This document shows, in pieces, positions 1 to 64,000 of a stretch of DNA of 64,000 nt. Source of the stretch: a virus (lineage: Duplodnaviria; Heunggongvirae; Uroviricota; Caudoviricetes); the IMG/VR virus record IMGVR_UViG_3300026382_000013, positions 17,331 through 81,330 of that record. One strand, 5' to 3'. Made by a program: the position numbers and the translations under genes. Within the stretch, counting starts at the first letter, position 1. The number at the start of each line of letters is the position of its first letter. The notes under the pieces were generated by a model, which worked only from the letters and a program-made list of their open reading frames with translations, ran no database searches and had not been told where the DNA came from.

Positions 1-192
1 AATGAGCAATACCAAGATGAAAGACATGAATATGCTATGAGCACTGACTGGGACTATTGTTTAGATTACATAGGACTTACACCAGAGTCTACTCTATTAG
101 AACTTAACAAAGCTTACAATATATGTAAATCATATGGTTGGGAGCCAACTATTACTGAACTTATTAATTCAGCAGGTATAGGAATATGTTAA
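1..192 (+). CDS. hypothetical protein, 3' fragment (5' part lies outside the window)
   Basis: Open frame from the window edge to TAA at 190-192. Reads as ordinary protein sequence (...GWEPTITELINSAGIGIC*). Confidence 0.4.
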   Translation, partial: NEQYQDERHEYAMSTDWDYCLDYIGLTPESTLLELNKAYNICKSYGWEPTITELINSAGIGIC

Positions 193-270
193 TGTTATTA
201 CACATAATACCTTTTTCACTGATTTAGGTAAATAATTGGTATTTACAATATAAAAACAAGAGAGGAAACA

Positions 271-759
271 ATGACTGAAAAACAATTAATTAAAGAGTTT
301 GAACGTTGGGTAAAAGCAGGAAGACCTAAGATGTGGTATAAAAGAAGTAATGGTAGCTGGGGTTATGTAAGTGGAATACCATCATGGAACAATAAAGACA
401 TCTATATAGTTGATGATGACCATACAGAGCTTAGAAAGCTTCAGATTGACGAACCAGATGCTAAATTTCAGTACTATAATGAAATAGCAAAAGAATGGCA
501 GACTATACAAGATCTTAATTGGGATTTTAATCCAGATGTAAAATACAGATTAAAACCTACTGAATGGTATGAAGATCCAGATATGGTAGGTAAGCCTGTA
601 TGGGTTAGAGATTATAATAATGAAGAATGGGATATAGATATATTAGTGAACTATGCAGATGAAAAAAAATCTCCATTTCGTTGTAAAAGCTGTAGCTGGA
701 CATACGCAAAACCAGTTAAACCTGAAGATTTATATCAAGGAGACAAAGATGGCAAATAG
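271..759 (+). CDS. hypothetical protein (162 aa)
   Basis: ORF with SD-like agagagga 5-6 nt upstream of the ATG. Trp/Tyr-rich, no recognisable motif. Confidence 0.6.
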   Translation: MTEKQLIKEFERWVKAGRPKMWYKRSNGSWGYVSGIPSWNNKDIYIVDDDHTELRKLQIDEPDAKFQYYNEIAKEWQTIQDLNWDFNPDVKYRLKPTEWYEDPDMVGKPVWVRDYNNEEWDIDILVNYADEKKSPFRCKSCSWTYAKPVKPEDLYQGDKDGK

Positions 760-952
760 TATTAATAGGGATGAGATAAGAAAAACTATCTTAAATTATG
801 AAGATAGAAGCCCAAAAGATATTAGACAATATTCTTTTATTGATGTTATGGAAATTGTTGAGAATACATTAATAAATTTGGGTTACTATAAAGATGTTAA
901 TTATCGAAATCTAGATGATATGAAAAGAAGTAATGTTACATGGAAACATTAA
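749..952 (+). CDS. hypothetical protein (67 aa)
   Basis: Internal ATG at 749 preceded by aaggagacaaag. The longer 653 start would overlap the previous gene by ~100 nt. Confidence 0.45.
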   Translation: MANSINRDEIRKTILNYEDRSPKDIRQYSFIDVMEIVENTLINLGYYKDVNYRNLDDMKRSNVTWKH

Positions 953-1033
953 AGGAATGTAAGATGAATTCCACAGATTTAAAATTAAGTATAACAATTA
1001 CGATTTTATCAATAGCAGAATATATAAGCTTAT

Positions 1034-1219
1034 ATGCAGGCTAAGGAGACAAAAATGAACAGGTTTAACGAATATGAACAACAGATTTTAGTAGCACTTC
1101 TGTTTGGGTTAGCAATAGGCGGTGTAGCAGCATCTGCTATATGGGATAACAAATGTGCTCACTATGAACAAGCTATAGAAGAGCATAATATAAAATTAAA
1201 TATTTTAAAAAGAAAATAA
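1034..1219 (+). CDS. small membrane protein (61 aa, one TM)
   Basis: aaggagacaaaaATG. Hydrophobic stretch ILVALLFGLAIGGVAASAIW. Confidence 0.5.
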   Translation: MQAKETKMNRFNEYEQQILVALLFGLAIGGVAASAIWDNKCAHYEQAIEEHNIKLNILKRK

Positions 1220-1220
1220 A

Positions 1221-1541
1221 ATGCTAAAAAAACAATTTAAAAAATATTTAGAAGATGATAGATTATGGCTAGGTGATTATTCAGACCATGGTAAATATTA
1301 TGGGATAGATTATTATCCTGATGATATTGAACTAAAACCATTAAAAGATGAAGTAACTGAATTTTTTAAAAAGTCATTTCCAGATTTTTGTATAGTTAAA
1401 TTTTGTAATTTTGTTAAAAATAAAAATACGATAAGATTTATTGTTGATTATGATTGTAAATGTGAAGGTTTTTTTGAAGGTGTAACATATTATAGCATAC
1501 AAGATATCTATAATGAATTAAATAAAAAGGAGTTTAAATGA
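1221..1541 (+). CDS. hypothetical protein (106 aa)
   Basis: ORF tightly packed with its neighbours; stop overlaps the next start. Confidence 0.5.
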   Translation: MLKKQFKKYLEDDRLWLGDYSDHGKYYGIDYYPDDIELKPLKDEVTEFFKKSFPDFCIVKFCNFVKNKNTIRFIVDYDCKCEGFFEGVTYYSIQDIYNELNKKEFK

Positions 1542-2404
1542 ATGTAAAAATAGCAGGTATTACATATAAGAAACCAGAAGTTTGGTTACTACAAGAAACA
1601 GGTATAGGTACTTGTGAATTAGCCGCTAGAACTGCTTATGACAGTTTTACAAATAGTGAACATAAAGTTATTGCAGAGGATTTTAATAATAAGATTTTTA
1701 ATACTGAAAGTATTAATCAACTTAATAATATTGAATCTAGTAGTTTACTCGATGATCTCACTTGGACTTACTTTCACCATAGTGTGTTAGAACATGCAAA
1801 TCTAACATACCTAATTAAAGGTACTTCAAGAGGGGTACTACAAGAACATGCAAGACACCGTATCCAAGGTATTACTGTTAGAAGTACTCGCTATACTATG
1901 AATCCTGTTATAAATGCATTTATTGCTGAAATGTTGAATAACATTTCAAATACTAATCCATCTGATTGGTTTTATGAGAAATTATTAGAGTTAGATATAT
2001 TTGTTACTACTAATGAAGAGTACAACAGAATTCAAATTGATGATATTTGGAAGAAGTTAAAAAATCAGTATAGTACTTTAGGTAAAGAAACATTCTTAGA
2101 TATTGCTACAACTAAAGATAGTAGAATGTCAATTGGTAATAGACCTAGCAGAGAAACAATTTTTTCAATCCTCCAAGATGGTAAGAAAAAGAGAAATGTT
2201 GGTGATGCATTTAAGCACATAGTTAATGACAACTGGAAAGTTGATATGATTGTTACTATGAATTTACGAGCATACAAGAACTACCTTAAACTACGAAATA
2301 ATGGTGCTGCATGGGTTCAAATTCAATGGTTAGCTGAAGCTATGATGCATGCTACCCCTAGTAAATATCTTAAACTAATATCTAAAAAACATAAGGATAA
2401 CTGA
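1538..2404 (+). CDS. thyX: flavin-dependent thymidylate synthase ThyX
   Basis: ThyX signature RHRx7S present as RHRIQGITVRS, plus HHSVLEHANLTY (HxSVxEH). Confidence 0.8.
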   Translation: MNVKIAGITYKKPEVWLLQETGIGTCELAARTAYDSFTNSEHKVIAEDFNNKIFNTESINQLNNIESSSLLDDLTWTYFHHSVLEHANLTYLIKGTSRGVLQEHARHRIQGITVRSTRYTMNPVINAFIAEMLNNISNTNPSDWFYEKLLELDIFVTTNEEYNRIQIDDIWKKLKNQYSTLGKETFLDIATTKDSRMSIGNRPSRETIFSILQDGKKKRNVGDAFKHIVNDNWKVDMIVTMNLRAYKNYLKLRNNGAAWVQIQWLAEAMMHATPSKYLKLISKKHKDN

Positions 2405-2847
2405 TGAAACTTACAGAAAAACAAAAAGAACTTATTACACATCTTTTTGAGGGTGGTGAAATTGAGTACAGCCAAGCTATTGGGTATAAATTAGATTGTA
2501 TTGGATTAAAAAATGCTACTAATATAACACTTGATGTAACACCAACAACACTATTAAATACTTGTACAATCTATATACATCCGCTACAAAAACGTATTAA
2601 CGAATTAGAAGCAGAACTTGCTAAATTTAAAAATACATCAATTGTAGTTAAACATGATCCACATAAAGAGCATACTCATCTTACAACAGCAGAAGTTAGA
2701 GAGATAGAAGAAGTCTTAACTACAGCTAAAGTAATAGATAAAGAACTCATTATGTCTACATATAATATATCTGTAACAACAATGAATCGTATTATTAAAG
2801 GTACACACTCTAAATCCTCATTAGGTTTTAAGTTCCCTACTAAGTAG
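2404..2847 (+). CDS. hypothetical protein (147 aa)
   Basis: ORF with start overlapping the ThyX stop (ATGA). Confidence 0.5.
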   Translation: MKLTEKQKELITHLFEGGEIEYSQAIGYKLDCIGLKNATNITLDVTPTTLLNTCTIYIHPLQKRINELEAELAKFKNTSIVVKHDPHKEHTHLTTAEVREIEEVLTTAKVIDKELIMSTYNISVTTMNRIIKGTHSKSSLGFKFPTK

Positions 2848-3097
2848 GCTGATTACTATAGTATTAACGTAATTGTAAGACAGTAAAATACTAATCATAA
2901 CGTAACTTTATGGCTCTCCTACACACAAATAGACAATACGAAGCGTTTAGTAAACCCTAGATGGTTGAATATCGTATATGTATAAAACCATCGGAATTCG
3001 TTTAGGACGTTACGCAAAGCACTCGTATAAGAGGAGACTAGCTAATATCCGTAAATTATAATAGTTTTTGGTCTATTATACAACATATAACTCCTTA

Positions 3098-3129
3098 GCT
3101 CATCAGTATTTGCCGATATACTGATGAGC
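3098..3129 (+). terminator. perfect 12-bp stem hairpin (gctcatcagtat / atactgatgagc, 8-nt loop) followed by ATTTCT
   Basis: Inverted repeat read directly from the sequence, 11 nt upstream of tRNA-Met. Could be a terminator or an RNA processing element. Confidence 0.4.
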
Positions 3130-3140
3130 ATTTCTAACTT

Positions 3141-3217
3141 GGGCTGGTAACTCAGCGGTTAGAGTCCTCCGCTCATAACGGAGTGGTCGTTAGGTTCAAA
3201 TCCTACTCAGCCCACCA
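3141..3217 (+). tRNA. tRNA-Met (anticodon CAT; could also be an elongator or lysidine-Ile type), CCA encoded
   Basis: Cloverleaf folded by hand. Acceptor GGGCTGG/TCAGCCC; D-stem ACTC/GAGT; anticodon stem CTCCG/CGGAG with loop CTCATAA; T-loop TTCAAAT; 3' ACCA. Confidence 0.8.
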
Positions 3218-3241
3218 TATAATTTATTTTAAAGGAACTAA

Positions 3242-3640
3242 ATGATACTAGCAAAAGATTTTGCATACCTATATAATGTGTCAATGTCTAACATATATGT
3301 AGCTAAACATACTAATCATGAATTTGTATATAAACAAGGCTCTAAACTGTACGTAGACACTAAACCATTACTAGCTAGACGTAAGCATAGAGATACTGTA
3401 ATTAAAGCCTCACAAGACAATTATGGACTTATTACTTCACATATTAAAGAATACGAATTAGCTAGATTACTTAATAAAGCTTACCCAGATACGTCTTTAA
3501 CTGCATGGAATACATACATGAGAACTTTTGTATTTAGAGTAAAAGAACGAGATTCTACATTAACATACAAAGTACCTAAACAACTATGGAAATTCTATAG
3601 ATTTACAACACATTACATCAAAGAACAAGGATACACTTAA
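3242..3640 (+). CDS. hypothetical protein (132 aa, basic)
   Basis: aaaggaactaaATG. ORF immediately after the tRNA. Confidence 0.5.
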   Translation: MILAKDFAYLYNVSMSNIYVAKHTNHEFVYKQGSKLYVDTKPLLARRKHRDTVIKASQDNYGLITSHIKEYELARLLNKAYPDTSLTAWNTYMRTFVFRVKERDSTLTYKVPKQLWKFYRFTTHYIKEQGYT

Positions 3641-3834
3641 TGGAAGAACTTTTACATAAATGCAGTATATTACCACTACATAAATTACCAGAATTAAAAT
3701 TATCTATTATGTCTTCTAATGGGGACATAAAAATCAAAGAGCAGTTACTTAATGTAATAGATGCAAGATTAACTGTATCTGGGGCATTAAAAGATGCTAT
3801 AGTAGAAACAGCTGAATTTGAATTGGAGAATTAA
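3640..3834 (+). CDS. hypothetical protein (64 aa)
   Basis: ORF with overlapped ATGA start. Confidence 0.45.
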   Translation: MEELLHKCSILPLHKLPELKLSIMSSNGDIKIKEQLLNVIDARLTVSGALKDAIVETAEFELEN

Positions 3835-4161
3835 ATGCAATGGATTCAAGATAATAAGGAATACCTAAAGTAAGGCTTAGAGGTTCTTAAAGAAACTAGA
3901 TATCCTTCTAAAGCCTTTTACATAGTTATACCATCACCACAAACAGCTAATGATTTAAATGCGTTTTTAGACGTTTACCTTTTTAAACCTGCTATAGGAG
4001 GTGAGCCTACAAAAAATTATAGCTTTTTACATAACTTTAATTATACAGACGTTACGGAAGAAGATTATCAATACTGCCCAACTTCTATTGTAAACAAAGC
4101 TAAAAAACTTAAAAAAGAAGCCACAGCAAATAGTACTCTACCTATACTAGCATCAAATGAT
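3835..4161 (+). other. coding-like open frame continuous with 4162-4656, starting at an SD+ATG at 3835 but broken by an in-frame TAA at 3871-3873
   Basis: ggagaattaaATG at 3835. 12 codons, TAA, then 96 stop-free codons in the same frame running into the 4162 ATG. No ATG/GTG/TTG in that stretch. Confidence 0.5.
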
Positions 4162-4656
4162 ATGGCATTAAAAGCAGTAGAAGCTTATTGTAAAGCTAAT
4201 AAGATACCTTCTGAAGATGCATTTAGGATGCTTACTAAATTTACAGAAATATACTCTAATATGGAGTACGGGGCTAAATATGCTGATATGTTTAACAGCA
4301 TAATTAAAAAGCCTTCGGATAAACTTTTAAAATTATTAGTAAAAATTTCTACTGGTATACGAAAAAAATCTACAAGTGATATGTATAATGCATGGGGAAC
4401 TTGTAAGGTATCCCCATATGAAACTATTGTAAATTACAATAATAATAGACTTTCAGTATCTTTAATAAATTTACCTAAAAAACGTAAATTACATATTGGA
4501 CACTTAAAAGGATTAGTGTGGGTGTACTTAGCTAAAGATGATAAGTATAAACCATACTGTTTACACTACTTAAAAAGTAATGACACAACTAAAATACAAA
4601 CTGAACTATTAGAGCTTCAACAAAATATTACACAATTACTAAAGGAATTAAAATGA
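4162..4656 (+). CDS. hypothetical protein (164 aa as called; possibly the C-terminal part of a 273-aa product)
   Basis: ORF track entry; see the 3835-4161 entry. Confidence 0.6.
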   Translation: MALKAVEAYCKANKIPSEDAFRMLTKFTEIYSNMEYGAKYADMFNSIIKKPSDKLLKLLVKISTGIRKKSTSDMYNAWGTCKVSPYETIVNYNNNRLSVSLINLPKKRKLHIGHLKGLVWVYLAKDDKYKPYCLHYLKSNDTTKIQTELLELQQNITQLLKELK

Positions 4657-5831
4657 CAGAAAAAGAAATCTACGTTATAAAAAATAACATTTCACAGCAA
4701 CTTAAATCTAAAGAAGTAGCTCCACTTATTATCGCAGGTAAACCAGGTACAGCTAAATCATCTACTATTAAATTACTTGCTAAAGAGTTAGATATGCATT
4801 TATTAGATGTATCATGTCCAACACTAACTATCGAGTATTTATCTGGGCTACCTGAAGAGTACCGTACACCAGAATTTGATAAATTTAATGTAATGAATGT
4901 AGATACTTTCTCTACTAAATGGTCTGTACCTGAACTTATAGCTAATGCTAATACATTATCAGAAACAAAACCTACTATCCTACTATTAGACGACTTTCAT
5001 ATGGTGCAACCTCACTTACAAGCATACTTCTTTAAATTACTTTTAGAACGTATGATTGGTAATTATAAATTAGCTGACAATGTTGTTATCATAGGTACTA
5101 TGAATGATTCTGAAGAAGCTGGTATGAATCAAATTAATTCAGCAGTACGTAACAGACTTGCTATTTTACCTATTGAATTTAATTTTGAGCATTGGTTTGA
5201 AGGCTATGGTAAATTCCTTCATTATCTAGTAGCATCATTTCTTAAAACTAAAGAATCTTATATTTCTGAAGATGAGTCTACAGGTATTGAAGGTTACGCT
5301 ACAGCTAGAGCTTGGAGTGCTATTGCAGCAGAACTTAAAGGAATTCCATATGAGTTATTACCAACATACGCTCCTATGATTGTTAAAACTCAAGTAGGCA
5401 AAGAAGCAGCAGAAGCATTTACTAAACATTTACTATATATCAATGCTGTAGATTTTAAAGCAATAGTAGAATCTAAAACTATCATTAACATTTCTAAGTT
5501 AGATCCACTAGAAGCAGTTATACATAGTTACATCCCAAATTTTATTAACACTGTAAGTGATGGTATCTTCTTTTTAAATCTATTAGATGCGAACCATAAA
5601 GAGGAAGCATTTATTGGATTTACTATAGCAGAAATATACAATAAATATATTTCAGAAACTAGTGAGGAGTTGACAGATGGATTAAATTTTATAATTAATA
5701 CTATAGTACAGAAACCTTTTTCTAAAGATAACTATGATACTATTACGCCTAAGGAAGTTAAAGCGATTAAAGAGCTTAAACTCAAACATCAAGATGTAAT
5801 TATGAGTATTGCATCAACATACTTAATATAA
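4653..5831 (+). CDS. AAA+ ATPase, MoxR/CobS-like
   Basis: Walker A GKPGTAKS, Walker B LLLDDFH, sensor-like VVIIGTMND. Paired with the vWA gene downstream. Confidence 0.7.
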   Translation: MTEKEIYVIKNNISQQLKSKEVAPLIIAGKPGTAKSSTIKLLAKELDMHLLDVSCPTLTIEYLSGLPEEYRTPEFDKFNVMNVDTFSTKWSVPELIANANTLSETKPTILLLDDFHMVQPHLQAYFFKLLLERMIGNYKLADNVVIIGTMNDSEEAGMNQINSAVRNRLAILPIEFNFEHWFEGYGKFLHYLVASFLKTKESYISEDESTGIEGYATARAWSAIAAELKGIPYELLPTYAPMIVKTQVGKEAAEAFTKHLLYINAVDFKAIVESKTIINISKLDPLEAVIHSYIPNFINTVSDGIFFLNLLDANHKEEAFIGFTIAEIYNKYISETSEELTDGLNFIINTIVQKPFSKDNYDTITPKEVKAIKELKLKHQDVIMSIASTYLI

Positions 5832-5841
5832 AGGACATATT

Positions 5842-7227
5842 ATGAATAAAAAAGAATTCCTATACGACACTAAACGTCTAGTATACAAAGAAGCTATTAA
5901 AGGCTTAAACCAATCGTTAGGACAATCTAAAACAGCACAAGCATCATTAGGTATGTTAGTTAATGTACCATTAGAGATTGAACTACGTAAAGTAGAGACA
6001 CTACCTAAAATTACTAAAAAGTTTAAATCTCTTGCTAGAAATGCACATATGTATTTAAAGCATGATGAAGGGACTATTGTTTTATCATTCTTCTACACAA
6101 CGGATAGAGAACTACCAAAACTTTATAAGTCTATTGAAAAAAATACACACTACTTTACATACTTATACTTTAGAGAGTTACTTATGTTATCTCGTGGGTA
6201 TAACACGTACGCTTTTTACAAAAAAGCTAAAGCAGTAATTCAGGCTAATTCGTCAATCCCTGTAGAACAATGTCAAGCTGTTATGAATATTGCTTGTTAC
6301 ATCTCTATAACTAACTTCATCTCAGATGTTTATAGTTTAGTTGGGAAATCTAGTGAATTTGAAAAAATCTCTAAATATGAAGCTTATGATTCTTCGTATA
6401 AAAACAAAGATGTCTTTAAAATTTTAAAAGCTATCTTACCTGGTATTACAACTGACTCTTTTGAGGAATTTCACACATGTGAATCAGAATTTGGTGCTAC
6501 AGCTTTTTCAGATAATAAATTAGTTAATGATGAATACGATGCTATCATTACTGATCTAGGAGAATCTGTAGAAACTACTTTCAAATCAACATCTAAAGGT
6601 TCAGCTACAGCTAGTATTTTTGGTACTGAATTTGAAGCTAACACAAAACTTAAAACTGGATGGTTCAAGAAACTAAAGAAAACTTTACAACGTATTGTTT
6701 ACTATCGTACTAATGACTTTGAGTCAACTTGGGGAAGCCTAAATTCAACATACAGACATAAGTTTAAATCTCCTAAAGCACAATACAAATCTACTGAATT
6801 AGAACTTGTATTATCTATTGACCATTCAGGATCTATGGAAATGGAAGAATTAGCACGTATTGCTGGTGTAATTAAAAAACATGGTAAATCTATTGCTAAC
6901 TTAACTATTTTAATCCATGATACTGAAATTACTAAGATATTTACACTTAAACCTTCTGAAATAGATCTTGAAGGTGATGCATTTAAAAAAGCCTTACTAA
7001 CAAGATACAATGCTGGAGGTACATCTCACTATCATGTGTTTAAATGGTTAGTTGAGAATACTACTGATATGTCTAAGCTTTTATATTTATCATACTCAGA
7101 TAATTGTTCAGACATCCCAGAATCTTATGCTAAATTTCCAACATTACGTGATGCCAATATGGTATTCGTTTCAACTATAGACAATCCAGTAAATATCACT
7201 GGAACTACAGACATTACTTTAGAGTAA
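5842..7227 (+). CDS. von Willebrand factor A domain protein (CobT-like partner of the AAA+ ATPase)
   Basis: MIDAS motif DHSGSM (DxSxS) at aa ~317. Gene order AAA+ then vWA. Confidence 0.65.
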   Translation: MNKKEFLYDTKRLVYKEAIKGLNQSLGQSKTAQASLGMLVNVPLEIELRKVETLPKITKKFKSLARNAHMYLKHDEGTIVLSFFYTTDRELPKLYKSIEKNTHYFTYLYFRELLMLSRGYNTYAFYKKAKAVIQANSSIPVEQCQAVMNIACYISITNFISDVYSLVGKSSEFEKISKYEAYDSSYKNKDVFKILKAILPGITTDSFEEFHTCESEFGATAFSDNKLVNDEYDAIITDLGESVETTFKSTSKGSATASIFGTEFEANTKLKTGWFKKLKKTLQRIVYYRTNDFESTWGSLNSTYRHKFKSPKAQYKSTELELVLSIDHSGSMEMEELARIAGVIKKHGKSIANLTILIHDTEITKIFTLKPSEIDLEGDAFKKALLTRYNAGGTSHYHVFKWLVENTTDMSKLLYLSYSDNCSDIPESYAKFPTLRDANMVFVSTIDNPVNITGTTDITLE

Positions 7228-7273
7228 TGCATACCTCACTTTATGTGGGGTAACCCTATTTATAAGGCCTTAC

Positions 7274-7990
7274 ATGGATGAATTTCAATATAAACTAGAA
7301 CTAATAAAAGTAGAATCTCAAAAACTTACAATAAAAAGTATAGAAGATACTATACGAAATACATGTAGATCAGGATCTTACACTTTACCACAAAAATTAG
7401 ACATTAAGTCAGAACTTTATAAATTAAGTATACTCTTGAGATACTATAAACTATTCAATAAAAGATCTGCTAAATCCTTACCTCAACACATAGAAGATCA
7501 TATTATAGGAAGAACAGCATTAGTATTTAATAACACATTTTCTCATAGTATCTATGAACCACTACAAATAACTAAAAAAGAATTTGATGAATTTTTTAAA
7601 TACGCTAATATAATTCAAGTACAGTTAGAAGCAGTGGTAGTTGCTAATTATTCTAGACTAGTTGGAAAAGCTACTAAATTTCTTGATATCATAAATTATA
7701 GTTCTCTCAGCATTAAAACAAAATTTTACTACACTACACCTATAACTATAAAAGGAGAGATACGTAAAATTTCCTCTACATACGCTCTAAATAGTACCTG
7801 TGACCCCATCTCAAATATATCAGCTAAAGCAGTAGAACTTTCTATATATGCTTCTAAACTAAAGCCTACAGAATGTTATTATATAAAGCATCTACTACAG
7901 AATGATATAGGTATTACTAAAATTGATACTTATCAAAATGAGCTAGCTGCTGGTATTAGATATCTAAAAAGGCTACGAAATGCTAACTAA
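7274..7990 (+). CDS. hypothetical protein (238 aa)
   Basis: ORF preceded by a small hairpin (acctcac ttt at gtggggt) at 7238-7256. Confidence 0.5.
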   Translation: MDEFQYKLELIKVESQKLTIKSIEDTIRNTCRSGSYTLPQKLDIKSELYKLSILLRYYKLFNKRSAKSLPQHIEDHIIGRTALVFNNTFSHSIYEPLQITKKEFDEFFKYANIIQVQLEAVVVANYSRLVGKATKFLDIINYSSLSIKTKFYYTTPITIKGEIRKISSTYALNSTCDPISNISAKAVELSIYASKLKPTECYYIKHLLQNDIGITKIDTYQNELAAGIRYLKRLRNAN

Positions 7991-9413
7991 GTCTTATGCA
8001 ATATACGATATAGAGTCACATCTTATTAATGAGTGGGGAGCATACCACACTCAATATATATTCTGTATAGCTGTTAAACGTGTCATAGCTGGTGTAGAAG
8101 AGCCAACAAAAATTTATACACCTAATGCTATTCTAGATGCTGATGGAGACTTTAAACAAGCCTTAGAAGCTATTAATTCATGTGACTATAGAGTTGGCCA
8201 TAACATTACAAGATATGATGATATAGCGATGGAAGAATTAGGTGCTGTATTCACAAATAAACCATTTGATACTTTATTGTACACTCAAGTTATGTACACT
8301 AAAGACCAATTAATGTCTATGGATTATGGTATTGAAAACTTCCCTAAAGACTTATATGGTAACTTCTCACTTAAAGCCTTTGGGTACCGTCTAGGACAAG
8401 AACAAAAACTAGAATTTGAGCAATTTGATAAACTTACAACTGATATGCTGGTATACTGTAAACGTGATGTAGATGTCACGTATAATTTGTTTAAACATAT
8501 TATTAATTCTGATAGGTTACCAAATGCCTATTTAATGCAATTAGAGCACGATACATCTACAATAATATCAATGTTAGAACGTGATGGTTTTTATATGGAT
8601 AAGGATAAAGCTCGTAAACTATCTTTAAAAATGACATTAGAAATGCAAGCTATTCAAAATATGTTAGCTAAAGTATTTAAACCAATGTACTTACCAGAAG
8701 GTAAGCCACAAAAGACTAATAATACTATTAAACGTAAGCTATACATACCAAACACTGCTTATAAAGATTTATGGTACTTAAATTCATATTTCCACTTTAA
8801 GCCATATGGTAAGCCTCTGCGTAAATACAAATCTGGTAAAATAAGACATTTTGGTAAAAGAGCTTTTAAATGGTTTACCACACCTCATACAACAGTTATA
8901 ACAACTAAAGATGGTGAGTTTCAAAACATTAAGCTTACTAAATTTAAAGCTACTGATAAACAAATTATATGGTGGTTTAAAAACCTTTATAACTATACAT
9001 TTACAACCTATACTACAAAAGGTAATATACGTGTAGACAGAGATGTATTAAAAACATTTGATGAGTACTTAAAAACTAATAGAAACTCAATTACTAGATT
9101 TGCTAATTATACTAATGAAGAATTCTCAACAGAACTTGAAGCTATATCTAAACTTATGCGATTCCTTAAACTTAAAAAAGATTTATCACAATTATCTGGT
9201 ACTGATAAATCTCTATTATCAGTTCAAAGATTAGATGGTACTATCACTACCCGTATTAATCAAAATGGTACTGTTACAGGTCGAGTTACATCATCTTCTG
9301 TAAATATGAACCAAATACCTTCATCACAAGAATTTAGAGAATTATTTACAGCACCTATTATGTATACAATACCTGATAAATTATATTATGAGTTAATGGA
9401 AACACTATGTTAG
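7980..9413 (+). CDS. family-A DNA polymerase, N-terminal fragment (3'-5' exonuclease domain through the O-helix region)
   Basis: Exo I YDIES, Exo II VGHNITRYDD, Exo III YCKRD, and TGRVTSSSVNMNQIP (TGRLSSxxPNLQNIP). The frame ends just before motif A. Confidence 0.8.
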   Translation: MLTKSYAIYDIESHLINEWGAYHTQYIFCIAVKRVIAGVEEPTKIYTPNAILDADGDFKQALEAINSCDYRVGHNITRYDDIAMEELGAVFTNKPFDTLLYTQVMYTKDQLMSMDYGIENFPKDLYGNFSLKAFGYRLGQEQKLEFEQFDKLTTDMLVYCKRDVDVTYNLFKHIINSDRLPNAYLMQLEHDTSTIISMLERDGFYMDKDKARKLSLKMTLEMQAIQNMLAKVFKPMYLPEGKPQKTNNTIKRKLYIPNTAYKDLWYLNSYFHFKPYGKPLRKYKSGKIRHFGKRAFKWFTTPHTTVITTKDGEFQNIKLTKFKATDKQIIWWFKNLYNYTFTTYTTKGNIRVDRDVLKTFDEYLKTNRNSITRFANYTNEEFSTELEAISKLMRFLKLKKDLSQLSGTDKSLLSVQRLDGTITTRINQNGTVTGRVTSSSVNMNQIPSSQEFRELFTAPIMYTIPDKLYYELMETLC

Positions 9414-9667
9414 TAGATTTTAAAACTAAAGAAGACCTAATACAAGAATTTGGTATGCATGGATCAATGTACATAAAAACAAAGATAAAAACATTAGAAG
9501 ACATGCAAAGAATATTAGGTAAACGCATAAATGTAGTAGTACATAAAGATAAATACCATAAAGATGTATACATAGTACATGATTGGTACGAATATTCTTT
9601 AGATACTTTAGAAGAGCATTCAAAGCAAGAGGTATTTAATTATGCTTTTAAACATAAACTACTATAA
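9407..9667 (+). CDS. small paralog family member (86 aa, ends ...NYAFKHKLL)
   Basis: ORF inside the polymerase-interrupting element. C-terminus and 30-bp downstream sequence conserved with the 9676 ORF. Confidence 0.4.
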   Translation: MLVDFKTKEDLIQEFGMHGSMYIKTKIKTLEDMQRILGKRINVVVHKDKYHKDVYIVHDWYEYSLDTLEEHSKQEVFNYAFKHKLL

Positions 9668-9675
9668 GGATTGCT

Positions 9676-9945
9676 ATGTATTTACGATTTAAACCGCTAG
9701 AACAAATTAAAAGTGAAGCCTATGCAATAACAGTAAATGGGGATATACAATACATAAAAAATGGTGTGTGTGTACCAAAAAATATGCAATGTATATTCAC
9801 TACTAAGCCTATTAAAGTACATTATAACAGTTCTATTTCATATTTACTTGTAACACCTATCAATTATACTATTCGCAAAGATTTAGTATTAGAAGAAGAT
9901 CAACATTTATACACACAATACATGTTTAAACATAAATTACTATAA
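9676..9945 (+). CDS. small paralog family member (89 aa, ends ...QYMFKHKLL)
   Basis: ataaggattgctATG. N-terminal MxxxFKxxE and C-terminal FKHKLL shared with the 9407 ORF. Confidence 0.45.
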   Translation: MYLRFKPLEQIKSEAYAITVNGDIQYIKNGVCVPKNMQCIFTTKPIKVHYNSSISYLLVTPINYTIRKDLVLEEDQHLYTQYMFKHKLL

Positions 9946-10055
9946 AGGAATCTAATGAAAACCATAACTAAAGATCTATATGAGATATTTTTAGCTAAGC
10001 CTAATATACCTGAAGATCTAAAAAAGGAGTTGACCGATAAAGCCCATGAATCACA

Positions 10056-10880
10056 ATGGGTATTTATTGGGTCCTAACTGATTTCTCAGGACAAGAGAAT
10101 GTTAATTTAGCACACTATTTAAAACCTATAGATAACGGAAACCTTGAAAATGTAATTGAAAATGGCTCTAAAGACAATAGTACAGACCTCCATTCACTAA
10201 ATGCAATAGCATGCGGAGTAAGTAGAAGTGACTCAAAAGCCATATTTTTCGGGCTTTTATACGGTTCATCAGCAACTTTAACTGGTTTCACTATATTAGG
10301 TGACAAACTATATACAGATTACACACAAGACGAATTCGATAAGATGTTTAAAAAACTATCTAAACGAACTATAGAACTTGAAGGTACTAAATACTATCCT
10401 ATCAAAAAAGGGCAATTAGTACTATTCAATGATAAATTAATCATTCAAGCTATATTTGGATTACATGTTCAAACTAAATTACGCAAAAATACTAAAGGTC
10501 TTGAGAAACTTGAGGAACAGTTTAAACAAGAAGCTAAGACTAACGGTTATGTTGAGCTTCCTTTAGGCCGTAAGATATATATAGACTCAGACCACAAAGC
10601 CCTTAATTATTTTAACCAAGGTTTAGGTGGACTTGCTTTTAAAGTCTACTTACGTATATTTTATAATACATTATATAATAAAGGTATTTACATTAATGAG
10701 CATTATAGACTACAAGCTTGTATTTATGATGAGATTGATATAATCGCAGACCCAAATCATGTTGATACTATTGTGCAAGTTATGAATGACACTTACGAAT
10801 TAACATCTAAAGAGCTAGCACTTAATGTCAGATACACGGGAGAAACACTTAAGGGCGTAGATTGGGATTCTTGCCATTAA
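10056..10880 (+). CDS. family-A DNA polymerase, C-terminal fragment (palm motifs A, B, C)
   Basis: Motif A LTDFSGQENVNLAHY, motif B RSDSKAIFFGLLYGSSA (RxxxKxxxFGxxYG), motif C CIYDEIDII. Confidence 0.8.
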   Translation: MGIYWVLTDFSGQENVNLAHYLKPIDNGNLENVIENGSKDNSTDLHSLNAIACGVSRSDSKAIFFGLLYGSSATLTGFTILGDKLYTDYTQDEFDKMFKKLSKRTIELEGTKYYPIKKGQLVLFNDKLIIQAIFGLHVQTKLRKNTKGLEKLEEQFKQEAKTNGYVELPLGRKIYIDSDHKALNYFNQGLGGLAFKVYLRIFYNTLYNKGIYINEHYRLQACIYDEIDIIADPNHVDTIVQVMNDTYELTSKELALNVRYTGETLKGVDWDSCH

Positions 10881-10890
10881 AAGGATTATT

Positions 10891-11187
10891 ATGAAACCAC
10901 AAAGATACTTAAAAATACGCACATGGAAAGATATGGCTAAGGAGTATGGTACTAACATACATGGAGATATAACTGTTCAAGGAGTATTTCTTAAGGATAT
11001 GAAACCATTAGCAAATACAAAAATCCCAATACCAGACATTACCACATTCCTACAATACTGGGATATGTACAAAGTAGTAACTATAGCTGAAATGGATAAT
11101 GATAAATACTATATCACACTACCCATGCTTACTAAAAAATCTCAAGGTATCGTAATGACTACCCTCATGAAGTATAAAATATTATGA
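10891..11187 (+). CDS. hypothetical protein (98 aa)
   Basis: taaaaggattattATG. Confidence 0.5.
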   Translation: MKPQRYLKIRTWKDMAKEYGTNIHGDITVQGVFLKDMKPLANTKIPIPDITTFLQYWDMYKVVTIAEMDNDKYYITLPMLTKKSQGIVMTTLMKYKIL

Positions 11188-11465
11188 TAGTATTAAAACC
11201 TAAACATCTAACAATAATCTTTTTAAGTACTAATACCGAAATCCCAAAAGATGTACTGTATGGTTGGAATGAAGCTATGGCATTAAATTTATTAGCTAGA
11301 ACATTTGAGATTTATAAGATAATAATACTTAAAGAATATTTAGAATTGTATATTAAAGACATGCCTTGGACTATATCTATAAACATGCTAACAGATGAGT
11401 CTAAAACTAAAGTAACTAAATATTTATTTGAAGAAAAAGTATTACATTTAATAAAACATAAATAA
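11184..11465 (+). CDS. small paralog family member (93 aa, ends ...LHLIKHK)
   Basis: C-terminal K/H-rich tail and downstream aaacataaataaggaag motif resemble the 9407 and 9676 ORFs. Confidence 0.4.
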   Translation: MIVLKPKHLTIIFLSTNTEIPKDVLYGWNEAMALNLLARTFEIYKIIILKEYLELYIKDMPWTISINMLTDESKTKVTKYLFEEKVLHLIKHK

Positions 11466-11473
11466 GGAAGTTT

Positions 11474-13663
11474 ATGACAAAAGAACACATACAACTTAAA
11501 CAAGAACTTGATGACTATTCTTGTTTTAACTCACAACAACATCCAGCATTTGAGTATGCTATTAAATGTATAGCACAAAATGCAAATTATAAAATGAAAC
11601 TTATGATGGCAGCATCCGAACTAGTATTATTTACATCACAACTACGTAAACCTATTCAAATGTCAGATGGTACATTAGTCCCAGTAAACATTATTTCATT
11701 TATCCTAGCAGGTTCTGGAGCAGCTAAAGACTCTTCATTAGCTCAAGTACGCATAGCATTGCAAGAAGGTTACAATGTAATTGAATACAATCGTGAGCAA
11801 TCTGCTAAACAAAAAGCTAAGCACCATGCAACTGTAAATGACGGTACACCTAATAAATGGAAAGATTACTATATACCACCACCAGAACTCTTTGGAGGTA
11901 TTGGGAGTGTTGAAGGTCAAATGGATCATTGGGATACACTTCAACGTAATACATATGGAGCTGGGTACATCCAAGAATCTGAATTAGGTTCTGCTTTAAT
12001 TAACAATAAAAATATGCCTGAAAACATAGAAGCTTTATCTAAAATCTATGATGTAGGTAATATTGTGCCTAAGATTGTAAAGGCTAAAGAATTTCAAACA
12101 AACTCTATTAAAGGACTTCCAGTATCTGCTATAATGTTTGGTACAGACCAACAAGTTCTTTACAATGCTACTGCTAAACAACGTTTTAAAGACGAATTTA
12201 TAGCTAAACTTGCTAGACGTTCATTTATAGATTATAACTATGAAGATGTACCATTACCAACTTTTGATGAGGATAAAGAAGCCCGATTGGAAGCTAAACG
12301 TAAAGTACAGCAAGATGCTAAAGAAGCTAGAGACTTATTATCAGGTGAATTTGCTGATATTGCTAAACAAACTACACAAGAGCCATTAACATTATCACCA
12401 GAAGCAGAAGATATTTATTTTACATACCAAGATTATAATTTATTTGCAGCAGCTGAAATACCACATACTCATCCTATCACAGCTTTACATATTAAACATA
12501 GACACTGGAAAGCTCAGAAACTAGCTGGAGCATTAGCTATCATTGCTAAATCAGACATCATTACTGAATCTCATATGATGTATGCTGTACGTTTTGCAGA
12601 ACTTTTTACACAAGATATGTTTGATTTTGAAACTGAATTAGATAAAGAACCTTATGAATTATTTGCTGATTATATCCGTTCTAATACATCAGATACAGAT
12701 CCTAAACAATACATGAATATACATCAATTACGTAAACTTGGGTACATTAAATCAGCTAACTCTAAAGCACAATTAGAAGAGCTTATAACTAATGCGTCCT
12801 CTTATGACATGAATGGTATATACACTAAATGCGACAAAGGTATTTGTTATGAACGTATTGTCAAGACACCTGTATCTGGAATTTCTTATGTAGCTGTATC
12901 AGGTTCTAAAGAACAACGTGGAAAACAATGTGCATCTGGTTTTGTGTATGAAGAAGCTGATTTCGCAAAACTCTCCACAATTCTTAAAGGTGACTATGCT
13001 TATTCACCATTTGAATTTAAGGATGGTATACGCTCCAAAGCTAACATAATTGGTTCTGCTAAATGGATTGCATTAGATGTTGACTATGGTAAGCTTACAA
13101 TGCATGAGATGCATGAAGTCTTGCTTGAAGTTAACCACCATATTGCTCCAACATCAGATGCATCTAATGATTTCAAATACAGAATTTTACTAGAACTTGA
13201 CCAATTTGTAGATTTAGAGGACCAAGTATGGAAATACTTCGCTAAATCTATCGCTGAGGACTTTTTTATCAAACTTGATAACTTACCTAAGTCACAGATA
13301 TTCTTTGCATATTCAGCAGCTGAAGTACTGTCAGTAACGGATAAACAACCTATTGAAACTCGTGAACATATTATATTTGCTTTATCTCAAGTTGATCAAA
13401 AGAAACCCCAAAAAGAATTAACTGAAAAACAACGTAAAACACTTTTAACAGACTCGATGGAAACATTTGATTATGCTTATAATTTACCTTTTGATGGGTC
13501 TGGTGTACGTACTTTAATATCTGTAGCATTCAAAGCCAATGAACTAGGAGCTACTAAAGATGAAATACGTACAATTTTAGATGACATCAATTCATTTTGG
13601 ACTGATCCTCTACCAGCAGCTCGTATGGAGGCACAAGTATACACAATACTAGAAAGGCTTTAA
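11474..13663 (+). CDS. putative DNA primase (C-terminal archaeo-eukaryotic primase / prim-pol-like domain)
   Basis: WIALDVDYG (hhhDhD), HHIAPTS (sxH) and KYRILLELD fit the AEP motifs. The N-terminal ~450 aa are unassigned. Confidence 0.45.
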   Translation: MTKEHIQLKQELDDYSCFNSQQHPAFEYAIKCIAQNANYKMKLMMAASELVLFTSQLRKPIQMSDGTLVPVNIISFILAGSGAAKDSSLAQVRIALQEGYNVIEYNREQSAKQKAKHHATVNDGTPNKWKDYYIPPPELFGGIGSVEGQMDHWDTLQRNTYGAGYIQESELGSALINNKNMPENIEALSKIYDVGNIVPKIVKAKEFQTNSIKGLPVSAIMFGTDQQVLYNATAKQRFKDEFIAKLARRSFIDYNYEDVPLPTFDEDKEARLEAKRKVQQDAKEARDLLSGEFADIAKQTTQEPLTLSPEAEDIYFTYQDYNLFAAAEIPHTHPITALHIKHRHWKAQKLAGALAIIAKSDIITESHMMYAVRFAELFTQDMFDFETELDKEPYELFADYIRSNTSDTDPKQYMNIHQLRKLGYIKSANSKAQLEELITNASSYDMNGIYTKCDKGICYERIVKTPVSGISYVAVSGSKEQRGKQCASGFVYEEADFAKLSTILKGDYAYSPFEFKDGIRSKANIIGSAKWIALDVDYGKLTMHEMHEVLLEVNHHIAPTSDASNDFKYRILLELDQFVDLEDQVWKYFAKSIAEDFFIKLDNLPKSQIFFAYSAAEVLSVTDKQPIETREHIIFALSQVDQKKPQKELTEKQRKTLLTDSMETFDYAYNLPFDGSGVRTLISVAFKANELGATKDEIRTILDDINSFWTDPLPAARMEAQVYTILERL

Positions 13664-13664
13664 A

Positions 13665-13958
13665 ATGCAACTACCTAGAGATATCCTACAACGTTTAGTA
13701 TTTCTATATCCAGAACTTAATGCTAGTATGTACATGCATGAAATTATGTACCATTTTACGAAAGAGACTGGTATAGATATTATAATACAAGATAAAAATG
13801 TACGGACAGATGTATTGAATATACTCTCTAACTATGAATACGGAATGTATGCATTATGTGTAGAAAAAGAAGTAGATACTAATAGACCTCATAATATAAC
13901 TAGTATACACGATTACTACTACAATGTTAGTAAAGATAGGTTTGTAATATGCAAGTAA
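13665..13958 (+). CDS. hypothetical protein (97 aa)
   Basis: ORF with overlapped start (TAAAATG). Confidence 0.45.
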   Translation: MQLPRDILQRLVFLYPELNASMYMHEIMYHFTKETGIDIIIQDKNVRTDVLNILSNYEYGMYALCVEKEVDTNRPHNITSIHDYYYNVSKDRFVICK

Positions 13959-14302
13959 CATACCATAAAGACCTTACAACATTTATACGTAAATTATATT
14001 TCTTAGGTAAACATAATATACTAAATAATAGCTATTTAGAAAATGATGTATATCACCATAAATATATAGATATACATTTACCAGAGAACTCTAATGGCTA
14101 TAAGTTTTTACTAAGTACCTTACGATTTGGAGATAATACTAGTCCATTCATAGGTACTGATAATGAACACTATAAATTCTTAACAGCAAAACCTACAAAA
14201 GATTTAAGTATATTTTTAACAACTACTAAAGTATTAGATACTAATTACACAACACCTCTCTCATCACACCTAGAAAGGATACTTAATGAAACCACCACAT
14301 AA
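13949..14302 (+). CDS. hypothetical protein (117 aa)
   Basis: ORF. Confidence 0.45.
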   Translation: MQVTYHKDLTTFIRKLYFLGKHNILNNSYLENDVYHHKYIDIHLPENSNGYKFLLSTLRFGDNTSPFIGTDNEHYKFLTAKPTKDLSIFLTTTKVLDTNYTTPLSSHLERILNETTT

Positions 14303-14817
14303 AATTTTAACTCTGTTTAAAAAACTTAAATTCTTAGGGGGGTACAGACTATGCTTCTATAGATGGAGGACAATGTTATTGTGATTATAAACTAGACATC
14401 CAAGGGATTAGTAATATTTATGTTATGATAAATAAAGCACTTGCTGAAGATACTTGTAATAAGTTAACAGAATGGGAAGATTTTGAAAATTTATGATTAT
14501 ATGCTGAAGTTCATCAAGTAATCTATATACTTTAGGCTAACCTGCAATGCTACTACATACTACTTCCTGCGGAAGCTTAACGTATGTAGTACATGTTTGG
14601 TTACCTACGTATATATCCCACTTACTCACTTACTCAGCATGGGAGAGAGGTGTATATATTATTTATTATATTATAGTCCTATATTAATATATGTGTATAG
14701 GCATCATCTTTTATAAAACCTTTACAAAGTACTACGAGCAGGGGTCTACAAAGGTTTTAGTATGTAACCTATAGAGGTGACATTTGTATACATTATGTAA
14801 CTTACAGAGGTTACATA
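14303..14817. promoter_or_regulatory. 515-bp non-coding, repeat-rich region: candidate replication origin or regulatory hub
   Basis: Nested palindrome: arms 14551-14560/14582-14591 enclosing cttcctgcggaag. 24-bp direct repeat at 14654-14677 and 14844-14867. 10-bp inverted arms at 14714-14723/14750-14759. ATGTAACCT/AGGTTACAT at 14762-14770/14808-14816, plus tatgtaacctatagaggt vs tatgtaacttacagaggt. Confidence 0.45.
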
Positions 14818-15057
14818 ATGATATATCTAATAAATAGCTACACATATATTATTTATTATACTATAGTAGTGTATGTGACTTTTTACATTAAATCTTCTGT
14901 AAGCTCGTTAATAACGTACTTTCAGAAGGTTTTTATAAGGAGTAAATATTATCTAGCATATAGTGTGACAGATAACATTTACTCTATTTATGGTATACTA
15001 TGGATAAGATTTACTCCAGAGGTTTGGAGTAAGTTATTTAACTATCAAAGGACTGAT

Positions 15058-15480
15058 ATGAGTAATTATATCACTACAACACTTAAACAAAAATCAAAAC
15101 GGAGGGCTACTAATGTGTATTTAACACTTAAAGATAAAAAAGCACTTATGGAAGAATGTGGTATACCAGCTATGGTTTTATTTGAGTTTTATCTATCTAA
15201 ATCTTCATTACCTAATTATGAATATTCTGATGGGGCAACAGCAAAAGCTTTAGGGTGGACAATACATACAGTAAAAAACCATAGACTTAAACTTCAACGA
15301 GCTGGTTATTTTCTTAAAACAAAAGCTATATACACAGATGGTAGATCTTTAACACATGTATTGCTAGGCAAGGATGTGGTAACCTCTGCAAAAGAGCAAG
15401 TAGCCTTAGCACAAAAAGAACCTAATGAAACTATTACAACAGATACTGTAATAATAAATTTATTTGATAAAGAAACTTAA
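15058..15480 (+). CDS. winged-helix/HTH DNA-binding protein (initiator- or regulator-like), paralog 1
   Basis: aaaggactgatATG at 15058. The 80-aa N-terminal extension in the ORF track is low-complexity read-through of the repeat region. HTH-like ATAKALGWTIHTVKNHRLKLQRAGYF. Confidence 0.55.
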   Translation: MSNYITTTLKQKSKRRATNVYLTLKDKKALMEECGIPAMVLFEFYLSKSSLPNYEYSDGATAKALGWTIHTVKNHRLKLQRAGYFLKTKAIYTDGRSLTHVLLGKDVVTSAKEQVALAQKEPNETITTDTVIINLFDKET

Positions 15481-15760
15481 ACAAAAATCAGCTAGGAGAG
15501 CTACAATGTCATATCTACGAATGGAAGATAAAAGAAACATTATAAAAGAATGTAATGATTCAGCTGTAATACTATTTGAATACTACTTATCTAAAGCTGA
15601 TATAGATTCTTTTGAGTACACGGATGAAAAAGATGTAAGATTAAAATTACAAAAAACAGGTTACTACTTACAACGCTCAGGGGGCCTTAGAGATGGTTCA
15701 ATAGTAATATACTTAGGAAAAGATTCTTATACTAACAGAGAAATTGAGGCAAAGGTATGA
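15464..15760 (+). CDS. winged-helix/HTH protein, paralog 2 (tandem duplicate)
   Basis: Shares LKQKSxRRAT..L...DK....EC.....LFE(F/Y)YLSK....(F/Y)EY(S/T)D with paralog 1. The conserved N-terminal motif lies upstream of the SD+ATG at 15506, reachable only from TTG at 15464. Confidence 0.5.
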   Translation: MIKKLKQKSARRATMSYLRMEDKRNIIKECNDSAVILFEYYLSKADIDSFEYTDEKDVRLKLQKTGYYLQRSGGLRDGSIVIYLGKDSYTNREIEAKV

Positions 15761-16101
15761 ATGCAATAGATACTTGGAATAAACTTTTATTTGTATCTAA
15801 TTACAAAGAAAAATTAATTAATGCTAGCTATATTGAAAATAATTTACTACTGATACACTCTAGTATAGATATACATATACATACACAAAATGATGATAGT
15901 AATCTATTAAAAGAGTTACTACATACTGGTATATTTGTATATTTAGTTGATTCATACACTGGTATAGATGATGAATTGCACTATACAAGTTATTTTACTA
16001 ACAAAACTTTAAATACTCATATTTACATTATTATAAATAAAGCATTAGACTATCAATCTTCAACACCAATAAAGGATCTACTAGATGAAAGAATTACTTA
16101 A
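15757..16101 (+). CDS. hypothetical protein (114 aa)
   Basis: ORF. Confidence 0.45.
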   Translation: MNAIDTWNKLLFVSNYKEKLINASYIENNLLLIHSSIDIHIHTQNDDSNLLKELLHTGIFVYLVDSYTGIDDELHYTSYFTNKTLNTHIYIIINKALDYQSSTPIKDLLDERIT

Positions 16102-16450
16102 TTACTTAAAATTTATGGTACCAGATGATATATTAAATCATGTTTACTTTCCAGATACGTTACTAAATAGAGATAACCCAAAAAAACACTTACAAGAAGG
16201 TCAGTACATAGATATATATTACAAACATGATACAGGCACAAGAGATGTACGTAAACTACTAAGTGTTTTTAAATGCTGTAAGGAAAAGGTACCCACACAT
16301 ACGGTAATGCATTTAACAGCTAGTAGGTTACTAAGATTAGAATCTTTAAGCATTAATATTAATTTATTTATATATAAAGATACTTACACATGTGATGAGG
16401 ATTACTCACTACCATTCAATGAGGTTTACAATGAATACTGTAAATCTTAA
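16085..16450 (+). CDS. hypothetical protein (121 aa)
   Basis: ORF. Confidence 0.45.
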   Translation: MKELLNYLKFMVPDDILNHVYFPDTLLNRDNPKKHLQEGQYIDIYYKHDTGTRDVRKLLSVFKCCKEKVPTHTVMHLTASRLLRLESLSININLFIYKDTYTCDEDYSLPFNEVYNEYCKS

Positions 16451-17717
16451 TGAAAAACAAAAACTAGCTTACGATAGAGTTTTAGTATCTAAAGCACCAA
16501 TAACATATTTAACAGGTGGTGCAGGTACTGGTAAATCTACTACAGCAACAGCTATCATAAAAGACTCATTTAATGTAACTGTAACAGCTACTACACATAA
16601 AGCTAAAACAGTTCTAGCTGAGATGCTTGGTAAAGAATGTCATACTATACAAAAATACTTAGGTTACACTATTATTCAAAATAACTATAAACAACATTTA
16701 CATAAAGCTAAATCTAATGATAAAATAGAACCATGTAACTTATTAGTTGTAGATGAAGTATCTATGCTACCTAATAAAATTCTCAAAGAAATTGTAGAAC
16801 TTGTTAAAGAAGGTAAACTATTTAAACAAGTCTTATTCATTGGAGATTCTGTACAACTACCAGCAGTTACTGATAAGCCTAACCTAAAACTAATCGAATT
16901 TTTCAATGTAAATCTTACAGAACAAATGAGACAAGATAACTGCCCTACACTCATTAATTACTTTGAGACACTACGTAATGCTATACAATTAGATAATATG
17001 CCTTCATCGCTCTTAACTAAAGCACCAGCTATTACTATATGTGATGACCATAAGGAATTCTGTAGGCACTACTTAAAATGTAATGGCAATAAACGTATAC
17101 TTACCTATAGAAATAATGTTGTAGACAAGTACAATAAATATATTAATGACTCAGAGTCTACGTTTAATATAGGAGATAAAGTAGTAATTGATAAACCTAT
17201 AGCATCTATTGGAGCACACAATAAAGACACACTTACAGTACATGATATTGAAGAGCACCAGCACTACTACAAAATTCTACTAATGAACTCTAATGGTAGA
17301 GGTGCTTACATAAATCATTATAAACTTGTATCTGAACTCAATAGACAACTTGAGGAGTTTAAATCTAAACATCAAGAAACTCAATACTGGGATTTATTTG
17401 ACACATCCTTTAGACTTAAACATGTATTTACATCTACTGTGCATGCAGCTCAAGGAGATACTATTGATTATGTATTTGTTGATGCATTTGACATTATATC
17501 TGCACATCAGCAAGCTAAGACAAGGTATAATCAACCTATCTCAGCTAACATGATGTTACGCCTACTTTATGTTGCTATATCTCGTATGAAGGTACATTGC
17601 TACATCTACACAGGAGTTAAACCACGTGACTATAGTGAACTTACTAAAGACCCTAATCGTAAGCTACGCACAGTTAAACCTAAGAATACACCAATAAAAG
17701 AGAGGTTCACATTATGA
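16431..17717 (+). CDS. SF1 helicase, Dda/RecD/Pif1-like
   Basis: Walker A GGAGTGKST, Walker B VVDEVSML, GDSVQLPAV, TVHAAQGDTIDYVFV. Start chosen at ATG 16431 (gaggtttacaATG). Confidence 0.75.
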   Translation: MNTVNLNEKQKLAYDRVLVSKAPITYLTGGAGTGKSTTATAIIKDSFNVTVTATTHKAKTVLAEMLGKECHTIQKYLGYTIIQNNYKQHLHKAKSNDKIEPCNLLVVDEVSMLPNKILKEIVELVKEGKLFKQVLFIGDSVQLPAVTDKPNLKLIEFFNVNLTEQMRQDNCPTLINYFETLRNAIQLDNMPSSLLTKAPAITICDDHKEFCRHYLKCNGNKRILTYRNNVVDKYNKYINDSESTFNIGDKVVIDKPIASIGAHNKDTLTVHDIEEHQHYYKILLMNSNGRGAYINHYKLVSELNRQLEEFKSKHQETQYWDLFDTSFRLKHVFTSTVHAAQGDTIDYVFVDAFDIISAHQQAKTRYNQPISANMMLRLLYVAISRMKVHCYIYTGVKPRDYSELTKDPNRKLRTVKPKNTPIKERFTL

Positions 17718-17899
17718 CAAGAAAATTAAATGCAATAGCTAACCGTAAATCTATTAAAGTTATTCAACAGCAACAACCTAAATTAGATCGTATTGATAAA
17801 TTTAACAAAGCTTTAGATTTAACAGAGCGTTTACGCAAAACACTAGATAGTGATATTGATAGAGCTACAAAAATAGCGGATAATACCTATGGCAAGTGA
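17714..17899 (+). CDS. hypothetical protein (61 aa, basic)
   Basis: ORF. Confidence 0.4.
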   Translation: MTRKLNAIANRKSIKVIQQQQPKLDRIDKFNKALDLTERLRKTLDSDIDRATKIADNTYGK

Positions 17900-18374
17900 C
17901 TACAATTATAATAGATTATGTGCAGACTTTATAGCACAAAAAGAAGAAAACTCATCAACAGCACAAAATAGGATGTCCTACAAAGGTACAGAATTATACT
18001 CATATACTAGTTTACTTGCTACATTACATAAACAAGATAAGATAGTAGTATACTACAGTGATATAGCACATTATAGTAATACATCACATGGACATTTTAG
18101 AGCACTAATAGAAGAGGTAAAAAATTATGGGTACATATTACTAAAAAGTAGAGACACCACAACAGACTCTATGTATGATGACTTCTATAAAATACTTAAA
18201 ACGTACAAAAGATCACGTATAGAACGTACTAGGACAGTACGTAAACAACTACTTTTAAAAGAGCACAATTCTATAGTAAGGTTCTTTGAATTTGTTAAGA
18301 TAGACAAACGTACTAAAGTGTATAAACATTTAACCAAAATACAGCAAATACTATTTAAGGAAAAAATATTATGA
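17889..18374 (+). CDS. hypothetical protein (161 aa)
   Basis: ORF. Confidence 0.45.
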   Translation: MASDYNYNRLCADFIAQKEENSSTAQNRMSYKGTELYSYTSLLATLHKQDKIVVYYSDIAHYSNTSHGHFRALIEEVKNYGYILLKSRDTTTDSMYDDFYKILKTYKRSRIERTRTVRKQLLLKEHNSIVRFFEFVKIDKRTKVYKHLTKIQQILFKEKIL

Positions 18375-18541
18375 TAGTGAATTTTACAGAAGAAGAGTTA
18401 GCATCTATAGCAGCTAAATCCGTTACATTTACCAATGCTAATATAGTAGCTTTTAGATTAGTAAATTCAACACCAGATATTGCAAAAGCTTTATATGAGG
18501 AGCTCAAGTACATGTTAAGAGGGGACACAGATGGGGTATAG
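18371..18541 (+). CDS. hypothetical small protein (56 aa), not in the ORF track
   Basis: ATG at 18371 overlapping the previous stop (ATGA). Runs to TAG at 18539-18541 in a gap with no other plus-strand call. Confidence 0.3.
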   Translation: MIVNFTEEELASIAAKSVTFTNANIVAFRLVNSTPDIAKALYEELKYMLRGDTDGV

Positions 18542-18848
18542 ATCAGACATATACGTGAAAGCAAAAGCCTCTTGCTTATTTGAATTAACAGAAGCCCTAG
18601 AAAAAGCAGATTTAAAAGATTATGTGGAACTTACTGTAGAAGATGATATTATATCCATGAAAATATCAGATATCAAATGGTATACAGGCTATAAAGATGT
18701 AGATATTATGAATAAAATATTTTATAAATTAGCTGATGAGGGTAGTTTAGGTCTTATACGATTAGGCGAAGGTAGAGGCGATGTAGAGGAAATTGGCAAC
18801 CCTTGGGATTTTGATATGTATACATTAACAACAATAGAAGGCTTTTAA
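18531..18848 (+). CDS. hypothetical protein (105 aa)
   Basis: ORF. Confidence 0.4.
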   Translation: MGYRSDIYVKAKASCLFELTEALEKADLKDYVELTVEDDIISMKISDIKWYTGYKDVDIMNKIFYKLADEGSLGLIRLGEGRGDVEEIGNPWDFDMYTLTTIEGF

Positions 18849-19271
18849 ATGGTACCATGGGTATATAAAGATAAACAAATATTATCACATGATGACCTAC
18901 ATGAAGATTGTACAGACATAGTATATTATATAGAATTTGAGTCTGGTCAACGATATATAGGTAAAAAAACTGTTAGATCTATAAGACGATTAAAACCTAC
19001 TAAAGCTCAATTAGCGATACGAAAAAACTATGTACGTAAAGAACTTAAAAACCATAATTTTATGGACTACAAAGGCTCTTCTACTTACAATATAAAAGAA
19101 ACGCCTATAAAACGTGAGATACTTTATCAATGTAAGGATAAGCGTTCAGCAACATACCTAGAAACTAAACTATTATTCTGTAAAGATGTATTATTTGATG
19201 TATCTTACAATAATGCTAATATTCAAGGTAAATTCTATAGTTCGGTACTAGATAATGTTATCAATTCCTAA
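18849..19271 (+). CDS. GIY-YIG domain protein (possible free-standing homing endonuclease)
   Basis: VYYIEFESGQRYIGKKTV resembles GIY(x10-11)YIG. Downstream R/K-rich segment and YLETKLL. Confidence 0.4.
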   Translation: MVPWVYKDKQILSHDDLHEDCTDIVYYIEFESGQRYIGKKTVRSIRRLKPTKAQLAIRKNYVRKELKNHNFMDYKGSSTYNIKETPIKREILYQCKDKRSATYLETKLLFCKDVLFDVSYNNANIQGKFYSSVLDNVINS

Positions 19272-19617
19272 GGTTAAAATTAATATAAATAAAGAAGCAG
19301 TTAAGCTGTTACATAAACTTGTATTTATACATCCAGAGCTTGAGCATTGTATATTCACTAATGGCAATTATATAGACATATCTCCACCAACACTACGCTC
19401 AACAATAAATATTATAAAACTATTGCGAAATACTGGCCACACTTATGAAGATGAAAAACATAATACATTTAGGACAAAACATAGTATGCATTATTATATA
19501 GCAATTAGTATCTTTAAAGATACTCATATAAATATACTAACATCTTTAGGTGAGCCAGATATAAATGCTGATACACAAATTACATTAAAGGAAATAAATG
19601 AAAACATTACCGACTAA
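19255..19617 (+). CDS. hypothetical protein (120 aa)
   Basis: ORF. Confidence 0.45.
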   Translation: MLSIPKVKININKEAVKLLHKLVFIHPELEHCIFTNGNYIDISPPTLRSTINIIKLLRNTGHTYEDEKHNTFRTKHSMHYYIAISIFKDTHINILTSLGEPDINADTQITLKEINENITD

Positions 19618-20488
19618 ACTCGATTACGACAATGGAGAAACTCACGGTATCCCAGATGATGCTATACGTATCAATGCTTCTGGTATATCTAGATTCTTTT
19701 CACACACTACTCAATGGTACAGAGAGAAAATGCTAGGGGAGTCAGGCTTTAATGGTAACTCAGCATCTGTAAATGGAACATTAGTGCATTACATTGCAGA
19801 ACAGTTTGCACGTAACAACACTATCACTCAAGACGACAAAGATGAGATTGCTAAATACATACTTAAACATACTAACTCTGAGTACAAAGATTATAATCCA
19901 GATATAGATATTAACTATATCGAAGATAATTATAAAATCATGGCTGAAACACTTGTAAATGATTATTTACTAGAAAACCCACCATCAAGAGTTGAAGACT
20001 TTGTAGCTATGGAAATCTTACCTAATATTTATGTAGGTGGTTCAATAGATAACTTAACAGGTGGCTCAATTACAGCATGTGAGAATGGTAAAATATCAGT
20101 TGAAACTAACCCACAAGCAGCAATGATATGTGACTACAAAACAACATCAATGAGACCTGGTAGTCTTAAAGGTAAATCAATTTCATGGCCACATAAACTA
20201 CAATTACTAACGTATGCTTGGATACTAACAAAACAAGGTCAGCCAGTAGATCGTATACGTATTATATACATCACTTCTAATGATGTTAATCGTATATCTG
20301 AAAAGACTGGTAAACCACTACAAGCATACCCATCTACTATTGTAACATTGACAGAACAAATTACAGAATCAGATTTAGAGATGGTAGGTGACATTATTCA
20401 CTTAATAGCAGAGTCTGTACAACTATGGAAAACTAAACCAGAACTACATCATATCTTAGCTCAAGATATGAGACTTAAAGCTAAATAG
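19598..20488 (+). CDS. PD-(D/E)XK family exonuclease (RecB/lambda-exo-like recombination nuclease)
   Basis: CDYKTT (D-x-K) and QLLTYAWIL (QxxxY) motifs. Sits upstream of the Sak4-like ATPase and SSB. Confidence 0.55.
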   Translation: MKTLPTKLDYDNGETHGIPDDAIRINASGISRFFSHTTQWYREKMLGESGFNGNSASVNGTLVHYIAEQFARNNTITQDDKDEIAKYILKHTNSEYKDYNPDIDINYIEDNYKIMAETLVNDYLLENPPSRVEDFVAMEILPNIYVGGSIDNLTGGSITACENGKISVETNPQAAMICDYKTTSMRPGSLKGKSISWPHKLQLLTYAWILTKQGQPVDRIRIIYITSNDVNRISEKTGKPLQAYPSTIVTLTEQITESDLEMVGDIIHLIAESVQLWKTKPELHHILAQDMRLKAK

Positions 20489-20526
20489 TAGTACACTACT
20501 TACCCAAATCTTAAGAAGGAGGAAAA

Positions 20527-20673
20527 ATGGATGAAAAAATTACAGACACTATAAACTACACAGTACTATTCGTAGCAACTATATCAGGTATCTTTGGATC
20601 GCCAGGAGTAGCAGCAGCTGGAATAGCTATATATTTAATATCAAAGGAATTTCATGCCAACATGGACAAATAG
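20527..20673 (+). CDS. small membrane protein (48 aa), not in the ORF track
   Basis: Strong SD aggagg 8 nt upstream of ATG 20527. TM segment VLFVATISGIFGSPGVAAAGIAIYLI. Confidence 0.4.
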   Translation: MDEKITDTINYTVLFVATISGIFGSPGVAAAGIAIYLISKEFHANMDK

Positions 20674-20881
20674 ATACAAACACTTAGAAACTTTAGTTGG
20701 TGCAGGTTACTACGCACTCAGAGCAAATACTAGCAAAGCTGGCAGACTATATACAAAACTTGTAAAAGCTGATAGATCACCAAGTAACCATATAGATAGA
20801 AGTATGATTACAACACCATCAATTGGTCATAATGCTAGACGTCAACATATTTTGGATAGAAGAGGAGCAGCTAATGCCTAA
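20654..20881 (+). CDS. hypothetical basic protein (75 aa)
   Basis: ORF overlapping the end of 20527-20673. Uncertain. Confidence 0.3.
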   Translation: MPTWTNRYKHLETLVGAGYYALRANTSKAGRLYTKLVKADRSPSNHIDRSMITTPSIGHNARRQHILDRRGAANA

Positions 20882-21587
20882 TGGAATTAAATTACTTTTA
20901 ACAGGGCTTAGTAATAGTGGTAAAACTAATGCACTTAAAACACTAGACCCAAAGACATCTTTAGTAATTAACATTGATGGTAAATCATTCCCACTAGCTA
21001 TACCACATGCTAACTATCAATCTTTTCCAGATATAGAATCATTAATTAGTGGATGGGAAGCTGATGGAGAACATGTAGCTGGTATTGTAGATGTAATGAA
21101 ATCTTTCAAAGATGCTACTGGAGCTTACCCTAAAACTGTAGTTATTGACACAGTATCTAGAGTATTTCAAATTATTGCAGACAACTGTAATACAAAATAC
21201 AAAAACTTTGATATCCATTCCAACATTGCTAAACAAATAGCTATGTTTAATAATTTCTTACAAGAACAACTTGTAATGAATGGTATGAATGTTATATCAA
21301 CAACACATGTTACATTTGATGAGACTTTAAACGCTTATGTAGATGCATCTTCTGGTGCTTATAAGAAAGCTGGTGGAGCTATTTCAGTTCATGACCATGT
21401 ATCTTTCTTTCAAGTTAAAGGTAAAAAATACGTAGTCTCTCATAGAGTACCAGGTTTACCTTGTAGAACATTGCTAACACCAGAGCAAATACCAGACACA
21501 CAACCTGCTGATGAGTATTCATTAGCTAATCATATTAAACTTTTAGAAGACTCTACTACAGAGATTACTAAATTTACATTAAACTAA
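20874..21587 (+). CDS. Sak4-like RecA-fold ssDNA-annealing ATPase
   Basis: agaggagcagctaATG at 20874. Walker A GLSNSGKT, Walker B VVIDTV. ~237 aa, placed between exonuclease and SSB. Confidence 0.5.
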   Translation: MPNGIKLLLTGLSNSGKTNALKTLDPKTSLVINIDGKSFPLAIPHANYQSFPDIESLISGWEADGEHVAGIVDVMKSFKDATGAYPKTVVIDTVSRVFQIIADNCNTKYKNFDIHSNIAKQIAMFNNFLQEQLVMNGMNVISTTHVTFDETLNAYVDASSGAYKKAGGAISVHDHVSFFQVKGKKYVVSHRVPGLPCRTLLTPEQIPDTQPADEYSLANHIKLLEDSTTEITKFTLN

Positions 21588-21605
21588 CCACAAAGGAAAC
21601 AACCA

Positions 21606-22322
21606 ATGAGTAAACCAACATTTAATTTTAAAGTAAACACACAAGCAGACGCACTTAAGGAATCAGGAGCAGGAGGTCAATTTATCTCAAATAGTGGTAT
21701 CTACCCAGTAACTATTAACTTCTTATCTATAAACCAATCTAGTAAAGGTTCATATAGTTATGCACTTAACATTGATTACAACGGCAATTCACAAACTATC
21801 TATGGCCCCACTATTCAAAACAATGATGGCTCAGAAAATGTAATTGGGTCACGCTCACTAAACAAAGTATGTGTAATTGCTGGCCTTGACAGTGGAGCTG
21901 CACTAAACTTAGAGGAAGAAGAACATACGGTGGGTAAAGACAATGAAGTTAAAACTTTTGTAGTTGCAACAGATTTATCTGGCCTTGAGTGTAAACTACA
22001 ACTAAAACGTGTATATGATAAGTACAAAGGCGAAATTAAGCCTAAACTTAATATTGAATCTTTCTTCCGTATGCCAGACGGAGCATCAGCTGATGAAATT
22101 GTAGCAGAAGCTAACGGTAAAGACGTTACATTTGGAGCACAACTAGCTAAGATTGAAGAGAGCGAAGCTACAACTCAACCACGTTATGGTAAAGATGAAG
22201 ATAAGAACCAAGTTACTGAAGAAGAAGTAGCTGCATTTTTAGAAGCTAAAAAATCTGGTAACTCCACTACAACTTCTGCACCAACTGAAACTAAGCAAGT
22301 AAAGAAAAACCTCTTTGCGTAA
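21606..22322 (+). CDS. single-stranded DNA-binding protein (phage type with acidic C-terminal tail)
   Basis: Position after Sak4. Acidic tail DEDKNQVTEEEVAAFLEAKK...LFA. No strict motif, so partly positional. Confidence 0.45.
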   Translation: MSKPTFNFKVNTQADALKESGAGGQFISNSGIYPVTINFLSINQSSKGSYSYALNIDYNGNSQTIYGPTIQNNDGSENVIGSRSLNKVCVIAGLDSGAALNLEEEEHTVGKDNEVKTFVVATDLSGLECKLQLKRVYDKYKGEIKPKLNIESFFRMPDGASADEIVAEANGKDVTFGAQLAKIEESEATTQPRYGKDEDKNQVTEEEVAAFLEAKKSGNSTTTSAPTETKQVKKNLFA

Positions 22323-22353
22323 GCTAATACTAAATACTCAGTTAGGTATTTAA

Positions 22354-23805
22354 ATGTACGACTGGAGTGAGGAACAACTAACAATATTCAGTACAGCTAC
22401 TGCCACTTCAGCTAATGGATTTAAGCATCCACTAATTAAAATTGAAGCAGTAGCTGGAGCGGCTAAATCTAGCTCACTAGTAGAACTTGCTAATCGTTAC
22501 CCACAAGGTACTTCAATATCTTATCTTGTATTTGGTAACGCTAATGCAGCAGAAGCTAGGAGTAGTTTTAAACATATGGCTAAAGTATCTACATTACATG
22601 CCTTAGCTTACCATTATATATTTAATAAGTACTCTTTTAACGTACGTAGAGACGTTAAACCTTATATTGCATACAATTCTATACCTAAAACACTTAAGGT
22701 ACCATATAGACTAGTAGCTGATGCCGTAACACTTGTAAATGGCTTTTGTGAATCTAACATACTATCTATGACAGAATTTGCTTCAGATGCTAAACCAGCA
22801 CTAATAAAATATGCTACATCTATCATGAATGCTATGGTACAAGGTGATATGCCTATAACACATGGAGCATACCTTAAACTATTCCATTCATTAGTGATGA
22901 CAGGAGAAATCTTAATAGACCCAGTAGATGTTTTAATGATAGACGAATTTGGGGATATAACACAGCAGACTATAGACATCTTTTTAGCCTACCCTGCTAA
23001 ACAAAAAATAGCTGTAGGGGATACTGCTCAATCCATATTTGACTTTATGGGATGTGTAAATGGTTTTAAACTTCTAGCTAATAGAGGCATTACATTACAC
23101 TTATCTAAGTCATTTAGAGTATCTGAATACTTAGCACCATCTATAGAATACTTCTGTAAACGTACTATAGATAAATCATTTATATTTAATGGTATGGCTT
23201 ATACAGAAATACCAAATGTAATGATGAGCACAGCTTATATAACACGTAACAATAGTGCACTGATAGATAAAATGATTGAGTTAAACAAAGCTGGTACAGC
23301 ATATAGACTTATAACTAAAGCTAAAACTGACCAACTGTTTAAATTACCATTATTTCTACTAAGCCCTAAAGCAGGTAGAGTGTATAAAGATAAAGAATTA
23401 GCGTCATTACAATATCATGTAGACCAATATTTTAAGTATAAGGCAGATAACTCACCTAGTTTACGTTCGTATATTTTAAGTATGAACAAAGACCATCCTA
23501 CATTACAACAAGCAGCTAGAACACTAATGAAATTTTCAGCTAGTGACATAATAGAAGCTAAAAACACAGCAGACCTACATAAGAAATCAAGTGCTAAATA
23601 CATTTTAGGGACAGCATTTGTTTTTAAAGGGTTGACAGTGGATGAGGTACATATATCCCAAGAGCTAAATAACTCTGTATCTGATGCTATGCAAGCTTTA
23701 GCAGCTAATGAACCGCTAACTGAAGATCAACGCACTGACTGTAAACTATATTATGTAGCGTGCACAAGAGCAAGATACAAAATTACTAATGGAGTACACT
23801 TATGA
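22354..23805 (+). CDS. UvrD/PcrA-like SF1 helicase-related protein
   Basis: VGDTAQSIFDFMG matches the UvrD GDxxQSIYxFRGA motif. VLMIDEFGD Walker B-like. Confidence 0.55.
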   Translation: MYDWSEEQLTIFSTATATSANGFKHPLIKIEAVAGAAKSSSLVELANRYPQGTSISYLVFGNANAAEARSSFKHMAKVSTLHALAYHYIFNKYSFNVRRDVKPYIAYNSIPKTLKVPYRLVADAVTLVNGFCESNILSMTEFASDAKPALIKYATSIMNAMVQGDMPITHGAYLKLFHSLVMTGEILIDPVDVLMIDEFGDITQQTIDIFLAYPAKQKIAVGDTAQSIFDFMGCVNGFKLLANRGITLHLSKSFRVSEYLAPSIEYFCKRTIDKSFIFNGMAYTEIPNVMMSTAYITRNNSALIDKMIELNKAGTAYRLITKAKTDQLFKLPLFLLSPKAGRVYKDKELASLQYHVDQYFKYKADNSPSLRSYILSMNKDHPTLQQAARTLMKFSASDIIEAKNTADLHKKSSAKYILGTAFVFKGLTVDEVHISQELNNSVSDAMQALAANEPLTEDQRTDCKLYYVACTRARYKITNGVHL

Positions 23806-24245
23806 CAGATGAGCAAATACAGTCTATACTAGATTATAATGACGAATATGATAAATTATTCTTTTTATTCCAAGCCACTGATCCAGATGATAAATTACAA
23901 GAATTTTACGAAGAAGCTATCCTACCTTATGAAGATGAGTACACACTAGCTTTGATGGAAAATTTAGGTGAAACATTTGATTTATGCTCTACATGGGTGC
24001 ACGATAAATACTTAGTGTTCTCTGAAGAGTCTGTTAGAGCGGCTTGTGAAGAAAGTTTAGACTATATGGTAAGAGAGCGTACAGAAGAGATACCACAAGA
24101 TTTACGCTACTACTTTGATTCAGATGCTTACTTAGAAGATTTAATAGACTCAATGAGTGCTGGAGAGATACTATCTAGATATGATGGTAACGAGGAGTAT
24201 GAAATTATAAATGGTACAACTTATTATATATACAGACAATATTAA
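23802..24245 (+). CDS. hypothetical acidic protein (147 aa)
   Basis: ORF; D/E/Y-rich. Confidence 0.45.
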   Translation: MTDEQIQSILDYNDEYDKLFFLFQATDPDDKLQEFYEEAILPYEDEYTLALMENLGETFDLCSTWVHDKYLVFSEESVRAACEESLDYMVRERTEEIPQDLRYYFDSDAYLEDLIDSMSAGEILSRYDGNEEYEIINGTTYYIYRQY

Positions 24246-24291
24246 GTATCTTAAAGATACAATTACAACCCAAAACACAAAAGGATAAACA

Positions 24292-24573
24292 ATGACAAAA
24301 CAAGAATTAGTTGAAGAGTTAGCTCTTCTAGAAGATTTCGAATCAAAAGCAGCTGCTAGTAGAGCATTAGAATTAGTTATTAACACAATCAAAGAACAAG
24401 TCTCTAAAGGTAATGAAGTTAATGTAAGCGGTCTAGGTAAATTCTTTCCACAACTTCAAAAAGGTAAATCTGGTGTAGTCCCTGGAACTGATAAAACATA
24501 CACTACTCAAGATAAGATGGTACCTAAATTTAAAGCGGCAACTAGCTTTAAAGATGTAGTAGCAGGTAAGTAA
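24292..24573 (+). CDS. HU/IHF family DNA-binding protein
   Basis: MTKQELVEELA...SKAAASRALE...VSGLGKF...PKFKAATSFKDVV follows the HU fold pattern. Confidence 0.7.
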   Translation: MTKQELVEELALLEDFESKAAASRALELVINTIKEQVSKGNEVNVSGLGKFFPQLQKGKSGVVPGTDKTYTTQDKMVPKFKAATSFKDVVAGK

Positions 24574-26829
24574 GTGATTACCTTAGCTGCTAACAAAAAG
24601 CACGACATCATTAAACGTGATGGACGTGTGGAGCAGTTTAATGAAGATAAGTTATTTAAAGTATTCTTATGGGCAGCAGAAGGTTCTGAGATATTTGCAA
24701 AGAAGTTGCTAGAAGCTATATCTATTAAAATAAACAATCGTATGAGAATTGAAGTCTTATACGATGAAGCTATAGATACAGCATCTAATCTTATATCTGA
24801 TCTTTACCCACAATGGGAAACTATTGCTAGAAACCTATATATACTTAAATTACATAAGGACATCGGCTGTAAACGTGCAGAATACCCTGATTATAATGAA
24901 ATTGTATTTGGTAATGAATCAGCAGGTAAATACTCTACAGCATTCTTAGACGAACTTAGTGACCTTAGAATAAATAGACAAATACTAGCAGACGCTATTG
25001 TCCCTGAACGTGATAACTTATTCACTTTTGGAGGTTTAAATTTATTTGTACAAAAATACTGTTTTACAGACAAAGGGCAATTACTAGAACTACCACAACA
25101 TGTTTATATGAGAGTTGCGATTCAGCTCATGTATGCACAAGGTATTGAGGCTATTATTGCAAAATATAACCAAATTTCAACGCATTCTGTAACAGAAGCA
25201 ACACCAAAAATGGTAAATAGTTTATCTAACTCACCCTCGTTATTTTCATGTTGTATGTGTAAACCAACAGACTCGCTAGAAGGTATTGAAGAATCTTTGC
25301 AAATGTTAGCTAAAGAATCTAAATACGGTGGTGGAGACGCTTGGGATGTATCATGTATACGTGCTAAAGGTTCTATAATTAAAGGTAACAATGGCAAATC
25401 TTCTGGTGTCATACCGTACTTGCAAGATGCTCAAGCAACAATAGGTGCATACAACCAAGGTGGTACAAGAAGCTCAGCATTAATAGTGTCATATAACTGG
25501 TTCCACTATGAGTCACCAGAAATTGGTAAAGCTAAATTAGAATCTGGTAAAGATGAAGATAGAGCTAGAAAAATTAAGTATGCTATTAAATGGAATAAAC
25601 ATCTATCTAATGCTATACGTAATGATGAGTATATATACTTAATTGATCCACATAAAACACAAGACTTAACGTATGCTTATGGTACTGAATGGGAAAAGCT
25701 GTATACTAAGTATTCCACAGATTCAACAATCCATAAACGTAAATACAAAGCTAGAGATTTAGCTTTTGAAAATGCTACTATCAAAGTTGAAACGGGCAAT
25801 AATTACACGTTCTTTACTGATAATTGTAACTTACAAAACATAGGTACTGGTACTATAACAAGCTCTAACCTATGTATGGAAATGCAGACATCATTCAACC
25901 CAATTGAGGTAACTTCTACTAAATTACTAGATACATCAATGCAAACCATAACTTATGGTGATATGTCATTATGTAATTTAGCATCTATAAATATTATGAA
26001 GTGGGTATATTTAGATACACAAGAAAAACGTGAATTTATGTATACACTAGTATCATCTATGGACAATGCTATTGATAACTCATTCTATGCTAACCCATTA
26101 GGGCAACAACATTCTGCTAACCATAGAGATTTAGGTATTGGTATATCTAATTACGCTAATTATTTAGCTACGTACAAAACAACATGGAGTTCACAGCTTG
26201 CTAGAGAACTTACACATAAGCTTATGGAAGAGATTTCCTATTTTGCTATTGAAGCTTCTATTCAACTTGCTAAAGAACGTTCAAGGTGTGCTGTGTTTGC
26301 TGATACTAAATGGGCACAAGGATTATTCCCACATGAATTATCAATATTACCTAAAGACCGTAAAGACTTATATTTACCATTAAACCTTGATTGGGAACCT
26401 TTACGCAGAGATTTACTTAAATATGGTATACGCAATTCAAGATTATTAGCTATTGCACCAACTGCAACATCTGGTAAATGTATAAATGCTACTGAGGGTG
26501 TAGACGTACCACGTAAGTTTAAAACTATTGCTGAAGGTACATACTCATTACCATTTGTAGTACCAAACTTGCAACATAACCGTGAGTACTACAGTACAAC
26601 ATTTACAACAGATAATAAAGATGTTATAGAACTTGCAGCTATACGTCAAAGATTTCTATGTATGTCTCAATCAGTGTCTTTAGGGTATGCTAACCCAAAT
26701 TCAGCACATGAGATTGTACATGATATTATGTATGCTGAAGAACTTGGACTAAAGACACTCTACTACACGTACACACCTACAGCTGGTGATGATATCGAAG
26801 ACGAAGAGTGTGAAGCATGTGGAACATAG
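24574..26829 (+). CDS. nrdA: ribonucleoside-diphosphate reductase alpha subunit (class I, with ATP-cone)
   Basis: GTG start directly after the HU stop. ATP-cone KRDGRVEQFNEDKL, active site SSNLCMEMQ, C-terminal CEACGT. Confidence 0.85.
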   Translation: MITLAANKKHDIIKRDGRVEQFNEDKLFKVFLWAAEGSEIFAKKLLEAISIKINNRMRIEVLYDEAIDTASNLISDLYPQWETIARNLYILKLHKDIGCKRAEYPDYNEIVFGNESAGKYSTAFLDELSDLRINRQILADAIVPERDNLFTFGGLNLFVQKYCFTDKGQLLELPQHVYMRVAIQLMYAQGIEAIIAKYNQISTHSVTEATPKMVNSLSNSPSLFSCCMCKPTDSLEGIEESLQMLAKESKYGGGDAWDVSCIRAKGSIIKGNNGKSSGVIPYLQDAQATIGAYNQGGTRSSALIVSYNWFHYESPEIGKAKLESGKDEDRARKIKYAIKWNKHLSNAIRNDEYIYLIDPHKTQDLTYAYGTEWEKLYTKYSTDSTIHKRKYKARDLAFENATIKVETGNNYTFFTDNCNLQNIGTGTITSSNLCMEMQTSFNPIEVTSTKLLDTSMQTITYGDMSLCNLASINIMKWVYLDTQEKREFMYTLVSSMDNAIDNSFYANPLGQQHSANHRDLGIGISNYANYLATYKTTWSSQLARELTHKLMEEISYFAIEASIQLAKERSRCAVFADTKWAQGLFPHELSILPKDRKDLYLPLNLDWEPLRRDLLKYGIRNSRLLAIAPTATSGKCINATEGVDVPRKFKTIAEGTYSLPFVVPNLQHNREYYSTTFTTDNKDVIELAAIRQRFLCMSQSVSLGYANPNSAHEIVHDIMYAEELGLKTLYYTYTPTAGDDIEDEECEACGT

Positions 26830-26838
26830 GAGGTAAAC

Positions 26839-27906
26839 ATGATAGACTTAACTAAAACTGTACCAACATCATCATTGTTCTTTGGAGAGCATAGTGGTAT
26901 TGGTAGGTTAGATTTAAAATACAGTAGCAAGATTAAAGCTCTTGCTGAATTAGATGAAGCTAATGCATGGTATCTAAACATTATATCTTGTTCTCAAGAC
27001 AGGTGGTCAGAATTTCCACCTCATGCACTATCTAAATTTCAAAAGAACCTTGCATACCAAACTGTAATGGATTCTTTAGTACCTGATATATTTGCATACC
27101 TAGCTGAAATAGCTAATGACCCATGGATGTCATACTTATACTCACGTATATCCACTATGGAGAAAACACATGCGTTATCTTACTCATCTGGTGCAGATCA
27201 AGCATTTGGAGCTAAAGCTACTGAATTCTTAAATATAATGTATACAGATCCTAAAATAGCTGATAGAGTATCTGATGAACTAAAATCAGCTAAAGAGTTT
27301 ATACAAGCTGTAAGAGATGGGTGGGAAGATTCAATAGATAACCGTAAACTATTACTTATAATTTTGTCACGTACACTACTATTAGAAGGTATTAAATTCC
27401 CATTTTCGTTTTATACATCTTGGTCCTTAAATAAAGGCTATAACAATTGTGCTCAAGGCTTTAGTCAACTACTTATAAAGATAGCTATTGATGAAATGGA
27501 AGTACACACAACATTAGGTGAACTTGCTATTAAGGAACTTAAAAAAGACCCGTCATTTAATGTGCTGATAGAGTCTAATTGGTTCTCCTCAATGTTTGCT
27601 GAAATGAAACAAGCTACAGTTGATAAAGAACTTAAATGGTTAGAATACTTATTAGAGGACGGAGATACACCTGGCTTTAATTATGCTATAGGTGAGCACT
27701 TTATAAAATACTGGGCAGACTTTAGAGCTAGGATGATAAAAGAACCTACCCACTATAATGTGAAAAAGAATGATATCGAGAAATGGTTTGACGCATATAG
27801 AAATCCTAAAGGCAAAACACAAGCACTACAAGAAATAGATAATGTAGCTTATCAACTAGGGCAATTAGTTAACGATTTAAATAAATTTGATAAGGTTGTG
27901 GGATGA
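26839..27906 (+). CDS. nrdB: ribonucleoside-diphosphate reductase beta subunit
   Basis: taggaggtaaacATG. Two E..H iron-ligand pairs (MEKTHAL, EMEVHTT). Immediately follows nrdA. Confidence 0.75.
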   Translation: MIDLTKTVPTSSLFFGEHSGIGRLDLKYSSKIKALAELDEANAWYLNIISCSQDRWSEFPPHALSKFQKNLAYQTVMDSLVPDIFAYLAEIANDPWMSYLYSRISTMEKTHALSYSSGADQAFGAKATEFLNIMYTDPKIADRVSDELKSAKEFIQAVRDGWEDSIDNRKLLLIILSRTLLLEGIKFPFSFYTSWSLNKGYNNCAQGFSQLLIKIAIDEMEVHTTLGELAIKELKKDPSFNVLIESNWFSSMFAEMKQATVDKELKWLEYLLEDGDTPGFNYAIGEHFIKYWADFRARMIKEPTHYNVKKNDIEKWFDAYRNPKGKTQALQEIDNVAYQLGQLVNDLNKFDKVVG

Positions 27907-28067
27907 ATTTATTTACAGCTACAGCGCTACTTAAAAACTTAGAGACTCTAAAAGTTAAAGACCCTGTGTTATTTCAACGTATTCAAGAGTTATTGACTAA
28001 AGGACCAACAGATGCTACAATTGCAGAAGCCAAACAATTACTTGAGGAGGTGACTAATGGAAAATGA
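27903..28067 (+). CDS. hypothetical small protein (54 aa)
   Basis: ORF in the gap between nrdB and the next gene; overlapped start. Confidence 0.3.
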   Translation: MNLFTATALLKNLETLKVKDPVLFQRIQELLTKGPTDATIAEAKQLLEEVTNGK

Positions 28068-28368
28068 TGGTAAAAACCAAACTACTACACAAGATATACT
28101 TAAAGAGCGAGGTTCTCGCTATGGTACATTTGCTAACCATGCTAAGTGCTCTTCAGCTCTTAGAGAGGCATTCTTTACACATCAGATGGCGTATGGACAA
28201 GCACCACTTACAGCAACACAGACAGAAGCTATCATACTTATTTTACATAAATTAGCTCGTATTGCTAATGGAGATCCAAATTACGATGATAATTGGATAG
28301 ATTTATGTGGCTATTCTCAATTAGTGGTGGATGACCTCAATGGTACAGATTCTAATAACACTAATTGA
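28057..28368 (+). CDS. hypothetical protein (103 aa), possibly MazG-like all-alpha NTP pyrophosphatase
   Basis: gaggaggtgactaATG. ERGSRYG...HA and DNWIDLCGY resemble MazG-like motifs. Weak. Confidence 0.4.
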   Translation: MENDGKNQTTTQDILKERGSRYGTFANHAKCSSALREAFFTHQMAYGQAPLTATQTEAIILILHKLARIANGDPNYDDNWIDLCGYSQLVVDDLNGTDSNNTN

Positions 28369-28618
28369 GGACGTACAACTAGCTAACAAAATCTCATATA
28401 CTGAGGCTGTTAATTTAGTTATAGACTCTGGCTTACTATCAGGGCATGAGTATAGTGTTATAGAAATAGCAGCAATACTAAAAATACCTAAAAGCCACGT
28501 GTCTAAAATAGAAATAGCAGCTATTAAAAAACTAACTCACCCATCTATTGGTATTGAACTTCGTAGGTACTTAAATTTACCTAATGCTGAAGATATCAAA
28601 TATACTGGGCACGAATAA
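28331..28618 (+). CDS. sigma-70 region 4-like HTH protein (candidate transcription regulator)
   Basis: EYSVIEIAAILKIPKSHVSKIEIAAIKKL resembles sigma region 4.2. Confidence 0.45.
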   Translation: MTSMVQILITLIEDVQLANKISYTEAVNLVIDSGLLSGHEYSVIEIAAILKIPKSHVSKIEIAAIKKLTHPSIGIELRRYLNLPNAEDIKYTGHE

Positions 28619-28627
28619 GGACAACAT

Positions 28628-29212
28628 TTGGAATACCTATTAAACAAAAAACCTGAGACGATATGGGAAGAATACGTACCTATTGTTAAATCTGGAAACA
28701 CATATACAGTCTACTTAACAGACCAAATAGATGTCCCAGCTAACTACAATCAACTAATGCATGTGCTAACTAATGCTACAACACTAGATACAATTAAATT
28801 TATAATTAATAATGGTGGTGGAGTTATTGACACTGGATTTATGTTAATCAATGCTATCAATAACACAGATGCACATACTGTAGCCCACATAACTGGTACA
28901 GTAGCATCAGTTGCAACTATTATAGCTTTATCTTGTGACACACTTATATGTGATAACCATATATCTTTTATGATACATAACTACTCAGCAGCAGTTGGAC
29001 ACCAAAAAGGGCATGAACTAAAAGCTTATCAAAACTTTACAGACAGAGAGCTTAACAAAACTTTTCGCATAGTCTACGCAAACTTCTTAACAGAAAAAGA
29101 AATGACTGACGTTATAGAAGGTAAAGATATCTGGCTAAATAAAGAAGAAGTGCTGGAAAGATGGGAAAGAACTAAGGAAACAGTTCATGAGGAGGATTGC
29201 ATTGAACATTAA
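28628..29212 (+). CDS. ClpP-like (S14 family) serine protease
   Basis: INNGGGVI, GTVASVATIIA (Ser) and FMIHNYSA (His) align with ClpP INSPGGxV / GQAASMG / MIHQP. TTG start. Confidence 0.65.
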   Translation: MEYLLNKKPETIWEEYVPIVKSGNTYTVYLTDQIDVPANYNQLMHVLTNATTLDTIKFIINNGGGVIDTGFMLINAINNTDAHTVAHITGTVASVATIIALSCDTLICDNHISFMIHNYSAAVGHQKGHELKAYQNFTDRELNKTFRIVYANFLTEKEMTDVIEGKDIWLNKEEVLERWERTKETVHEEDCIEH

Positions 29213-30572
29213 TGTATTAGATACTAATGTAATTTTGCTTCAGGCTTCTAACATACTAACACTTGGTAAGTATGCTACCATTGTTATACCTGAAACTGTT
29301 GTAGATGAGCTAGACGCAAAAAAGTCTGGACATAGTGAGATTGCATACCAAGCTAGACAATTTGGACGTATACTAGCTAAAGCTGAGTCTCATGGTACAA
29401 CTACTACAGACGTAGCAACACTAACCAAATTCATCATAGACGATGTTGAAATACTAATTGTGAGTGCATTACAGTACCCCTCTTTTAAAGACACTGAGCA
29501 AGCTATACGTAATGATCGTAAGATTATTCATATAGCTGATATACTTAGTACTACATATAACACAACTTTTATATCAAACGATGTTATGTGTAGGATAAGA
29601 GCTGAGTCTTTAGGTTTACATACAGAAGATGTTAAAGATGTACAAGATACTACATTTGAATTTACTAAAGAACTTTATGTAACAGACATAGTATTTAGTG
29701 ATTTACATAACAAACAAATTACTTCTGTTGATAAAGACTATAAATTTCAACACCGTAACTATAAGTTTATAAATACAGTTACCAACCAAATGAAACTTGC
29801 TACTATCACAACTAATGGTATTATTGATATCATAGGTAAAACTACAGAGAAAGAGCTACGTAAACAAGATGTAGCACCAATCAATAGTGACCAACTATTA
29901 TTAGCTCAGGCTATCCAAGATCCTTTAACAGATGTGATAGTTTGTGAAGCACTATCTGGATCAGGGAAGACAACTTGTGCTATATCTAATGCTATGAAGC
30001 TTGTAAAGACTAACACACCTTACACTTCTATCATATACATTAGAGCTTCTATAGATGATGTAGATGATGCCGAAGCTGTAGGATTTTTATCAGGTAATGA
30101 TGAGAAATTTGCTGTATACTCACACCCTCTACACGATACATTAGACTTCATTGCACGTAATCGTAATAAGAATTCTAAGTTACATGGTAAAGAGTATGAA
30201 GAGCGTATACAAGAAACTATTGATGACATTACGGATAAGTACAATATACAGTTTATGACAACATTAGGTATGCGTGGACGAACATTTAGAGATTCTGTGA
30301 TTATTATAGATGAACTACAAAATCAATCTAAAGCCTCATTGCAAAAAACACTTACAAGATTCAAAGACTGTAAAGTGATACTAATTGGTTCTAATAGACA
30401 GATAGATAATAAGTATCTAACCAAATATACCAATGGATTGTCAGTTGTATTAGACGACTGTACTAAACCAAACGACTACATTAATGCACATGTTGTACCT
30501 TTACATAAAGTAGAGAGATCTCGTATTGCTGAATGGAGTGAAAAACTTTTTGACAAGGACTCAAACAAATGA
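29187..30572 (+). CDS. phoH: PhoH-like ATPase with N-terminal PIN domain
   Basis: PIN-like N-terminus (VLDTNVIL). Walker A SGSGKTT, Walker B IIIDELQN. Alternative TTG start at 29202 after gaggagg. Confidence 0.8.
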   Translation: MRRIALNINVLDTNVILLQASNILTLGKYATIVIPETVVDELDAKKSGHSEIAYQARQFGRILAKAESHGTTTTDVATLTKFIIDDVEILIVSALQYPSFKDTEQAIRNDRKIIHIADILSTTYNTTFISNDVMCRIRAESLGLHTEDVKDVQDTTFEFTKELYVTDIVFSDLHNKQITSVDKDYKFQHRNYKFINTVTNQMKLATITTNGIIDIIGKTTEKELRKQDVAPINSDQLLLAQAIQDPLTDVIVCEALSGSGKTTCAISNAMKLVKTNTPYTSIIYIRASIDDVDDAEAVGFLSGNDEKFAVYSHPLHDTLDFIARNRNKNSKLHGKEYEERIQETIDDITDKYNIQFMTTLGMRGRTFRDSVIIIDELQNQSKASLQKTLTRFKDCKVILIGSNRQIDNKYLTKYTNGLSVVLDDCTKPNDYINAHVVPLHKVERSRIAEWSEKLFDKDSNK

Positions 30573-30772
30573 AAATTAAAAACTTAGTAGACATTGCTGA
30601 CGCATTAACTATAGACGATATCAGAATTAAAGTAACTAAAAAGAAATCTAACATTTTAGTTAAATACAAAGGCTACAAGGCTATCAAATTTAAACGCTTA
30701 CACCCTTTATCTTACGAATACAATGAAGATGATTTATGGGACTTACTAGAGTCAATTCAAGAGGAATTCTAG
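30569..30772 (+). CDS. hypothetical protein (67 aa)
   Basis: ORF, overlapped start. Confidence 0.4.
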   Translation: MKIKNLVDIADALTIDDIRIKVTKKKSNILVKYKGYKAIKFKRLHPLSYEYNEDDLWDLLESIQEEF

Positions 30773-30774
30773 CA

Positions 30775-31236
30775 ATGAACATAAATCCTATAAAAGCTAT
30801 ACACAAATTCAACAAAGATGCTGGATTTATAGATTCTGGTTATAACGCATCAAAAGAAGCTGCGTATCCTATCGAGGAGGCTCTTGAAGGTCTAGATAGA
30901 CTCGGTAACCTAAGTATGCAACTTACAGGCTCTACAGATGATATGGGTAGCCCTAAAGACCTCTCACGTATTATCGTAGACTTAGCTACATCTGATAATT
31001 GTACTATAGCAGACGTAGATGCACTAGATAAACATGTAGACTCAATCGTATTTAACTTTGGGTCCATATTCAAACTTGGACTTACACCACAACAAGCTAT
31101 GCGAGCAATCTCTATTGTTATGGAAGCTAATATGACAAAACTTACAGTAGGTACTGATTCTCAAGGTAAACAAATGAAACCTAAAGATTTTGTATCACCA
31201 GAAGCTAAGTTACAAAAGCTTTTAGATGAGCGTTGA
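30775..31236 (+). CDS. hypothetical protein (153 aa), possibly MazG-like
   Basis: Internal ATG 30775 used, since the longer start overlaps the previous gene. EEALEGLDRLG... weakly MazG-like. Confidence 0.35.
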   Translation: MNINPIKAIHKFNKDAGFIDSGYNASKEAAYPIEEALEGLDRLGNLSMQLTGSTDDMGSPKDLSRIIVDLATSDNCTIADVDALDKHVDSIVFNFGSIFKLGLTPQQAMRAISIVMEANMTKLTVGTDSQGKQMKPKDFVSPEAKLQKLLDER

Positions 31237-31284
31237 AATTTTAATACTAATAGGTGTCTGGGGTAATTTTATACTCCAGACCTT

Positions 31285-31614
31285 ATGGTTTATTCGTACA
31301 AAGGACAAACATTAATGGAACTAACATTACACTATTACTGGGTGTACAAAGCAGTATTTTTATTATCTATTCTATTTACAATTTATAAGATATATAAATC
31401 AGAATTTACTAGTAAATCTTGGGGAGTAACTTTAATAGTACTAACAATACTAGCCAACATATCTCCAGTAAAACTTAAACCAATTACAGACTCTGTAAAT
31501 ACTTTACAAAACATATCTATAGAAAACTCTAAAAAACTCCCAGAATTTAAACAAGACAATAGGTTTAAATCTGCAACACATATAGAAGGCATTAAACCTT
31601 CAGACTTACAATAA
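31285..31614 (+). CDS. membrane protein (109 aa, 2 TM)
   Basis: Hydrophobic segments YYWVYKAVFLLSILFTIY and GVTLIVLTILANISPV. Confidence 0.45.
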   Translation: MVYSYKGQTLMELTLHYYWVYKAVFLLSILFTIYKIYKSEFTSKSWGVTLIVLTILANISPVKLKPITDSVNTLQNISIENSKKLPEFKQDNRFKSATHIEGIKPSDLQ

Positions 31615-31625
31615 AGGACAATAAT

Positions 31626-32501
31626 ATGAAAAAAACATTATTAGCTACATTGTTTGTAGCACTCTCATTATTAACATTCACTGGATGTAATGAACAAGTA
31701 CCCGCTGGCACAAAAGGTAAAATTTTAGGTAAGACTGGATGGCAACCTGAAGTCTTCCCACCATCTAAAGTATGGGTAGCGACTACTTTTACAACAACAC
31801 CTGAGAAGTTATTTCTTATAGAAACAACTACTAGAAAGTTTGTACAACCTATTAAAGTACTCCTCAAAGATAAACTTACATTGAATGCTGAAATTGTTTT
31901 CAGAGGTAGAGTAACATCAAATGATAGAGTCATAAATAGCTTATTTAATGATATGCCTATGAATGATAACATTGTTACAACTGAAGAAGTGTACAATACA
32001 TATGGTAAAATGGTAGTTCTTAATACAGCTAGAGAAGTGATTTCTAAATACAATGTGGATGAAGTAAATACTAACTATGCACGAATCACAGTTGAGCTGT
32101 ATAATGCTATCAAGCCTAAATTAAAAGGACTACCTATAGACATCTCAGATGTTACATTAGGTAATATCCAATACCCTAAAATTGTTACATCAGCTATTGA
32201 AGCTGCTAAACAAAGACGCATGGAAATTGAGAAAGAGCAAGCACAAGTGCAGATAGAGCTAACAAAAGCTAAAGGTCGTGAGCAAGTAGCAAAAGCTAAC
32301 TATAGAGTTAGAATGCTAGAAGCTAAACAAATACGTGACTACAACAAGATGATAAATTCTGGCCTGACAGATGATTTAATTGAACTCAAGAAAATCGAGG
32401 TACAAATGAAGTTGGCTGAAAATCTAGGTAACAACGAAAATGTTGTTTACATGCCTATGGAAATGATGTCATCTACAGAATTTTTAAAATCTATTAAGTA
32501 G
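31626..32501 (+). CDS. SPFH/band-7 (prohibitin/HflKC-like) domain lipoprotein
   Basis: Signal peptide with lipobox LTFTGC. C-terminal coiled-coil EIEKEQAQVQIELTKAKGREQVAKANYRV...VVYMP typical of the SPFH C-terminus. Confidence 0.6.
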   Translation: MKKTLLATLFVALSLLTFTGCNEQVPAGTKGKILGKTGWQPEVFPPSKVWVATTFTTTPEKLFLIETTTRKFVQPIKVLLKDKLTLNAEIVFRGRVTSNDRVINSLFNDMPMNDNIVTTEEVYNTYGKMVVLNTAREVISKYNVDEVNTNYARITVELYNAIKPKLKGLPIDISDVTLGNIQYPKIVTSAIEAAKQRRMEIEKEQAQVQIELTKAKGREQVAKANYRVRMLEAKQIRDYNKMINSGLTDDLIELKKIEVQMKLAENLGNNENVVYMPMEMMSSTEFLKSIK

Positions 32502-32616
32502 GTATTAAGTAGTATCCCACTACAATTCCAGGATGTTACTAGTTTTTAATTCCATTTTTACTAGTGACATTCCTTCTTAACTAAGTCACTGCTTGCACAC
32601 TTAGCTTATCTTATAT

Positions 32617-32691
32617 TGAGTAGTACCATAGTGGTATTGGGCCAAGCTGTTAACTTGGAAGTCACTGGTTCGAATCCAGTCTACTCAGCCA
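32617..32691 (+). tRNA. tRNA-Asn (GTT), CCA encoded
   Basis: Acceptor TGAGTAG/CTACTCA; anticodon stem CCAAG/CTTGG with loop CTGTTAA; T-arm ACTGG-TTCGAAT-CCAGT; discriminator G; CCA. Confidence 0.8.
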
Positions 32692-32692
32692 T

Positions 32693-32780
32693 GGAAAGTT
32701 GACCGAGTGGTCTATGATATCTGTTTGCTAAACAGACGTAGTTAACTCTACCGTAAGTTCGAATCTTACACTTTCCACCA
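32693..32780 (+). tRNA. tRNA-Ser (GCT), type II with long variable arm, CCA encoded
   Basis: Acceptor GGAAAGT/ACTTTCC; anticodon stem TCTGT/ACAGA with loop TTGCTAA; variable arm GTAG-TTAACT-CTAC; T-arm GTAAG-TTCGAAT-CTTAC. D-stem has one mismatch. Confidence 0.7.
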
Positions 32781-32958
32781 CACTTCAAATACTATCTATT
32801 AAATTCATTATATTATGCACTTACTAGATGTTATTTATACATTGCACTTATTACTTTATACTTATTATATATACCTACATTATGCAAAACATGTGTTAAA
32901 TTACTACTACATGGTACTTAAGCAAGATTTTAAGTGTCTCAAGTTATAATACACTTAT

Positions 32959-32982
32959 GTATCGGATTTCGATACACTTTTT
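32959..32982 (+). terminator. short hairpin GTATCG-gattt-CGATAC followed by a T-run
   Basis: Inverted repeat plus cacttttt, downstream of the tRNA pair. Confidence 0.35.
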
Positions 32983-32994
32983 AAAGGAAATCAC

Positions 32995-33486
32995 ATGATG
33001 GAAATTAGTAGGAATATTGTATTGACAGCTGAAATTTTGGATAGTAACGACACACTCCAAACTTTACATGCTGAGGAAAAGATTGTTGAGAAATATTATA
33101 GCATAAAAAACTTAAACATGAGGATAAACTATATGGACTTAATTGACTACCAATCTAAAATATGTAATAGTAGTAAAGATATACTACTATTTGGGGACCT
33201 GTTCAGACATCTAGACACTAATAACTACTTACACATAAATGTCTCTAAATGGGCTAAAGAGCATGAGTACTCTCGCAGTAAAGTAAATATTGTACTAAAA
33301 AAAGCGATAGATTGTGGTTTTATAGTCAAAATTTCTTCTGGCATATATTTTGTAAACCCTTTTGTTATACGTGGCCTAGGCTTCAAAAACAACGAACTAT
33401 TCGAGGCATGCCAACATAAATGGAACACTATAAATACACATAGTTTTGACCAAGATAAATTAGAGGGCATCCTGTCTAAAATGTAA
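32995..33486 (+). CDS. hypothetical protein (163 aa), last gene of the plus-strand arm
   Basis: taaaggaaatcacATGATG. Confidence 0.5.
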   Translation: MMEISRNIVLTAEILDSNDTLQTLHAEEKIVEKYYSIKNLNMRINYMDLIDYQSKICNSSKDILLFGDLFRHLDTNNYLHINVSKWAKEHEYSRSKVNIVLKKAIDCGFIVKISSGIYFVNPFVIRGLGFKNNELFEACQHKWNTINTHSFDQDKLEGILSKM

Positions 33487-33493
33487 TTTAATA

Positions 33494-33532
33494 CATTCCT
33501 CCCAGACTATACTTATATTCATGGGAGGAATG
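33494..33532. terminator. bidirectional terminator hairpin at the point where the two arms converge
   Basis: Perfect 11-bp stem cattcctccca / tgggaggaatg with a 17-nt loop, flanked by A/T runs on both sides. Lies between the stops of 32995-33486 (+) and 33539-37867 (-). Confidence 0.6.
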
Positions 33533-33538
33533 TTACAT

Positions 33539-36500
33539 CTATTTAAAGATGTTTAATATAGGTATCGTAGTACCACCATCTAATAACCTCATAGCACTAT
33601 CTATTGGGCTAAGTCTGCCACCTAATGTTTGGAATATATTACTATGGAATATACCAGCATCTGGGCTTAATCCTAACTTCTGTGCACTTATATCCATTAA
33701 TACCCTAAATCCATTCTTTCTTAATCTACTGATCTCTACTCTTTGGATGTTACTCCAATACTTATAGAATGCTTCAGGACCAATAGCATCAAGATATTGT
33801 ATAGTCTTACTATTTATTACTTTACTATAGTTGATAAAGTTATCAGTAACTTCTCTTCGCATCTCTTCACTTTCCCTACCATGCTCAATACCATACCAAT
33901 ATAATGCAGCTCTAAAATGGAAGTCACTTTCTTGTGTTACAGCTACCATAAATCTACCTAATTCCGACTTGTTAGTAAGGAATACCGTTTGTATTGCTTG
34001 ATGTAATAAGCTATTTTTACCAGCTACTTTATCTAATTGATCTGTTACAGCTTGTGTAATCGGATTGTTATCTTCTATATCTGCTATATCTTCTACAATA
34101 GCTTGGAACATACCCGCATCCATTAAAGGTTTCAAGGGGTTATGTGCCATTCTATCCTCTATCTCAGCAAGCTTCTTAACATACTTATCTCTTTCCTTAC
34201 CTTCACTACTATGCATCATTCTTATAGCTTGTAGTCTTTCCTTATCATCTATTTTCCATTGTCTTAAACTTTTTCTACTTAACCATAATTTACTCATAGC
34301 CTCCATTGGGCCCATACCTGAGTATACTAAAAATTTAGCATTACTTACTATATTTCCATATATTGTTGATGGCATTTTAACTACGACATTACTTTTAAGT
34401 AGTTGTGCAAAACTCTTTACATAGTGTTCAGCTACCCTAATCTTTCTTTCAGTCTCTTTACTTACTTTAATCCTAGTTTTACCTATACGTTTGATATCCA
34501 TTATACTTGGCTCATTATATGCAAACAATTGATTTATCAAATCTTTTCTTACATACAATACTCTATCTTCTGCATCTGGACCATGCATCTCTCTATTCTT
34601 TTGTCTTATGTAGTCTCTAGCATCTTTAGGTAGTAATGCCCAATACTCTTCAGCTTCAGTTTTTAACCCATACTTGCCTTCATCTTTTAGATCTTCATAA
34701 CCACTTTCATACAGTTTTCTTCTATCCTCTTCATTTAGGTTAAGCTCTTTAGGTTGTATTTTTATATACAGATGTTGTGTATCTTTAAATTGCTCACCAG
34801 ATGTATCTAAATCTTTTGAGTCATCCATAACTATATCTACAAGCTTTCTATTCTGTTCATTAGTAAGTTTCATTGTACCTACTTGACCAAAACTTCTACC
34901 TAACTTCTCAACACCATTAACACTTAATTCTAGGTACTTAATAGCGTCATCTTTACCTATTGGGTATCTAAAGTCTATTATGAAACCTCTATCATTGTAT
35001 ACAGGCTGCATAAGCTCTATGTCACCATCTTGTTCACTATAGCCACTGTTATCTTCATATCTTTCTATAGCTTCATTACGTACTTTAATAAACTTCTTAA
35101 CCATTTGCTTGTCATCAAGTTCAGGAGCTGACATTCTTACTTTGTCACTTAATAGTAACCCTGGTACTGTTCTTCTTTGTAAACTTGCAGCGCCATCTAC
35201 ACGTTTCCCTATACCTGCATTGACATTAACATATACACCATACTCAACATTATCAGTATCATTGTATGCTTCAATTAGATTACGTACTAGTTTGTATCCT
35301 TGTGCTTCCATTTCTTTACGCTTATACACAGGAGCATACTTCATGTCTCTATTGATATGTGTTTTATCCCTTGCCTGGCCTTTAACAAAGTCATGGTATT
35401 CACCAGATTCCTGCATTTCTTCCGCAGTTGCTTCTAACATACCTTTGGCAGTGTCTAAATAAAACTTTACACCATCCGAGTCAATATCTATAAGTTCAGC
35501 TAACTCATTTCTACCTCTAGACATTCTTAAAGCTTCTAATGTGATTAGCTTGTCGATAGCCTCTACGTACACTTCTTCACTACCATCTCTATCTACATCC
35601 CATACATGACCATACATTAATGCTATATTTCTTGCATTAGTTCTTAGACCCTTACCTACAACAAGGTACCTTGCAGCTTCTAGTATATCTCTCATGTACA
35701 TATGTTTTTGGAATGTTGGTAGGTCTTTAAACTCTGTGGCTACTATCTTATTCACTTCTTCATCTATAGCTTTATCACTACTAAGTAACTCTTTAGTTCG
35801 TTTCATCCCAAGACTTCTAGCAACTACTTGTAAGTCTGTACTAAGTGCTGCACTCTCTAAAGCTTCTCTATACTTCTTGTTAGCTAAGGCATTTATATCT
35901 ATCTTTGTAAAAGCTTCTGTTATATCTTGTACTGTACCTTTAAAATTGTGATCTCTAAGCCTATCTACCATACTTCTAAACTGCATTGTCATATCTGTTA
36001 TCTGTACAAGTGTTCTTCTACCTGCCATAAAGTCTGACATAACTGCATGTACAAATGAACCTTCACCTACTCCTAAGTCCATCAGAAGCTTACTTTGAGC
36101 TATAGCTAGACCTTCATCACCTGTTGTATGTTTAAGTGCTTTATTGAGCTTCTTTAGAGTTCTAATTGTTCCCATAGCTTTAATAGCTGACTTGAAGTAA
36201 TTATCTGTACTTTTAGGCTCATACTTATGTAAGTCATCCAGTATCTTTTGGATAATCTTTTCAGTCTCCATACCTCTTTTAGCTTTAATTGCTTCATACA
36301 TCATATTTTGAATAGCTTTAGATTTGTATAGTGCTCTATCTATCATATCTGTACTTACTGATAACTTCTTTAACCACTCATTCTCACTAAGAAGTTTTTT
36401 AATTTCTTCCTCTGTTGCTTTGCTACCTGCTTTTGGTCCTTTTTTACCATCATCCCCATTCATCTTATCTATAGCCCAATTCACTGGTACACTTACTTTA

Positions 36501-37867
36501 GCATCTAGTGTATCTAGTACTTCATCAATCTTACCTACTATCTTCTCATTGATTGGCATGCCTTGTCTTTGAGTAGCTTTACCAGCATATCTATCTTGTA
36601 CTTGTGTTAAAGCATAAACTAACTTTGTACTCTCTTCTAGTAGTGTATCACCTTTTATCTTTTTAGCTTTACCTAGCATAGCTTGAAATGTATTCCAGAA
36701 CCATCTAGTCACTACATCGAGTATAGTCTCATTAGCCTTTTTCTCTTTCATTATCTTTTCAGGAGCTTTCTTGTCTAGTGCTTGCATTAAGGCTTTATTT
36801 GTCATTAGATGGGCCATAAACTCTTGTAGTCTAATACCAGCTAGCTTTTGGTTATATGTATTACTAGCTGTCCCAAAGATATACTCATATCTTTCTTTAG
36901 CCTTATCAATCTCAGCTTCTGTGTACACACCTTCATACTCAGGTAGGAAATCTTCAAATGTAATTACTTTCTGTGCATACTTATATAAGTCTCTAATTTG
37001 TAGTTTTAAGTCAGCACCTGCTGTTGGTATCTTACTATTGAATACCCAATCTAATGCTGCATGCACTGTTTCATGTACTAAAGCTTCTTCATTAGTCATT
37101 GTGAATAAATTCCTAGCTTCTTCTCCTAAGCTACCCCTGATTATACGTATCTTAGCACCTTCAGCAGTTGGGTCAAACATTGCTATTGGTTCTACTATCT
37201 CTTGTACTTTATCTGTTGTTACTTGAATACCAAGTTTTGCTATCTCTTTAGACATCTCCTGAAGCTTCATAGACACTTCTTTAAGTTGTGCACTATGTTC
37301 TGCATCCCAGTCTCCACCTAAAGCTTCTTGGTCAGCTTTCTGCATCTCAGCTTGTATATTCTCTAGTGTACCATCTATCGTATTTGCACTATTAAACATT
37401 TCATTTATTTCTTCATATGTCATGCCATCATTATTATACAACACAGCATCTATGTTGAACTTTCTCAACATCTTAGTCATAGCTTCCTTCGAGTATGTAA
37501 TCTTACTATCTACCCCATCAGGTGTTAATCCATTTCTAGTTACAATAGCATAACCATTTTTACCTTTATCAGTAACATGACTTACTTTATACTTATTTGG
37601 ACCTAACTGCACTACACCTGTAATCTTTACTCTATAGTTCTTATGTCTCGTTCTAGCTTTATGTGTACTAGCATTTCTACTGTAGTACACAGACTGTATT
37701 TGGTACATATCACCAGCCAACTCTTTCTGTACACTTCTAGCTCTATTTCTAGCATCCATTGTAGCCATCTCAATAGCAATATTTGGATCTAGTTGTGGGT
37801 TATCCGCTATAGCTTGTTTTTTAAGCTCATCATTAAGCTCTAGGGTATCTATGTTACATTGTGCCAT
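33539..37867 (-). CDS. giant virion-associated protein (1442 aa), probable internal/ejection protein, with an HExxH motif
   Basis: Last gene of the late operon. LVHETVHAALDW (zincin-like HExxH). The size class matches podovirus internal core proteins. Function inferred. Confidence 0.5.
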   Translation of the reverse strand: MAQCNIDTLELNDELKKQAIADNPQLDPNIAIEMATMDARNRARSVQKELAGDMYQIQSVYYSRNASTHKARTRHKNYRVKITGVVQLGPNKYKVSHVTDKGKNGYAIVTRNGLTPDGVDSKITYSKEAMTKMLRKFNIDAVLYNNDGMTYEEINEMFNSANTIDGTLENIQAEMQKADQEALGGDWDAEHSAQLKEVSMKLQEMSKEIAKLGIQVTTDKVQEIVEPIAMFDPTAEGAKIRIIRGSLGEEARNLFTMTNEEALVHETVHAALDWVFNSKIPTAGADLKLQIRDLYKYAQKVITFEDFLPEYEGVYTEAEIDKAKERYEYIFGTASNTYNQKLAGIRLQEFMAHLMTNKALMQALDKKAPEKIMKEKKANETILDVVTRWFWNTFQAMLGKAKKIKGDTLLEESTKLVYALTQVQDRYAGKATQRQGMPINEKIVGKIDEVLDTLDAKVSVPVNWAIDKMNGDDGKKGPKAGSKATEEEIKKLLSENEWLKKLSVSTDMIDRALYKSKAIQNMMYEAIKAKRGMETEKIIQKILDDLHKYEPKSTDNYFKSAIKAMGTIRTLKKLNKALKHTTGDEGLAIAQSKLLMDLGVGEGSFVHAVMSDFMAGRRTLVQITDMTMQFRSMVDRLRDHNFKGTVQDITEAFTKIDINALANKKYREALESAALSTDLQVVARSLGMKRTKELLSSDKAIDEEVNKIVATEFKDLPTFQKHMYMRDILEAARYLVVGKGLRTNARNIALMYGHVWDVDRDGSEEVYVEAIDKLITLEALRMSRGRNELAELIDIDSDGVKFYLDTAKGMLEATAEEMQESGEYHDFVKGQARDKTHINRDMKYAPVYKRKEMEAQGYKLVRNLIEAYNDTDNVEYGVYVNVNAGIGKRVDGAASLQRRTVPGLLLSDKVRMSAPELDDKQMVKKFIKVRNEAIERYEDNSGYSEQDGDIELMQPVYNDRGFIIDFRYPIGKDDAIKYLELSVNGVEKLGRSFGQVGTMKLTNEQNRKLVDIVMDDSKDLDTSGEQFKDTQHLYIKIQPKELNLNEEDRRKLYESGYEDLKDEGKYGLKTEAEEYWALLPKDARDYIRQKNREMHGPDAEDRVLYVRKDLINQLFAYNEPSIMDIKRIGKTRIKVSKETERKIRVAEHYVKSFAQLLKSNVVVKMPSTIYGNIVSNAKFLVYSGMGPMEAMSKLWLSRKSLRQWKIDDKERLQAIRMMHSSEGKERDKYVKKLAEIEDRMAHNPLKPLMDAGMFQAIVEDIADIEDNNPITQAVTDQLDKVAGKNSLLHQAIQTVFLTNKSELGRFMVAVTQESDFHFRAALYWYGIEHGRESEEMRREVTDNFINYSKVINSKTIQYLDAIGPEAFYKYWSNIQRVEISRLRKNGFRVLMDISAQKLGLSPDAGIFHSNIFQTLGGRLSPIDSAMRLLDGGTTIPILNIFK

Positions 37868-38949
37868 TAGTTACATTCCTCAATCATTTTGTTTATTATA
37901 TCTTCTATACTGTTATTCGTAGCTTTATTTAGTGTACCTTCATCTACTATACTATCTACAGATGCTATAGCATATCCACCTGTGCTAGTACCAAAGCCTT
38001 TACTCTTAAGGTATCTAGTGATGCTCTCAAATAGTTTTTGAATACTGCTCTGCTCGCTCTGTGGAAATTGCTTAATGAACTCTTTCCGTATGTTAGGTTC
38101 TGCACTAAGTATAGCAACTAGTTCAGCGACTTGAGCAAACTTTGTAGGTCTTTTAGCTGCATACATTAATCTCTGTTTAAGTAAATTCTGTTCCAGTGTG
38201 TGGTCTGGGTCAAACTCTTTAACCATATCTATTGTATCTAGCAAATACTTAACTCTGGTATCACTCATATGGTTGCTAAGCCATTCAGCTGTTAGGTAAT
38301 GTCTTATTTCATGTGCAGTGTACACTTCATACATCGCCTCATCTACATGCTCATTAGGCTTGACAACAGTTATTACGCCCTCATTGTACCAGAACTCTTC
38401 ACCTTCTACTACAACACCTGGATACTCTTTTTTAAACTTAACATTAGCTGCTTTTATCTCAGCTAACTCTTTGGCATCTACATATACCTCATTAAGTTCT
38501 GAACCTGCATCAGTAGCTCCTAGAGCAGGGTTAGACTCTTTACTCACATCAATAGTAGCTTCTGTGGTATTGTACACATCAGCCAACTCTTCATAGAAGT
38601 TCTCACCTTCGTACACAGCAAGTGAATCCCCATTACTAAACTCATAACTCCATCTTTTATCTCCACGGGAGCCTTCTTGGTCATCCCAGAATGGTCCTTT
38701 CTCTTTCACTATATCGTCTAGTGTAACCTTCTCACCATCTAATACAAATGTATCACCTATGTTAGGTACTTTCCCTACATTACTAGTTTTATTGCTGTTA
38801 GGTAACTTACTTTTGTCTATTACATCTAGCATACTACCTATACTTTTAAAATTCTTATCTACTGTTAAGTACTCACCACTAAATTTACCCAACTTCTTAA
38901 GTTCATTATTTACAGCTTCTACTGCTGCTTCTACTGTACATGACTTCAT
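37867..38949 (-). CDS. virion-module protein (360 aa) with HExxH motif
   Basis: YTAHEIRHYL. Start overlaps the stop of the 2393-aa gene. Confidence 0.45.
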   Translation of the reverse strand: MKSCTVEAAVEAVNNELKKLGKFSGEYLTVDKNFKSIGSMLDVIDKSKLPNSNKTSNVGKVPNIGDTFVLDGEKVTLDDIVKEKGPFWDDQEGSRGDKRWSYEFSNGDSLAVYEGENFYEELADVYNTTEATIDVSKESNPALGATDAGSELNEVYVDAKELAEIKAANVKFKKEYPGVVVEGEEFWYNEGVITVVKPNEHVDEAMYEVYTAHEIRHYLTAEWLSNHMSDTRVKYLLDTIDMVKEFDPDHTLEQNLLKQRLMYAAKRPTKFAQVAELVAILSAEPNIRKEFIKQFPQSEQSSIQKLFESITRYLKSKGFGTSTGGYAIASVDSIVDEGTLNKATNNSIEDIINKMIEECN

Positions 38950-38951
38950 AC

Positions 38952-41900
38952 CTAACAGTCCTTAAATTTATTTAATATACTGACTATATTCTCAGCTACT
39001 TTTTTATCTTTTTTAGCTATTTTTTCTATAGCCTTAGAGACCTTATCAACTGGCCCTATATTTGGTATTATACTGTTATTATTCTTTGTATACGCTATTT
39101 TACTAATAACTTTTTTTACACTAGCCTCTAGCTTAGTCTCAGGTTCTCTAGCTGTGTATTCCATTACTCCAGTCTCTACACCTGCACCTTCTAAGGCAGC
39201 ATGCTCAATGTATAGATTCTTACCATCCATTAATGCAACTCTCCCAGCTTCACTATTCTTTTGTAACTCTTCCATGCTTCTATACTGTTTCTGTACTGTA
39301 GTAGGGTTAAAGTTATTATCTTTAAATAACTCCCCACCTATTATTTTATTTAGGTATGTTAGCCCACCATCTACATCATTTCCACTAACAATAGCTTCAA
39401 TAGCATTAGACTCTCTTTCCATGAATGCTTTGACATTACCTACATTCTTCCTACCTTTAAGGTTTTGTTTTAACTTTTCTAAAGCATATACTCTATTTAA
39501 TTCCTCAATACCTTTTGCACCAATAACATTTAGTGTTTTATTGAGGCTGTCTAACATTTCAGTAGGTAAGCTGTATGTCTGCATCAACTCAATAACAGCT
39601 TCATTATACGCTTGTGTGCCTGGCAGTGCATTCTCTATATCTAGCACATTTGCATCATGTATTCCTATAGAGTTGAATTTACTTAGTACTTTAGCTTGCA
39701 GCATCGCATCTTGAAAGTGGACTGTTATTGGTGCACCTCCTGTGTAACTTCCAATTAGTTTGTACACATCAGCATACGCACTCATCTTCTTACCATTACT
39801 CAGGGGTACACTACCTTGGTTATCCATATTCGTATCTACATTAACTTCGTACTCACCTTTTTCCCTAGATGCTATGACACCTAGGTCAGTATCTTTATCA
39901 GCGAATGCTACCTTGAATGTTGGTAGCACACCTTGTAATTCAGCTAGTACTGTATTTACCTCTTCAGTTGTTAATGTAGTAGCTGTCTTACCTGTTGCTT
40001 GTGTCTTCTCTTCAAGCTTTTTATCCATAGCTTTTATAACCCTTGGCTCTGCTGCTTTGAACATCATAGCGAATGTGCTATTAACTGTTTTAGTAGCTTT
40101 AATCAAATCTCCATACTGCTTCTCAAATGTTTCTGTTAGTGGTCCTTCTACAGCGATTGTTATACTATTTGCTAAGGCTTTCTCCTCGTTCAGTGTAAGC
40201 TTGAAATTTAGTAAATCTTTATTCTTATATGCTTTTCTAAGTCTATTGATAGCATCTGAGTTAGGATTTGTGATATTTAGTAACTCTGTAAGAGCCTTTA
40301 GTAGCTTTACCCTGTCTTTGTGGTCTGTAGCATTGTGAGCATCTTCTAACATCTTATACATATTGTCTACACCAAGCCATCCTTTGTTAGCTGCAATAGT
40401 CGCAAGAGCGGCACCGTAATTGAAAGTCATAAATGGATCTTTCATAAACCCTCTAGATATTGTCTCTTGTAAGCTCTCACCTAGTAGTTTAAATATAGTT
40501 CTTGTACGTTCTCTATCACCTTCTGGTAAACTTTCTATCTCTTCATATGTAACTTTAGCTGGTGCTTCATAGGCATCTTGTACATCACCTTCTTTCCACT
40601 TACCATATGTCTTAGTCTCTTCACCCTCTTTCACTTCAAACAATCCAGCTCTGGCTAGCTCTTCATGTACCTTACCTATATCTATACCGCTACCATCTGG
40701 TGCTATGAACACTGGCATTTGCAGTAGCTTGAGGAAGTAACCAGATGTAATAGCATCTGTCTCAAGTGTCATACCTGTTCTAAACATTTCTCCGTTGTTT
40801 TCAGCTTCTTTATATGCTCTATACTCCACTAACCCCAGTAATGCTAACTCTGGTTCATTTTTAGCATCAGTGGTCATTAGATATGCATATGCATCTTTTA
40901 GGTTATCATATGTATCTAGTTTATCTAATATACCTTTTAACTCTTCCATAGAACCTTTTATAGTCTTTTTATCTACTGCTACATCGAATGCTTGCCCAAT
41001 ACCCAACATGAACATAGTTTTTTTCTCGTTTGTGTCTACATCCACCATTTTATCCATTACAGCATGTCTATGAAGCTTTTTATCTTGCCAGTTAAATCTG
41101 TTAGACTTAATACCAAACCTATTATTAGACATGATGTACCACTGTGACCACATCTTAGACTCTTTAACCATTTCTACAGTTTCTTTGAAATACTTAATTG
41201 TATCTGCTATAGCTCTATTTTTACCATTAACAGCAGGTCTTCTTACAACATGTACATTCTTATCTACGTCAGTAATCTCTCCCATATACACGCTCATAGC
41301 CTTTTCACCTATCTCATCGAAGCCTTTTACAAATCTCTGGTTGAACTGTCTGGAGTCTTTAGTTTGTTTTTCAACGGCATCTTTACTTACTTTTGGTACT
41401 GTACCTTTGATATCCCCACTAGGGCCTTCTATACTTATTTCTTCTCTATCTACTTTAGGCTCTACTAGATGTATATCAGTGTCTCTTCTAGCTACTCCTA
41501 GAACATCTGTAAGTTCTTTTATACCTGCCTCTAATGGATTTATCTTTTTAGTTTTTAACCCTTCTTCAGTAAGCTTATATACTGTTATACTCTCATTACT
41601 AGAATCTTCCCCAAATACAGCAGATTTCTTTTTAACCTCTGGTTTAAGTAAGTTAGCCTTACTAGCTAGTCTCATGGCTAATAGTCCTAACTCTACTTTT
41701 AGTTTAGGAGCTAGTTCCTCGTTGTTAGCTTCAGCAGTAGCATCTTTATTCTTAATTCCAAGGTATTTGTACACATACTTCCCAATGCTATTAGCTTCAG
41801 CAGTTAGTAGTCCATCAACATCTTTAATTCTTTCTCGTATCTCATTTGTAACTGGAGCTTTTTTATCCATACCTAACATAGCTCTTACTTCAGCATCTGA

Positions 41901-44900
41901 CTTAATACCTGATACTTGTGTGGTGCTTAACCAATCTACCAACCCAAGTACAACAGCTTTATTGACTTGCTCATCTAACTCAAACTTATCAATAGTCTCG
42001 TATCCATTAGCATCTTGCTTAATGACTGGTGACATAAGTAATCTACTTATACTTTGAAAGCCTTTCACACTACTAACTGGTAGCACATGTAGTTGCTCTG
42101 TTTTATCTGCAAGGCCTAAGCTCTTAGCGGCTATACTGAGTCTATCCATAATACTTAACACTGTATCTAATGGACCTTCACTTTCAATCTCACCAATAAC
42201 TTCATCCATACTAGTTAGGTCGATACCTTTACCGTTAGACTCAAAGTGATCTGCTATGCTTGCTTCAGCTAGCTCTTCATTTGTGACTCTACCTTTAAGT
42301 TGCTGTCTATTCTTTATTTTAGCTTGTGTACTACTAAGCCTATCAATAAGTTGTGCCCCAACAGCTTCAGACTTCTTAACAGCTTTAAGCTCTTCTTTAG
42401 TAGACTTAATAAACTCTTTCTTAGTTTCTATTTCAGCTTCTAATTTCTTAGCTAGTTTAGCTTCTCTTCCTAAAGCATCTATTTTATCTTTCTTACGTTC
42501 TACTTGAGCTACACTTTTCTTTTGCTGTAACTGTACTTCATATTTCTCAGCCTCTTCGTCTATTTTTGCTAATTTCTTTGTATAGTAGTCATTTATCTTT
42601 TGTAGCCGTTTAGCTAGATTTCCTTTGATTAGAAACTCTCTCTTAGCTTGTCTATACTCAGCATCCAGATACTCAGACTTATTTATCTTTCTTGTTTGTT
42701 TCCCATGGCTTATATACTTAGTACTTAACTCTTCTAGTATGTCCTCATTAGCTGCTATATCTTTCTCAAGTTGTTTGATAGCCGCTTCTAGCTCTTTTAC
42801 TTCATCAGACTCTCTGCTTTGTTTATCAGCTTTCTCATTGCTGCTATCTTCTCGTTCTGTAATTTTAGTTTCTCTTCTAACAGTCTCTTTTTCTTTTGTA
42901 GTGCCTGTAGGTTGTTCTTCATTTTGTTCATCCTTATACGTTTTATTTTCTTGTGTTTCAGTTTCCCCATGTAATGCTTCTATCTGTTTAGCAAGTTCAG
43001 GGTCTTGCTCATATCCTCTATCCAACTCTGCTACATCATCTTCACTATACTTATCACTCTCATTAGGAGATGTCTTTCGCTTCATTAACTGCTCTCGTTT
43101 TAGTGCCTGCTCTTCTTCACTACCACCTATTGGTGTGTTATCTTTACTTGTATCTTGTAGCTCCTGAGCTCTACTACTCAACTTTTTCTTACCGCTTTTT
43201 GGTATTACTTTTTTACCATTAACATATGTAATACCAGCTTCTTTATTAGCTTTCCACACATCCCAAGCTTTCTGCATTAACTCAGCTTGTTTGGTATTCT
43301 TACCTGTGTCTCTACCACCATGTAAAAACTCTTCTAATCTTTTTGCAGTAGCCTTAGGCAGATGCTTATATATCTCACTAATACTAGGTACGTCTGGTTC
43401 TTGTATACTATCGTCAGTGTTGTAATCAGGTACACCCTCATCCATAGGTTGTGCTTTACTTTTAGTACCTTCTTTAAGCTCCTTAGCTAGCTCCTCAACT
43501 CTACCATCTGCAACAGCATTTGTAAAAGCTTGCTGTTCACTAGGTGTAAGATTTCTATCTTCCCTAGACATAAGTTCTTTAAGTGTTTCGTCACTTACCT
43601 TACCTTCAGCTAAGTCACTAACCCTAACCATAAGATTCATCTCTTGTTGCATAGGTTTAACCATTGTGTCTGCTGTGCTGTGGTTGTATGTGTAAACTTC
43701 CTTACCATGCGTAAACTCTACTACTGGTTCTTGAGTAACACCGTCCCATGATTTTATGTTCTCCGCATATTGTCTTCCAGCAGTCTCAAAAGCATCTAAT
43801 TTATCTTTCTGACTAGCCGTAAAGTGTTTTAGTGCATTTGTAAGATGCTTACGCAGTGCAGACCCTTTTGGTTCATGTATAAGTGCATCAGCGTATTCTA
43901 GCAACCCTGTTCTTTGCTTTCCTCCTATACTACCACCATAGTACTTTAATCTCAGGGAATCTTTATCTGTTATAGTAGCACCTTCAGGTATGTCTACTTT
44001 ATCGTGCTCTAACTCCCCAACAGACTCTACTATGTCTCTTTCAAGTTTCAGTCTTTCTAACTCTAATGCATCTTTTGTACTTTCTATATCTTTATCAATT
44101 TCAGCAATAGGTCTGTTATGTAGTACTGAAGCTTCTCCATTAAGTGCTCTAGACATTAAGTCAATTCTAACTATACTGTCTAGTATTTTTTCGCTTTCCT
44201 TGCTACCAGCAGTTTCATCTCCCATAGATTCAAGTTCTTTGCTCAGTACTTCTTTATACTTCCCTAGACCATTCAACATACCTTGTCGTTGGGTATCATC
44301 TACTTCTTTTCCTTCAGCGACATTCTTCATTATATCCTGAACAGTTGGGTCTTGTGTGTACACTTGAACATTATTAAGCACTGCCTCGGCATCTTTACTG
44401 AATGTATGTGCTTTAGTGCTTGCATTAGGTCCAGTAAGTATGTCATATTTACCTTTAAGAAACTTACCAGCTGGTTTAATAGCAGCTTCAGTGGTACTCA
44501 ATACTGCCATACCTGGCCCAGCAATTGCCCCCATAACAGCATTTACATATATTTCTTTTAACATATCTTTGTCTGTTATATCAAACTCACCTTGTCTACC
44601 AGCTAATTCTACCAAACCTTGCTGTATTGGTCCCTCTTGTATACCCTCAGTAGCCATTAACGTTGCAGTTTTAGCAGCTGGCTTAACTAACAACTTGCCT
44701 ATAACTGTAGCTGGTAACTCTCCCATAGCTTTAGTTAGTAACTTATCAGTTGCTTCTCCTAGTGACTTAAATGCTGCATCTCTAACAGCCCCTCCAGATG
44801 CCTTGCCTAATGCAAACTCACCTGCTGCTGTATCTACCGCTGTTGCTACAGTACTAAGTGTGCCTATAAGTGCCAATTCACTACCGTTAGGCTTTCTACC

Positions 44901-46133
44901 ATGTACTTTAATGAACTCTTTAGTAGCCTCATCCATAGTCTCCACATCAAACCCTGCGAAGACTGGAACTTTAGTTATACCTTTAGCTGTTAGTGCCTTA
45001 GTCAGCCCATAACTTTGAGCAGCCATTTCCATAGCGCCAAGGGGGTTGTTGTATGCTGCTGTAAACAGAGTACTGAAGTAGTTACCTTTGTCGAAGCCTT
45101 CGCCAACTTCTTTTTGGAACTTCTCTACATCTTCCCCATCAGGAGCTACATGTTCTTTATCGAATTTAGCTATAAGCTTGGAAGCTTCATCCATCGTATT
45201 TATAACTGACTTCACTGACTTACTATATACTGAACCATCTTCTAGGTAGTCACCACCTAATACTTCGTACAACTTTTTAGGGGCTGCTGTCACTGCTTCA
45301 GATGTTTTAAACAACGCTCCACTAACACCAGCTCTCACAACTTTTTCTACAGCACCCATAGGGCCTACATTAATTGACTCCATAGCTTCTGGGTTAGCAT
45401 TCATAAGTGCTTGTTCTAAGTCTTCTTGAGGTGGTGTGTAGTAAGCATTTTGTTGTGGATCATTAACAGCTAATTCTGTGATGTTAGTACCGTCTGCACT
45501 GCCTAATTCTGCTAAGCCCCTACCTTTAACACCAGTACCATATGATCTGCTAGTTATCGGGAGGTTGAGTGGTATATACTTTATAGTTTTACCATCTTCT
45601 CCTACATACTCTCCAGTGAGGTTTGCACTCTCTACTCCACGTAATAGTGGTTCTTGCCATTCTGTGTTACCATTAGCTAGATCTGAGAATAATTGTCTTT
45701 GTTGTCTATCAGCTACATCAATATAGTCTTGGTCTGTCAATGTGTCTACGGGCTTATTTAGCAAGTTAGCAACGTAACCAGGTTGTACTGCACGTTTGTA
45801 TCTACTTCTGTTTATTTCTTCAGTTGGGGAAGCTACTGCTCTTTCTGTATATGTACCATCAGCATTTTGCACTGGTCTTCTATGGTCACTTTCAACAGCA
45901 TCATACTCATACCCTGCTGCTGGCGTACTTACACGTACTTTACCTAGTCTTTTAGTTATAACTGTGTCTGCATCTAGAATACCTAGTAACACATCGTCCA
46001 TTAACGAGTCATCTAGGGGAGCTACATTAGTAGATGTACCGTGTCTGTTGATCTTTTGTTCCATAGCTGTTGCAGCATTTGCTGGCTTATTGCTAGGGTT
46101 GTACACCTCATAATTATCTATAGTCTCATCCAT
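38952..46133 (-). CDS. giant virion-associated protein (2393 aa) with a central ~350-aa K/E-rich coiled-coil
   Basis: Single uninterrupted ORF. Central segment ...KEKETVRRETKITEREDSSNEKADKQ...KLAKIDEEAEKYEVQLQQKK... Plus-strand antisense ORFs inside it are Ser/Leu-rich artefacts. Confidence 0.5.
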   Translation of the reverse strand: MDETIDNYEVYNPSNKPANAATAMEQKINRHGTSTNVAPLDDSLMDDVLLGILDADTVITKRLGKVRVSTPAAGYEYDAVESDHRRPVQNADGTYTERAVASPTEEINRSRYKRAVQPGYVANLLNKPVDTLTDQDYIDVADRQQRQLFSDLANGNTEWQEPLLRGVESANLTGEYVGEDGKTIKYIPLNLPITSRSYGTGVKGRGLAELGSADGTNITELAVNDPQQNAYYTPPQEDLEQALMNANPEAMESINVGPMGAVEKVVRAGVSGALFKTSEAVTAAPKKLYEVLGGDYLEDGSVYSKSVKSVINTMDEASKLIAKFDKEHVAPDGEDVEKFQKEVGEGFDKGNYFSTLFTAAYNNPLGAMEMAAQSYGLTKALTAKGITKVPVFAGFDVETMDEATKEFIKVHGRKPNGSELALIGTLSTVATAVDTAAGEFALGKASGGAVRDAAFKSLGEATDKLLTKAMGELPATVIGKLLVKPAAKTATLMATEGIQEGPIQQGLVELAGRQGEFDITDKDMLKEIYVNAVMGAIAGPGMAVLSTTEAAIKPAGKFLKGKYDILTGPNASTKAHTFSKDAEAVLNNVQVYTQDPTVQDIMKNVAEGKEVDDTQRQGMLNGLGKYKEVLSKELESMGDETAGSKESEKILDSIVRIDLMSRALNGEASVLHNRPIAEIDKDIESTKDALELERLKLERDIVESVGELEHDKVDIPEGATITDKDSLRLKYYGGSIGGKQRTGLLEYADALIHEPKGSALRKHLTNALKHFTASQKDKLDAFETAGRQYAENIKSWDGVTQEPVVEFTHGKEVYTYNHSTADTMVKPMQQEMNLMVRVSDLAEGKVSDETLKELMSREDRNLTPSEQQAFTNAVADGRVEELAKELKEGTKSKAQPMDEGVPDYNTDDSIQEPDVPSISEIYKHLPKATAKRLEEFLHGGRDTGKNTKQAELMQKAWDVWKANKEAGITYVNGKKVIPKSGKKKLSSRAQELQDTSKDNTPIGGSEEEQALKREQLMKRKTSPNESDKYSEDDVAELDRGYEQDPELAKQIEALHGETETQENKTYKDEQNEEQPTGTTKEKETVRRETKITEREDSSNEKADKQSRESDEVKELEAAIKQLEKDIAANEDILEELSTKYISHGKQTRKINKSEYLDAEYRQAKREFLIKGNLAKRLQKINDYYTKKLAKIDEEAEKYEVQLQQKKSVAQVERKKDKIDALGREAKLAKKLEAEIETKKEFIKSTKEELKAVKKSEAVGAQLIDRLSSTQAKIKNRQQLKGRVTNEELAEASIADHFESNGKGIDLTSMDEVIGEIESEGPLDTVLSIMDRLSIAAKSLGLADKTEQLHVLPVSSVKGFQSISRLLMSPVIKQDANGYETIDKFELDEQVNKAVVLGLVDWLSTTQVSGIKSDAEVRAMLGMDKKAPVTNEIRERIKDVDGLLTAEANSIGKYVYKYLGIKNKDATAEANNEELAPKLKVELGLLAMRLASKANLLKPEVKKKSAVFGEDSSNESITVYKLTEEGLKTKKINPLEAGIKELTDVLGVARRDTDIHLVEPKVDREEISIEGPSGDIKGTVPKVSKDAVEKQTKDSRQFNQRFVKGFDEIGEKAMSVYMGEITDVDKNVHVVRRPAVNGKNRAIADTIKYFKETVEMVKESKMWSQWYIMSNNRFGIKSNRFNWQDKKLHRHAVMDKMVDVDTNEKKTMFMLGIGQAFDVAVDKKTIKGSMEELKGILDKLDTYDNLKDAYAYLMTTDAKNEPELALLGLVEYRAYKEAENNGEMFRTGMTLETDAITSGYFLKLLQMPVFIAPDGSGIDIGKVHEELARAGLFEVKEGEETKTYGKWKEGDVQDAYEAPAKVTYEEIESLPEGDRERTRTIFKLLGESLQETISRGFMKDPFMTFNYGAALATIAANKGWLGVDNMYKMLEDAHNATDHKDRVKLLKALTELLNITNPNSDAINRLRKAYKNKDLLNFKLTLNEEKALANSITIAVEGPLTETFEKQYGDLIKATKTVNSTFAMMFKAAEPRVIKAMDKKLEEKTQATGKTATTLTTEEVNTVLAELQGVLPTFKVAFADKDTDLGVIASREKGEYEVNVDTNMDNQGSVPLSNGKKMSAYADVYKLIGSYTGGAPITVHFQDAMLQAKVLSKFNSIGIHDANVLDIENALPGTQAYNEAVIELMQTYSLPTEMLDSLNKTLNVIGAKGIEELNRVYALEKLKQNLKGRKNVGNVKAFMERESNAIEAIVSGNDVDGGLTYLNKIIGGELFKDNNFNPTTVQKQYRSMEELQKNSEAGRVALMDGKNLYIEHAALEGAGVETGVMEYTAREPETKLEASVKKVISKIAYTKNNNSIIPNIGPVDKVSKAIEKIAKKDKKVAENIVSILNKFKDC

Positions 46134-46188
46134 GTTAATCCTTTACGCAGTATAATATTAGAATTATACTGTATACAGACTTAATAGA

Positions 46189-47844
46189 CTATAATTTAAA
46201 TCCTGCTATCTGTAATCTTTGCTTAGCTTTGTCTGACAATGAGTCGTACATCTCTACCAAATCTTTACGGTTATACCCAGCTTTCATTACACTATCTAGT
46301 ATAGCTCTACTCACTGTAGGTTTCTTACCATTTGTAAAGTCTAGTCTAGGTAACTTTGAACTCAGTATACTATCAAGTTTATCTACATTCTCAATAAATC
46401 TATTCTGCCTAACAGTTTCTGCTTTAGCCTCTTGTTGTACATCAACACTAGATTCACTAGGTGGGACTACAACCTTAGGACGTGGAATTGCATGTCTTTT
46501 AACTTCTACTTTAGATTCAGACTTAGCAGCTGCTTTTGGGGCTGTGTTAAACTCGTCTAAGTACTTTCTTGATATCTTATCTGTTTTGTACTTAGCTAAT
46601 GGGTCTACGTACTTCTTATTAGCTGTTATGTTATTAAGTACTTTACGAAGTCTAGTTACTTCTTTCTGGTCATAAGCACTTAGTACTTTCCTACTCACTT
46701 TGCTAGACCTAACAGTACCACTACTACCTTTACTAGTATTAAGCTCAGCTTCTTTAAGGAGTGCTTGTGCAGCAGGTGTAGCTAGAACTTTTGCAGCAGA
46801 AGCTTTATCCGTTATTTTAAGTACAGGTGAACTAAATACAGCACTCTGATCAATAGATCCAGCTATTAAGTCAGTAGCAGTCTTTACGTCCATATATTTA
46901 GGTGGCATACCTTTACGTGTCTCTAGGTTGTAGTTCATTAGCAGTTTAACACTGTTTCTCACATCATTAGGTTCATCTGTGAATGAAAGTATCCCATGTT
47001 CAGACCCTATGCGTTCTGTAAGTTTGTCTACTACACCTAAACCATCAACACTTAATACTTGTGGAGCATTTAAGACTTTACCCTTAGTATACTTGCTATC
47101 TTTCTTTTTACTAGTAACCTTACTACCAGTACTTTCAGCATCTGTCATAGTAGTTGCAAAATTCTCTATACTTCTAATCTGGTCTTGTATATTTTTAATC
47201 TTAACGTCATCAGCTTTTGTAAGTGTATTCTTGTAAGGGGCACTAGCTAGTATTCCAGCCTTTTCTGCCTCTTCTGGTGTAGCTCCACCTCTAATAGCAT
47301 TCATAACTACTTTATTTTTATACGCATCTACATCAGCAACACTTTTTACAGCTATGTCCCCACTCTCTGTTAGCATTGGTGCTACATCTTTATTGAGTCT
47401 ATCAACAGTAGTGTCAAACTTACCTTGTAGTATTTTCATTCTATCATTCGTACCATACAACTTACTCTCAGGATTTACGGAGTCTATCAGTACTTGCTTA
47501 TCAACACCAGTAGTTTTTGATATATTTGCTACTTCGCTATCATATGCATCAGAGATACGTTTGTACGCATCAGAGATCCCAGCACCTTTATCAGTTTGTA
47601 GTATGGCATCTTTAGTATTAGCCTCTATTTGTTGCTTACGCTTAGTAGCATCAACTGTATCTTGGTACATTCTCTCTGCTCTGTCTTGAGCTTGACGACG
47701 TATACCAAGCAACTCGTCTCTCTGTCTGAGTTTCTCATCACTATTAAGGATGTTATACGCACCTTCAACAGATTTTCTAGCCCCTTTAGTAGGGTCTATT
47801 ACATGACTTTGATTAAACCTTAGTGCATAACCTGCTGCTGCCAT
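46189..47844 (-). CDS. virion-module protein (551 aa)
   Basis: ORF between the Gly-rich protein and the giant gene. A hairpin cagtataa/ttatactg sits in the 46134-46188 gap. Confidence 0.45.
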   Translation of the reverse strand: MAAAGYALRFNQSHVIDPTKGARKSVEGAYNILNSDEKLRQRDELLGIRRQAQDRAERMYQDTVDATKRKQQIEANTKDAILQTDKGAGISDAYKRISDAYDSEVANISKTTGVDKQVLIDSVNPESKLYGTNDRMKILQGKFDTTVDRLNKDVAPMLTESGDIAVKSVADVDAYKNKVVMNAIRGGATPEEAEKAGILASAPYKNTLTKADDVKIKNIQDQIRSIENFATTMTDAESTGSKVTSKKKDSKYTKGKVLNAPQVLSVDGLGVVDKLTERIGSEHGILSFTDEPNDVRNSVKLLMNYNLETRKGMPPKYMDVKTATDLIAGSIDQSAVFSSPVLKITDKASAAKVLATPAAQALLKEAELNTSKGSSGTVRSSKVSRKVLSAYDQKEVTRLRKVLNNITANKKYVDPLAKYKTDKISRKYLDEFNTAPKAAAKSESKVEVKRHAIPRPKVVVPPSESSVDVQQEAKAETVRQNRFIENVDKLDSILSSKLPRLDFTNGKKPTVSRAILDSVMKAGYNRKDLVEMYDSLSDKAKQRLQIAGFKL

Positions 47845-47854
47845 ACTATACCCC

Positions 47855-48238
47855 TTACGCCATTACTTTTTGTAAATGTGCTCTATCCGCTTGTAAGTTA
47901 GCTTCATGCACAGCATTAGTGTTATATTGTTGATCCATTAGTGCTCTCTGGGCATCTGCTGTCTTTTTATTTTCAAAGTACCCTAGTAGCCCTAAACCTA
48001 ATTCAGCACCAGCCATAGCTCCACCATACGTACTTAGACCACCAGACCCTGTAGTCCCTTGAGTAGCACTAGTAACACTGCCATCTTGGAATAAACTATT
48101 ACCATTTGCATCCACCATACTAGTACTAGTTAATGCTTTACCATCTTGCCCAATACCAGTATATGTCCAAGTTGATCCGCCTGTAGTTGTAGCTTTATCA
48201 TTCCCAAAAAGATTACTTAACCCATCTAATACACCCAT
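47855..48238 (-). CDS. Gly/Thr-rich small structural protein (127 aa)
   Basis: GGSTWTYTGIGQDG...GTTGSGGLSTYGGAMAGAELGLGLLG. Confidence 0.4.
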   Translation of the reverse strand: MGVLDGLSNLFGNDKATTTGGSTWTYTGIGQDGKALTSTSMVDANGNSLFQDGSVTSATQGTTGSGGLSTYGGAMAGAELGLGLLGYFENKKTADAQRALMDQQYNTNAVHEANLQADRAHLQKVMA

Positions 48239-48305
48239 ATTATATCCTTTACTTACACTATTTTATAGCTCATTATACTACACTTAATATTAAGGGTAGA
48301 TTATT

Positions 48306-51122
48306 TTAATTTAACTTATAAGACCCTAAACCAACAGTAGCCTTCACAGAAGCGTAAGAACTGACGAAACCACCTACATAGTGTGAAGCACTACTACCAC
48401 TAAATACTTTAGATGCAATATGTGTGCCAGCGTTTGCAGTGACAGAAGCATACCATGGATTATTTGAACTAGACCAAGCCTTAAACGTTATACTAATGCC
48501 TTCTACGGTTGTAGTGTACGTAAAATCCCTAGTATACGTGTCATCCTTATTAACATATTTTGTTGCCCCACCAACTTCTAGTAAGTTCCCTATACTAGGG
48601 TAAGAACTAACAACTACTCTAACCTTAGTTCCGTTTATGTACCAGTACACATCAACACTATTACCAGTACCTAAGTTATCACTTATATTCATTAATTTAA
48701 AGGAACTAAGGACTGTAACTGTAGGTTTAGCAGATATTACTCTGTTAGTGCTACTTTGGGCATAAGAGTTATACGGGTGTATATTATCCCTTAACGAGAA
48801 TGAGTGGGAGTCAGCGCCTTTATAGCTTTGTGTACCACCAGTTGCTGCTACATTTAGTATACCAGGAAGTCTAACATACCCATCGCTATCTACTACTAAA
48901 GCGCCAGTCTCATTATCATGGGCAAAGTTAGCTTTGTAGGAAGATGGTACACTACTAGTAGTGTAGTGTTGCCAGTTCGTTAATGAACCAGAAGAAGTAT
49001 AGTCTATCCAGCTGGACTTAATTACAGCACCTACAATATTTACACCCTCTATTAATCCCCCACTAATAGTACCACCATTTATTATAGGAGATGTAAAGCT
49101 GCTACCAGCTACTATTGTATCAGCAGTTATTGTGTTAGCATCTATAAGGCCACCATTTATACTTGTACTAGTGCTATCTAGGCCTAAACCATAGAAATTT
49201 ACTTTACCTGTAAACTCCACACCATTAGCATCAGCAACAAACACATCATGCCCTACACTACCATCTGTAAACCTAAACTTATTTGCATCCACCCAGAACT
49301 CACTACCAGCTTCCCCATTATCAGTAGCTGCTGCATTCATTTGTAGTCCAAAACCACTAGAATACGTTACACCATTTATACTAAGTTCAGAGTTGTATGC
49401 CCACTTACTTTCAACACCAGTGCTGCTAGCTTGTACATAGTTTACAACACTACCAGTACCTTCACCTACACCATCTAACTGTGCAGTTACAGTATCCACA
49501 ACTTGACTTAACCCATACTGAGCCTCATCTGCCAGTTGCTCCCACACACTACCACTCCATCTATACCCGACTACAGTAGTTGTTCCATCTATTTGTGTTG
49601 TAGGTACATACCATACATCACCTATATTCCTGTTAGCTTGTATGCTATCCCAGCTCAGTGATAATGTATCTCTCTCCTCTAGTGTTCCGTAGTGTATAGC
49701 TGATTTACCATCTGCCATGGCTGCTGCTTCACTTGCTAGCATATAAGCATTATTCGCTGCTGAGTCAGTAACTAGTGCCCATGTATACCCATCTGGGTCT
49801 GTACCAAGAGGAGTTGTAGTATCAACTACTGTTTTCATATACTTATAAGACTTCTCATATACCCACTGGCCAGTACTAGCATCTCTTGTATGGTATATGT
49901 AGATGTCTCCTATGTGGTTAGCTCTATTAGTTTCAAAGTAACAGTCACAGTCACCTCTAGTATTATGCGTTAGTTCCCATGTACCATTAGAACTAGTACA
50001 TATAGCACTATCTACATCATACGTAGTTGTAGTGTCAGTGTCGGTATCTGTAACATCTAATGCCCATGTGCTAGTTGTATCATCGTACACAGTATTTAAA
50101 GTATACACAATTCCACTAATACTATCAGTATACGTGTCAGTATCTAAGTTGTATGTTAAATCAACAGATACACCATCTACAGTAAACATCTGGTATGTTG
50201 CTAATTGTCTTTTAGCTTCTGCCACATCTAGCTTGTACCATAACGTATGTAAGTCTAATGTACTTGTACTTGTTGCTGTTGTTACATATACACCATCATC
50301 TTTGTACACATCTAGTATCTCAACTGTATCTACTAGTGGTACCCCATCATCGTCTACATCGTAAGTTAGTATATCTACCTCGCCCATGTAAGCTTCTATA
50401 GTCCCATCCATTTGGCTTTGTAACATACTTATATCTTGTAGTAGTCCAGTACCATCTACTACACCATCAGTTATACCCACTACATTATTTATAGTGTGTA
50501 CATTATATGCTGTAGCAGCTAAACCTGTATATGGGTTAGTTACTGTAGCCCCTAACGTAGTCATTTCAGAAGCAATAGCCCCAATACTGTCAGCATACGT
50601 ACTAGTAGCGTCCAAAGCCCATGAATTAGCACTTGAGTTCTGTCCATTGAACATACTTGCCATATACGTAGATATACTACTCTGTGTGTAATCTTTGCTA
50701 GCTAGTGTCTGTTGTGTGTTTAGTATAGCTGCTATGTTGCCATCAACAGTACTTTTTACATATGTATCTAAAGTATTTATAGTCTCTCTGTTAGTTACAA
50801 TCCTAGATATATTCTGGTTGACACCGTCTTCAAGACTACTGATAGCATTATTTAAGTCATTTATAAGCTGGTCTAACGCCTGTACACTATACCCATCACC
50901 TATTGCATTATTTATTGCTGTCTGTAACCAATCTGGCACAGTAGTTGGCCCGCTATTACTTCCATACATACCCCCAGATGTGATGACAAAGTTATTTTCT
51001 TCTATTACTACATCTATGTCGCTACTAACTTCATTAGATGTTACTGTACTATCTACTACCTCTACTACATCACTACTAGTCACTGTGGTAGTGTCTTGCA
51101 CAACTTCTAGTTCAGTACTCAT
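48306..51122 (-). CDS. tail fibre / tailspike protein (938 aa)
   Basis: Ser/Thr/Val-rich repetitive N-terminus. C-terminal Gly-rich beta-repeat-like NGGLIDANTITADTIVAGSSF...IINGGTISGGLIEG. Position in the tail module. Confidence 0.55.
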   Translation of the reverse strand: MSTELEVVQDTTTVTSSDVVEVVDSTVTSNEVSSDIDVVIEENNFVITSGGMYGSNSGPTTVPDWLQTAINNAIGDGYSVQALDQLINDLNNAISSLEDGVNQNISRIVTNRETINTLDTYVKSTVDGNIAAILNTQQTLASKDYTQSSISTYMASMFNGQNSSANSWALDATSTYADSIGAIASEMTTLGATVTNPYTGLAATAYNVHTINNVVGITDGVVDGTGLLQDISMLQSQMDGTIEAYMGEVDILTYDVDDDGVPLVDTVEILDVYKDDGVYVTTATSTSTLDLHTLWYKLDVAEAKRQLATYQMFTVDGVSVDLTYNLDTDTYTDSISGIVYTLNTVYDDTTSTWALDVTDTDTDTTTTYDVDSAICTSSNGTWELTHNTRGDCDCYFETNRANHIGDIYIYHTRDASTGQWVYEKSYKYMKTVVDTTTPLGTDPDGYTWALVTDSAANNAYMLASEAAAMADGKSAIHYGTLEERDTLSLSWDSIQANRNIGDVWYVPTTQIDGTTTVVGYRWSGSVWEQLADEAQYGLSQVVDTVTAQLDGVGEGTGSVVNYVQASSTGVESKWAYNSELSINGVTYSSGFGLQMNAAATDNGEAGSEFWVDANKFRFTDGSVGHDVFVADANGVEFTGKVNFYGLGLDSTSTSINGGLIDANTITADTIVAGSSFTSPIINGGTISGGLIEGVNIVGAVIKSSWIDYTSSGSLTNWQHYTTSSVPSSYKANFAHDNETGALVVDSDGYVRLPGILNVAATGGTQSYKGADSHSFSLRDNIHPYNSYAQSSTNRVISAKPTVTVLSSFKLMNISDNLGTGNSVDVYWYINGTKVRVVVSSYPSIGNLLEVGGATKYVNKDDTYTRDFTYTTTVEGISITFKAWSSSNNPWYASVTANAGTHIASKVFSGSSASHYVGGFVSSYASVKATVGLGSYKLN

Positions 51123-51124
51123 AA

Positions 51125-51493
51125 CTACACACCAGTTACAGCTACACTGATATTATCTATAATAACCACAATATCTTTTGTTCCATCACTAAACTTTATT
51201 GTAACTAAAGCTTGATAGTTAGGCTTACTATATAGTCTATCTTCCACAGCTCCCCTACTAATCTCTAAGCCAGCACTATCTACACCTAGTATTGTTCCAT
51301 GCACGATACCACTTAGAGGATTGCTACCCACAGTGATATTTGATGTTATTACTTTAGTCTTAGTCTCTTTATGGATGATATCTATAGTACCATTGTCAAA
51401 AGCTGTTAAGTCTTTAGGTAGGAAGCTGTTAGCCTCCTTTACTATAATGTTAAACGAGTAGTCTATTCCTCTAGGTATTGTCATATTAGCCAT
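51125..51493 (-). CDS. structural-module protein (122 aa)
   Basis: ORF with overlapped stop/start with the fibre gene. Confidence 0.45.
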   Translation of the reverse strand: MANMTIPRGIDYSFNIIVKEANSFLPKDLTAFDNGTIDIIHKETKTKVITSNITVGSNPLSGIVHGTILGVDSAGLEISRGAVEDRLYSKPNYQALVTIKFSDGTKDIVVIIDNISVAVTGV

Positions 51494-51504
51494 CTAGTAC
51501 CTCC

Positions 51505-52362
51505 TTACGCAGTTTCTGTGTTAAGATACGTAACTGCTGCACGCCATAAGTCTGCGTCTGTTGCGGACACTGCACCACCATTTCCACTACTGATCAGCAT
51601 ACTAATCATGTTAGCAGAACTATTAGCAGCATGCTGGAACTTATTATCATCGAATGCTTTAACTTGTCTAACTGCTACGTCGTATTGAGCTTGTGTAAGC
51701 CCTGGATTGGCTGGTTGTAAGTCAGACATGCTGGATATACTTCCATCAACATTAGCAGTGTATCCTACTACACCATTTTCCCTAAATGACTTAGCCATAG
51801 TAGCATACCCACTAATTTTTGATTGTTCCTCTTGATAGTGTTTTAAGCCTTTATTAGTCTCTATACTACCTTGAGGTAGCAATGTAGTTTCAAGAACTGT
51901 TGGTAAATTCACGCCATCATCTCTAACTAGATCAGCTTGTACTTTCCAGCCGCTAAAACGTTTTAAATTCACTTCTTCAGCTATCAAATCTATATTCTCA
52001 CCAGATGTTACATTGTCTGCTGCTATCTTATTACGTTGCTCTTTAACAAGTAATGTGTCCTCTTTAGCCTTAGTTAGTTGATATGGTGCATCTCTTCTAT
52101 CCTTAGCTATTTCATACGACAATGCCATAGCTTGACCAGATATACTAGATACAATGTTACTTAGTAAGCTTGATAATACATTAGCTCTCTCTGGACTTGT
52201 AATCCTACCGTCAGCCAGTAGCTTATCTATAGTCTCTTTAGCTCTAATATAAACACTGTCTGGGCCTACAGAAGCTACCATAAGTTCTTCATATGTAGGT
52301 ATTACATCTAAGTCAGCTACTGCCTCCTTAGTAAATATTTGTGATGATGTTGTATATGCCAT
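51505..52362 (-). CDS. structural-module protein (285 aa)
   Basis: ORF. Confidence 0.45.
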   Translation of the reverse strand: MAYTTSSQIFTKEAVADLDVIPTYEELMVASVGPDSVYIRAKETIDKLLADGRITSPERANVLSSLLSNIVSSISGQAMALSYEIAKDRRDAPYQLTKAKEDTLLVKEQRNKIAADNVTSGENIDLIAEEVNLKRFSGWKVQADLVRDDGVNLPTVLETTLLPQGSIETNKGLKHYQEEQSKISGYATMAKSFRENGVVGYTANVDGSISSMSDLQPANPGLTQAQYDVAVRQVKAFDDNKFQHAANSSANMISMLISSGNGGAVSATDADLWRAAVTYLNTETA

Positions 52363-52421
52363 TTGCTAATTCCTTTAATTTTATTCAGTTATGTATTATA
52401 CTCTAATTTACTTTAAAGACA

Positions 52422-54314
52422 CTACCAAGCATCATAGTACTTACTTGTGCATGCTCTAATTGTGCCTTCTGTCATGTTATAAGGCATTGCTCCCATTTGA
52501 CCATTCATATCTATAAAGCTGTATGTATCAAAAGACATCTGCATTAATCTTAAGTTGTCTACTCTAATTACAGCAGCGCTACTATCTTCATTCTCAACAG
52601 GAGGGAAACCACCATTTGTGTCACTAGGGGTAATACTTTTAACATACTGTTTAAATGCGGCATTTAGCCACCCCATAACTTTATTAAGGGATTGTAGCAT
52701 AGTCTCACTTGACCAATTGAAGGCATCTACAAGTGTTTCCCATATACTATCAACTAACTCTAAGAACTTTTCTTTAGCTACCTCATAAGCTTTAACAGCT
52801 ACTTCTTTAAGAGACATACTAGCTAGTGTACTAGCACCTTCCTTAATAGTAGTTGTAGCCATTGATATGTAACTTCCAAGGCTCATGCCCAACTGTAATA
52901 TACCAGCTATTGTTGCTATCCCTTGTAGTATAACTAAGCTATCACCTATAACCGCAGCCATAGTTATATCACCTTTCTTAGCAAGATAACTAGCTAGTAC
53001 ACCTAGTGCTAATGATTCTAGGCTTATTATTAACGTGAATACGAATAGGAAGTTAGCTGCCATCACAGTAGTCACTGGTGCACCACTTGTTATAGCTGCT
53101 GACACTCCAGAAGCACTACCTGCGGAGATAACAGCAATAGCTATCGCAACTATAATTATAATAATACCTATTAACCTTTCCCACGTGGAAGCCTCTGGCA
53201 TTATTGTTTGGGTATCTAAGTTCTTTCCCATAAATTCTATAAATTCATAAGGGTTCAATGCGTATAACCCAGTAGCTATTGTAGTGTCGGTAGCTTTTCT
53301 GCCTTTTAGTACAAAGGACTCACTTATTGTTTTATCTACTGCACTGTCCTTACCTAAGTCTAGAGAGGTATCAGTTTGTGTTAATGATAAAACTAATCCA
53401 TCATTGGTTACTAAATACTCCCCTAGGCAGTTATGCATTTGTTTTGTAAAACTATTATTTGTAAACACAATATTGTTATCATTCAGTTTACTTAATAGGT
53501 AGTCTCTGAAAGTACTGTCCTCAACATCATTTGCTGTATATGTAAATTCGATAACTACATCAGCAGTATAGGTCTCTGTACGGGTAATGAGGTCTGTAGC
53601 TGCTACAGTAGTTACTTTAGATATTACTTTAGCTGATGTTGAAAACTCAGCATTACCTGCATCACATAGTGCAGCAAATGCAACTTTATCATGTCCAGTG
53701 TCGTACACCAGTGACTCAACATCTGTATTATGTACTACACTAAGGCTACTAAAACCATTATTAACTTTAGCAAGCGCATCTGTTGCTATAGAATTTAACT
53801 CAGCTTGTACTACAGTGGTATCAGCCTCATACTCTGGACCCTTGAACTTACCTAGCAACAACTTACTTGTACCACTTAGAGGTACAATATATTGCTTCTT
53901 ATACCTAATTAATAACTTCTTTTTGGTACCTACTTGTTTCCTGTTAAGTAGGTAAGTATCTAGTTCTGTACTTAGTAGGCTTCTCCTATTAAGCTCAACA
54001 CCTTTCCAATATACATAAGCATACTCAACATTAACTATATCTGGGCTATCTTGTAACAACCCTTCTAGTGAGAGTCCAAGTACATCATATACCTTACCAT
54101 GACACTCACTTATTAGCTCTCGCTGAATAAACCCACCTAAGTTTTTAGCCCAAAAGTAAAAGTCAGCCATGACTATGTCATTGGTAGTTATGGTTTGATC
54201 CCAGTTGTGCCCAACATGTTTAGTTGGCCAACATTCTAGTATGGTATTTTGTGTTCTTTGTGCAGATATGTAAGCATTACGTAGTGGAGTTTCTTGGTCA
54301 TATATTAAGTACAT
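52422..54314 (-). CDS. structural-module protein (630 aa) with a long internal hydrophobic segment
   Basis: ORF. A ~110-aa Ala/Ile/Gly/Ser-rich stretch (IIIIVAIAIAVISAGSASGVSAAITSG...LQLGMSLGSYISMATTTI). Confidence 0.45.
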   Translation of the reverse strand: MYLIYDQETPLRNAYISAQRTQNTILECWPTKHVGHNWDQTITTNDIVMADFYFWAKNLGGFIQRELISECHGKVYDVLGLSLEGLLQDSPDIVNVEYAYVYWKGVELNRRSLLSTELDTYLLNRKQVGTKKKLLIRYKKQYIVPLSGTSKLLLGKFKGPEYEADTTVVQAELNSIATDALAKVNNGFSSLSVVHNTDVESLVYDTGHDKVAFAALCDAGNAEFSTSAKVISKVTTVAATDLITRTETYTADVVIEFTYTANDVEDSTFRDYLLSKLNDNNIVFTNNSFTKQMHNCLGEYLVTNDGLVLSLTQTDTSLDLGKDSAVDKTISESFVLKGRKATDTTIATGLYALNPYEFIEFMGKNLDTQTIMPEASTWERLIGIIIIIVAIAIAVISAGSASGVSAAITSGAPVTTVMAANFLFVFTLIISLESLALGVLASYLAKKGDITMAAVIGDSLVILQGIATIAGILQLGMSLGSYISMATTTIKEGASTLASMSLKEVAVKAYEVAKEKFLELVDSIWETLVDAFNWSSETMLQSLNKVMGWLNAAFKQYVKSITPSDTNGGFPPVENEDSSAAVIRVDNLRLMQMSFDTYSFIDMNGQMGAMPYNMTEGTIRACTSKYYDAW

Positions 54315-54366
54315 ACTAAACTCCTATTTAAATATAATAAGCCTCACCTAAGTGAAGCCTATATAC

Positions 54367-54852
54367 CTATTTTTTGTACTCTACTACGTACTTCTTAACA
54401 TGCTTAGGTGTTGAGATTCCATCAACATCGACATGCATAACTGCTTTAGCTTCATCAGCTAACTCAGCTAGTATCTTAGGTATTTCAACAAATGTGTCTA
54501 ATGGTATTTTCATACCAACATCACCATTACCTAGGTACACTTCAGTAGCACTAGATGCTTCACGTTTATCTACCATTGTAATACTAACCACAACAGACTG
54601 TAAGTTCTCTTTCTCTTGAGCTGCAATAATACGTTTAGCTTTAATAAGTGCAGTTTCTTTGTTAGTAGGTGTGATAACATCAGTCACTTCATCTGCTGCT
54701 TCCTCTTTAGGTTTTGCAATGTCTGCTGATTTACTCTCAGCTTCGTACTTAGCATCAATCTTTTCTTGTAGCTTGACAGCACCTATGTTCTTGTTGAAGT
54801 CAATACCTAATTCAGTAGCTTCTAGTTTTAAATCTTCTAGTGATTTACCCAT
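54367..54852 (-). CDS. structural-module protein (161 aa); N-terminus resembles a Rho-N/SAP-like helix
   Basis: MGKSLEDLKLEATELGIDF. Immediately downstream of the capsid gene. Confidence 0.4.
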   Translation of the reverse strand: MGKSLEDLKLEATELGIDFNKNIGAVKLQEKIDAKYEAESKSADIAKPKEEAADEVTDVITPTNKETALIKAKRIIAAQEKENLQSVVVSITMVDKREASSATEVYLGNGDVGMKIPLDTFVEIPKILAELADEAKAVMHVDVDGISTPKHVKKYVVEYKK

Positions 54853-55003
54853 TTCTAATTCCTTTGTGGTTGTTTAGTTTATGTGGTAGTATACAGTGGG
54901 TTTGCTTATATGAGGTTTAAGTAGATCTGTAGGTTATCACCTTTACCTGCTGGAAGTTTAGTATTACCGTGATATATGGTTGTGTAGTTTAGGAGTTTCA
55001 TAT

Positions 55004-55026
55004 ACTCCCCTTACTTAAAGGAGAGT
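55004..55026 (-). terminator. hairpin downstream of the capsid gene (partial terminator / attenuator)
   Basis: actcccctt-actta-aaggagagt (9-bp stem, one mismatch) in the 211-bp gap after the capsid stop. Confidence 0.4.
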
Positions 55027-55063
55027 ACAGAGTAAATAACCTTAAAGGCTATTATGCAACTAC

Positions 55064-56251
55064 CTATTTTGTTGCAAGGCAGTTGATGCGTAAAAGTTTT
55101 TCTGGCTGTAAAGCTAGACCAGCATAGAAGAAGTTTCCAGAGAAGAAACCTTTAGTTCCGTGTGGGTTAGCACTATCAATAGCTTCAGGAGCTTTTGCAT
55201 AGAATTTAACTTTACCACGACCTTTAAGACCAACAGTAGCGAATGCGCCTTTAGTTGGGAAAAGCATTGGGAATACATCAAAGTTAGTTCCGTCATTACT
55301 TAACTCACCAGCGTAGTCAGTAGGGATTTCTGCACCAGCTCCAACTTCCATCATAGCACCTTCAGACTCGATGAAACGTACATCATGCATTGAACCAACT
55401 TCACCTTCTGCAAGGTTACCAGCAGCAGCATATTGGTATGCAGGGATATATGCAAACTCAGTAGCATATACAGAACCACGTGTAAGTGTTTCTAAGTCAT
55501 ACTTAATTTCTGGTCCAATGATTGAGTAGAACGCTTTATTAACTGGTTTAGTACCAATTTTAGTAGACCCTGTAAGAATCTCAGTTTGACGTTGAGCACG
55601 GTTACGTACTAGTGCTTTAACACCTTTACGAACTAAGTCAAAAGATACTTTATAAAGTTCTTCATTTGTACCATCAGCTAAGATAGTTGCACCCATTTGT
55701 GCTTTAGTGATGTTACCACCAGCATTGATTACGATACCAGCACTTGATAGCATATCTTTTTGTACTAAATCTTCGTATGTTTGGTTAATTAAATAACCAA
55801 GTTCTTCACGATATTTTACTTGTGTGTTGTCTTCTGAGAACAGTGTAGCCTCATCAGTGTAATCTACCATAAAACCATAACGGTTAAGCGATGTCTCAAC
55901 TGTAACTTTCTTAGGTGTAACAGAGTTGATTGCTCCAGCACCTTCTGGAAGTCCAGCACCAGTTCCATCTACAGCTGCAAGTTTAGCAGATACAGTAGCT
56001 AGATCACGTTTTCCTAGGTAACCATTTGCTGCAAAGTTTACATCACCTTGGTCTAGGTCATAAATGTGTTGCCATTTAGAAATTTTGAAAGTCTTACCCA
56101 TACGTGTAGGCATAGATTTTCTATCTACGAATTGTCCATAAATTGATACTGCATTTGCAGCTTTAATACCAGCTCGGTCATAAAAATGTGTTACTGTGTT
56201 AGCACCAGATGATGCAGTTGTAGTACCATTACCATAAATTGTTGTTGCCAT
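55064..56251 (-). CDS. major capsid protein (395 aa)
   Basis: Position directly after the scaffold-like gene. Size typical of an HK97-fold capsid. Followed by a long gap with a terminator hairpin. Assignment positional. Confidence 0.55.
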   Translation of the reverse strand: MATTIYGNGTTTASSGANTVTHFYDRAGIKAANAVSIYGQFVDRKSMPTRMGKTFKISKWQHIYDLDQGDVNFAANGYLGKRDLATVSAKLAAVDGTGAGLPEGAGAINSVTPKKVTVETSLNRYGFMVDYTDEATLFSEDNTQVKYREELGYLINQTYEDLVQKDMLSSAGIVINAGGNITKAQMGATILADGTNEELYKVSFDLVRKGVKALVRNRAQRQTEILTGSTKIGTKPVNKAFYSIIGPEIKYDLETLTRGSVYATEFAYIPAYQYAAAGNLAEGEVGSMHDVRFIESEGAMMEVGAGAEIPTDYAGELSNDGTNFDVFPMLFPTKGAFATVGLKGRGKVKFYAKAPEAIDSANPHGTKGFFSGNFFYAGLALQPEKLLRINCLATK

Positions 56252-56289
56252 TGTTTGTCCTTTTAGTAGGTGTTTCCTACTTAACTAAT

Positions 56290-56313
56290 CAAGATAGCTT
56301 AATAGCTATCTTG
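56290..56313 (-). terminator. perfect 10-bp palindrome caagatagct-taat-agctatcttg overlapping the scaffold stop codon
   Basis: Read from the sequence. Lies between the scaffold and capsid genes. Confidence 0.4.
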
Positions 56314-57465
56314 AATCTTATTATACCACTCTTCGAATGCCTCTTCTGAGTCATCTAAGTAGTCTACAGCTTTCCGTTGAGGAGCAGCTTTAGATACAGG
56401 TGTTGCAGCTTTACGTTTAGGAGCCTTAGCTCTTTCTACTTCTACACTAGTCTGAGCTTGTCTTACTTGTTGTAGTTTAGCTTCAGCATCTTGAGCAGCT
56501 CTTTGTGCTGCTTCCTGCATCTTAACCTGTTCTAGATTTGAGTAATACATTGTAGCTGCTTCTTTGTAGTATTCAATGTCAGACTTTCTACCACCATCGT
56601 AAAGTTTTAACTTACCAACAGTTGGCATCAATGTGTCGTACATACCACTTTTCACATCCTCATGTAGTGCTTTAATCATAGTAGGTGTAGCTGACAACTC
56701 ATTCCATGAAGCGTCATCCCATTCATTGCTAAGAACCTTATTAGTACGTTCGTACTCTGGGTCACTACTAATGTCTGTAATCACTTCTTGCAGGTCTAGT
56801 TGTATTTCATCCCGACCATAATCCTCTGGTACGTAGTTTGTAGCTTCATCAGTTTCTAATTCGAGAGCATCAATGCCTGTTCGCTTCAGTACTTCTGTCA
56901 CTGCTTCCTTGTTACCCTTCAACACATCTATCATTAAGTTTAAGTCATCTGGTGTAATCTTATTTTGCTCTAAAGCATCTATCTGCTTTCTCCAAGGTTT
57001 GATAGCTTGTGTTTTACGTGTGTAATCCATAGCTTGACCAAATACTTGAGGGAACCTTTCTAGAACCTCTTCAGGAGTAAATTCAAATTCTCTACCATTA
57101 GCTTTAACTTTAAGTGTTTGTGTTGGTTGTGGCTTAACCTCAGGTGTTGCTTCCTCTTCAGTAACTTGCTCATCTTCAGTTTTAGTTTCATCAGCTGTTT
57201 CATTGTCAACTTCTACTTCATCTGAGGGCTCTTCAGTCTCAACTTCATCTTCAATCTCATCACTAGCATTATCATCGGAATCCTGGCCAACAGGTTGTTC
57301 CAAATCCTCTACTTCTTCTGTGTGTTCTATTTCTTCTTCAGGGGTTTGCTCTTCTTCTTGTAAGTCATCTGTTTCCCCTTCTATAGCATTTACTTGAGCT
57401 TCTAACTCTTCGTCACTCATGTCCCATAATTGATCTTCAGTTAGGTTATTGATTTCATCAGCCAT
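56299..57465 (-). CDS. scaffolding protein (388 aa)
   Basis: Extremely acidic N-terminal ~110 aa (EEQTPEEEIEHTEEVEDLE...). Helical coiled-coil C-terminus. Located between portal and capsid. Confidence 0.55.
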   Translation of the reverse strand: MADEINNLTEDQLWDMSDEELEAQVNAIEGETDDLQEEEQTPEEEIEHTEEVEDLEQPVGQDSDDNASDEIEDEVETEEPSDEVEVDNETADETKTEDEQVTEEEATPEVKPQPTQTLKVKANGREFEFTPEEVLERFPQVFGQAMDYTRKTQAIKPWRKQIDALEQNKITPDDLNLMIDVLKGNKEAVTEVLKRTGIDALELETDEATNYVPEDYGRDEIQLDLQEVITDISSDPEYERTNKVLSNEWDDASWNELSATPTMIKALHEDVKSGMYDTLMPTVGKLKLYDGGRKSDIEYYKEAATMYYSNLEQVKMQEAAQRAAQDAEAKLQQVRQAQTSVEVERAKAPKRKAATPVSKAAPQRKAVDYLDDSEEAFEEWYNKIQDSY

Positions 57466-57496
57466 ACTGTTCCTTTAAATAAGAGTAAGCCTAAGC

Positions 57497-57787
57497 CTAC
57501 TCTTCTTCCTCGTCAGCAAGTAGTGGTGCACCAAGATTCTCTACCATATGTAGGTAACCTTCAAAACAGCTAATTGCTGCAAGCTCTTCAAACAGTGTAC
57601 TTCTGATACTTCTACCATACTCTGTACTAAGTAAGCTTGTAGTGTCTACAGCTTTCTCTTTCATATAACCATCTAAGATTAAGCATTGGAAACGTCTATC
57701 TTCTTTTAATGACTTAAGGGCTTCATACTTGTTAATGAGATCTTGTCTCTCTGCTAATTCTAATTCTACTTCTTGGTTGTTCGACAT
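57497..57787 (-). CDS. head-module small protein (96 aa, acidic C-terminus)
   Basis: ORF ending ...LLADEEEE. Confidence 0.4.
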   Translation of the reverse strand: MSNNQEVELELAERQDLINKYEALKSLKEDRRFQCLILDGYMKEKAVDTTSLLSTEYGRSIRSTLFEELAAISCFEGYLHMVENLGAPLLADEEEE

Positions 57788-57868
57788 GCGAATCCTTTGT
57801 TTTATGTTTAGTCAAGCTCACTAGTAGCTTTATAGTCGCATTTTAACAGTGGAAGCCTTAAGACCTCC

Positions 57869-58129
57869 TTAGCCTTGCAATCCTAGCCCTTGTTCCGCAC
57901 TTTGCATCATAGGCTGTTCTTGTTGCTCTTGTTGTGGTGCCATTTGTTCCAACATCTGCATAGCTTGCTGTACTATTTCAGCTGGGACACCTTGCTGTAC
58001 TAACTCTTGAGGGCTTACACCTTGTTTAAGTAACTGAATAACTTGCATCATTAGTTGTCTCATTTGCTCTTGTTGAGCACCTTGTTGTCCTTGTCCAGCC
58101 ATTTGACCTGCTAATCCTTGTTCTTCCAT
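57869..58129 (-). CDS. Gln/Met-rich low-complexity small protein (86 aa)
   Basis: MEEQGLAGQMAGQGQQGAQQEQMRQLMMQ...QQEQQEQPMMQ. Sits between portal and scaffold. Confidence 0.4.
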   Translation of the reverse strand: MEEQGLAGQMAGQGQQGAQQEQMRQLMMQVIQLLKQGVSPQELVQQGVPAEIVQQAMQMLEQMAPQQEQQEQPMMQSAEQGLGLQG

Positions 58130-58354
58130 CTAGTATCCTTTATACATTGATTGAGCCATACTGTGTGCTTTTGCAAGTTCACTAGCTAGCCCATCTATTA
58201 CTGGTTCTACACTCTTTACACCATGGTCTAAACCTTGTGTAAATGCACTCTTCATCTCAAACTTCTTGTTAGCCTCATCGTAGGCAGCAGCCTTTTGTTT
58301 CATAGTTTGAAGCATACTTGCCTGTTCTGTTACTGTTCCATTGTCATAAATCAT
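58130..58354 (-). CDS. head-module small protein (74 aa)
   Basis: ORF with overlapped stop/start with the portal gene. Confidence 0.4.
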   Translation of the reverse strand: MIYDNGTVTEQASMLQTMKQKAAAYDEANKKFEMKSAFTQGLDHGVKSVEPVIDGLASELAKAHSMAQSMYKGY

Positions 58355-60315
58355 TTCATTACTCCTACTTCACCTTTTGGGTCTAATCTCTTTTGTATCA
58401 TCATTTGCTGTACATTGAGCTTATTTCTAAGTTCCTCTAGTTCTAGCCTCTCTTGGTGACCTAAACCTAAATTCTCTTTCATGTAGTTTAAGTCAGCAAC
58501 ATCAGCACCTGCTTCTAAGTTTCTTGCTCTAGCTTTCTCTACAAGTGTTTTGGCTTCTTTGAGCTGTCTATCAATCTCATTCTCTTTACCTTGCATATGT
58601 TCATTGAAAGCTCTAGCCTCTAATAATGCATTCTCTAGCTTAGCCTTCTGCATATCTATATCTTGCATTGGGTTAGCTTGTGGTTTAAAGTCCATAAGTT
58701 TCTTTTCTAAGTCTGGCATTCTACTCAACTTAGCAATATCTGCAAGTATAAGTTGTGTAAACTCAAATGGTACTGTGTTACCTAGTGTTTGCAGTAGGAA
58801 ACTTAGTTGTTGTGATTTAGCACTATTGTCTTCAGCAGTACTTATACTAATATCAATGTCAATCTTACCATTAAGGTCATCTCTTCTGATCGGTACAAAC
58901 TTTTCATTTGTTATACGTACAACCTCCTCCTCTTCAAGGAATTCTGAATTGTAACTCATCCACTTTCTCATTAGTGGCTTAATAAGGTTCTCTGCTATGT
59001 TCCTAACTATATCAAGTTTTCTAACCGCAGCAGCATCTAATGTGCCTCTAGCAGCAGTTGCACTACTACCAAGACTACTACCATTTAACCCACCACTGAA
59101 GCTCTTAACACCAGTCTGTGCTTCTATCTCATTATTCATGAGACTTAACATATTAAACGCACTGCCAGGTATTTGGTTATAACTACCTTGCCAGAAGTCA
59201 TTAGGGCTAGTGTTGAACTCAAAGTTATCACCAGCTAGAAATCTCTTCCTATTCTGACTGTTCAATGCTCCACGTCTAATACCAACTTGACCATTGTTAC
59301 TCTGAGCCATATTATCTATAAGCCCACGAGTGATAGCTGTTTTAATCTTTTGATTATCTCCAATGTTTTCTGCTAATGCTTCACCGAATAACTGAAATGG
59401 TACGGCATTAAAAGGTACTACTATAAATGGAGGTTTTTTATCTGGGTATGGATTATCTTCCAATCTAATTATTGTATCTCCTACCCATGCACATACAACT
59501 TGTTCTACAACACCGTCATTATCTACATCATAGTTACCCCAGTACTCATACACCATAATCTTCTTACGAGCTTTATCTTCAAACTTAAATGATGTATCAT
59601 CTTCGTTGGCATAATCACTGTCATTATCTGGGTCATTACTATCCAGTTCTACTTTATCTAAGTTCTTGAATCGTCCATCACTTTTTAATGTACTTATATC
59701 TGTTTCATACCTATAAATAACAAACTGACACTTATCCATATCATCCATACATGTAGGGTCTATGTACACATCTTCATTTCTACACACTGTTGCTGTAGGC
59801 TGGTTCTTCAATACTCTTAACTTCTTAACCATATCCATAGCTATGTAGTCTCTACCATACTCATCAGTTGCAATTACTTCAGTCTCTTCTTCGTACTCTT
59901 CTTCTTTGTAATCCCATCCAGTCTGTATAACTACTGTACCTTCAGTCGCTAGTACTCTTGTAGCTTTGTTTATGAAATTATATCTTGGGAATTTTCTACA
60001 GAATTGTGTATTAAGTAGTAGCTCATTCTGCCTAGCAGCTTCAGCATCTTCATATGTGACTGGATTACATGAGATCACATCTTGGGAACTTAAGAACGGA
60101 TCTGTAATACTTGGTATCATCCACTCTAACTGCTTCTTGATATCTTTACTTACTATCTGTGATCTACCTTCAACTTCATTACCATACGCTTTACCATAAG
60201 TTTCACTAATCCATGTGTCCCTTTGATCAGTCCACTCTACACGTGTAAGGTCGGCTGCTGCTAAGTCTGCTTTAAAAGCTTTAAGTAGTGCTTTCTGATT
60301 TATTTTACTTTTCAT
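58351..60315 (-). CDS. portal protein (654 aa)
   Basis: Large ORF at the head of a portal/small proteins/scaffold/capsid gene order. ATG at 60315 preceded by gtgaga. The track's 60327 start is GTG. Confidence 0.5.
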   Translation of the reverse strand: MKSKINQKALLKAFKADLAAADLTRVEWTDQRDTWISETYGKAYGNEVEGRSQIVSKDIKKQLEWMIPSITDPFLSSQDVISCNPVTYEDAEAARQNELLLNTQFCRKFPRYNFINKATRVLATEGTVVIQTGWDYKEEEYEEETEVIATDEYGRDYIAMDMVKKLRVLKNQPTATVCRNEDVYIDPTCMDDMDKCQFVIYRYETDISTLKSDGRFKNLDKVELDSNDPDNDSDYANEDDTSFKFEDKARKKIMVYEYWGNYDVDNDGVVEQVVCAWVGDTIIRLEDNPYPDKKPPFIVVPFNAVPFQLFGEALAENIGDNQKIKTAITRGLIDNMAQSNNGQVGIRRGALNSQNRKRFLAGDNFEFNTSPNDFWQGSYNQIPGSAFNMLSLMNNEIEAQTGVKSFSGGLNGSSLGSSATAARGTLDAAAVRKLDIVRNIAENLIKPLMRKWMSYNSEFLEEEEVVRITNEKFVPIRRDDLNGKIDIDISISTAEDNSAKSQQLSFLLQTLGNTVPFEFTQLILADIAKLSRMPDLEKKLMDFKPQANPMQDIDMQKAKLENALLEARAFNEHMQGKENEIDRQLKEAKTLVEKARARNLEAGADVADLNYMKENLGLGHQERLELEELRNKLNVQQMMIQKRLDPKGEVGVMK

Positions 60316-60351
60316 TAGTCTCACCACACCCTATTTGTTTAATTGTGCTCA

Positions 60352-61557
60352 TTATAGCATCTCTTCTCTTACGGAAGCTTTAACTAAGTCTATGGGAACT
60401 ATGTTTCTTGCTATCTCTCCATACTTCTTACTGTATGTAATAGCGACAGTTTGCTTATGTCCTCTGTACCCTGCTCCACTTGCCCAAGCATCATTATGTG
60501 TTGCATTCCTAAAACTCTCACATCTTGCTATTGGGTTATCTACTACGCTATCTTTATGCACATGACCAGTCAGCCAATATCTATGTGTTGTGCTACTTAT
60601 GTCCTCTTTCCTATCCCACACCATAACTTCAGGCAGTCTTTGCATCTTAGTCGCATGGCCATGGTGGAAACCTAGTAAAGTCTCTCCATGCTTGTAATAC
60701 TTATGCAACCCTTGTTCACAATTTACAGTAAGCCTTGGTTCATTTCTATAGTATGCACTTAACATAGCTATTAAATAGTTTGGTACTAAGTCACTGTGGT
60801 TCCCAGCTACTATTATGTATGTAACCCTAGCATGCTTCTTAAGTGCTAAATCTATCATCTCTAGTTTCATATCTACAAGTGCTTTAAATACCTTTGCATG
60901 CCTACCATCAACATCTAGCACATGTCCACTCTTAGTCCTAGCATCATCATTAGCAGCATGTAATGTATCACCTAAATCCAACACTATAGCTTCTTCAGCA
61001 CTTGGTGTAGTCTCAGTAAGTATGTACATACTGTTAATAACATTACACTTAACACTATCTACGTCTACATTCTCTCCTGTCTCTGGTGCCCATGAGAACT
61101 GTCCTAGGTGTATATCTGTACTAACGTAGGCCACTAGTAAGTCTTTCACCAACTTCTTAGGTTTCTTTATTGGTTTAGCCTTACCGTCAACTTCTTTGGC
61201 TAGTTCACTTGTAACTTGTTGAATAGCCTCTAATGTACTTTCATCTGTACTCTTAGTTTTAACCCACTGCATGACTTCAACTTTCTCACCAGTCTCCTCA
61301 TCAGTTTTGTATAATGTACTTGTACCACCTAGCACCTGTTTATTTGGTACATACTTATCCACACCTTCAGCTAATGCTAACTTCCTACCTCTGGCTAAGA
61401 TAGCTTGCAGACTTCTTTTGTTAAGCCCGAGTACTTTAGCTGATTTAGCTACAGTACCAGCATCTCTAAGAGTCTCAAAACACTCTCTTTGTCTTTTACT
61501 TATTGTACTAGATGCTAATATAGCATCGACATCGTATGAGTGCTTATTGTTATCCAT
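60352..61557 (-). CDS. N-terminal HTH domain fused to a calcineurin-like metallophosphoesterase
   Basis: N-terminus KRQRECFETLRDAGTVAKSAKVLGLNKRSLQAILARGRK (sigma-r4/terminase-small-like HTH). Phosphoesterase motifs STDIHLG (DxH), LGDTLH (GDxxH), VAGNHSD (GNH[DE]), GFHHGH, LTGHVH (GHxH). Confidence 0.7.
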   Translation of the reverse strand: MDNNKHSYDVDAILASSTISKRQRECFETLRDAGTVAKSAKVLGLNKRSLQAILARGRKLALAEGVDKYVPNKQVLGGTSTLYKTDEETGEKVEVMQWVKTKSTDESTLEAIQQVTSELAKEVDGKAKPIKKPKKLVKDLLVAYVSTDIHLGQFSWAPETGENVDVDSVKCNVINSMYILTETTPSAEEAIVLDLGDTLHAANDDARTKSGHVLDVDGRHAKVFKALVDMKLEMIDLALKKHARVTYIIVAGNHSDLVPNYLIAMLSAYYRNEPRLTVNCEQGLHKYYKHGETLLGFHHGHATKMQRLPEVMVWDRKEDISSTTHRYWLTGHVHKDSVVDNPIARCESFRNATHNDAWASGAGYRGHKQTVAITYSKKYGEIARNIVPIDLVKASVREEML

Positions 61558-61560
61558 ATA

Positions 61561-61974
61561 CTATGCCTCAAATGTTGTTATGTAGCTGTATTCTGTGTTA
61601 GCTCCATCTGCATGTAACCAGTGTACACCCTCTTCTAGTCTAGTTATCCATACAAACTCATCTTGATGGTCTAGTATATACTCTCTCACTTCTCTAGCTG
61701 TGTAGTGGCTAAACACTGCGTCAAGAGCATTAGCATAGCTATGTTGACTTCCATAACTATACCATTGACTTTCAGGTGTCCTAATACCACTCCATTCTCT
61801 ATCCCCATTCCAGTGGTAGTTATTAATAGTCATAGTACCTTTACTGAACACTTCTTTAAGGTGGTCCATATCATGTATCATACCTCTATCTACGTATCTC
61901 CATGCACTCTCTCCGTACTTCTCGTACATCTTCTTTGGTACTATCTCATGTATCTCAAAATATTCACTTTTCAT
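61561..61974 (-). CDS. endolysin, peptidase M15 (zinc D-Ala-D-Ala carboxypeptidase / L-Ala-D-Glu peptidase fold)
   Basis: SQHSYANALD (SxHxxGxAxD) and VHWLHAD motifs. Adjacent to spanins and holin. Confidence 0.65.
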   Translation of the reverse strand: MKSEYFEIHEIVPKKMYEKYGESAWRYVDRGMIHDMDHLKEVFSKGTMTINNYHWNGDREWSGIRTPESQWYSYGSQHSYANALDAVFSHYTAREVREYILDHQDEFVWITRLEEGVHWLHADGANTEYSYITTFEA

Positions 61975-62207
61975 TACTTACACCTTTCTTCATTATGTCT
62001 CATATCTATAATACACTTTCTCATTGCATTAACAACTTCAGTATCTGTAGGTAAGTCAAACTCACACTCAGCATTCTCTACAATACACTTTACTGGTACT
62101 TTAACCTCATAGGGGTCTGGTACATATTTAACCTCAGGTTCACACATACAGCCGCTAAAGGTTATGGCGAATATCATCAATGACAGACTTAATATCTTTA
62201 CATTCAT
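61974..62207 (-). CDS. o-spanin (outer-membrane lipoprotein, Rz1-like)
   Basis: Signal plus lipobox ITFSGC. 77 aa. Its 5' end overlaps the 3' end of the i-spanin in another frame. Confidence 0.6.
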   Translation of the reverse strand: MNVKILSLSLMIFAITFSGCMCEPEVKYVPDPYEVKVPVKCIVENAECEFDLPTDTEVVNAMRKCIIDMRHNEERCK

Positions 62208-62517
62208 TACTATATACCTCTTTATACTTATATCTAATCTCAGCTGGTTTAGCTTTAAACGCAGCTAACCTCTTATCAGCAGCATCTACATCTAGCTTCA
62301 TCTCGCTAATTCTAGCATTTTGTTTACTAACAGCTGCTTTAAATCTTTCAGTTACAAGTTGCTCTGCCATGTAGTTACGTTCACATTTAGCTTTAGACTT
62401 CTCTAACTTGTCAATTCTACTTTTCAGTCCATCAACATAAATCCATAAACCTATTACTGCTAAGACTATAGCCCCATAAGCTATCATATTTTTATACATA
62501 CTTAGTTGCGCGATCAT
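62155..62517 (-). CDS. i-spanin (Rz-like; N-terminal TM plus coiled-coil)
   Basis: TM segment MIAYGAIVLAVIGLWIYV, then KSRIDKLEKSKAKCE... coiled-coil. Overlapped with the o-spanin. Confidence 0.6.
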   Translation of the reverse strand: MIAQLSMYKNMIAYGAIVLAVIGLWIYVDGLKSRIDKLEKSKAKCERNYMAEQLVTERFKAAVSKQNARISEMKLDVDAADKRLAAFKAKPAEIRYKYKEVYSNECKDIKSVIDDIRHNL

Positions 62518-62720
62518 TTACTTATCCTCCCTTTGAAGCCTTCTGCAAGCTCTATAACAACAGTGTTAAGCGTATCACTACGAACCATGATAAATGCCAT
62601 AGCGTAAAGGAGCAGATACCCAACTGTACTGACTATACCTTCAGAGCTACCACTATAGATAACATAGATGTATGTCAGCATAAAGGTAATGAATGCCGAG
62701 GAACTCTTCCAATTTTTCAT
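62514..62720 (-). CDS. holin (class II, two TM)
   Basis: 68 aa. TM segments AFITFMLTYIYVIY and IVSTVGYLLLYAMAFIMV. Charged C-terminus. First gene of the lysis cassette. Confidence 0.6.
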   Translation of the reverse strand: MKNWKSSSAFITFMLTYIYVIYSGSSEGIVSTVGYLLLYAMAFIMVRSDTLNTVVIELAEGFKGRISK

Positions 62721-62869
62721 TCAGCATCCCCTATATATATTGCACTAGTAGCAATCTCACCGATATCTTTTATACCTTGTGCGTACTCTATTCTAGTTAT
62801 GTCATAGGCTAGGTACATAAAGTAACCTAACACTATGTACCTAGCGAGTAGCTTTAGCTTTGTAGCCAT
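62717..62869 (-). CDS. small single-TM protein (50 aa) not in the ORF track; candidate holin partner / antiholin
   Basis: SD ggagag then ATG at 62869. Stop TGA overlaps the holin ATG (ATGA). Protein MATKLKLLARYIVLGYFMYLAYDITRIEYAQGIKDIGEIATSAIYIGDAE. Confidence 0.3.
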   Translation of the reverse strand: MATKLKLLARYIVLGYFMYLAYDITRIEYAQGIKDIGEIATSAIYIGDAE

Positions 62870-63425
62870 AGATGCTCTCCATAAGTAAGTCTGTATCTTT
62901 TATATCTCTATCAAGTAAAGTCCGTATAGATGTATTAGTTTTATCTAATACATTAAACGATTGCACCACGTAAGTCCCAAATGTGACAGTGTATAGGATT
63001 ATAAACCCACCTGCCCATTTAAGTAAGCTTGGTGATAGCATATCTGATACCTGCTTATCAACTGCCTCAACGTACTCTCTGTTACTGTTCATATTTTCTA
63101 CTAACCTACCTACCTCTTTTGTAAGGCTTTCTAGGTCTTTAGTCAGTAATCTCACACTACTACATCCTATAGAGCTTTTCTGTACATCATCAATCTCATC
63201 CATACGACTATGCACACGTTTAAAACTCTCAGCTACATCTCTATCCATGTTTTCTAACTTATTACTAAATACAACTTGTTTAGTCAAGAACTTAGTGATC
63301 TCTTCAAGTCTTTTATTAGTCTCTGTTTGTGAGCTTACTAAGTGCTCAACACTACTCACAAGGTTTGTAATGACTGTGTCGTGCTTAGTCACCAAATCCC
63401 TCATTACATCATCAGTCATACGCAT
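62841..63425 (-). CDS. hypothetical coiled-coil protein with C-terminal TM (194 aa)
   Basis: Helical N-terminus and FIILYTVTFGTYVV near the C-terminus. Confidence 0.45.
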   Translation of the reverse strand: MRMTDDVMRDLVTKHDTVITNLVSSVEHLVSSQTETNKRLEEITKFLTKQVVFSNKLENMDRDVAESFKRVHSRMDEIDDVQKSSIGCSSVRLLTKDLESLTKEVGRLVENMNSNREYVEAVDKQVSDMLSPSLLKWAGGFIILYTVTFGTYVVQSFNVLDKTNTSIRTLLDRDIKDTDLLMESIYGYKAKATR

Positions 63426-63444
63426 CCTTACTCTCTTTACTTTG

Positions 63445-63795
63445 TTATTTAGTATTATATCTAAATTTATGATATTCTTTTACTGCTAATACCATAGATT
63501 TAGTTACAACTGTTTTTTCTACACTATACAATATCTCTTCAAAATACTTATCTGCTTTTTCGTACATCTCTAAATCACACAAATAGTCATGTATAACAAC
63601 TGCGTGCATGTATTTAGGTGTAAAGGGTGGTACAATTACCCATAGGCTTCTGGGAATATCAGACCCATTAGTTAGGTACCCGTTAGGTACTCTAACATCC
63701 TTATATACATAGTCTTCTACAACTATGTATTTATTATCTACTGTAGGTTTGAGTGTGGGGTATGTTATGTTCATTATCTTAGCCTCTCTAAGCAA
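63445..63795 (-). CDS. DUF1353-like phage protein (116 aa)
   Basis: TNGSDIPRSLW...AVVIHDYLC matches the DUF1353 TDGASIPR...HDYLY pattern. Confidence 0.5.
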   Translation of the reverse strand: MLREAKIMNITYPTLKPTVDNKYIVVEDYVYKDVRVPNGYLTNGSDIPRSLWVIVPPFTPKYMHAVVIHDYLCDLEMYEKADKYFEEILYSVEKTVVTKSMVLAVKEYHKFRYNTK

Positions 63796-63848
63796 GCATC
63801 ACATATCATACCATTATCACAAGGCTTTCCACACTCTCTACACATAAC

Positions 63849-64000
63849 TTACACTACCTCTGGTTCTACAACTTTTGGAACATATTTCATCTCAAACTTA
63901 CGAAACACACCACACTCATTACCATTTAAGTTTGTGTAATCAATCTCATCTGCTGTAAAGTTAAGTTCATCTTCAATACCATTATCTCTCATATCTACTA
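63849..64000 (-). CDS. hypothetical protein, C-terminal fragment (start beyond the window)
   Basis: Open minus-strand frame from the window edge to TAA (plus 63849-63851): ...NGNECGVFRKFEMKYVPKVVEPEVV*. Confidence 0.4.
   Translation of the reverse strand, partial: VDMRDNGIEDELNFTADEIDYTNLNGNECGVFRKFEMKYVPKVVEPEVV

Follow-up and report, generated by a model that had tools for sequence, protein, structure and literature searches.

The window, a 64,000-nt stretch of AT-rich uncultured-phage DNA (29–40% GC), carries a natural ochre allele, probably null or strongly hypomorphic, of a real 273-codon phage gene that segregates with an intact allele. The interrupted gene is located in the early/replication module, between thyX and the block comprising the AAA+ ATPase, vWA and DNA polymerase A genes. 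The genes from 3242 to 5831 abut or overlap each other (TAATG, TAAATG, ATGA) and look like one early operon; the sole upstream sigma-70-like site (3195–3223, TTCAAA-17-TATAAT) overlaps the 3' end of the tRNA-Met gene, just before the operon that starts at 3242. Because the ATPase gene has its own AGGA Shine-Dalgarno sequence, it can be expressed independently of the interrupted gene. The features of the locus are as follows.

1538–2404, plus strand: thyX
Between thyX and tRNA-Met, plus strand: 147-aa ORF
3141–3217, plus strand: tRNA-Met(CAT), inside a 395-nt non-coding gap (window 2848–3241)
3242–3640, plus strand: 132-aa ORF
3640–3834, plus strand: 64-aa ORF, its TAA (3832–3834) abutting the ATG at 3835
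3825–3828, plus strand: Shine-Dalgarno sequence GGAG, 6 nt 5' of the ATG at 3835
3835–4656, plus strand: the interrupted frame
3835–3870, plus strand: codons 1–12 (MQWIQDNKEYLK) of the native 273-codon gene, identical to residues 1–12 of the orthologues P0001 and P0004 and aligning with the N-terminus of the distant homologue P0130
3864–4002 (~140 bp): hypervariable haplotype patch with the TAA at its 5' edge, delimited by SNP clustering against L001
3871–3873, plus strand: premature ochre TAA at codon 13, CAA (Gln) in the orthologues
3874–4161, plus strand: codons 14–109, 96 sense codons homologous to residues 14–109 of the intact orthologue, without a canonical start
4162–4656, plus strand: codons 110–273, equal to the gene-caller's 164-aa ORF (P0002), from the ATG at 4162 to the TGA at 4654–4656
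4653–5831, plus strand: AAA+ (MoxR-like) ATPase gene, its ATG at 4653 overlapped by the TGA at 4654–4656
5842–7227, plus strand: gene for a vWA-like protein
Downstream of the vWA-like gene, plus strand: DNA polymerase A pieces, helicases, ribonucleotide reductase and PhoH

The interrupted frame and its intact orthologues

An earlier note, made from the sequence alone, had described a coding-like frame with its own Shine-Dalgarno sequence and ATG at 3835, an in-frame TAA at 3871–3873, a run of 96 further open codons and the ATG at 4162, and all of these coordinates were confirmed. The codons of the frame add up to 273 (12+1+260). At the local composition, stops account for 8.05% of random codons, and the probability of 96 open codons is 3.2e-4, of the same order as the 1 in 1000 estimated previously. 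The open frame is real and not a product of chance. The claimed absence of an alternative start also held: there is no in-frame ATG, GTG or TTG in 3874–4161, an absence that has a probability of 0.019 across 96 codons, and none of the in-frame rare-start candidates in this interval (four ATA and one ATT) has a Shine-Dalgarno sequence upstream. This start-less leader of 96 codons is the longest among the window ORFs of at least 100 aa.

When the frame was compared with 5.8 billion proteins, its matches belonged to a single cluster, that of P0001, a protein of 273 aa with 95% identity. The N-terminal sequence of P0001 is MQWIQDNKEYLK-Q-GLEVLK..., the Gln corresponding to the window's stop. The cluster has 4 members, two of 273 aa (P0001 on L001 and P0004 on L003) and two of 164 aa, the latter being the window's own call (P0002) and P0003 on L002. 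The sister loci are syntenic and ~99% identical to the window. In the DNA alignment, the window, L004 and L002 read GAA TAC CTA AAG TAA GGC at the stop, versus GAA TAT TTA AAA CAA GGG in L001 and L003. In L006, from a strain that is ~8% divergent, codon 13 is also CAA and the N-terminus of the gene is uninterrupted. Furthermore, homology continues in one frame on both sides of the stop, residues 1–12 being identical to those of P0001 and residues 14–273 being 95% identical.

A more distant phage, L008 (ATPase 62% identical), encodes the 262-aa protein P0130, which can be aligned with P0001 over the whole length, first Met to last Lys, with 29% identity. The segment that BLASTP scored best (residues 67–166, E = 6e-9) spans the ATG at 4162, and the P0130 residue near codon 13 is Thr. 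Because there are intact 273-aa orthologues as well as this end-to-end homologue, the native gene is, judging from these comparisons, the 273-codon frame starting at the ATG at 3835. The window allele evidently is a C-to-T transition at 3871, which changes CAA into the nonsense codon TAA. Nonsense mutation was one of the options listed in the earlier note, and it is borne out by the orthologues, which have CAA (Gln) at codon 13 in L001, L003 and L006 and, where the gene is complete, a continuous 273-aa product. The contrary case, in which orthologues would start at the equivalent of 4162, was not found; homology crosses that ATG.

The earlier note had also remarked that the 64-aa ORF at 3640–3834 is in the same frame. 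It is indeed in frame with the ATG at 3835, but it does not form one unit with the downstream frame: its own TAA is conserved in all relatives, including L006. The ORF is called separately in L001, L003 and L004 and differs from its L001 counterpart by 3 synonymous and 1 non-synonymous change (pN/pS 0.09). By this pattern of conservation, it is a separate conserved gene outside the interrupted frame.

The family is small. No relatives of the gene or of the ATPase were found in IMG/VR or GTDB genomes, and a scan of JGI metagenomes for orthologues returned only L005 and L006. An exhaustive HMMER search of 1.84 billion representatives recovered only the gene's own clade, and a search with P0130 as the query recovered only P0130 itself. 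More distantly related phages carry different genes in front of the ATPase. Two positional neighbours, a 271-aa AAA protein of L008 and a 166-aa protein of L009, are not homologous to the gene. The protein has no above-threshold match in PHROGs, Pfam or NCBIfam, no match in a PDB sequence profile search, and no match among GenBank phages by DNA or protein. AlphaFold2 models had a mean pLDDT of 43 (single sequence) or 40 (5-sequence alignment), a confidence too low to use. The gene is a fast-evolving orphan.

The stop codon and the hypervariable patch

The stop is located at the 5' edge of the patch. Of 113 differences from L001 in 12.8 kb of the window, 17 fall in this patch, which, at 17 SNPs per 150 nt versus a mean of ~1.3, is the top outlier. 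With L006 as an outgroup, the TAA haplotype has the derived base at each of 3864, 3865, 3870 and 3871. These four substitutions are packed within 8 nt and convert TAT TTA AAA CAA into TAC CTA AAG TAA, three of them being synonymous and one nonsense. Such a four-change cluster at the stop is unusually tight and is unexplained by a single point mutation. In the Ga0256828 metagenome, contigs L005 and L006 both end in the patch, at codons 18–22, a sign that the assembly may have been interrupted by strain variation.

L002 (ENA ERZ27262635) shares with the window both the TAA and the alleles of the patch. The two sequences differ at 13 of 1671 positions; at 8 of these, L002 has the L001 allele, on both sides of the patch, and the other 5 are private. 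Because L002 carries the patch on L001-like flanks, the TAA haplotype has apparently been moved between backgrounds by recombination and is, on this evidence, a real circulating allele; the ENA and JGI assemblies may share reads. As far as the assemblies tell, the TAA allele is present on at least two genetic backgrounds in one metagenome series, beside the intact allele. A further assembly, L004 (ENA ERZ27262631), is 100% identical to window 1–10397 and is possibly a reassembly of the same reads.

These observations bear on the possibility, also raised in the earlier note, that the TAA arose by an error of sequencing or assembly and that the true genome has CAA. The difference from the orthologue at the stop amounts to one base, and all sequences involved are metagenome assemblies. 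However, the window, L004 (identical to it over 10.4 kb) and L002 all have this T within the same 17-SNP block, and L002 otherwise departs from the window at the 13 positions described above and is L001-like on either side of the patch. We therefore give an artefact next to no credence.

Several minor features of the sequence variation were recorded. The motif CTAAAG occurs twice in the TAA haplotype, 43 nt apart (3865–3870 and 3908–3913). At window positions 3866–3871 and 3909–3914, L001 reads TAAAAC, and the A-to-G differences at 3870 and 3913 alter both copies alike. This paired change could represent short-tract conversion between quasi-repeats or a coincidence, two haplotypes being compared. 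Elsewhere, there is a SNP cluster at window 9614–9760 (9 differences from L001 in 150 nt), and in L003 the part matching window 2348–2368, close to the 3' end of thyX, has 6 differences within 21 nt. These two clusters suggest mosaic recombination tracts in other parts of the genome.

The fate of translation at codon 13

Under the nonsense allele that we favour, translation would start at 3835 and ribosomes would be released at the UAA after a 12-residue peptide, so that the remaining 260 codons would stay essentially untranslated apart from trace near-cognate readthrough. The ATPase would be translated from its own ribosome-binding site. The outcome is predicted to be a null or strongly hypomorphic allele, and the phage would tolerate it because this accessory gene is under weak constraint and dispensable (see below). 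The mutation would be young compared with the ~1% strain divergence, and the downstream frame would be open still for this reason alone. The 260 codons after the stop contain no further stop or indel in either TAA background; these backgrounds are ~7 substitutions apart over this part, so that the comparison has no power.

Could the TAA allele still give rise to a working 164-aa protein that lacks the N-terminus, if ribosomes initiate internally or reinitiate at the ATG at 4162? This ATG is the first canonical start after the stop, the ORF that follows is open to 4656, its product has been gene-called in two assemblies (P0002 and P0003), and the most conserved block shared with P0130 lies partly in the 164-aa portion. 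However, no Shine-Dalgarno sequence is present upstream of the ATG at 4162, versus a comparable AGGA/GGAG motif in 10 of 12 neighbouring genes. No promoter-like site was detected between 3223 and 4304, nor any internal promoter or terminator, and the distance of 288 nt from the stop is too large for termination-reinitiation coupling. Moreover, the start codon itself is not maintained, L005 having Ile and P0130 having Phe in place of Met110, and the homology with P0130 crosses the supposed start. We consider a functional product of this kind unlikely. An independent 164-aa gene beginning at 4162 was rejected, its start being neither conserved nor accompanied by a ribosome-binding site. For annotation, the gene-caller's ORF at 4162–4656 is the tail of a disabled 273-codon gene and should be labelled as such.

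A different way to rescue the gene would be to decode or skip the UAA at a useful rate, through programmed readthrough, a suppressor tRNA or a tRNA-Lys hop, with complete or nearly complete protein as the result. Upstream and downstream of the stop the reading frame is identical, and in neither TAA background is it otherwise disrupted. A hairpin starting at the stop is somewhat stronger in the TAA haplotype (-12.5 versus -10.1 kcal/mol), the CTAAAG repeats could contribute to a hop, the AAG at 3868–3870 could re-pair at the in-frame AAA at 3889–3891 or 3910–3912, and ~11 kb of the 81-kb contig lies outside the sequence scanned for a suppressor tRNA. Against this, the stop is not conserved but confined to the window-type haplotype, with CAA in L001, L003 and L006. 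The hairpin is not significant (z = -0.9 for 64 nt to -1.4 for 101 nt, inside the spread of shuffled sequences and of the genome background; 7% of all 64-nt windows fold at least as well), and no Rfam family other than tRNA-Met was found in 2700–4800. The next base after the stop is G, a context in which UAA terminates efficiently in bacteria. TAA is also the commonest terminator in the window, ending 36 of the 76 ORFs of at least 100 aa, including the gene directly upstream. ARAGORN found no suppressor tRNA in ~70 kb of the 81-kb contig; the window contains only tRNA-Met, tRNA-Asn and tRNA-Ser, and a tRNA-Met was found in the additional 5.8 kb of L004. In the orthologues, the stretch that a hop would skip is coding like the rest of the gene. 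Thus, the programmed ochre readthrough put forward in the earlier note finds nothing in the locus to sustain it, and decoding or skipping of the stop at a useful rate is highly improbable.

Specific forms of recoding were examined and set aside. Frameshifting would be of no help, since the coding frame does not change across the stop; in the -1 frame, 6 codons follow A-AAG before a stop is reached, and the AAG that could serve for landing at 3911–3913 is out of frame. Reassignment of the stop codon was rejected given that TAA is the usual terminator and no suppressor tRNA was found. The window genes are intact under code 11, and the 96-codon start-less leader is unique, with one in-frame TAA in 64 kb; to our knowledge, reassignment of TAA is undescribed in phages. 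Bypassing of the T4 gene 60 type was rejected on two grounds: the gap encodes QGLEVL... in the orthologues and the take-off AAG is not identical to the in-frame landing AAA, and the peptide made ahead of the stop, 12 residues long, is too short for a nascent-peptide signal of that type.

Comparison with known systems is instructive. Programmed readthrough in the Q-beta coat/A1 gene (UGA) and in MuLV gag-pol (UAG with a pseudoknot) resembles the present case in having an in-frame stop with a coding-looking frame behind it. However, in those systems the stop is conserved and both the short and the long products are functional, whereas here the stop is absent from relatives and the short product would have 12 residues. 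Furthermore, Q-beta and MuLV use UGA or UAG with a leaky context or a stimulatory structure, whereas the window has UAA followed by G and no significant structure. Phages with reassigned stops (TAG to Gln, TGA to Trp) share the alignment of an in-frame stop with a Gln of the relative, but have many affected genes and a suppressor tRNA, as opposed to a single in-frame TAA in 64 kb. T4 gene 60 has a stop immediately after a possible take-off codon, as does the window (AAG), where a weak hairpin starts at the stop and synonymous Lys codons are found in frame 18 and 39 nt downstream. Bypassing in gene 60 nevertheless depends on take-off and landing codons that match, on a gap that is non-coding, on a defined stem-loop at the take-off site and on a long signal in the nascent peptide; in the window, the gap is coding in the orthologues, the peptide has 12 residues and the hairpin is not significant.

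The four-substitution cluster, the CTAAAG repeat and the hairpin of the TAA haplotype, taken together, would allow a tRNA-Lys hop or UAA readthrough that provides a low, tuned level of (near) full-length protein; we see only a very slim chance of this. If true, the stop would be a naturally polymorphic recoding site. As it stands, nothing points to new translation biology, and the features of the locus are those of an ordinary natural knock-out allele.

Weak constraint and repeated loss of the gene

Between the window and L001, the interrupted gene has the highest pN (0.026), with lower values for its neighbours, and a pN/pS of 0.54 versus 0.05–0.27 for the ATPase, vWA and polymerase genes. 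In the last 164 codons, the differences comprise 7 non-synonymous changes and 1 synonymous change. Comparison of L001 with a ~75%-identical lineage gave a dN/dS of ~0.44 for the gene (L005), versus 0.04 for the ATPase and 0.09 for the vWA gene (L007), and a dN/dS of ~1 for codons 18–50 between L001 and L005. The L005 lineage has a disrupted gene too, with two frameshifts: a +2-nt indel near codons 50–60 and a 10-nt deletion near codon 171, the latter also present in the independent contig L007. The gene is consequently split over three frames (L005 1–765 and L007 1–405), and gene callers report the pieces as proteins of 40 and 91 aa (P0007 and P0006).

Because the gene evolves fast, has been independently inactivated a second time, belongs to a tiny family and has other genes in its slot in more distant relatives of the phage, the sequence data mark it as a probably dispensable, weakly constrained accessory gene that was inactivated at least twice. 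Intact, ochre and doubly frameshifted alleles of an orphan early gene coexist in one wild phage population. The ochre allele resembles nonsense alleles and young pseudogenes of non-essential phage genes in its one-base change of CAA to UAA early in the gene, in the intact orthologues, in the undecayed downstream frame of a weakly constrained accessory gene, and in the inactivation of the gene by frameshifts in another lineage. It differs from classical ochre mutants, which are laboratory isolates propagated on suppressor hosts, in being found in a wild population on at least two backgrounds and in its position at the edge of a hypervariable haplotype block.

The gene is a reasonable candidate for a function in host interaction or counter-defence. 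Its repeated loss, through the TAA and through the frameshifts of L005 and L007, may be adaptive, allowing the phage to escape a host defence by which the protein is sensed, and codons 10–56 would then be an arms-race surface; such an escape would fit the hypervariable patch and the repeated losses. Another fast-evolving gene of the same module is the 238-aa ORF at window 7274–7990, which differs from L001 by 12 non-synonymous and 2 synonymous changes (pN/pS 1.65).

The coding sequence of DNA polymerase A is divided over at least two separate ORFs: the N-terminal part (477 aa) at window 7980–9413, and a 274-aa part at 10056–10880 that matches the C-terminal third of PF00476, with ~640 nt between them taken up by small ORFs. 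In 9300–10400, Rfam gave no intron match. In L001, a 1082-bp insertion (L001 9480–10561) is located within the C-terminal polymerase ORF, between window positions 10252 and 10257, and contains an Endonuclease_7 ORF and a match, below threshold, to the group I intron family (RF00028, 35 bits, E 7e-7). This insertion looks like a presence/absence polymorphism of an intron with a homing endonuclease.

At a larger scale, GC skew and AT skew switch sign at ~34 kb, and the GC content rises from ~30% to ~37% (window ~33500–64000). The genes for tRNA-Asn and tRNA-Ser (32617–32780) lie just ahead of the switch, and a 1442-aa ORF occupies the minus strand at 33539–37867. The switch probably marks the border between the replication module and a divergently transcribed structural module.

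Follow-up and report, generated by a model that had tools for sequence, protein, structure and literature searches.

Origins of the lambda type contain iterons with dyad symmetry, an AT-rich segment, and a palindrome, and RepA_N origins are located within the rep gene. The DnaD-N-terminal-type fold oligomerizes in DnaD. To our knowledge, the start of replication in N4-like phages is poorly defined, and no origin mapping for these phages was found in the literature searched. Their middle genes are normally transcribed by a phage RNA polymerase. [quoted passage not shown] In the autoregulated Aca cassettes of anti-CRISPR operons, the regulator is a small DNA-binding protein whose gene belongs to a variable accessory operon, repeated and partly palindromic sites lie over the −35, −10, and +1 of that operon's own promoter, the site sequence covaries with the protein, and no further sites are present in the phage genome (PMC6765145, PMC9410906).

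The locus described here, from a 64-kb window (the whole stretch of DNA analyzed), resembles the Aca cassettes in these respects. It differs from them in that the protein has a DnaD-type winged helix in place of the classic Aca HTH; the regulator gene opens the operon instead of closing it; the three sites are phased at 31–32 bp; and repression is predicted. The source phage is N4-like and encodes an N4-type virion RNA polymerase. As the initial annotation had indicated, replication genes surround the locus, which is flanked by a primase, a split PolA, and a Dda-like helicase. That annotation had proposed an origin of replication with its initiator or regulators, and the regulator half of this hedge is the better supported. 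Our preferred reading, to which we assign a probability of roughly 55%, sees a composite control region here, made up of a terminator, a promoter-operator under autoregulation, and a gene for a winged-helix protein that resembles the N-terminal domain of DnaD. Its features are listed below; those given without a strand have none assigned.

14286–14535, plus strand: pseudogene, left over from a 124-aa gene that belongs to the p117/p114 paralog family
14547–14595: nested palindrome H1, with outer 10-bp arms (14551–14560/14582–14591) and inner CTTCC-TGC-GGAAG (14563–14575)
14620–14653, plus strand: conserved block with two tandem copies of ACTTACTC (14620–14635), then the purine run GGGAGAGAGG
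14652–14692: AT-rich element with direct-repeat copy 1 (14654–14684), the least stable 40-bp duplex
14714–14759: inverted repeat TAAAACCTTT-N26-AAAGGTTTTA, arms 14714–14723/14750–14759
14762–14816: two 22-bp palindromes (9-4-9), ATGTAACCTATAGAGGTGACAT and ATGTAACTTACAGAGGTTACAT, unique in the window
14817–14876: patch that is variable in the comparison with L001, with AT-rich copy 2 (14844–14874)
14890–14937, plus strand: hairpin H5 (stem-loop 14890–14932) with covariation, then TTTTT
14940–14953, plus strand: operator-like site A, GAGTAAATATTATC, invariant in L001
14971–14984, minus strand: operator-like site B, GAGTAAATGTTATC, over the −35/spacer of the predicted promoter
14991–14999, plus strand: predicted extended −10 element TGgTATACT of gene 1 (ATAACA-16-TATACT plus the upstream TG; 9/12)
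15003–15016, minus strand: operator-like site C, GAGTAAATCTTATC, at approximately +1 of the predicted promoter, invariant in L001
15008–15039, plus strand: hairpin with a 12-bp stem in the predicted 5′ leader, in which site C pairs with a degenerate inverted copy of itself
15058–15480, plus strand: wHTH1, a 140-aa winged-helix protein of the phrog_21584 family with a DnaD-N-terminal-like fold
15464–15760, plus strand: wHTH2, a paralog of wHTH1, which may start at TTG 15464 or ATG 15506

The gap described originally, 515 bp from 14303 to 14817, is indeed the largest in the plus arm by an ATG-ORF criterion, but its boundaries needed correction. Its right end is a spurious ATG, and alignment of the family sets the start of gene 1 at 15058. 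On the left side, the 124-aa gene is intact at 2737–3111 of L001, a contig approximately 90% identical to the window, and the window copy has lost 125 bp after 14337, and a TGG codon in it has become TGA (W to stop). Because 14286–14535 is a decayed gene, the true non-coding DNA is 14536–15057 (522 bp). This is a real conserved non-coding control region, and the proposal that it is functional was borne out by the comparison with L001: the non-coding blocks differ by 7%, versus 24–28% at synonymous sites (pS 0.24–0.28). Both strands fold much better than shuffled sequences (z = −5.4 for plus and −6.1 for minus). A search of Rfam, even at a permissive E of up to 5, returned only tRNAs. A different view of the gap, as a collapsed terminal repeat, was rejected because the gene order matches that of N4 and puts the termini outside the window.

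All of the repeats reported initially are present and nonrandom. H1, which had been described as a 10-bp inverted repeat enclosing a second palindrome, folds with a dG of −16.6 (z = −3.7), and 14536–14600 has a single substitution relative to L001, at the central loop base 14569. The block at 14620–14653 has none; in L002 there is a GA insertion within the purine run. The nearest-neighbor dG of 14652–14692 is −35.1, compared with a window mean of −48.7 (SD 3.2), which ranks first in the 64 kb. The two copies of the AT-rich direct repeat, 190 bp apart, share an exact match of 21 nt, for which 0.1 occurrence is expected by chance per 64 kb. Copy 1 differs from L001 at 3 of its 31 positions. Copy 2 evolves neutrally, judging from the alignment with L001, in which the surrounding patch (the only neutral one) has 67% identity plus 17 gap columns, approximately the synonymous divergence. 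A role for the AT-rich repeats as a genome-wide promoter motif was considered and rejected. A minus-strand promoter-like match, TATACA-18-TATAAT, overlaps the AT-rich element at 14652–14692. The 10-bp inverted pair with a 26-nt spacer, also reported earlier, has invariant arms, and its spacer differs from L001 at 6 of 26 positions, which is the neutral rate. The 9-bp inverted repeat that had been seen to recur directly corresponds to two 22-bp palindromes on ATGTAACCT (14762–14783 and 14795–14816), which are 33 bp apart from start to start and invariant relative to L001 except for the final base, 14816. Together, H1, the AT-rich minimum, the inverted repeat at 14714–14759, and the two palindromes make up approximately 350 bp of strongly conserved distal DNA that is under purifying selection and is not accounted for by the autoregulator model. 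The distal palindromes have no counterpart in the other lineages.

Hairpin H5 had been overlooked. It folds identically in L001 (dG −15.5 and −20.9; z = −4.6 and −4.8), and three substitutions between the two sequences preserve pairing: a compensatory change of T-A to C-G at 14895/14927, a change of T.G to C-G at 14893, and a change of the inner pair U-A to U.G at 14913. With its stable stem followed by UUUUU, H5 is probably a plus-sense intrinsic (Rho-independent) terminator. A consensus scanner missed it because its loop exceeds 8 nt. Directly upstream of the sites in L012 and L008, there is a comparable A-tract, stem, and T-run.

Also overlooked was the sequence GAGTAAATnTTATC, which occurs three times, at 14940 (plus), 14971 (minus), and 15003 (minus), all at this spot (0.25 match expected in 64 kb); like the palindromes, it is absent from the rest of the window. 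Sites A and B are 31 bp apart and sites B and C 32 bp apart, and relative to the ATG the three lie at approximately −118, −87, and −55. The only change from L001 in site B is at the degenerate central base, 14976. The predicted extended −10 element is conserved in L001. Against the autoregulator model, the predicted promoter is a weak match to the consensus, and a phage RNA polymerase is the usual reader of middle genes in N4-like phages. The leader hairpin at 15008–15039 has three G.U pairs on the plus strand and is followed by AAAGGA (15047–15052) and the ATG at 15058. A DnaA-box-like sequence, TTATCCATA, overlapping site C was discounted; 8/9 matches are, by our estimate, frequent in AT-rich DNA.

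Distant homologs have similar sites over their promoters. In L012, whose protein is 48% identical, three related sites spaced 32 bp apart (−110, −78, and −46) are arranged around a perfect TTGACA-17-TATAAT. In L008 and L009 (TTGACA-17-TATGAT) and in L010 (TCGACA-17-TACTAT), sites lie over the spacer and at +1. Vibrio phage 12VC501 has three copies of GACAAGATTCTGTC, 30–31 bp apart, and two further sites around TTGACT-17-TATTGT; L014 has a pair of GGACAAATnTGTCC sites at 31-bp spacing. When the Vibrio site was used as the only reference (up to 3 mismatches, 217 kb), 4 of the 19 hits fell within 100 bp upstream of other-lineage homologs, where approximately 0.1 was expected. The type of site varied with the recognition helix: (S/T)(I/V)RK was found with ACAAGAT, NIYK with GACAAAT, xSKV with CACATATnTGTG, and TIHT with GATAAnATTTAC. 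Repeated sites over the gene's own promoter are clear in L012, L008/L009, L010, and 12VC501, where the promoter hexamers follow the sigma-70 consensus; the window has equal site geometry, with a promoter that is a predicted extended −10 only. Because the window site matches the Vibrio site at only 10 of 14 positions and was missed by a matrix derived from the remaining lineages, its assignment depends on how many copies there are, their phasing, and their position. The 24-bp and 18-bp repeats had been suggested as the targets of the protein; the promoter-proximal triple is the likelier target. Its geometry matches the phased sites of the homologs over sigma-70-type promoters, an arrangement typical of autoregulation.

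The two downstream genes encode winged-helix paralogs, as had been proposed: their products are 41% identical (E = 3e-24), and both match phrog_21584. The AF2 model of wHTH1 is a winged helix (pLDDT 83.6) with a predicted N-terminal strand and C-terminal helix, the arrangement of the DnaD N-terminal domain and RepA_N. The protein is a single domain of 140 aa, with none for recruitment of helicase or primase, and its dN/dS relative to L001 is 0.05. It differs from DnaD, the N-terminal domain of Gram-positive DnaB, and RepA_N (PDB 8ojj, 2v79, 5wtn, 4pta, and 4pt7) in having no significant sequence similarity to them, no C-terminal DnaD-like or host-interaction domain, and no plasmid relatives. 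Its best PDB profile matches are RepA_N proteins, with a weak E of about 0.6, and some of its BFVD neighbors are labeled "replicon initiation" and "RepA-like." In wHTH2, the residues aligned to 59–72 of gene 1, which form HTH helix 3, are missing (a 13-residue alignment gap), as is helix 3 in its model (pLDDT 71.5); L001 lacks wHTH2. The family, which is phrog_21584, has 225 representatives in 1.8 billion clusters and no Pfam entry, and a Pfam search of 42 members gave no family above threshold for any of them.

Our model of an autoregulated cassette behind a terminator would read from left to right as follows: the decayed gene, approximately 350 bp of conserved palindrome-rich DNA, the neutral AT-rich patch, H5, and the wHTH1 promoter, covered by three 14-bp sites that are three helical turns apart. 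H5 and its U-run would most likely end upstream transcription. We infer that wHTH1 binds each of the phased sites, which lie at about −60, −30, and +1; bound there, it would repress its own promoter and, with it, an operon running on through wHTH2, p114, p121, and the helicase gene. wHTH2, with one HTH helix lost and the rest of the fold kept, may modulate wHTH1 through mixed oligomers, but this is speculative. Such an autoregulator would give a winged-helix family of no known function a testable role and a DNA motif. We propose for the family a predicted recognition code, in which helix residues correspond to site sequence, together with a conserved arrangement in which three sites are phased by three helical turns.

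The island that contains the locus (13665–16391) is a lineage-specific insertion, with the core primase on one side and the Dda-like helicase on the other. It is missing in L018, L019, and L020, all of which have the core of primase, helicase, exonuclease, and SSB. From this distribution among the genomes compared, the gap region and wHTH module are accessory. Among 50,697 phage records, a DNA similarity search gave no match, and homologs of the wHTH protein were found only in Vibrio Pacinivirus phages; 72,556 plasmids contained none. In Vibrio phage JA-1 the homolog is within the terminal repeat (PMC3670811), and in other lineages the cassette adjoins the terminase or precedes the polymerase. 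Scans of IMG/VR with wHTH1, the primase, the wider family alignment, and the H1 and triple-site DNA patterns found no relatives, and one scan with alignment A3 found four loci. Two scans of genome collections found no relatives, one metagenome scan found just five loci, mostly short, and a word-indexed protein search with the family profile found six proteins.

It is unlikely that the locus is an origin at which wHTH1, possibly with wHTH2, acts as the initiator. In that reading the protein would bind the phased sites or the 22-bp palindromes, open the AT-rich DNA at 14652–14712, and hand it to the flanking primase and helicase, and promoter binding would be the autoregulation usual for Rep proteins. 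The RepA_N matches, the BFVD annotations, the position between primase and helicase, the AT-rich minimum, the restriction of palindromes and sites to this locus, the selection on the distal DNA, and the location of the JA-1 homolog are consistent with an origin. The reading retains some probability because the nearest structural matches are replication proteins and because autoregulation is also a trait of replication initiators. The argument that iterons plus an initiator make an origin was nevertheless not supported: the module is accessory and lacks plasmid homologs, AT-rich copy 2 is unconstrained, and GC skew, which follows transcription here, has no inflection. Relatives with the same core, including L004, lack the module; its neighbors differ in other lineages; Pacinivirus phages are its sole other carriers among the phage records; and wHTH1 has no domain for recruiting helicase or primase. 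The repeated sites are three phased 14-bp sites and two 22-bp palindromes, and it is the triple that overlaps the predicted promoter, as in the homologs. The AT-rich minimum is approximately 70 bp from the palindromes. Like a lambda-type origin, the locus has tandem palindromic sites beside an easily melted AT-rich segment in a replication gene cluster; however, there are only two palindromes, the module is dispensable in relatives, and the likeliest bound sites are approximately 260 bp from the AT-rich minimum, over a promoter. RepA_N origins differ in lying inside the rep gene. Equally doubtful is a portable, self-contained origin-plus-initiator module in which a winged helix of the DnaD/RepA_N type would bind phased sites beside the easily melted DNA, and which some N4-like phages would have acquired between primase and helicase or, in Vibrio phages, inside the terminal repeat, with the HTH-deleted paralog as a built-in modulator. 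If true, this phage group would gain its first defined origin of replication, and the region would indicate how replication begins in some N4-like phages.

Nor do we favor the idea that the distal part (about 14536–14937) acts as RNA, as either a structured 3′ untranslated tail on primase-operon transcripts or a small RNA of plus sense that starts near the first AT-rich element and ends at H5; its probability is low. The compensatory and wobble-preserving changes in H5 fit only the plus strand, with the U-run next to it; stems are invariant, and the 26-nt loop of 14714–14759 and the linker patch are neutral; only the plus strand tolerates the T.G pairs found in palindrome 2 and in the leader hairpin; and the plus strand folds well. 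However, the minus strand folds equally well, as expected of DNA palindromes, Rfam gave no match to the region, no counterpart was found in other lineages, and covariation is confined to one hairpin because just three near-identical sequences could be compared. Far less probable still is that the inner hairpin of H1 is an N4-type virion RNA polymerase promoter, for transcription or for priming replication. The phage encodes such a polymerase, the 5-bp stem and 3-nt loop fit the size of N4 early promoters, the bottom-strand loop is G-N-A, as on one strand of N4 promoters, in both the window (GCA) and L001 (GTA), and the surrounding 65 nt are almost invariant. N4 promoters differ from it in their central purine, multiple copies, and position at the genome end (PMC4496689): the H1 loop center is C or T, the hairpin is in mid-genome, and a scan for 5–7 bp stems with 3-nt loops revealed no second such hairpin in the 64 kb and no family.

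The primase–helicase junction in these N4-like phages is a hypervariable slot for accessory genes. No anti-defense gene was identified in the window. L004, which has the primase–helicase core without the wHTH gene or the gap region, has different content in the same slot and carries Apyc1 there.

All of the repeats described in the initial annotation were found in place. The AT-rich repeat, the 22-bp palindromes, and the triple repeat (three 14-bp operator-like sites) were each confined to the gap within the 64 kb (chance expectation 0.04-0.25), and 525 nt folded far better than shuffled sequences, with z = -5.4 for the plus strand and -6.1 for the minus strand. The reported gap length of 515 bp reached only to a spurious ATG; family alignment placed the start of wHTH1, the first winged-helix gene, at 15058. 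Because a 124-aa gene that is intact in the metagenomic contig L001 carries a 125-bp deletion and a stop in the window, 14286-14535 is a pseudogene, which leaves 14536-15057 as the non-coding DNA proper.

Conservation was measured against the two nearest contigs, L002 (99% identity) and L001 (about 90%). Neither wHTH2, the second paralog, nor the 121-aa gene preceding the helicase is present in L001. Synonymous sites of the primase, wHTH1, and helicase differed from L001 by 24-28% (dS 0.28-0.35), whereas the non-coding blocks 14536-14815 and 14876-15057 diverged by only 7%, and thus are under purifying selection. The exception was 14817-14876, which holds the second AT-rich repeat and had 67% identity with 17 gap columns. 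Within 14536-14600 only one base had changed, at the centre of the loop in the inner hairpin of H1, the nested palindrome. The arms of the inverted repeat 14714-14723/14750-14759 were unchanged, with 6 of 26 spacer bases different, and the 22-bp palindromes differed only at one terminal base. We conclude that the region is functional and that the original observation was real. The arms of the 22-bp palindromes are the hexamer GTTACA/TGTAAC; Vibrio phage 12VC501 also has two palindromes with this hexamer (6516-6596), some 300 bp ahead of its homolog, but this may be due to chance.

The part of the gap nearest wHTH1 contains the following:

14890-14932, plus strand: hairpin with three substitutions relative to L001, all pairing-preserving on the plus strand, followed by five T's
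14940 (plus), 14971 (minus), and 15003 (minus): three GAGTAAATnTTATC sites, spaced 31 and 32 bp apart

The hairpin lies directly upstream of the triple repeat. Its pair 14895/14927 changed from T-A to C-G, a compensatory change; position 14893 changed from T.G to C-G, and the inner stem at 14913 from U-A to U.G. L001 keeps the fold, and we read the hairpin as a probable plus-sense intrinsic terminator. The GAGTAAATnTTATC sites lie on both sides of a predicted extended -10 element, TGgTATACT.

Distant homologs had a partly palindromic 14-bp site upstream, in 2-5 copies spaced 30-32 bp apart, over predicted sigma-70-type promoters.

Predicted promoters and phased sites upstream of wHTH homologs
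L012: TTGACA-17-TATAAT; sites at -62 to -49, -30 to -17, and +3 to +16 relative to the predicted start
L008 and L009: TTGACA-17-TATGAT; sites covering the spacer and at +1
L010: TCGACA-17-TACTAT; sites covering the spacer and at +1
12VC501: TTGACT-17-TATTGT; three copies of GACAAGATTCTGTC, plus two sites around the promoter

When only the Vibrio site was taken as reference, in 217 kb of other loci 4 of 19 matches (≤3 mismatches) fell within 100 bp upstream of homologs, where about 0.1 was expected. The sites lie at -118, -87, and -55 from the ATG in the window and at -110, -78, and -46 in L012. The window and Vibrio sites are identical at only 10 of 14 positions; the recognition helix is TIHT in the window protein as opposed to (S/T)(I/V)RK, and other recognition-helix variants pair with other site variants. 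In L012 and L008, a terminator-like A-tract, stem, and T-run lies just upstream of the sites. Because this layout is shared upstream of homologs, the conserved unit of the family is predicted to be a terminator, a promoter with phased sites, and the wHTH gene, the arrangement found for autoregulated DNA-binding proteins.

wHTH1 itself is part of a family for which 1.8 billion clusters yielded 225 representatives at E ≤ 0.001. It had no Pfam match and falls in phrog_21584, a group without functional annotation. The AF2 model (pLDDT 83.6) has a winged helix preceded by an N-terminal strand and followed by a C-terminal helix; Foldseek gave a mixture of DnaD N-terminal and RepA_N types with weak E-values, and a PDB profile search gave only RepA_N matches, all non-significant. 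The dN/dS of wHTH1 against L001 was 0.05. The two downstream genes are indeed paralogs (41% identity, E = 3e-24). wHTH2 lacks the residues aligned to wHTH1 59-72, which form helix 3 and the start of the recognition helix, and its model keeps the remaining elements. Their duplication is not recent, since wHTH2 shares more identity with homologs from other lineages (48%) than it does with wHTH1. A tandem pair is also present in another lineage (L014, 435-1033), so the family shows repeated tandem duplication.

The location of the gene varies. In three relatives with primases 46-48% identical (L018, L019, and L020), the Dda-like helicase follows the primase directly or after one small gene, and the junction has neither a wHTH gene nor a long gap. 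In L004 (primase 71%), different genes occupy the junction (4838-9411):

an HNH-plus-winged-helix ORF, flanked by a duplication of about 24 bp of the primase 3' end
a ParB-like ORF preceded by 666 bp of non-coding DNA
an Apyc1 anti-Pycsar gene

The small genes flanking the window gap are lineage-specific and fast-evolving, with dN/dS of about 0.7 (p97 and p117 against L001), a rate typical of host-interaction or counter-defence genes. Three of the small genes, p117 (13949-14302), p114 (15757-16101), and the 124-aa gene (the window pseudogene, 14286-14535; L001 2737-3111), are paralogs. Because relatives lack the wHTH gene and gap and the surrounding small genes are lineage-specific, 13665-16391 is an accessory island between core genes. 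L008, L009, and L010 (primase 35-39%) have the homolog after the primase, behind a gap of 250-340 bp; in Vibrio Pacinivirus phages and L011 it lies near terminase and early genes, preceded by a gap of 550-900 bp. One homolog adjoins an integrase in a bacterial island, and no relative was encoded by PLSDB plasmids. Going by its coordinates, the JA-1 homolog lies within the terminal repeat, which is 1,974 bp long (PMC3670811).

The distal 350 bp, upstream of the variable patch, had no counterpart in other lineages and contains:

14547-14595: H1 nested palindrome
tandem ACTTACTC
14652-14692: the 40-mer with the lowest stability in the window
the inverted repeat whose spacer is free to vary, and two 22-bp palindromes

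These palindromes and the unstable 40-mer, the purely local occurrence of all sites, and the DnaD/RepA-like fold of wHTH1 are what an origin with its initiator might show. However, the module is accessory and its position varies between phages, wHTH1 is single-domain, plasmid relatives are absent, one AT-rich repeat is unconstrained, and GC skew, proposed as a check, showed no inflection. We consider an origin plus initiator unlikely. The alternative in the initial annotation, that the winged-helix genes are regulators, fared better: the mechanism with the best support is a winged-helix cassette that regulates itself and occupies a hypervariable accessory slot, with a probability of roughly 0.55. 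The type of system is already known; the protein family underlying it is uncharacterised. The distal part could possibly act as a plus-sense RNA, as suggested by the one covarying hairpin, but Rfam had no match in the region at the gathering threshold, nor up to E = 5 on 14250-15150. The inner H1 hairpin was rejected as an N4 virion-polymerase promoter: such promoters have a central purine and occur in multiple copies, neither of which applies to this hairpin, and the likeness was in size only (PMC4496689).

The source of the window is an AT-rich podophage of the N4-like group. Its minus arm encodes a portal of N4 type and an N4-type virion RNA polymerase (phrog_2206) in two ORFs, 38952-46133 (2393 aa) and 33539-37867 (1442 aa), with a 360-aa ORF between them (37867-38949, minus strand), instead of in a single protein of about 3500 aa. 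On the plus arm are genes for a family-A DNA polymerase split into two ORFs (7980-9413 and 10056-10880), a 729-aa primase (phrog_2135), the Dda-like helicase, a PD-(D/E)XK exonuclease, Sak4, SSB, ribonucleotide reductase, and PhoH. No GenBank phage record resembled the window at the DNA level. Because N4 gene order is kept, with the early region and termini outside the window, a collapsed terminal repeat was ruled out for the 14.5-kb gap. Upstream of minus-arm late genes (46134-46188, 48239-48305, and 52363-52421) are -10 boxes of the AGTATAAT type and AAAGGA ribosome-binding sites, consistent with late transcription by the host polymerase, as in N4. The interval from the N-terminal polymerase ORF to the primase is about 1.1 kb longer in L002 (3429-7407) than in the window, and L002 has an Endonuclease_7 ORF between the polymerase halves, which suggests a mobile-endonuclease insertion polymorphism. 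In the related N4-like contig L020, a reverse transcriptase gene (RVT_1; 853-1632) lies upstream of the polymerase.

Follow-up and report, generated by a model that had tools for sequence, protein, structure and literature searches.

Genomic context of the ClpP-like gene

The window analysed here, the whole stretch of 64,000 nucleotides, is that of an N4-like podophage and harbours a gene for a ClpP-like serine protease, preceded by a small ORF resembling region 4 of sigma-70 factors. This locus raises the question of what a ClpP homologue does in such a phage: a first-pass annotation proposed that it could process a non-structural target, remodel host proteolysis or serve as a trans-acting maturation protease. 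Both ORFs were recovered at the positions originally reported, and the features of the region are as follows.

24574–26829, + strand: nrdA, class I ribonucleotide reductase (Pfam, on an identical contig)
26839–27906, + strand: nrdB, class I ribonucleotide reductase (Pfam, on an identical contig)
28057–28368, + strand: DUF6378 protein (Pfam DUF6378, E 4.5e-8)
28331–28618, + strand: stand-alone homologue of sigma-70-family region 4 (4.1+4.2), 95 aa (Pfam Sigma70_r4; PDB match)
28616–28630, + strand: junction of the sigma4-like and protease genes, with TAA stop, AAGGA Shine-Dalgarno, 6-nt spacer and TTG start
28628–29212, + strand: ClpP-fold serine protease, 194 aa, TTG start (Pfam, PHROG, AlphaFold, Foldseek, triad conservation)
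28907–28909, + strand: codon of Ser94 (GTVAS94), catalytic triad of the protease
28976–28978, + strand: codon of His117 (FMIH117), catalytic triad of the protease
29126–29128, + strand: codon of Asp167 (GKD167), catalytic triad of the protease
29187–30572, + strand: PIN-PhoH, PhoH2-type RNA helicase/RNase (Pfam PIN_4 and PhoH)
30736–31236, + strand: MazG-like nucleotide pyrophosphohydrolase-related gene (PHROG 671, E 1.1e-10)
31256–31281, + strand: terminator-like hairpin (consensus scan), the first on this strand after nrdA

The protease gene belongs to the replication/nucleotide arm of the genome, in the closely packed, operon-like gene string nrdA-nrdB-DUF6378-sigma4-ClpP-PIN/PhoH2-MazG-like. 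Its siting among phoH and nrd genes and away from the head genes is thus confirmed, as it is located among nrdA/nrdB and PIN-PhoH and the N4-type capsid and portal genes lie ~26 kb away on the opposite strand. The sigma4-like ORF is in frame with the protease gene, the TAA stop and three codons standing between them, and the N-terminus that results from the TTG start lines up with the N-termini of homologous proteins. The start of PIN-PhoH (ATG 29187 or TTG 29202), together with a GGAGGA ribosome-binding site, falls within the 3'-terminal part of the protease gene; the match of its product to NCBIfam PhoH2 is under the cut-off. The hairpin at 31256–31281 is possibly the end of the protease transcription unit, terminator-like sites being no more numerous here than in shuffled sequence. 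No DNA-level similarity of positions 24000–34000 to known phages was found.

Fold and catalytic residues of the protease

The product of the ORF at 28628–29212 is a serine peptidase of ClpP fold in which the Ser-His-Asp triad is intact, its activity being predicted from sequence. The ClpP homology proposed for the 194-aa product is borne out by a match to Pfam CLP_protease PF00574 (35.5 bits, gathering score 20.2, E 1.2e-8) and by a nearly full-length match to PHROG 1827, 'ATP-dependent protease' (E 1.7e-47), in which residues 18–189 align with profile positions 17–187 of 202. The AlphaFold model (pLDDT 90.1), when compared with PDB structures by Foldseek, ranks bacterial ClpPs at the top (probability 1.0, TM 0.60–0.68), and the predicted fold is of the ClpP/crotonase type, including the handle helix found in ClpP. 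Ser94, His117 and Asp167 align to the canonical Ser97, His122 and Asp171 of E. coli ClpP. Both the Ser and the His singled out by the earlier annotation are retained in all 67 homologues compared, and the Asp, which completes the triad, in 65 of the 67. The MAFFT alignment places Asn at the triad Asp position of T5.042, which counts against the role proposed below. The protein has no signal peptide.

A phage-restricted protease family

PHROG 1827 includes T5.042, ICP1 gp211, Rheinheimera phage Barba gp072, gp065 and CDS-147 of the Alteromonas phages AD45 and V22, respectively, and gp27 of Roseobacter phage CRP-143. Like the protease of the window, its members are small stand-alone ClpP-fold proteins of about 190–230 aa, encoded among early/middle or nucleotide-metabolism genes and frequently in the vicinity of nrd, PhoH or dNMP kinase genes. 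The window protease shares 49% identity with its nearest cultured relative (AD45) and about 30% with T5.042 and ICP1 gp211, the latter differing in a C-terminal extension of ~150 aa. Viral stand-alone Clp-like proteins are also the best structural matches to the model (TM about 0.8, against about 0.65 for cellular ClpPs).

The family comprises 601 clusters at 50% identity (E ≤ 1e-30), and no domain fusions were seen in its top 150 representatives, all of which are small single-domain proteins. A search of 185,579 species, each represented by a single genome, found only nine loci, mostly on phage-like MAG contigs; judged by this distribution, the family is phage-restricted. The window protease is a further member of a large, long-annotated phage family, and the family itself is not new. 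Nevertheless, for phage non-structural ClpP homologues, T5.042, ICP1 gp211 and the AD45 and CRP-143 genes, the literature searched gave gene lists only and no functional study.

Relation to cellular ClpP

Cellular ClpP (MEROPS S14; E. coli ClpP, P. aeruginosa ClpP2) has the same fold, Ser-His-Asp triad and handle helix, and a similar length, yet is only 16–24% identical to the window protease. The Pfam domain threshold is passed, but all NCBIfam ClpP models score at most 25.7 bits against cut-offs of 228–361, as compared with 62.9 bits for NF045542, the profile of ClpP-related head maturation proteases. On these matches we infer that the protease belongs to a phage-only clade whose nearer kin are the ClpP-related prohead proteases and not cellular ClpP.

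The first-pass annotation also suggested an interaction with host ClpX/ClpA. The docking surface was assessed by alignment, not structurally, at the positions corresponding to Y60, Y62, F82, I90, M92, F112 and L114 of the E. coli IGF/LGF pocket. The equivalents of Y60/Y62/F82/I90/M92/L114 in the window protease are K57/I59/N79/H87/T89/D109, that of F112 being ambiguous, and the family majority at the same six positions is T, H, N, K, S and S. The position of Y62 is occupied by Tyr in 12 of 67 members and by His in 29. T5.042, whose host is E. coli, has N/M/N/H/I at Y60/Y62/F82/I90/M92, the five positions mapped. By this alignment, the conserved hydrophobic ClpX/ClpA pocket is missing from the protease family, its positions being polar or charged and variable. 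Because this is so even in T5.042, the proposed ClpX/ClpA interaction is disfavoured, though it is possible that an unfoldase docks via a non-canonical surface.

The N-terminal part differs as well. The hhalign alignment begins at residue 10 of mature E. coli ClpP; the first ~12 residues of the phage protease are variable in length and sequence across the family and are modelled with a pLDDT of 63, and an invariant W13/Y16/P18 segment stands in place of helix A. As far as these alignments show, the pore-lining N-terminus and axial loops of ClpP have no conserved counterpart. The invariant 'YVPI' was considered as a possible equivalent of the ClpP N-terminal 'LVPMV' pore motif, but both MAFFT and hhalign put it at the helix-A position. 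With neither a conserved pore motif nor a ClpX/ClpA docking pocket, the label 'ATP-dependent protease' is unsupported, and the enzyme is probably unfoldase-independent. The gate of ClpP can be opened by N-terminal deletion or by acyldepsipeptides, whereupon unfolded proteins are degraded without the ATPase; by analogy, the phage protease may work like such a gate-opened ClpP.

A candidate for a phage-borne Clp-type unfoldase was likewise dismissed: the sole AAA+ gene of the window (4653–5831) is followed by a VWA-like gene, the two forming a MoxR-type pair which AD45 has too. In the flanks retrieved for T7-like carriers, no MoxR/VWA-type AAA+ gene was present.

These data bear on the reading in which the phage product genuinely replaces ClpP or acts as a subunit of hybrid particles: it would assemble into or with the barrel of the host enzyme, with host ClpX/ClpA as the motor, so that ATP-dependent proteolysis is maintained or redirected in the infected cell. 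Such a role is what the name given in databases, 'ATP-dependent protease', would suggest. The ClpP fold, the full triad, the handle helix, the mature-ClpP-like length and the Pfam match are all compatible with this, and PDB matches show that cellular ClpP1/ClpP2 hetero-complexes exist. Nonetheless, the low scores against curated ClpP models, the family-wide replacement of the docking residues, the lack of a conserved pore motif and the failure to find a phage-encoded Clp-type ATPase make such a subunit unlikely.

The question of head maturation

The structural arm is N4-type, with a portal, a gp57-like protein and a capsid protein without an N-terminal extension. The original remark was that a head of this layout needs no prohead protease; T7 and N4 are not known to use one in building their heads, and none was detected in this arm, where several ORFs match no family. 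A structural role is conceivable on sequence grounds, as the nearest curated profile is that of head maturation proteases. The enzyme could in principle act in trans, with the gp57-like scaffold, the capsid protein or a protein from inside the virion, for example the split vRNAP, as its target. NF045542 is its best curated profile, and several PHROG head-protease families match it with E values of 1e-15 to 1e-22; the nearest curated families (NF045542 and PHROGs 1684, 94, 2976 and 133) share its fold as well as its catalytic Ser and His residues, and ClpP-related head proteases equally lack the N-terminal and docking features of cellular ClpP. That no other protease was detected in the structural arm, where several ORFs lack annotation, would be in keeping with this.

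Against these similarities, the score to NF045542 stays below the cut-off of 120, and the non-structural PHROG 1827 is the best PHROG by far. Unlike ClpP-related head proteases, the window protease is encoded outside the head module and has no scaffold or capsid fusion, nor any C-terminal targeting/scaffold extension within its 194 aa, and its family is found in phages of kinds for which a head protease is unnecessary. In the capsid protein, the family-profile match already begins at residue 8, which leaves no propeptide. Among T7-like and N4-like phages only some possess the protease, relatives with the same head modules being without the gene. Furthermore, several carriers encode a separate, dedicated head protease: T5.150 beside T5.042, gp125 beside gp211 in ICP1, and gp097 beside gp072 in Barba. 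Since the gene moves with nrdAB and PhoH and its homologues coexist with dedicated head proteases, the maturation role that had been put forward is disfavoured, and we regard it as very unlikely.

Conservation of the locus in related phages

Neighbourhoods were compared in 64 related viral loci (29 N4-like, 8 T7-like), counted without dereplication and with near-duplicate contigs included. No portal or capsid gene comes closer than 1.5 kb to the protease in any of the 64, which also speaks against head maturation. By comparison, nrdA/B is located ≤6 kb upstream in 40 of 48 loci, and in 29 of 48 PhoH begins no more than 1.3 kb after the protease, 21 of them with a gap of at most 100 bp. A MazG-like gene follows within 4 kb in 22/43 loci, and a DUF6378 gene, seen in N4-like relatives, immediately precedes the protease in 27/61. 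The order nrdAB-ClpP-PhoH is repeated in N4-like and T7-like metagenomic phages, and carriers of both kinds are interleaved in the ClpP tree, which has no support values. Ten T7-like roseophages have a common head module; class I RNR is present in CRP-143 only, and CRP-143 is also the sole one of the ten matched in the ClpP search. The linkage to nrdAB and PhoH need not mean joint function, as accessory genes could have been transferred together at a hot spot. A gene of cyanosiphophage Mic1, named 'clp protease' by annotation, groups with late genes, which would tell against the proposed role if it belongs to this family.

The position of PhoH invites the idea that the protease and the adjoining PIN-PhoH2 ATPase constitute a two-part machine, with PhoH2 as motor or regulated partner, for instance through removal of an inhibitor of the PIN RNase. 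PhoH does follow directly, often within the 100 bp mentioned above, translational coupling is likely in the window, and the myophages Barba and V22 also have their Clp and PhoH genes side by side, with a short distance between the two in ICP1. However, the two genes are 31 kb apart in T5 and 12 kb in CRP-143, some 40% of those related loci that have sufficient flanking sequence show no PhoH close by, and PhoH is not an AAA+ unfoldase. AD45-P1 has the protease and no PhoH (annotation and tblastn with five PhoH queries), by which an obligate ClpP-PhoH partnership is ruled out; the two-part machine is highly improbable.

A further candidate partner is encoded 2.4 kb downstream: a phage protein of the SPFH (stomatin-like) type, which an NfeD/STOPP-type protease might cut. 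A weak Pfam NfeD1b_N match (E 3.5e-4, 20.7 against a cut-off of 40) and the occurrence of SPFH genes in the window, AD45-P1 (gp087) and T5 (T5.080) point in this direction. Yet none of the 79 other loci, and no T7-like carrier, was found to have an SPFH gene 10 kb or less from the protease; the protease has Ser-His-Asp instead of a Ser-Lys dyad, and its 194 aa include no transmembrane segment, OB-fold NfeD domain or further domain. In addition, the SPFH protein of the window starts with a lipoprotein signal peptide, MKKTLLATLFVALSLLTFTGC, and is therefore predicted to be exported, away from a protease that has no such signal. Largely refuted by distribution, and contradicted by domain content and cell compartment too, this pairing is scarcely credible.

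The sigma region 4-like neighbour

The small ORF upstream of the protease (92 aa, if translated from ATG 28340) had been likened to sigma-70 region 4, and this likeness stands. It matches Pfam Sigma70_r4 at 24.1 bits, exactly at the threshold, and isolated sigma-A region-4 domains in PDB (3n97_A, E 3.7e-7, residues 18–81), while its NCBIfam matches are confined to the C-termini of RpoD, SigC and SigK. Its model is of poor quality (pLDDT 68), and Foldseek gave no significant hit, the top matches being sigma region 4. All matches of the 95-aa protein are within region 4, and no region 2 (core binding, -10 recognition) was detected; with region 4 only, it cannot be a sigma factor. It aligns with primary sigma factors over the whole of regions 4.1–4.2, including the C-terminal KLxHPS motif, but the recognition-helix motif TRERIRQIE of sigma factors is replaced by PKSHVSKIE. 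E. coli R584, E585, R588 and Q589, which we take to be the readers of the -35 element, thereby become K, S, S and K.

The pairing of this ORF with the protease, to which the earlier annotation drew attention, is not conserved. Its relatives in the protein collection form one 96%-identical cluster, the gene is absent from the 79 other protease loci, tblastn against all phage records gave no match, and there is no homology to the small ORF that precedes the protease gene in AD45; it was thus found in this phage's own contig only. Its composition bears no sign of recent acquisition (GC 0.333, neighbours 0.33–0.37). These searches make the gene an orphan of this lineage, without conserved linkage to the protease. 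T4 AsiA and gp33 target the region-4 site on RNA polymerase, although neither is homologous to sigma, and one may speculate that the protein of the window is a decoy or a beta-flap binder. If it truly binds RNA polymerase, it would represent a new phage route to interference with host transcription, at present in the form of a single orphan.

Proposed role

Of the three options listed at the outset, the processing of a non-structural target fits best, maturation and dependence on ClpX/ClpA both being disfavoured. The reading we consider somewhat more probable than its alternatives taken together is that of a non-structural, self-contained cytoplasmic protease with no canonical ClpX/ClpA docking, made with DNA-metabolism genes and not engaged in capsid maturation. 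It would be expressed together with those genes and not with the late ones, would act in the cytoplasm of the infected cell on its own account, and might cut host or phage non-structural proteins or peptides, e.g. in host takeover or in amino-acid recycling beside nucleotide salvage. The clade would then have been redeployed outside the head module, shuttling between phage backbones with nrdAB and PhoH.

A bolder version, which seems rather doubtful, takes the protein to be a capsid-protease-derived, gate-less cytoplasmic protease in a mobile 'macromolecule salvage' cassette with an upstream, in-frame sigma-70 region-4 decoy. The protease would then be a viral counterpart of acyldepsipeptide-deregulated ClpP and destroy host proteins, class I RNR, PIN-PhoH2 RNase/helicase and the MazG-like protein would turn host RNA into DNA precursors, and the decoy would bring interference with host RNA polymerase into the same operon; the cassette itself would move among T7-like, N4-like and other phages.

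For the self-contained protease favoured here, the name matters. Members of the family occur in T5 and ICP1, both model phages, as well as in marine podophages that are abundant; they are routinely given, without a test, the name 'ATP-dependent Clp protease' or a place among metabolic genes. The loss of the docking features suggests that this label is mistaken; in that case annotations and tallies of 'auxiliary metabolic genes' would mislead, and an enzymatic step that is widespread in phage infection would lack an explanation. The linkage with class I RNR and PhoH offers a handle on PhoH, which is among the commonest phage genes of unknown function, and T5.042 and ICP1 gp211 open the question to direct genetics.

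The ClpP-like protease and its active site

Both open reading frames which the first-pass annotation had placed in this interval were found, adjacent to each other on the plus strand. The downstream one encodes the protease:

28628-29212, plus strand: ClpP-like protease, 194 aa, TTG start
28907-28909, plus strand: codon of the catalytic Ser94 (GTVAS94)
28976-28978, plus strand: codon of the catalytic His117 (FMIH117)
29126-29128, plus strand: codon of the catalytic Asp167 (GKD167)

An AAGGA lies 6 nt ahead of the TTG start, and the resulting N-terminus is in register with the N-termini of the homologues. The homology of the 194-aa product to ClpP, proposed earlier, is far beyond chance, as the Pfam model CLP_protease (35.5 bits vs a gathering score of 20.2, E 1.2e-8), the phage family PHROG 1827 "ATP-dependent protease" (residues 18-189, E 1.7e-47) and structure prediction all agree. 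The AlphaFold model, built from 67 homologues, is confident (pLDDT 90.1, pTM 0.84) and was matched by Foldseek to bacterial ClpP structures with a probability of 1.0 and TM 0.60-0.68. In MAFFT and profile alignments Ser94, His117 and Asp167 correspond to Ser97, His122 and Asp171 of E. coli ClpP; the serine and histidine motifs quoted previously are thus genuine, and the confidently modelled ClpP fold carries the complete triad. Among the 67 homologues (44-66% identity) the catalytic Ser and His are invariant and the Asp is retained in 65. The gene therefore encodes an intact ClpP-fold serine protease that is under purifying selection. Residues W13, Y16 and P18 are likewise invariant in the family.

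Residues 118-130 of the window protein (protease-family alignment A2) contain two further elements that are invariant in the family and absent from cellular ClpP: HNY, which immediately follows the catalytic His, and K127-G128-H129-E130, with which the handle helix begins.

Genome context and the conserved gene string

The window belongs to an N4-like podophage. Its minus-strand arm (33.5-64 kb) contains genes for the virion RNA polymerase (PHROG 2206), a capsid protein fitting its family profile from residue 8 onward, a gp57-like protein and a gp59-type portal; this structural arm, several ORFs of which have no family match, yielded no protease. The plus-strand arm encodes ThyX, a MoxR-type AAA+/VWA pair, a split family-A DNA polymerase, primase, helicases, a Sak4-like protein and SSB, followed by nrdA, nrdB, a 54-aa ORF, DUF6378, a sigma region 4-like ORF, the protease, PIN-PhoH, a MazG-like gene and an SPFH lipoprotein. 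The location of the protease among phoH and nrd genes, as annotated before, is accordingly correct, with nrdA-nrdB upstream and PIN-PhoH downstream. Around it the genes are closely packed: both the start of PhoH and the GGAGGA ribosome-binding site that serves it fall within the 3' end of the protease gene. The first terminator-like hairpin on the plus strand, itself weak evidence, follows the MazG-like gene.

Among cultured carriers of the protease, the closest are the Alteromonas phages AD45, which are N4-like (49% identity) and have the order nrdA-nrdB-small ORF-protease with a convergent virion RNA polymerase gene next, and the T7-like Roseobacter phage CRP-143 (45%; nrdA-nrdB-protease). 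In T7-like metagenomic members the order is nrdA-nrdB-protease-PIN/PhoH and then portal, scaffold and capsid genes of the T7 type, and the same string is present in N4-like metagenomic genomes. Eighty viral loci were fetched, and 64 were kept at ≥38% identity, leaving out the contig of this phage itself; since the set was not dereplicated, the counts are approximate. N4-like phages account for 29 and T7-like phages for 8 of the 64. Same-strand nrdA/nrdB genes lie within 6 kb upstream of the protease in 40 of the 48 loci whose flank was long enough, and PhoH starts within 1.3 kb downstream in 29/48 (in 21 of them at no more than 100 bp). DUF6378 immediately precedes the protease in 27/61 loci and a MazG-like gene lies downstream in 22/43, while in none of the 64 do portal or capsid genes come within 1.5 kb. 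Hence, the protease gene is packed among nucleotide-metabolism genes and never with head genes. The recognition of a conserved nrdAB-protease-PhoH2-MazG string across unrelated podophage backbones is one of the additions made by the present analysis.

T7-like and N4-like carriers interleave in the neighbour-joining tree of the protease (computed without support values), which suggests that the gene has been exchanged between phage backbones. A published comparison offers a natural experiment: it covers ten T7-like roseophages with one conserved head module in common, of which only CRP-143 has class I RNR. As CRP-143 was also the only one of the ten to appear in the protease search, the protease follows nrdAB rather than the capsid genes. 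The linkage to nrdAB and PhoH may nevertheless stem in part from co-transfer of accessory genes and not from shared function. The proximity of PhoH would fit a joint machine of protease and PhoH2, yet an obligate one is refuted by AD45-P1, which has no PhoH, and we consider this reading very unlikely.

Distant homologues

Distant homologues (∼25-35% identity) are present in many annotated phages. T5.042 adjoins dNMP kinase in the early region of T5, the PhoH of which (T5.098) adjoins nrdA, and a separate head maturation protease, T5.150, is encoded between the capsid protein gene and the decoration and portal genes. In Rheinheimera phage Barba the CLP_protease gp072 adjoins phoH gp073, and another peptidase lies between the portal and capsid genes; in Alteromonas myophage V22, for which a DprA-like gene is listed as well, PhoH and the Clp protease are consecutive. 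ICP1 gp211 is located near nrdB and PhoH gp208, and the late capsid protease of this phage is gp125 according to the published transcriptome. The carriers thus either belong to phage types which, like T7 and N4, are not known to need a head protease, or possess their own.

This large family comprises 601 clusters at 50% identity (E ≤ 1e-30) of small single-domain proteins. It is essentially phage-restricted: a search of one genome from each of 185,579 species yielded only 9 loci, the majority on MAG contigs that are short or of phage size. With annotations going back to the T5 genome and a PHROG of its own, the family is already known; the papers describing its carriers list the gene or pass over it, and no functional study was found in the literature searched. 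A survey of N4-like viruses (PMC10654107) reported "cell cycle" auxiliary metabolic genes to be enriched in environmental N4-like phages; these may represent the ClpP-like gene mapped to the Caulobacter cell-cycle pathway.

In one family representative (P0154, 327 aa) the profile match is confined to the initial 137 residues, possibly because of an insertion, an intein or a frameshift. The sole match inside a large bacterial scaffold (L101, Glaciecola sp. HTCC2999, 929,753 nt; positions 7723-11489) consists of two tandem ClpP-like genes (216 and 305 aa) after HAD hydrolase and DprA-like genes, with T2SS-type genes adjoining, and could be an island or a remnant.

Relation to cellular ClpP and head maturation proteases

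The best NCBI curated model for the protease is a ClpP-related head maturation protease (62.9 bits vs a cut-off of 120), whereas cellular ClpP models reach at most 25.7 bits against cut-offs of at least 228; T5.042 and ICP1 gp211 score in the same pattern. The predicted structure likewise gives TM ∼0.8 to viral stand-alone Clp-like proteins vs ∼0.65 to cellular ClpPs. The family is therefore nearer to head maturation proteases than to cellular ClpP, a placement newly made here. This kinship would suit a head protease acting in trans, but given the gene's separation from head genes and the head proteases of other carriers, we regard such a role as improbable.

The residues forming the hydrophobic IGF/LGF docking pocket of cellular ClpP (Y60/Y62/F82/I90/M92/L114 in E. 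coli) are replaced by K/I/N/H/T/D in the window protease. The commonest residues of the family at these positions are T, H, N, K, S and S, and T5.042, from a phage of E. coli, has N, M, N, H and I at the first five. The pore-lining N-terminus of cellular ClpP has no conserved counterpart in the family, whose ∼12 N-terminal residues differ between members in both length and sequence and have low confidence in the model. Two features coupling cellular ClpP to unfoldases are consequently missing, a loss newly recognised here. Since, in addition, the window encodes no Clp-type ATPase, the evidence lends no support to the name "ATP-dependent protease". Replacement of the host ClpP by a phage subunit served by a host unfoldase would agree with the intact fold and triad, but the canonical coupling features that it would be expected to use are absent, and it seems unlikely.

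On balance, the protease would probably be made together with the DNA-metabolism genes, work in the cytoplasm independently of canonical ClpX/ClpA docking, and serve to degrade proteins of the host or non-structural proteins or peptides of the phage. The finding will hardly surprise a phage genomicist, but it points to cheap and decisive experiments in T5 and ICP1.

The sigma region 4-like neighbour

28331-28618, plus strand: sigma region 4-like ORF, 95 aa

The resemblance of this small neighbour to sigma-70 region 4, noted at first pass, held up: the Pfam model Sigma70_r4 scores exactly at threshold (24.1 bits), and solved structures give a clearer result, with region-4 domains of primary sigma factors in isolation as the best matches (3n97_A, E 3.7e-7). 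In that alignment residues 18-81 cover regions 4.1 and 4.2 in full, together with the KLxHPS motif at the C-terminus, and all NCBIfam matches are at the extreme C-termini of RpoD, SigC and SigK. Judged by its sequence, the protein is predicted to be a complete, stand-alone sigma region 4, which is newly recognised here; its structural model is poor (pLDDT 68) with no significant fold-search matches. The recognition helix TRERIRQIE reads PKSHVSKIE here and the hydrophobic core is retained, so that E. coli R584, E585, R588 and Q589, which we take to be the residues reading the -35 hexamer, correspond to K, S, S and K. The protein is an orphan, represented by a single 96%-identical cluster among 5.8 billion proteins. 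Neither homologues in phage records nor a copy in 79 other related loci were found, and the small ORF upstream of the AD45 protease is not homologous. This gene between DUF6378 and the protease is therefore an insertion specific to the lineage rather than a conserved partner.

The two ORFs (28331-29212) are in the same frame, as would be expected by chance in 1 of 3 cases, and are separated only by TAA and three codons; read-through of the TAA, if it occurred, would produce a sigma4-protease fusion.

Other features of the window

The N4-type virion RNA polymerase is encoded by three consecutive cistrons (33539-46133, minus strand):

38952-46133, minus strand: 2393 aa
37867-38949, minus strand: 360 aa
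33539-37867, minus strand: 1442 aa

Every cistron has its own Shine-Dalgarno sequence and a stop/start overlap, and the three-way split is therefore not a frameshift artefact. The first break is near profile position ∼2015 of 3406, presumably about the boundary between the polymerase and C-terminal domains of N4 gp50. The gene is also split in two related loci (L008, L009) and in AD45, the record of which notes a "potential frameshift".

The family-A DNA polymerase occupies two plus-strand ORFs (7980-9413 and 10056-10880) matching consecutive parts of the same PHROG profiles; the gap of ∼640 bp contains no long ORF, and the arrangement may reflect either a split gene or what is left of an inserted element. 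The plus-strand region 4653-7227 encodes an AAA+ ATPase (PF00004) and, after it, a protein with a VWA-like DUF2201 domain; the two form a MoxR-type pair with the AD45-P1 counterpart gp052/gp051.

The SPFH/Band-7 protein with a lipoprotein signal peptide (31626-32501) precedes tRNA-Asn and tRNA-Ser (32617-32780); SPFH proteins also occur in AD45-P1 (gp087) and T5 (T5.080, annotated only as "lipoprotein"). The presence of this gene downstream of the protease recalls NfeD-like proteases acting on SPFH proteins, a reading which we rejected as scarcely credible on the grounds of distribution, domain content and the lipoprotein signal peptide. A tRNA-Met is located at 3141-3217.

Several of the homologous contigs L093-L098 come from MAGs binned as Sulfurovum, Sulfurospirillum, Sulfuricurvum and Aliarcobacter, and their GC content (29-39%) is close to that of the window (34%), a hint that the lineage of this phage has its host among the Campylobacterota. 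A single N4-like contig was binned, implausibly, in a Sulfolobales archaeon MAG.

Follow-up and report, generated by a model that had tools for sequence, protein, structure and literature searches.

Our results indicate that this region is likely to be the operon for the ejection proteins of an N4-related podovirus of the AltAD45 type, in which the gp50-type virion RNA polymerase (vRNAP) is encoded by three translationally coupled cistrons and not by one ~3500-codon gene. The three pieces comprise 4195 aa and contain four cysteines, all at the junctions between pieces and none internal, against ~32 expected at a frequency of 0.77%. As the sole cysteines of the pieces sit at the breaks, this arrangement therefore suggests that the chain is rejoined by disulfides for injection. 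Split vRNAPs and the MPTase domain are both already published; the junction-cysteine rule appears to be new, and no junction-cysteine or disulfide-linked vRNAP was found in the literature.

The late operon encodes proteins of 938, 127, 551, 2393, 360 and 1442 aa, in an order comparable to gp53, gp52, gp51 and gp50 of N4, and closes with the vRNAP genes downstream of the gp53/gp52/gp51-type genes, as in N4 (the equivalence to gp51 and gp52 being positional). Four ORFs listed in an earlier note on this DNA are all present as described on the minus strand: the 551-aa ORF at 46189-47844; the 2393-aa ORF (piece 1; NTD, charged linker and RNAP) at 38952-46133; the 360-aa ORF (piece 2; a stand-alone MPTase-domain protein) at 37867-38949; and the 1442-aa ORF (piece 3; a gp50-type C-terminal domain, C1 plus C2) at 33539-37867. 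Pieces 1, 2 and 3 lie in three different frames, with gaps between the ORFs of 2 nt and -1 nt. The 127-aa ORF (47855..48238, minus strand) was equated with the small ejection protein gp52 by position alone because it has no significant sequence match to N4 gp52; it contains a Gly/Leu-rich hydrophobic segment near residues 70-88. The 551-aa protein, the positional equivalent of the N4 ejection protein gp51, has no PHROG or Pfam match and no BLAST match to gp51. Both of these proteins have 0 Cys. Pfam detected no domain in any of the 551-, 2393-, 360- and 1442-aa proteins, and the equivalence of the NTD, gp51 and gp52 is argued mainly on position.

The portal is 60.6% identical to that of the Alteromonas AltAD45 phages, which are the closest cultured relatives, and an N4-type portal, capsid protein, gp57-like protein and primase are all encoded here. 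There was no near-identical DNA among cultured phages, and viral contigs scanned for the 1442-aa protein yielded no confirmed relative. Members of the Schitoviridae (Wittmann et al. 2020) have genomes of 59-80 kb and three RNAP genes, including the RNAPII subunits gp15/gp16. The AltAD45 genomes are of 100-104 kb and are reported to be without RNAPII (PMC3821669). An RNAPII homologue (gp15/gp16) was not found among the 34 larger ORFs scanned in the window, the whole 64,000-nucleotide stretch that was analysed, which is part of a genome. The contigs of relatives span 80-108 kb. Synteny and the matches to PHROG 2206 refine the podovirus-like module of the earlier note to the ejection operon of an N4-like podovirus. 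Its expectation of ejected internal-core or DNA-translocation proteins, sometimes with enzymatic domains, is partly supported; these are not anonymous core proteins.

Piece 1 is a predicted T7-like single-subunit RNAP with an intact catalytic set, located behind an NTD and a linker. The RNAP domain, the equivalent of the N4 mini-vRNAP, covers residues 1382-2375 (39009..41990, minus strand) and matches PHROG 2206, 'virion RNA polymerase', at an E value of 2.1e-91 over profile positions 1024-2015. Motifs T/DxxGR, A, B and C all keep their catalytic residues; R1672, K1686, D1793, K1898, Y1906 and D2160 align with R424, K437, D559, K670, Y678 and D951 of the N4 mini-vRNAP (6/6; codons checked). 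The earlier reader set aside an RNA polymerase because the motif of the multisubunit enzymes was sought: the reported absence of DxDGD is true, but it is irrelevant to the question because this polymerase is of the single-subunit T7 type. Residues 1-1000 (43134..46133, minus strand) were assigned as the gp50 NTD equivalent from hydropathy, which shows hydrophobic stretches rich in Ala and Gly at residues 420-438 and 528-546, and from homology to the NTD pieces of relatives (28-30% identity). A weak colinear profile match links this NTD to N4 residues 378-996 (domain i-E 4e-4), and homology to the N4 NTD is not demonstrable from sequence. Between the NTD and the RNAP, residues 1001-1350 (42084..43133, minus strand) form by composition a K/E-rich charged linker or coiled coil. 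Blocks of 100 residues across ~1001-1300 contain 31-32% K+E and 40-45% charged residues, in agreement with the K/E-rich centre described previously for this protein. The linker between the NTD and RNAP of N4 gp50 has ~100 residues, 907-1007 (PMC13434306).

Piece 3 also matches PHROG 2206 (E 5e-107, profile positions 2238-3405), and pieces 1 and 3 are colinear along this 3406-position vRNAP profile. Searches by tblastn with piece 3 recovered only Schitoviridae vRNAPs, in their C-terminal parts, at 21-24% identity and E values down to 1e-27, while the BLAST matches on N4 cover residues 2552-2932 and 3132-3447. The CTD of N4 gp50 (residues 2104-3500) consists of C1 followed by C2 and is autoinhibitory. 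In piece 3, a C1-type MPTase domain at residues ~125-400 (36668..37495, minus strand) was delimited from invariant residues, PHROG 2206 and the N4 motif, and a C2-type alpha-helical C-terminal domain of the vRNAP at residues ~401-1442 (33542..36667, minus strand) from PHROG 2206, tblastn and BLAST. The sole HExxH of the protein is HETVH at residues 265-269 (37061-37075, minus strand), and this HExxH...E aligns with HELVH at residue 2228 of N4 gp50. All 10 homologues, at 28-54% identity, retain H265, E266 and H269; Y329 and E349 are invariant too. By sequence, this C1 is orthologous to C1 of N4 gp50 (residues 2124-2375), where an HExxH...Y...E zincin-like MPTase domain has already been described (PMC13434306, PMC5512222).

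The single ~3500-aa polypeptide of the gp50 family is represented here by three ORFs, and a split is also found in all relatives of the clade. Stand-alone CTD genes of 1381-1442 aa are present in 10 homologues. The patterns of breaks vary across seven metagenomic loci (six lineages) and the cultured phages AD45-P1 and PT11-V19, and in alignment the breaks coincide with the flexible linkers between the domains of N4 gp50. It is highly improbable that the split is an artefact or is bypassed, be it through an assembly error, a pseudogene of one gp50-like gene or a programmed frameshift fusion. The use of three frames and the minimal gaps between the ORFs would fit such an origin, as would the GenBank label 'potential frameshift' for the AD45-P1 region and an AAATTTA run just upstream of the first stop. 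However, breaks occur in at least nine independent lineages, at differing positions and with clean ATG starts throughout, and the conserved terminal Cys motifs make sense only at real termini. For AD45, the vRNAP stop codon was PCR-verified by resequencing, and polypeptides of 270 and 175 kDa were both present on virion gels (PMC3821669). Frameshifting of -1 at AAATTTA was rejected: the zero frame does not read this run as X XXY YYZ, and AD45 yields these two separate polypeptides. A split intein or trans-splicing was rejected as the junctions lack flanking intein-sized conserved blocks. The 'coil containing protein' of Vibrio phage 1.261.O was rejected as a further split; it is an unsplit vRNAP of 4093 aa with no Cys.

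Piece 2 is an extra MPTase domain, paralogous to C1, placed at the linker between the RNAP and the CTD. The zincin-like domain spans residues ~143-340 (within 37867..38949, minus strand), which also include R260, E276 and E284, and its HEIRH at residues 213-217 (38299-38313, minus strand) is the sole HExxH of the protein. All 24 homologues, at 23-43% identity, retain H213, E214 and H217. A word-indexed protein search with the 360-aa protein gave a self-match only, and one with the C1 profile gave two fragments among the matches listed; an exhaustive HMMER search was then used. The HExxH motifs previously noted in the 360- and 1442-aa proteins are thus real, one in each and invariant in their respective homologues; the motif is absent from the 2393- and 551-aa proteins. 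In an AF2 model of the 360-aa protein, whose core has a pLDDT above 90, helix 204-225 holds H213, E214 and H217, and helix 270-283 holds the invariant E276. The modelled core runs from helix 35-51 through strands 56-58, 63-65 and 68-71 to helix 80-101 (model numbering; add 124 for the protein residue), and so has the predicted N-terminal helix and three-stranded beta-sheet that precede the HExxH helix in zincins. A non-zincin context had been proposed earlier as grounds for doubt: the model of the 360-aa protein has a zincin-like core, but that of C1 in the 1442-aa protein is poor (pLDDT 51) and not usable for a structure search. The C1-type and piece-2-type domains align with an hhalign E value of 9.6e-5 (probability 58%). 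No Pfam peptidase family (MPTase-PolyVal or other) was detected for the HExxH domains, and PDB sequence searches with single proteins and a CTD profile returned designed helical proteins only, with nothing relevant. By motif and predicted fold, both domains appear zincin-like and are putative metallopeptidases. In other proteins, piece-2-type domains occur in fusion with the RNAP, the C-terminal domain or cargo (helicase, NADAR, kinase or AlkB), and in relatives the slot of piece 2 holds variable cargo (RecD-like helicase, NADAR, kinase, AlkB).

The role of these MPTase domains bears on the view of the earlier reader, who would see generic internal-core or DNA-translocation proteins with an active zinc metalloprotease, directed at host proteins after ejection, as their chief enzymatic activity. 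The RNAP and CTD are encoded here as separate chains, and the motif has nonetheless stayed invariant; severing the link between them cannot, therefore, be the sole role of the HExxH site. Invariance of HExxH, the downstream Glu and other active-site-like residues under these circumstances fits a target besides the protein's own linker, and Iyer et al. name attack on host proteins among the possible roles of MPTases (PMC5512222). We nevertheless regard this view as unlikely, as it omits the dominant conserved function, RNA polymerase. We found no literature report of proteolysis, zinc binding or peptidase activity by any vRNAP MPTase. Moreover, the C1 motif of AD45-P1 is EExxH, with loss of the first His of HExxH, and catalysis by C1 is hence not universally kept.

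A distinctive feature of the split polymerase is the location of its cysteines. The gp50 family is otherwise marked by an absence of Cys, and both N4 gp50 and the unsplit Vibrio vRNAP are without any; here Cys is present at the junctions. At junction 1, the upstream side carries Cys2393 (38955..38957), the last residue and sole Cys of piece 1, and the downstream side carries Cys4 of piece 2 (38938-38940). At junction 2, Cys359 (37873-37875), the other of the only two Cys of piece 2, faces Cys4 (37856..37858), which is the sole Cys of piece 3 and is invariant in all 10 homologues; all four codons are on the minus strand. In nine lineages totalling 36,466 residues, every Cys (32/32) falls within six residues of a terminus that faces a junction; all junctions (16/16) carry Cys on either side, and no outer chain end carries one. 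The rate in the remaining ORFs of the window, 0.77%, would predict ~281 Cys (placement log10 P = -63). In a wider set of 41 further proteins, 58/58 Cys are terminal. AD45 obeys the same rule: one Cys is residue 2493 of 2495 and the other residue 4 of 1409. The contexts of the Cys are conserved and unlike each other: the downstream Cys lies in M-x-C-x-[ILV]-[DE] and the upstream one in [KE]-x-C-x(0-4). A lipoprotein signal was rejected, there being no signal peptide. The AltAD45 authors took vRNAP cysteines as a sign of a non-injected protein (PMC3821669), and no mention of their placement at junctions was found in the passages searched; our result corrects this published reading.

On the basis of this pattern, we put at about even the chance that head-to-tail disulfides between the pieces rebuild one threadable chain that is opened in the reducing cytoplasm. 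In this scheme, the Cys at the C terminus of one piece would bond with the one at residue 3-6 of the piece that follows, generating a linear beads-on-a-string pseudo-single chain that could be threaded through the tail channel like the single-chain N4 enzyme. By analogy with N4, the pieces would be packaged in the capsid and would exit through the tail once the gp52-like and gp51-like proteins had left, and the ejected RNAP would then transcribe early genes from hairpin promoters. The presence of both pieces of the AltAD45 homologue on virion gels is indirect evidence for packaging. Opening of the disulfides in the reducing host cytoplasm may release the RNAP, cargo enzymes and the autoinhibitory CTD without proteolysis. 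The rule would also permit modular insertion of new cargo genes at junctions, as the variable middle gene suggests.

Somewhat less probable, but still a serious possibility, is that the pieces are never covalently joined and are separate or non-covalently docked virion proteins, with the Cys serving, for example, as a shared metal site where the pieces dock, as a transient thiol intermediate or as a tag recognized in packaging or by the MPTase. No thiol oxidase gene was seen, with CxxC in the window being confined to RNR and one 162-aa ORF; virion assembly occurs in the reducing cytoplasm; the RNAP/CTD interface of N4 is likewise non-covalent; and the distinct conserved motifs around the two Cys could be docking or recognition motifs. 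The two separate bands on AltAD45 virion gels also count against disulfides, the use of a reducing agent not being stated in the searched text (PMC3821669). However, a single Cys per side cannot make a normal tetrahedral metal site, and total exclusion of other Cys is a known signature of proteins that avoid wrong disulfides. The strict pairing of Cys across junctions, with none at outer ends or elsewhere, is the exact prediction of pairwise bonding and is hard to obtain from a generic tag.

Exit of a ~400-kDa protein through a 35-Å tail channel is a puzzle for N4-like phages, and the current model envisages unfolding and threading of a beads-on-a-string chain. Split vRNAPs are a natural experiment on this threading model: the chain is cut at linkers, yet there is one Cys on each side and none elsewhere. 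If the disulfides are true, ejection would require chain continuity, domain separation after entry would be tolerated or useful, and any protein might be loaded into such virions by means of two terminal tags.

The pieces share with N4 gp50 the domain order, a T7-like RNAP with identical catalytic residues, a C1 with HExxH...E followed by a helical C2, the exclusion of internal Cys and a location that closes the late operon behind gp53/gp52/gp51-type genes, at a sequence identity of ~22%. In contrast, N4 gp50 is one 3500-aa chain with no Cys, while the phage described here has chains of 2393, 360 and 1442 aa, a single Cys flanking every break on either side, a further MPTase paralogue as a free-standing protein and a charged linker of ~300-350 aa instead of ~100 aa. 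ORF127/ORF126 of the Alteromonas phages vB_AmaP_AD45-P1 to -P4 (Garcia-Heredia et al. 2013, PMC3821669) likewise encode the vRNAP as separate polypeptides that follow the junction Cys rule, and RNR and ClpP genes lie beside convergently oriented vRNAP genes in both; AD45 differs in having two pieces, no middle MPTase gene and a C1 motif of EExxH. The MPTase zincins of polyvalent proteins (Iyer, Burroughs, Anand, de Souza and Aravind 2017, PMC5512222) and anthrax lethal factor-like zincins have an HExxH helix, a Glu in a later helix and a preceding three-stranded sheet, as modelled here, and the polyvalent-protein MPTase is likewise a hub that links unrelated effector domains (helicase, NADAR, kinase, AlkB, RNAP); unlike those, the domain also exists here as a free 360-aa protein. 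A lytic transglycosylase was not detected here. The ejectosomes of T7 (gp14/gp15/gp16) and Pseudomonas phage DEV (gp73/gp72/gp71) resemble this operon in having three ejection proteins in a row, free of cysteine, that travel through the tail, but here a split RNA polymerase takes the third place.

A tight operon on the minus strand of the window (33539-48238) contains ORFs of 127, 551, 2393, 360 and 1442 aa. A gap of 2 nt separates the 2393- and 360-aa ORFs, the 360- and 1442-aa ORFs overlap by one base (TAATG), and these three ORFs lie in three different reading frames. ORF, motif and composition checks showed that the earlier note had described these ORFs, two HExxH motifs and a K/E-rich centre accurately: the 360- and 1442-aa proteins carry one HExxH each (HEIRH, residue 213; HETVH, residue 265), a motif scan of the 2393- and 551-aa sequences found none, and in the 2393-aa protein the stretch ~1001-1300 has 31-32% K+E and 40-45% charged residues. 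PHROG 2206, a 3406-position profile built on N4-like virion RNA polymerases (vRNAPs), matched residues 1382-2375 of the 2393-aa protein at positions 1024-2015 (E 2e-91) and residues 145-1441 of the 1442-aa protein at positions 2238-3405 (E 5e-107). As these profile regions follow one another, the two proteins make up consecutive stretches of a single known protein. In tblastn against 50,697 phage records, every match of the 1442-aa protein was to the C-terminal third of a Schitoviridae vRNAP (21-24% identity). The polymerase active site is conserved: the catalytic positions of the N4 mini-vRNAP (the RNAP domain), confirmed against N4 itself to be R, K, D, K, Y and D, are all kept in the alignment (6 of 6; R1672, K1686, D1793, K1898, Y1906 and D2160). 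The polymerase is of the T7 type. DxDGD is a motif of multisubunit polymerases; its reported absence was therefore a search for the wrong class. Nor are the giants anonymous internal-core or DNA-translocation proteins. The finding resolves into known things, namely an N4-type vRNAP with its published zincin-like metallopeptidase (MPTase) domain, split in the way that was first observed in AltAD45 phages; what is new in detail is an additional stand-alone MPTase gene and a variable slot for cargo.

The split is conserved. In a collection of 5.8 billion proteins, homologues of the 1442-aa protein were stand-alone in 10 of 10 cases (1381-1442 aa), and their contigs encode one chain cut at differing places. 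Pieces of 1038, 1515, 374 and 1435 aa occur at metagenomic loci L001/L002, of at least 1102, 1460, 1239 and 1434 aa at L005, of 2605, 224 and 1402 aa at L003/L004, of 1202, 1497 and 1392 aa at L007, of 2586 and 1405 aa at L008, and of at least 2415 and 1435 aa at L009; the cultured phages AD45-P1 and PT11-V19 have pieces of 2495 and 1409 aa and of 1000 and 2082 aa, respectively. The AD45 split was published in 2013; that report describes re-sequencing of the stop codon and 270- and 175-kDa polypeptides, both on virion gels (PMC3821669). In alignment, the cut sites fall at the two flexible linkers that cryo-EM defined in N4 gp50: residues 907-1007 join the N-terminal domain (NTD) to RNAP, and residues 2102-2123 join RNAP to the C-terminal domain (CTD) (PMC13434306). 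Recurrent cuts, the AD45 gels and the linker positions together indicate that the split vRNAP is a known variant and no artefact.

Comparison of the termini revealed that pieces start with M-x-C and finish with a cysteine. The window's 2393-aa protein has one cysteine (its last residue), the 360-aa protein has C4 and C359 and the 1442-aa protein has C4 only; the 551- and 127-aa proteins have none, and the cysteine content of the other 34 window ORFs is 0.77%. Across nine lineages (the window, six metagenomic lineages, AD45-P1 and PT11-V19; 36,466 residues), there are 32 cysteines versus ~281 expected. All 32 lie within 6 residues of a split-facing terminus, cysteines flank both sides of 16 of 16 junctions, and the outer ends (N-terminal of the first piece, C-terminal of the last) have none; conditional on that number of cysteines, such a placement has a probability of about 10^-63. 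Another 41 members of the family (53,057 residues) have 58 cysteines, all of them terminal, and the unsplit vRNAPs of N4 (3500 aa) and Vibrio phage 1.261.O (4093 aa) have none. Cysteine suppression in Schitoviridae ejection proteins is known and has been ascribed to passage through an oxidising compartment (PMC11445570). Having noticed cysteines, the AD45 authors judged the protein unlikely to be injected (PMC3821669). A literature search found no paper noting the junction rule, which appears to be new.

By analogy with N4, the pieces would be packaged in the capsid and would exit once the gp52- and gp51-like proteins have left; the NTD would insert into the inner membrane, the RNAP would transcribe early genes, and the CTD, autoinhibitory to the polymerase in N4, would be its partner. 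The cysteine pattern suggests, with roughly an even chance of being right, that disulfides link the pieces into one chain that is opened in the cytoplasm. Each C-terminal cysteine would bond to the N-terminal cysteine of the next piece, restoring a linear chain, such that a pull on the first piece would drag the rest through the channel; cytoplasmic thioredoxin or glutathione would then free the pieces. Such linkage would explain the ban on all other cysteines, the bare outer ends and how cargo genes could slot into a junction if given both cysteine tags, as in the L005 helicase-MPTase. A weak point is that a CxxC motif search of the window revealed no evident phage thiol oxidase. With this rule, the threading model of vRNAP ejection could be checked by a simple gel with phages already cultured.

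In N4 gp50, HExxH occurs once, at residue 2228 (SPSMETLIHELVHASTF), in the C1 subdomain (residues 2124-2375) of the CTD. Iyer et al. (2017) assigned this region, by HHpred against anthrax lethal factor, to the zincin-like MPTases of 'polyvalent proteins' (PMC5512222). In the 1442-aa family, H265, E266, H269, Y329 and E349 are invariant and align with N4 HELVH...Y...NEFMAW, making the HExxH an orthologue of the N4 motif. The AD45-P1 CTD piece (15624-19853, minus strand, of its locus) has EExxH (YMEEVVHS) in C1, where the others have HExxH, and keeps the downstream Glu (REEFLA). The site is thus not indispensable everywhere, and its metal site may be inactivated in the AD45-P1 lineage. As the motif is invariant in the 1442-aa family even though RNAP and CTD are already separate, it cannot serve solely to cut the RNAP-CTD link; it may also act on the long linker between NTD and RNAP, or on targets in the host.

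A word-indexed protein search found no relatives of the 360-aa protein; an exhaustive HMMER search recovered 30. A domain spanning residues ~131-350 has H, E, H, R, E, A and E invariant in 24 aligned homologues. It is found C-terminally in RNAP pieces (proteins P0021, P0025 and P0017), N-terminally in CTD pieces, ahead of C1 (P0022 and P0031), and in fusions to RecD-like helicases, a NADAR domain, an AAA_33 kinase and an AlkB-like oxygenase. Given the homologue alignment, AlphaFold2 produced a confident model (pLDDT 82.6, core >90; model numbering + 124 = protein residue) that has a helix at 35-51, three strands, the HExxH helix at 80-101 and an invariant-Glu helix at 146-159, a modelled topology that is the zincin core described by Iyer et al. 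(PMC5512222). Foldseek searches of PDB and BFVD with this model gave nothing significant; the best, non-significant BFVD matches were a Tenacibaculum phage structural protein and a roseophage vRNAP fragment. Profile-profile comparison of the C1 and 360-type domains without shared sequences gave E 9.6e-5 and a probability of 58%, with HExxH and Glu in register. We conclude that both motifs sit in predicted zincin-like MPTase domains, a type that has been reported before. Residues 1-130 (38560-38949, minus strand) are a separate N-terminal unit, of which residues 45-124 match P0039 (E 5e-17), a 341-aa metagenomic protein with a single cysteine close to its C-terminus (residue 338).

In relatives, the slot between the RNAP and CTD genes (L005 6273-9992; P0015, P0017, P0019, P0020 and P0029) holds differing cargo, including a RecD-like helicase (AAA_30/UvrD_C_2), NADAR, an AAA_33/zeta-toxin-like kinase and an AlkB-like 2OG oxygenase with DUF7831. 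The same MPTase domain is present in all of these proteins, and the two terminal cysteines in nearly all, including the 1239-aa L005 helicase-MPTase (C3 and C1238). They look like injected counter-defence enzymes. The 224-aa middle piece at L003 (9327-10001) has terminal C4 and C220 but lacks HExxH, and it shows no detectable resemblance to the 360-aa protein; slot and tags are conserved even where content differs.

Elsewhere in the window, gene content fits an N4-related phage, with N4-type portal (E 7e-192), major capsid and gp57-like proteins, gp43-type primase, gp24-like ATPase, RNR, ClpP and PhoH. A DNA repair exonuclease gene (60352-61557, minus strand; PHROG 704, E 2e-81) adjoins the portal gene within the late structural module. 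Plus-strand tRNA genes are Met-CAT (3141-3217), Asn-GTT (32617-32691) and Ser-GCT (32693-32780), the latter two sitting just ahead of the vRNAP operon's convergent end. The DNA polymerase I gene (7980-10880, plus strand) comprises ORFs of 477 and 274 aa, matching PHROG 17 positions 691-1004 and 1011-1221; the gap of ~640 bp contains a pair of small ORFs, paralogous to each other (9407-9667 and 9676-9945; each ends in FKHKLL), and no Rfam intron was found. It could be a split polymerase or a mobile-insertion remnant.

By portal, the nearest cultured phages are the Alteromonas podoviruses AD45-P1 to P4 (100-104 kb; 60.6% identity), followed by Alteromonas phages PT11-V19 and R22Y (about 51%). 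ClpP-like protease (28628-29212) and PhoH-like (29187-30572) genes, both on the plus strand, lie in the replication/nucleotide-metabolism arm 3' of the RNR genes; AD45-P1 likewise has a Clp protease gene 3' of its RNR genes. The N4 late operon ends with gp53 (885 aa), gp52 (150 aa), gp51 (644 aa) and gp50 (3500 aa), an order matched in the window by proteins of 938, 127 and 551 aa and then 2393+360+1442 aa.
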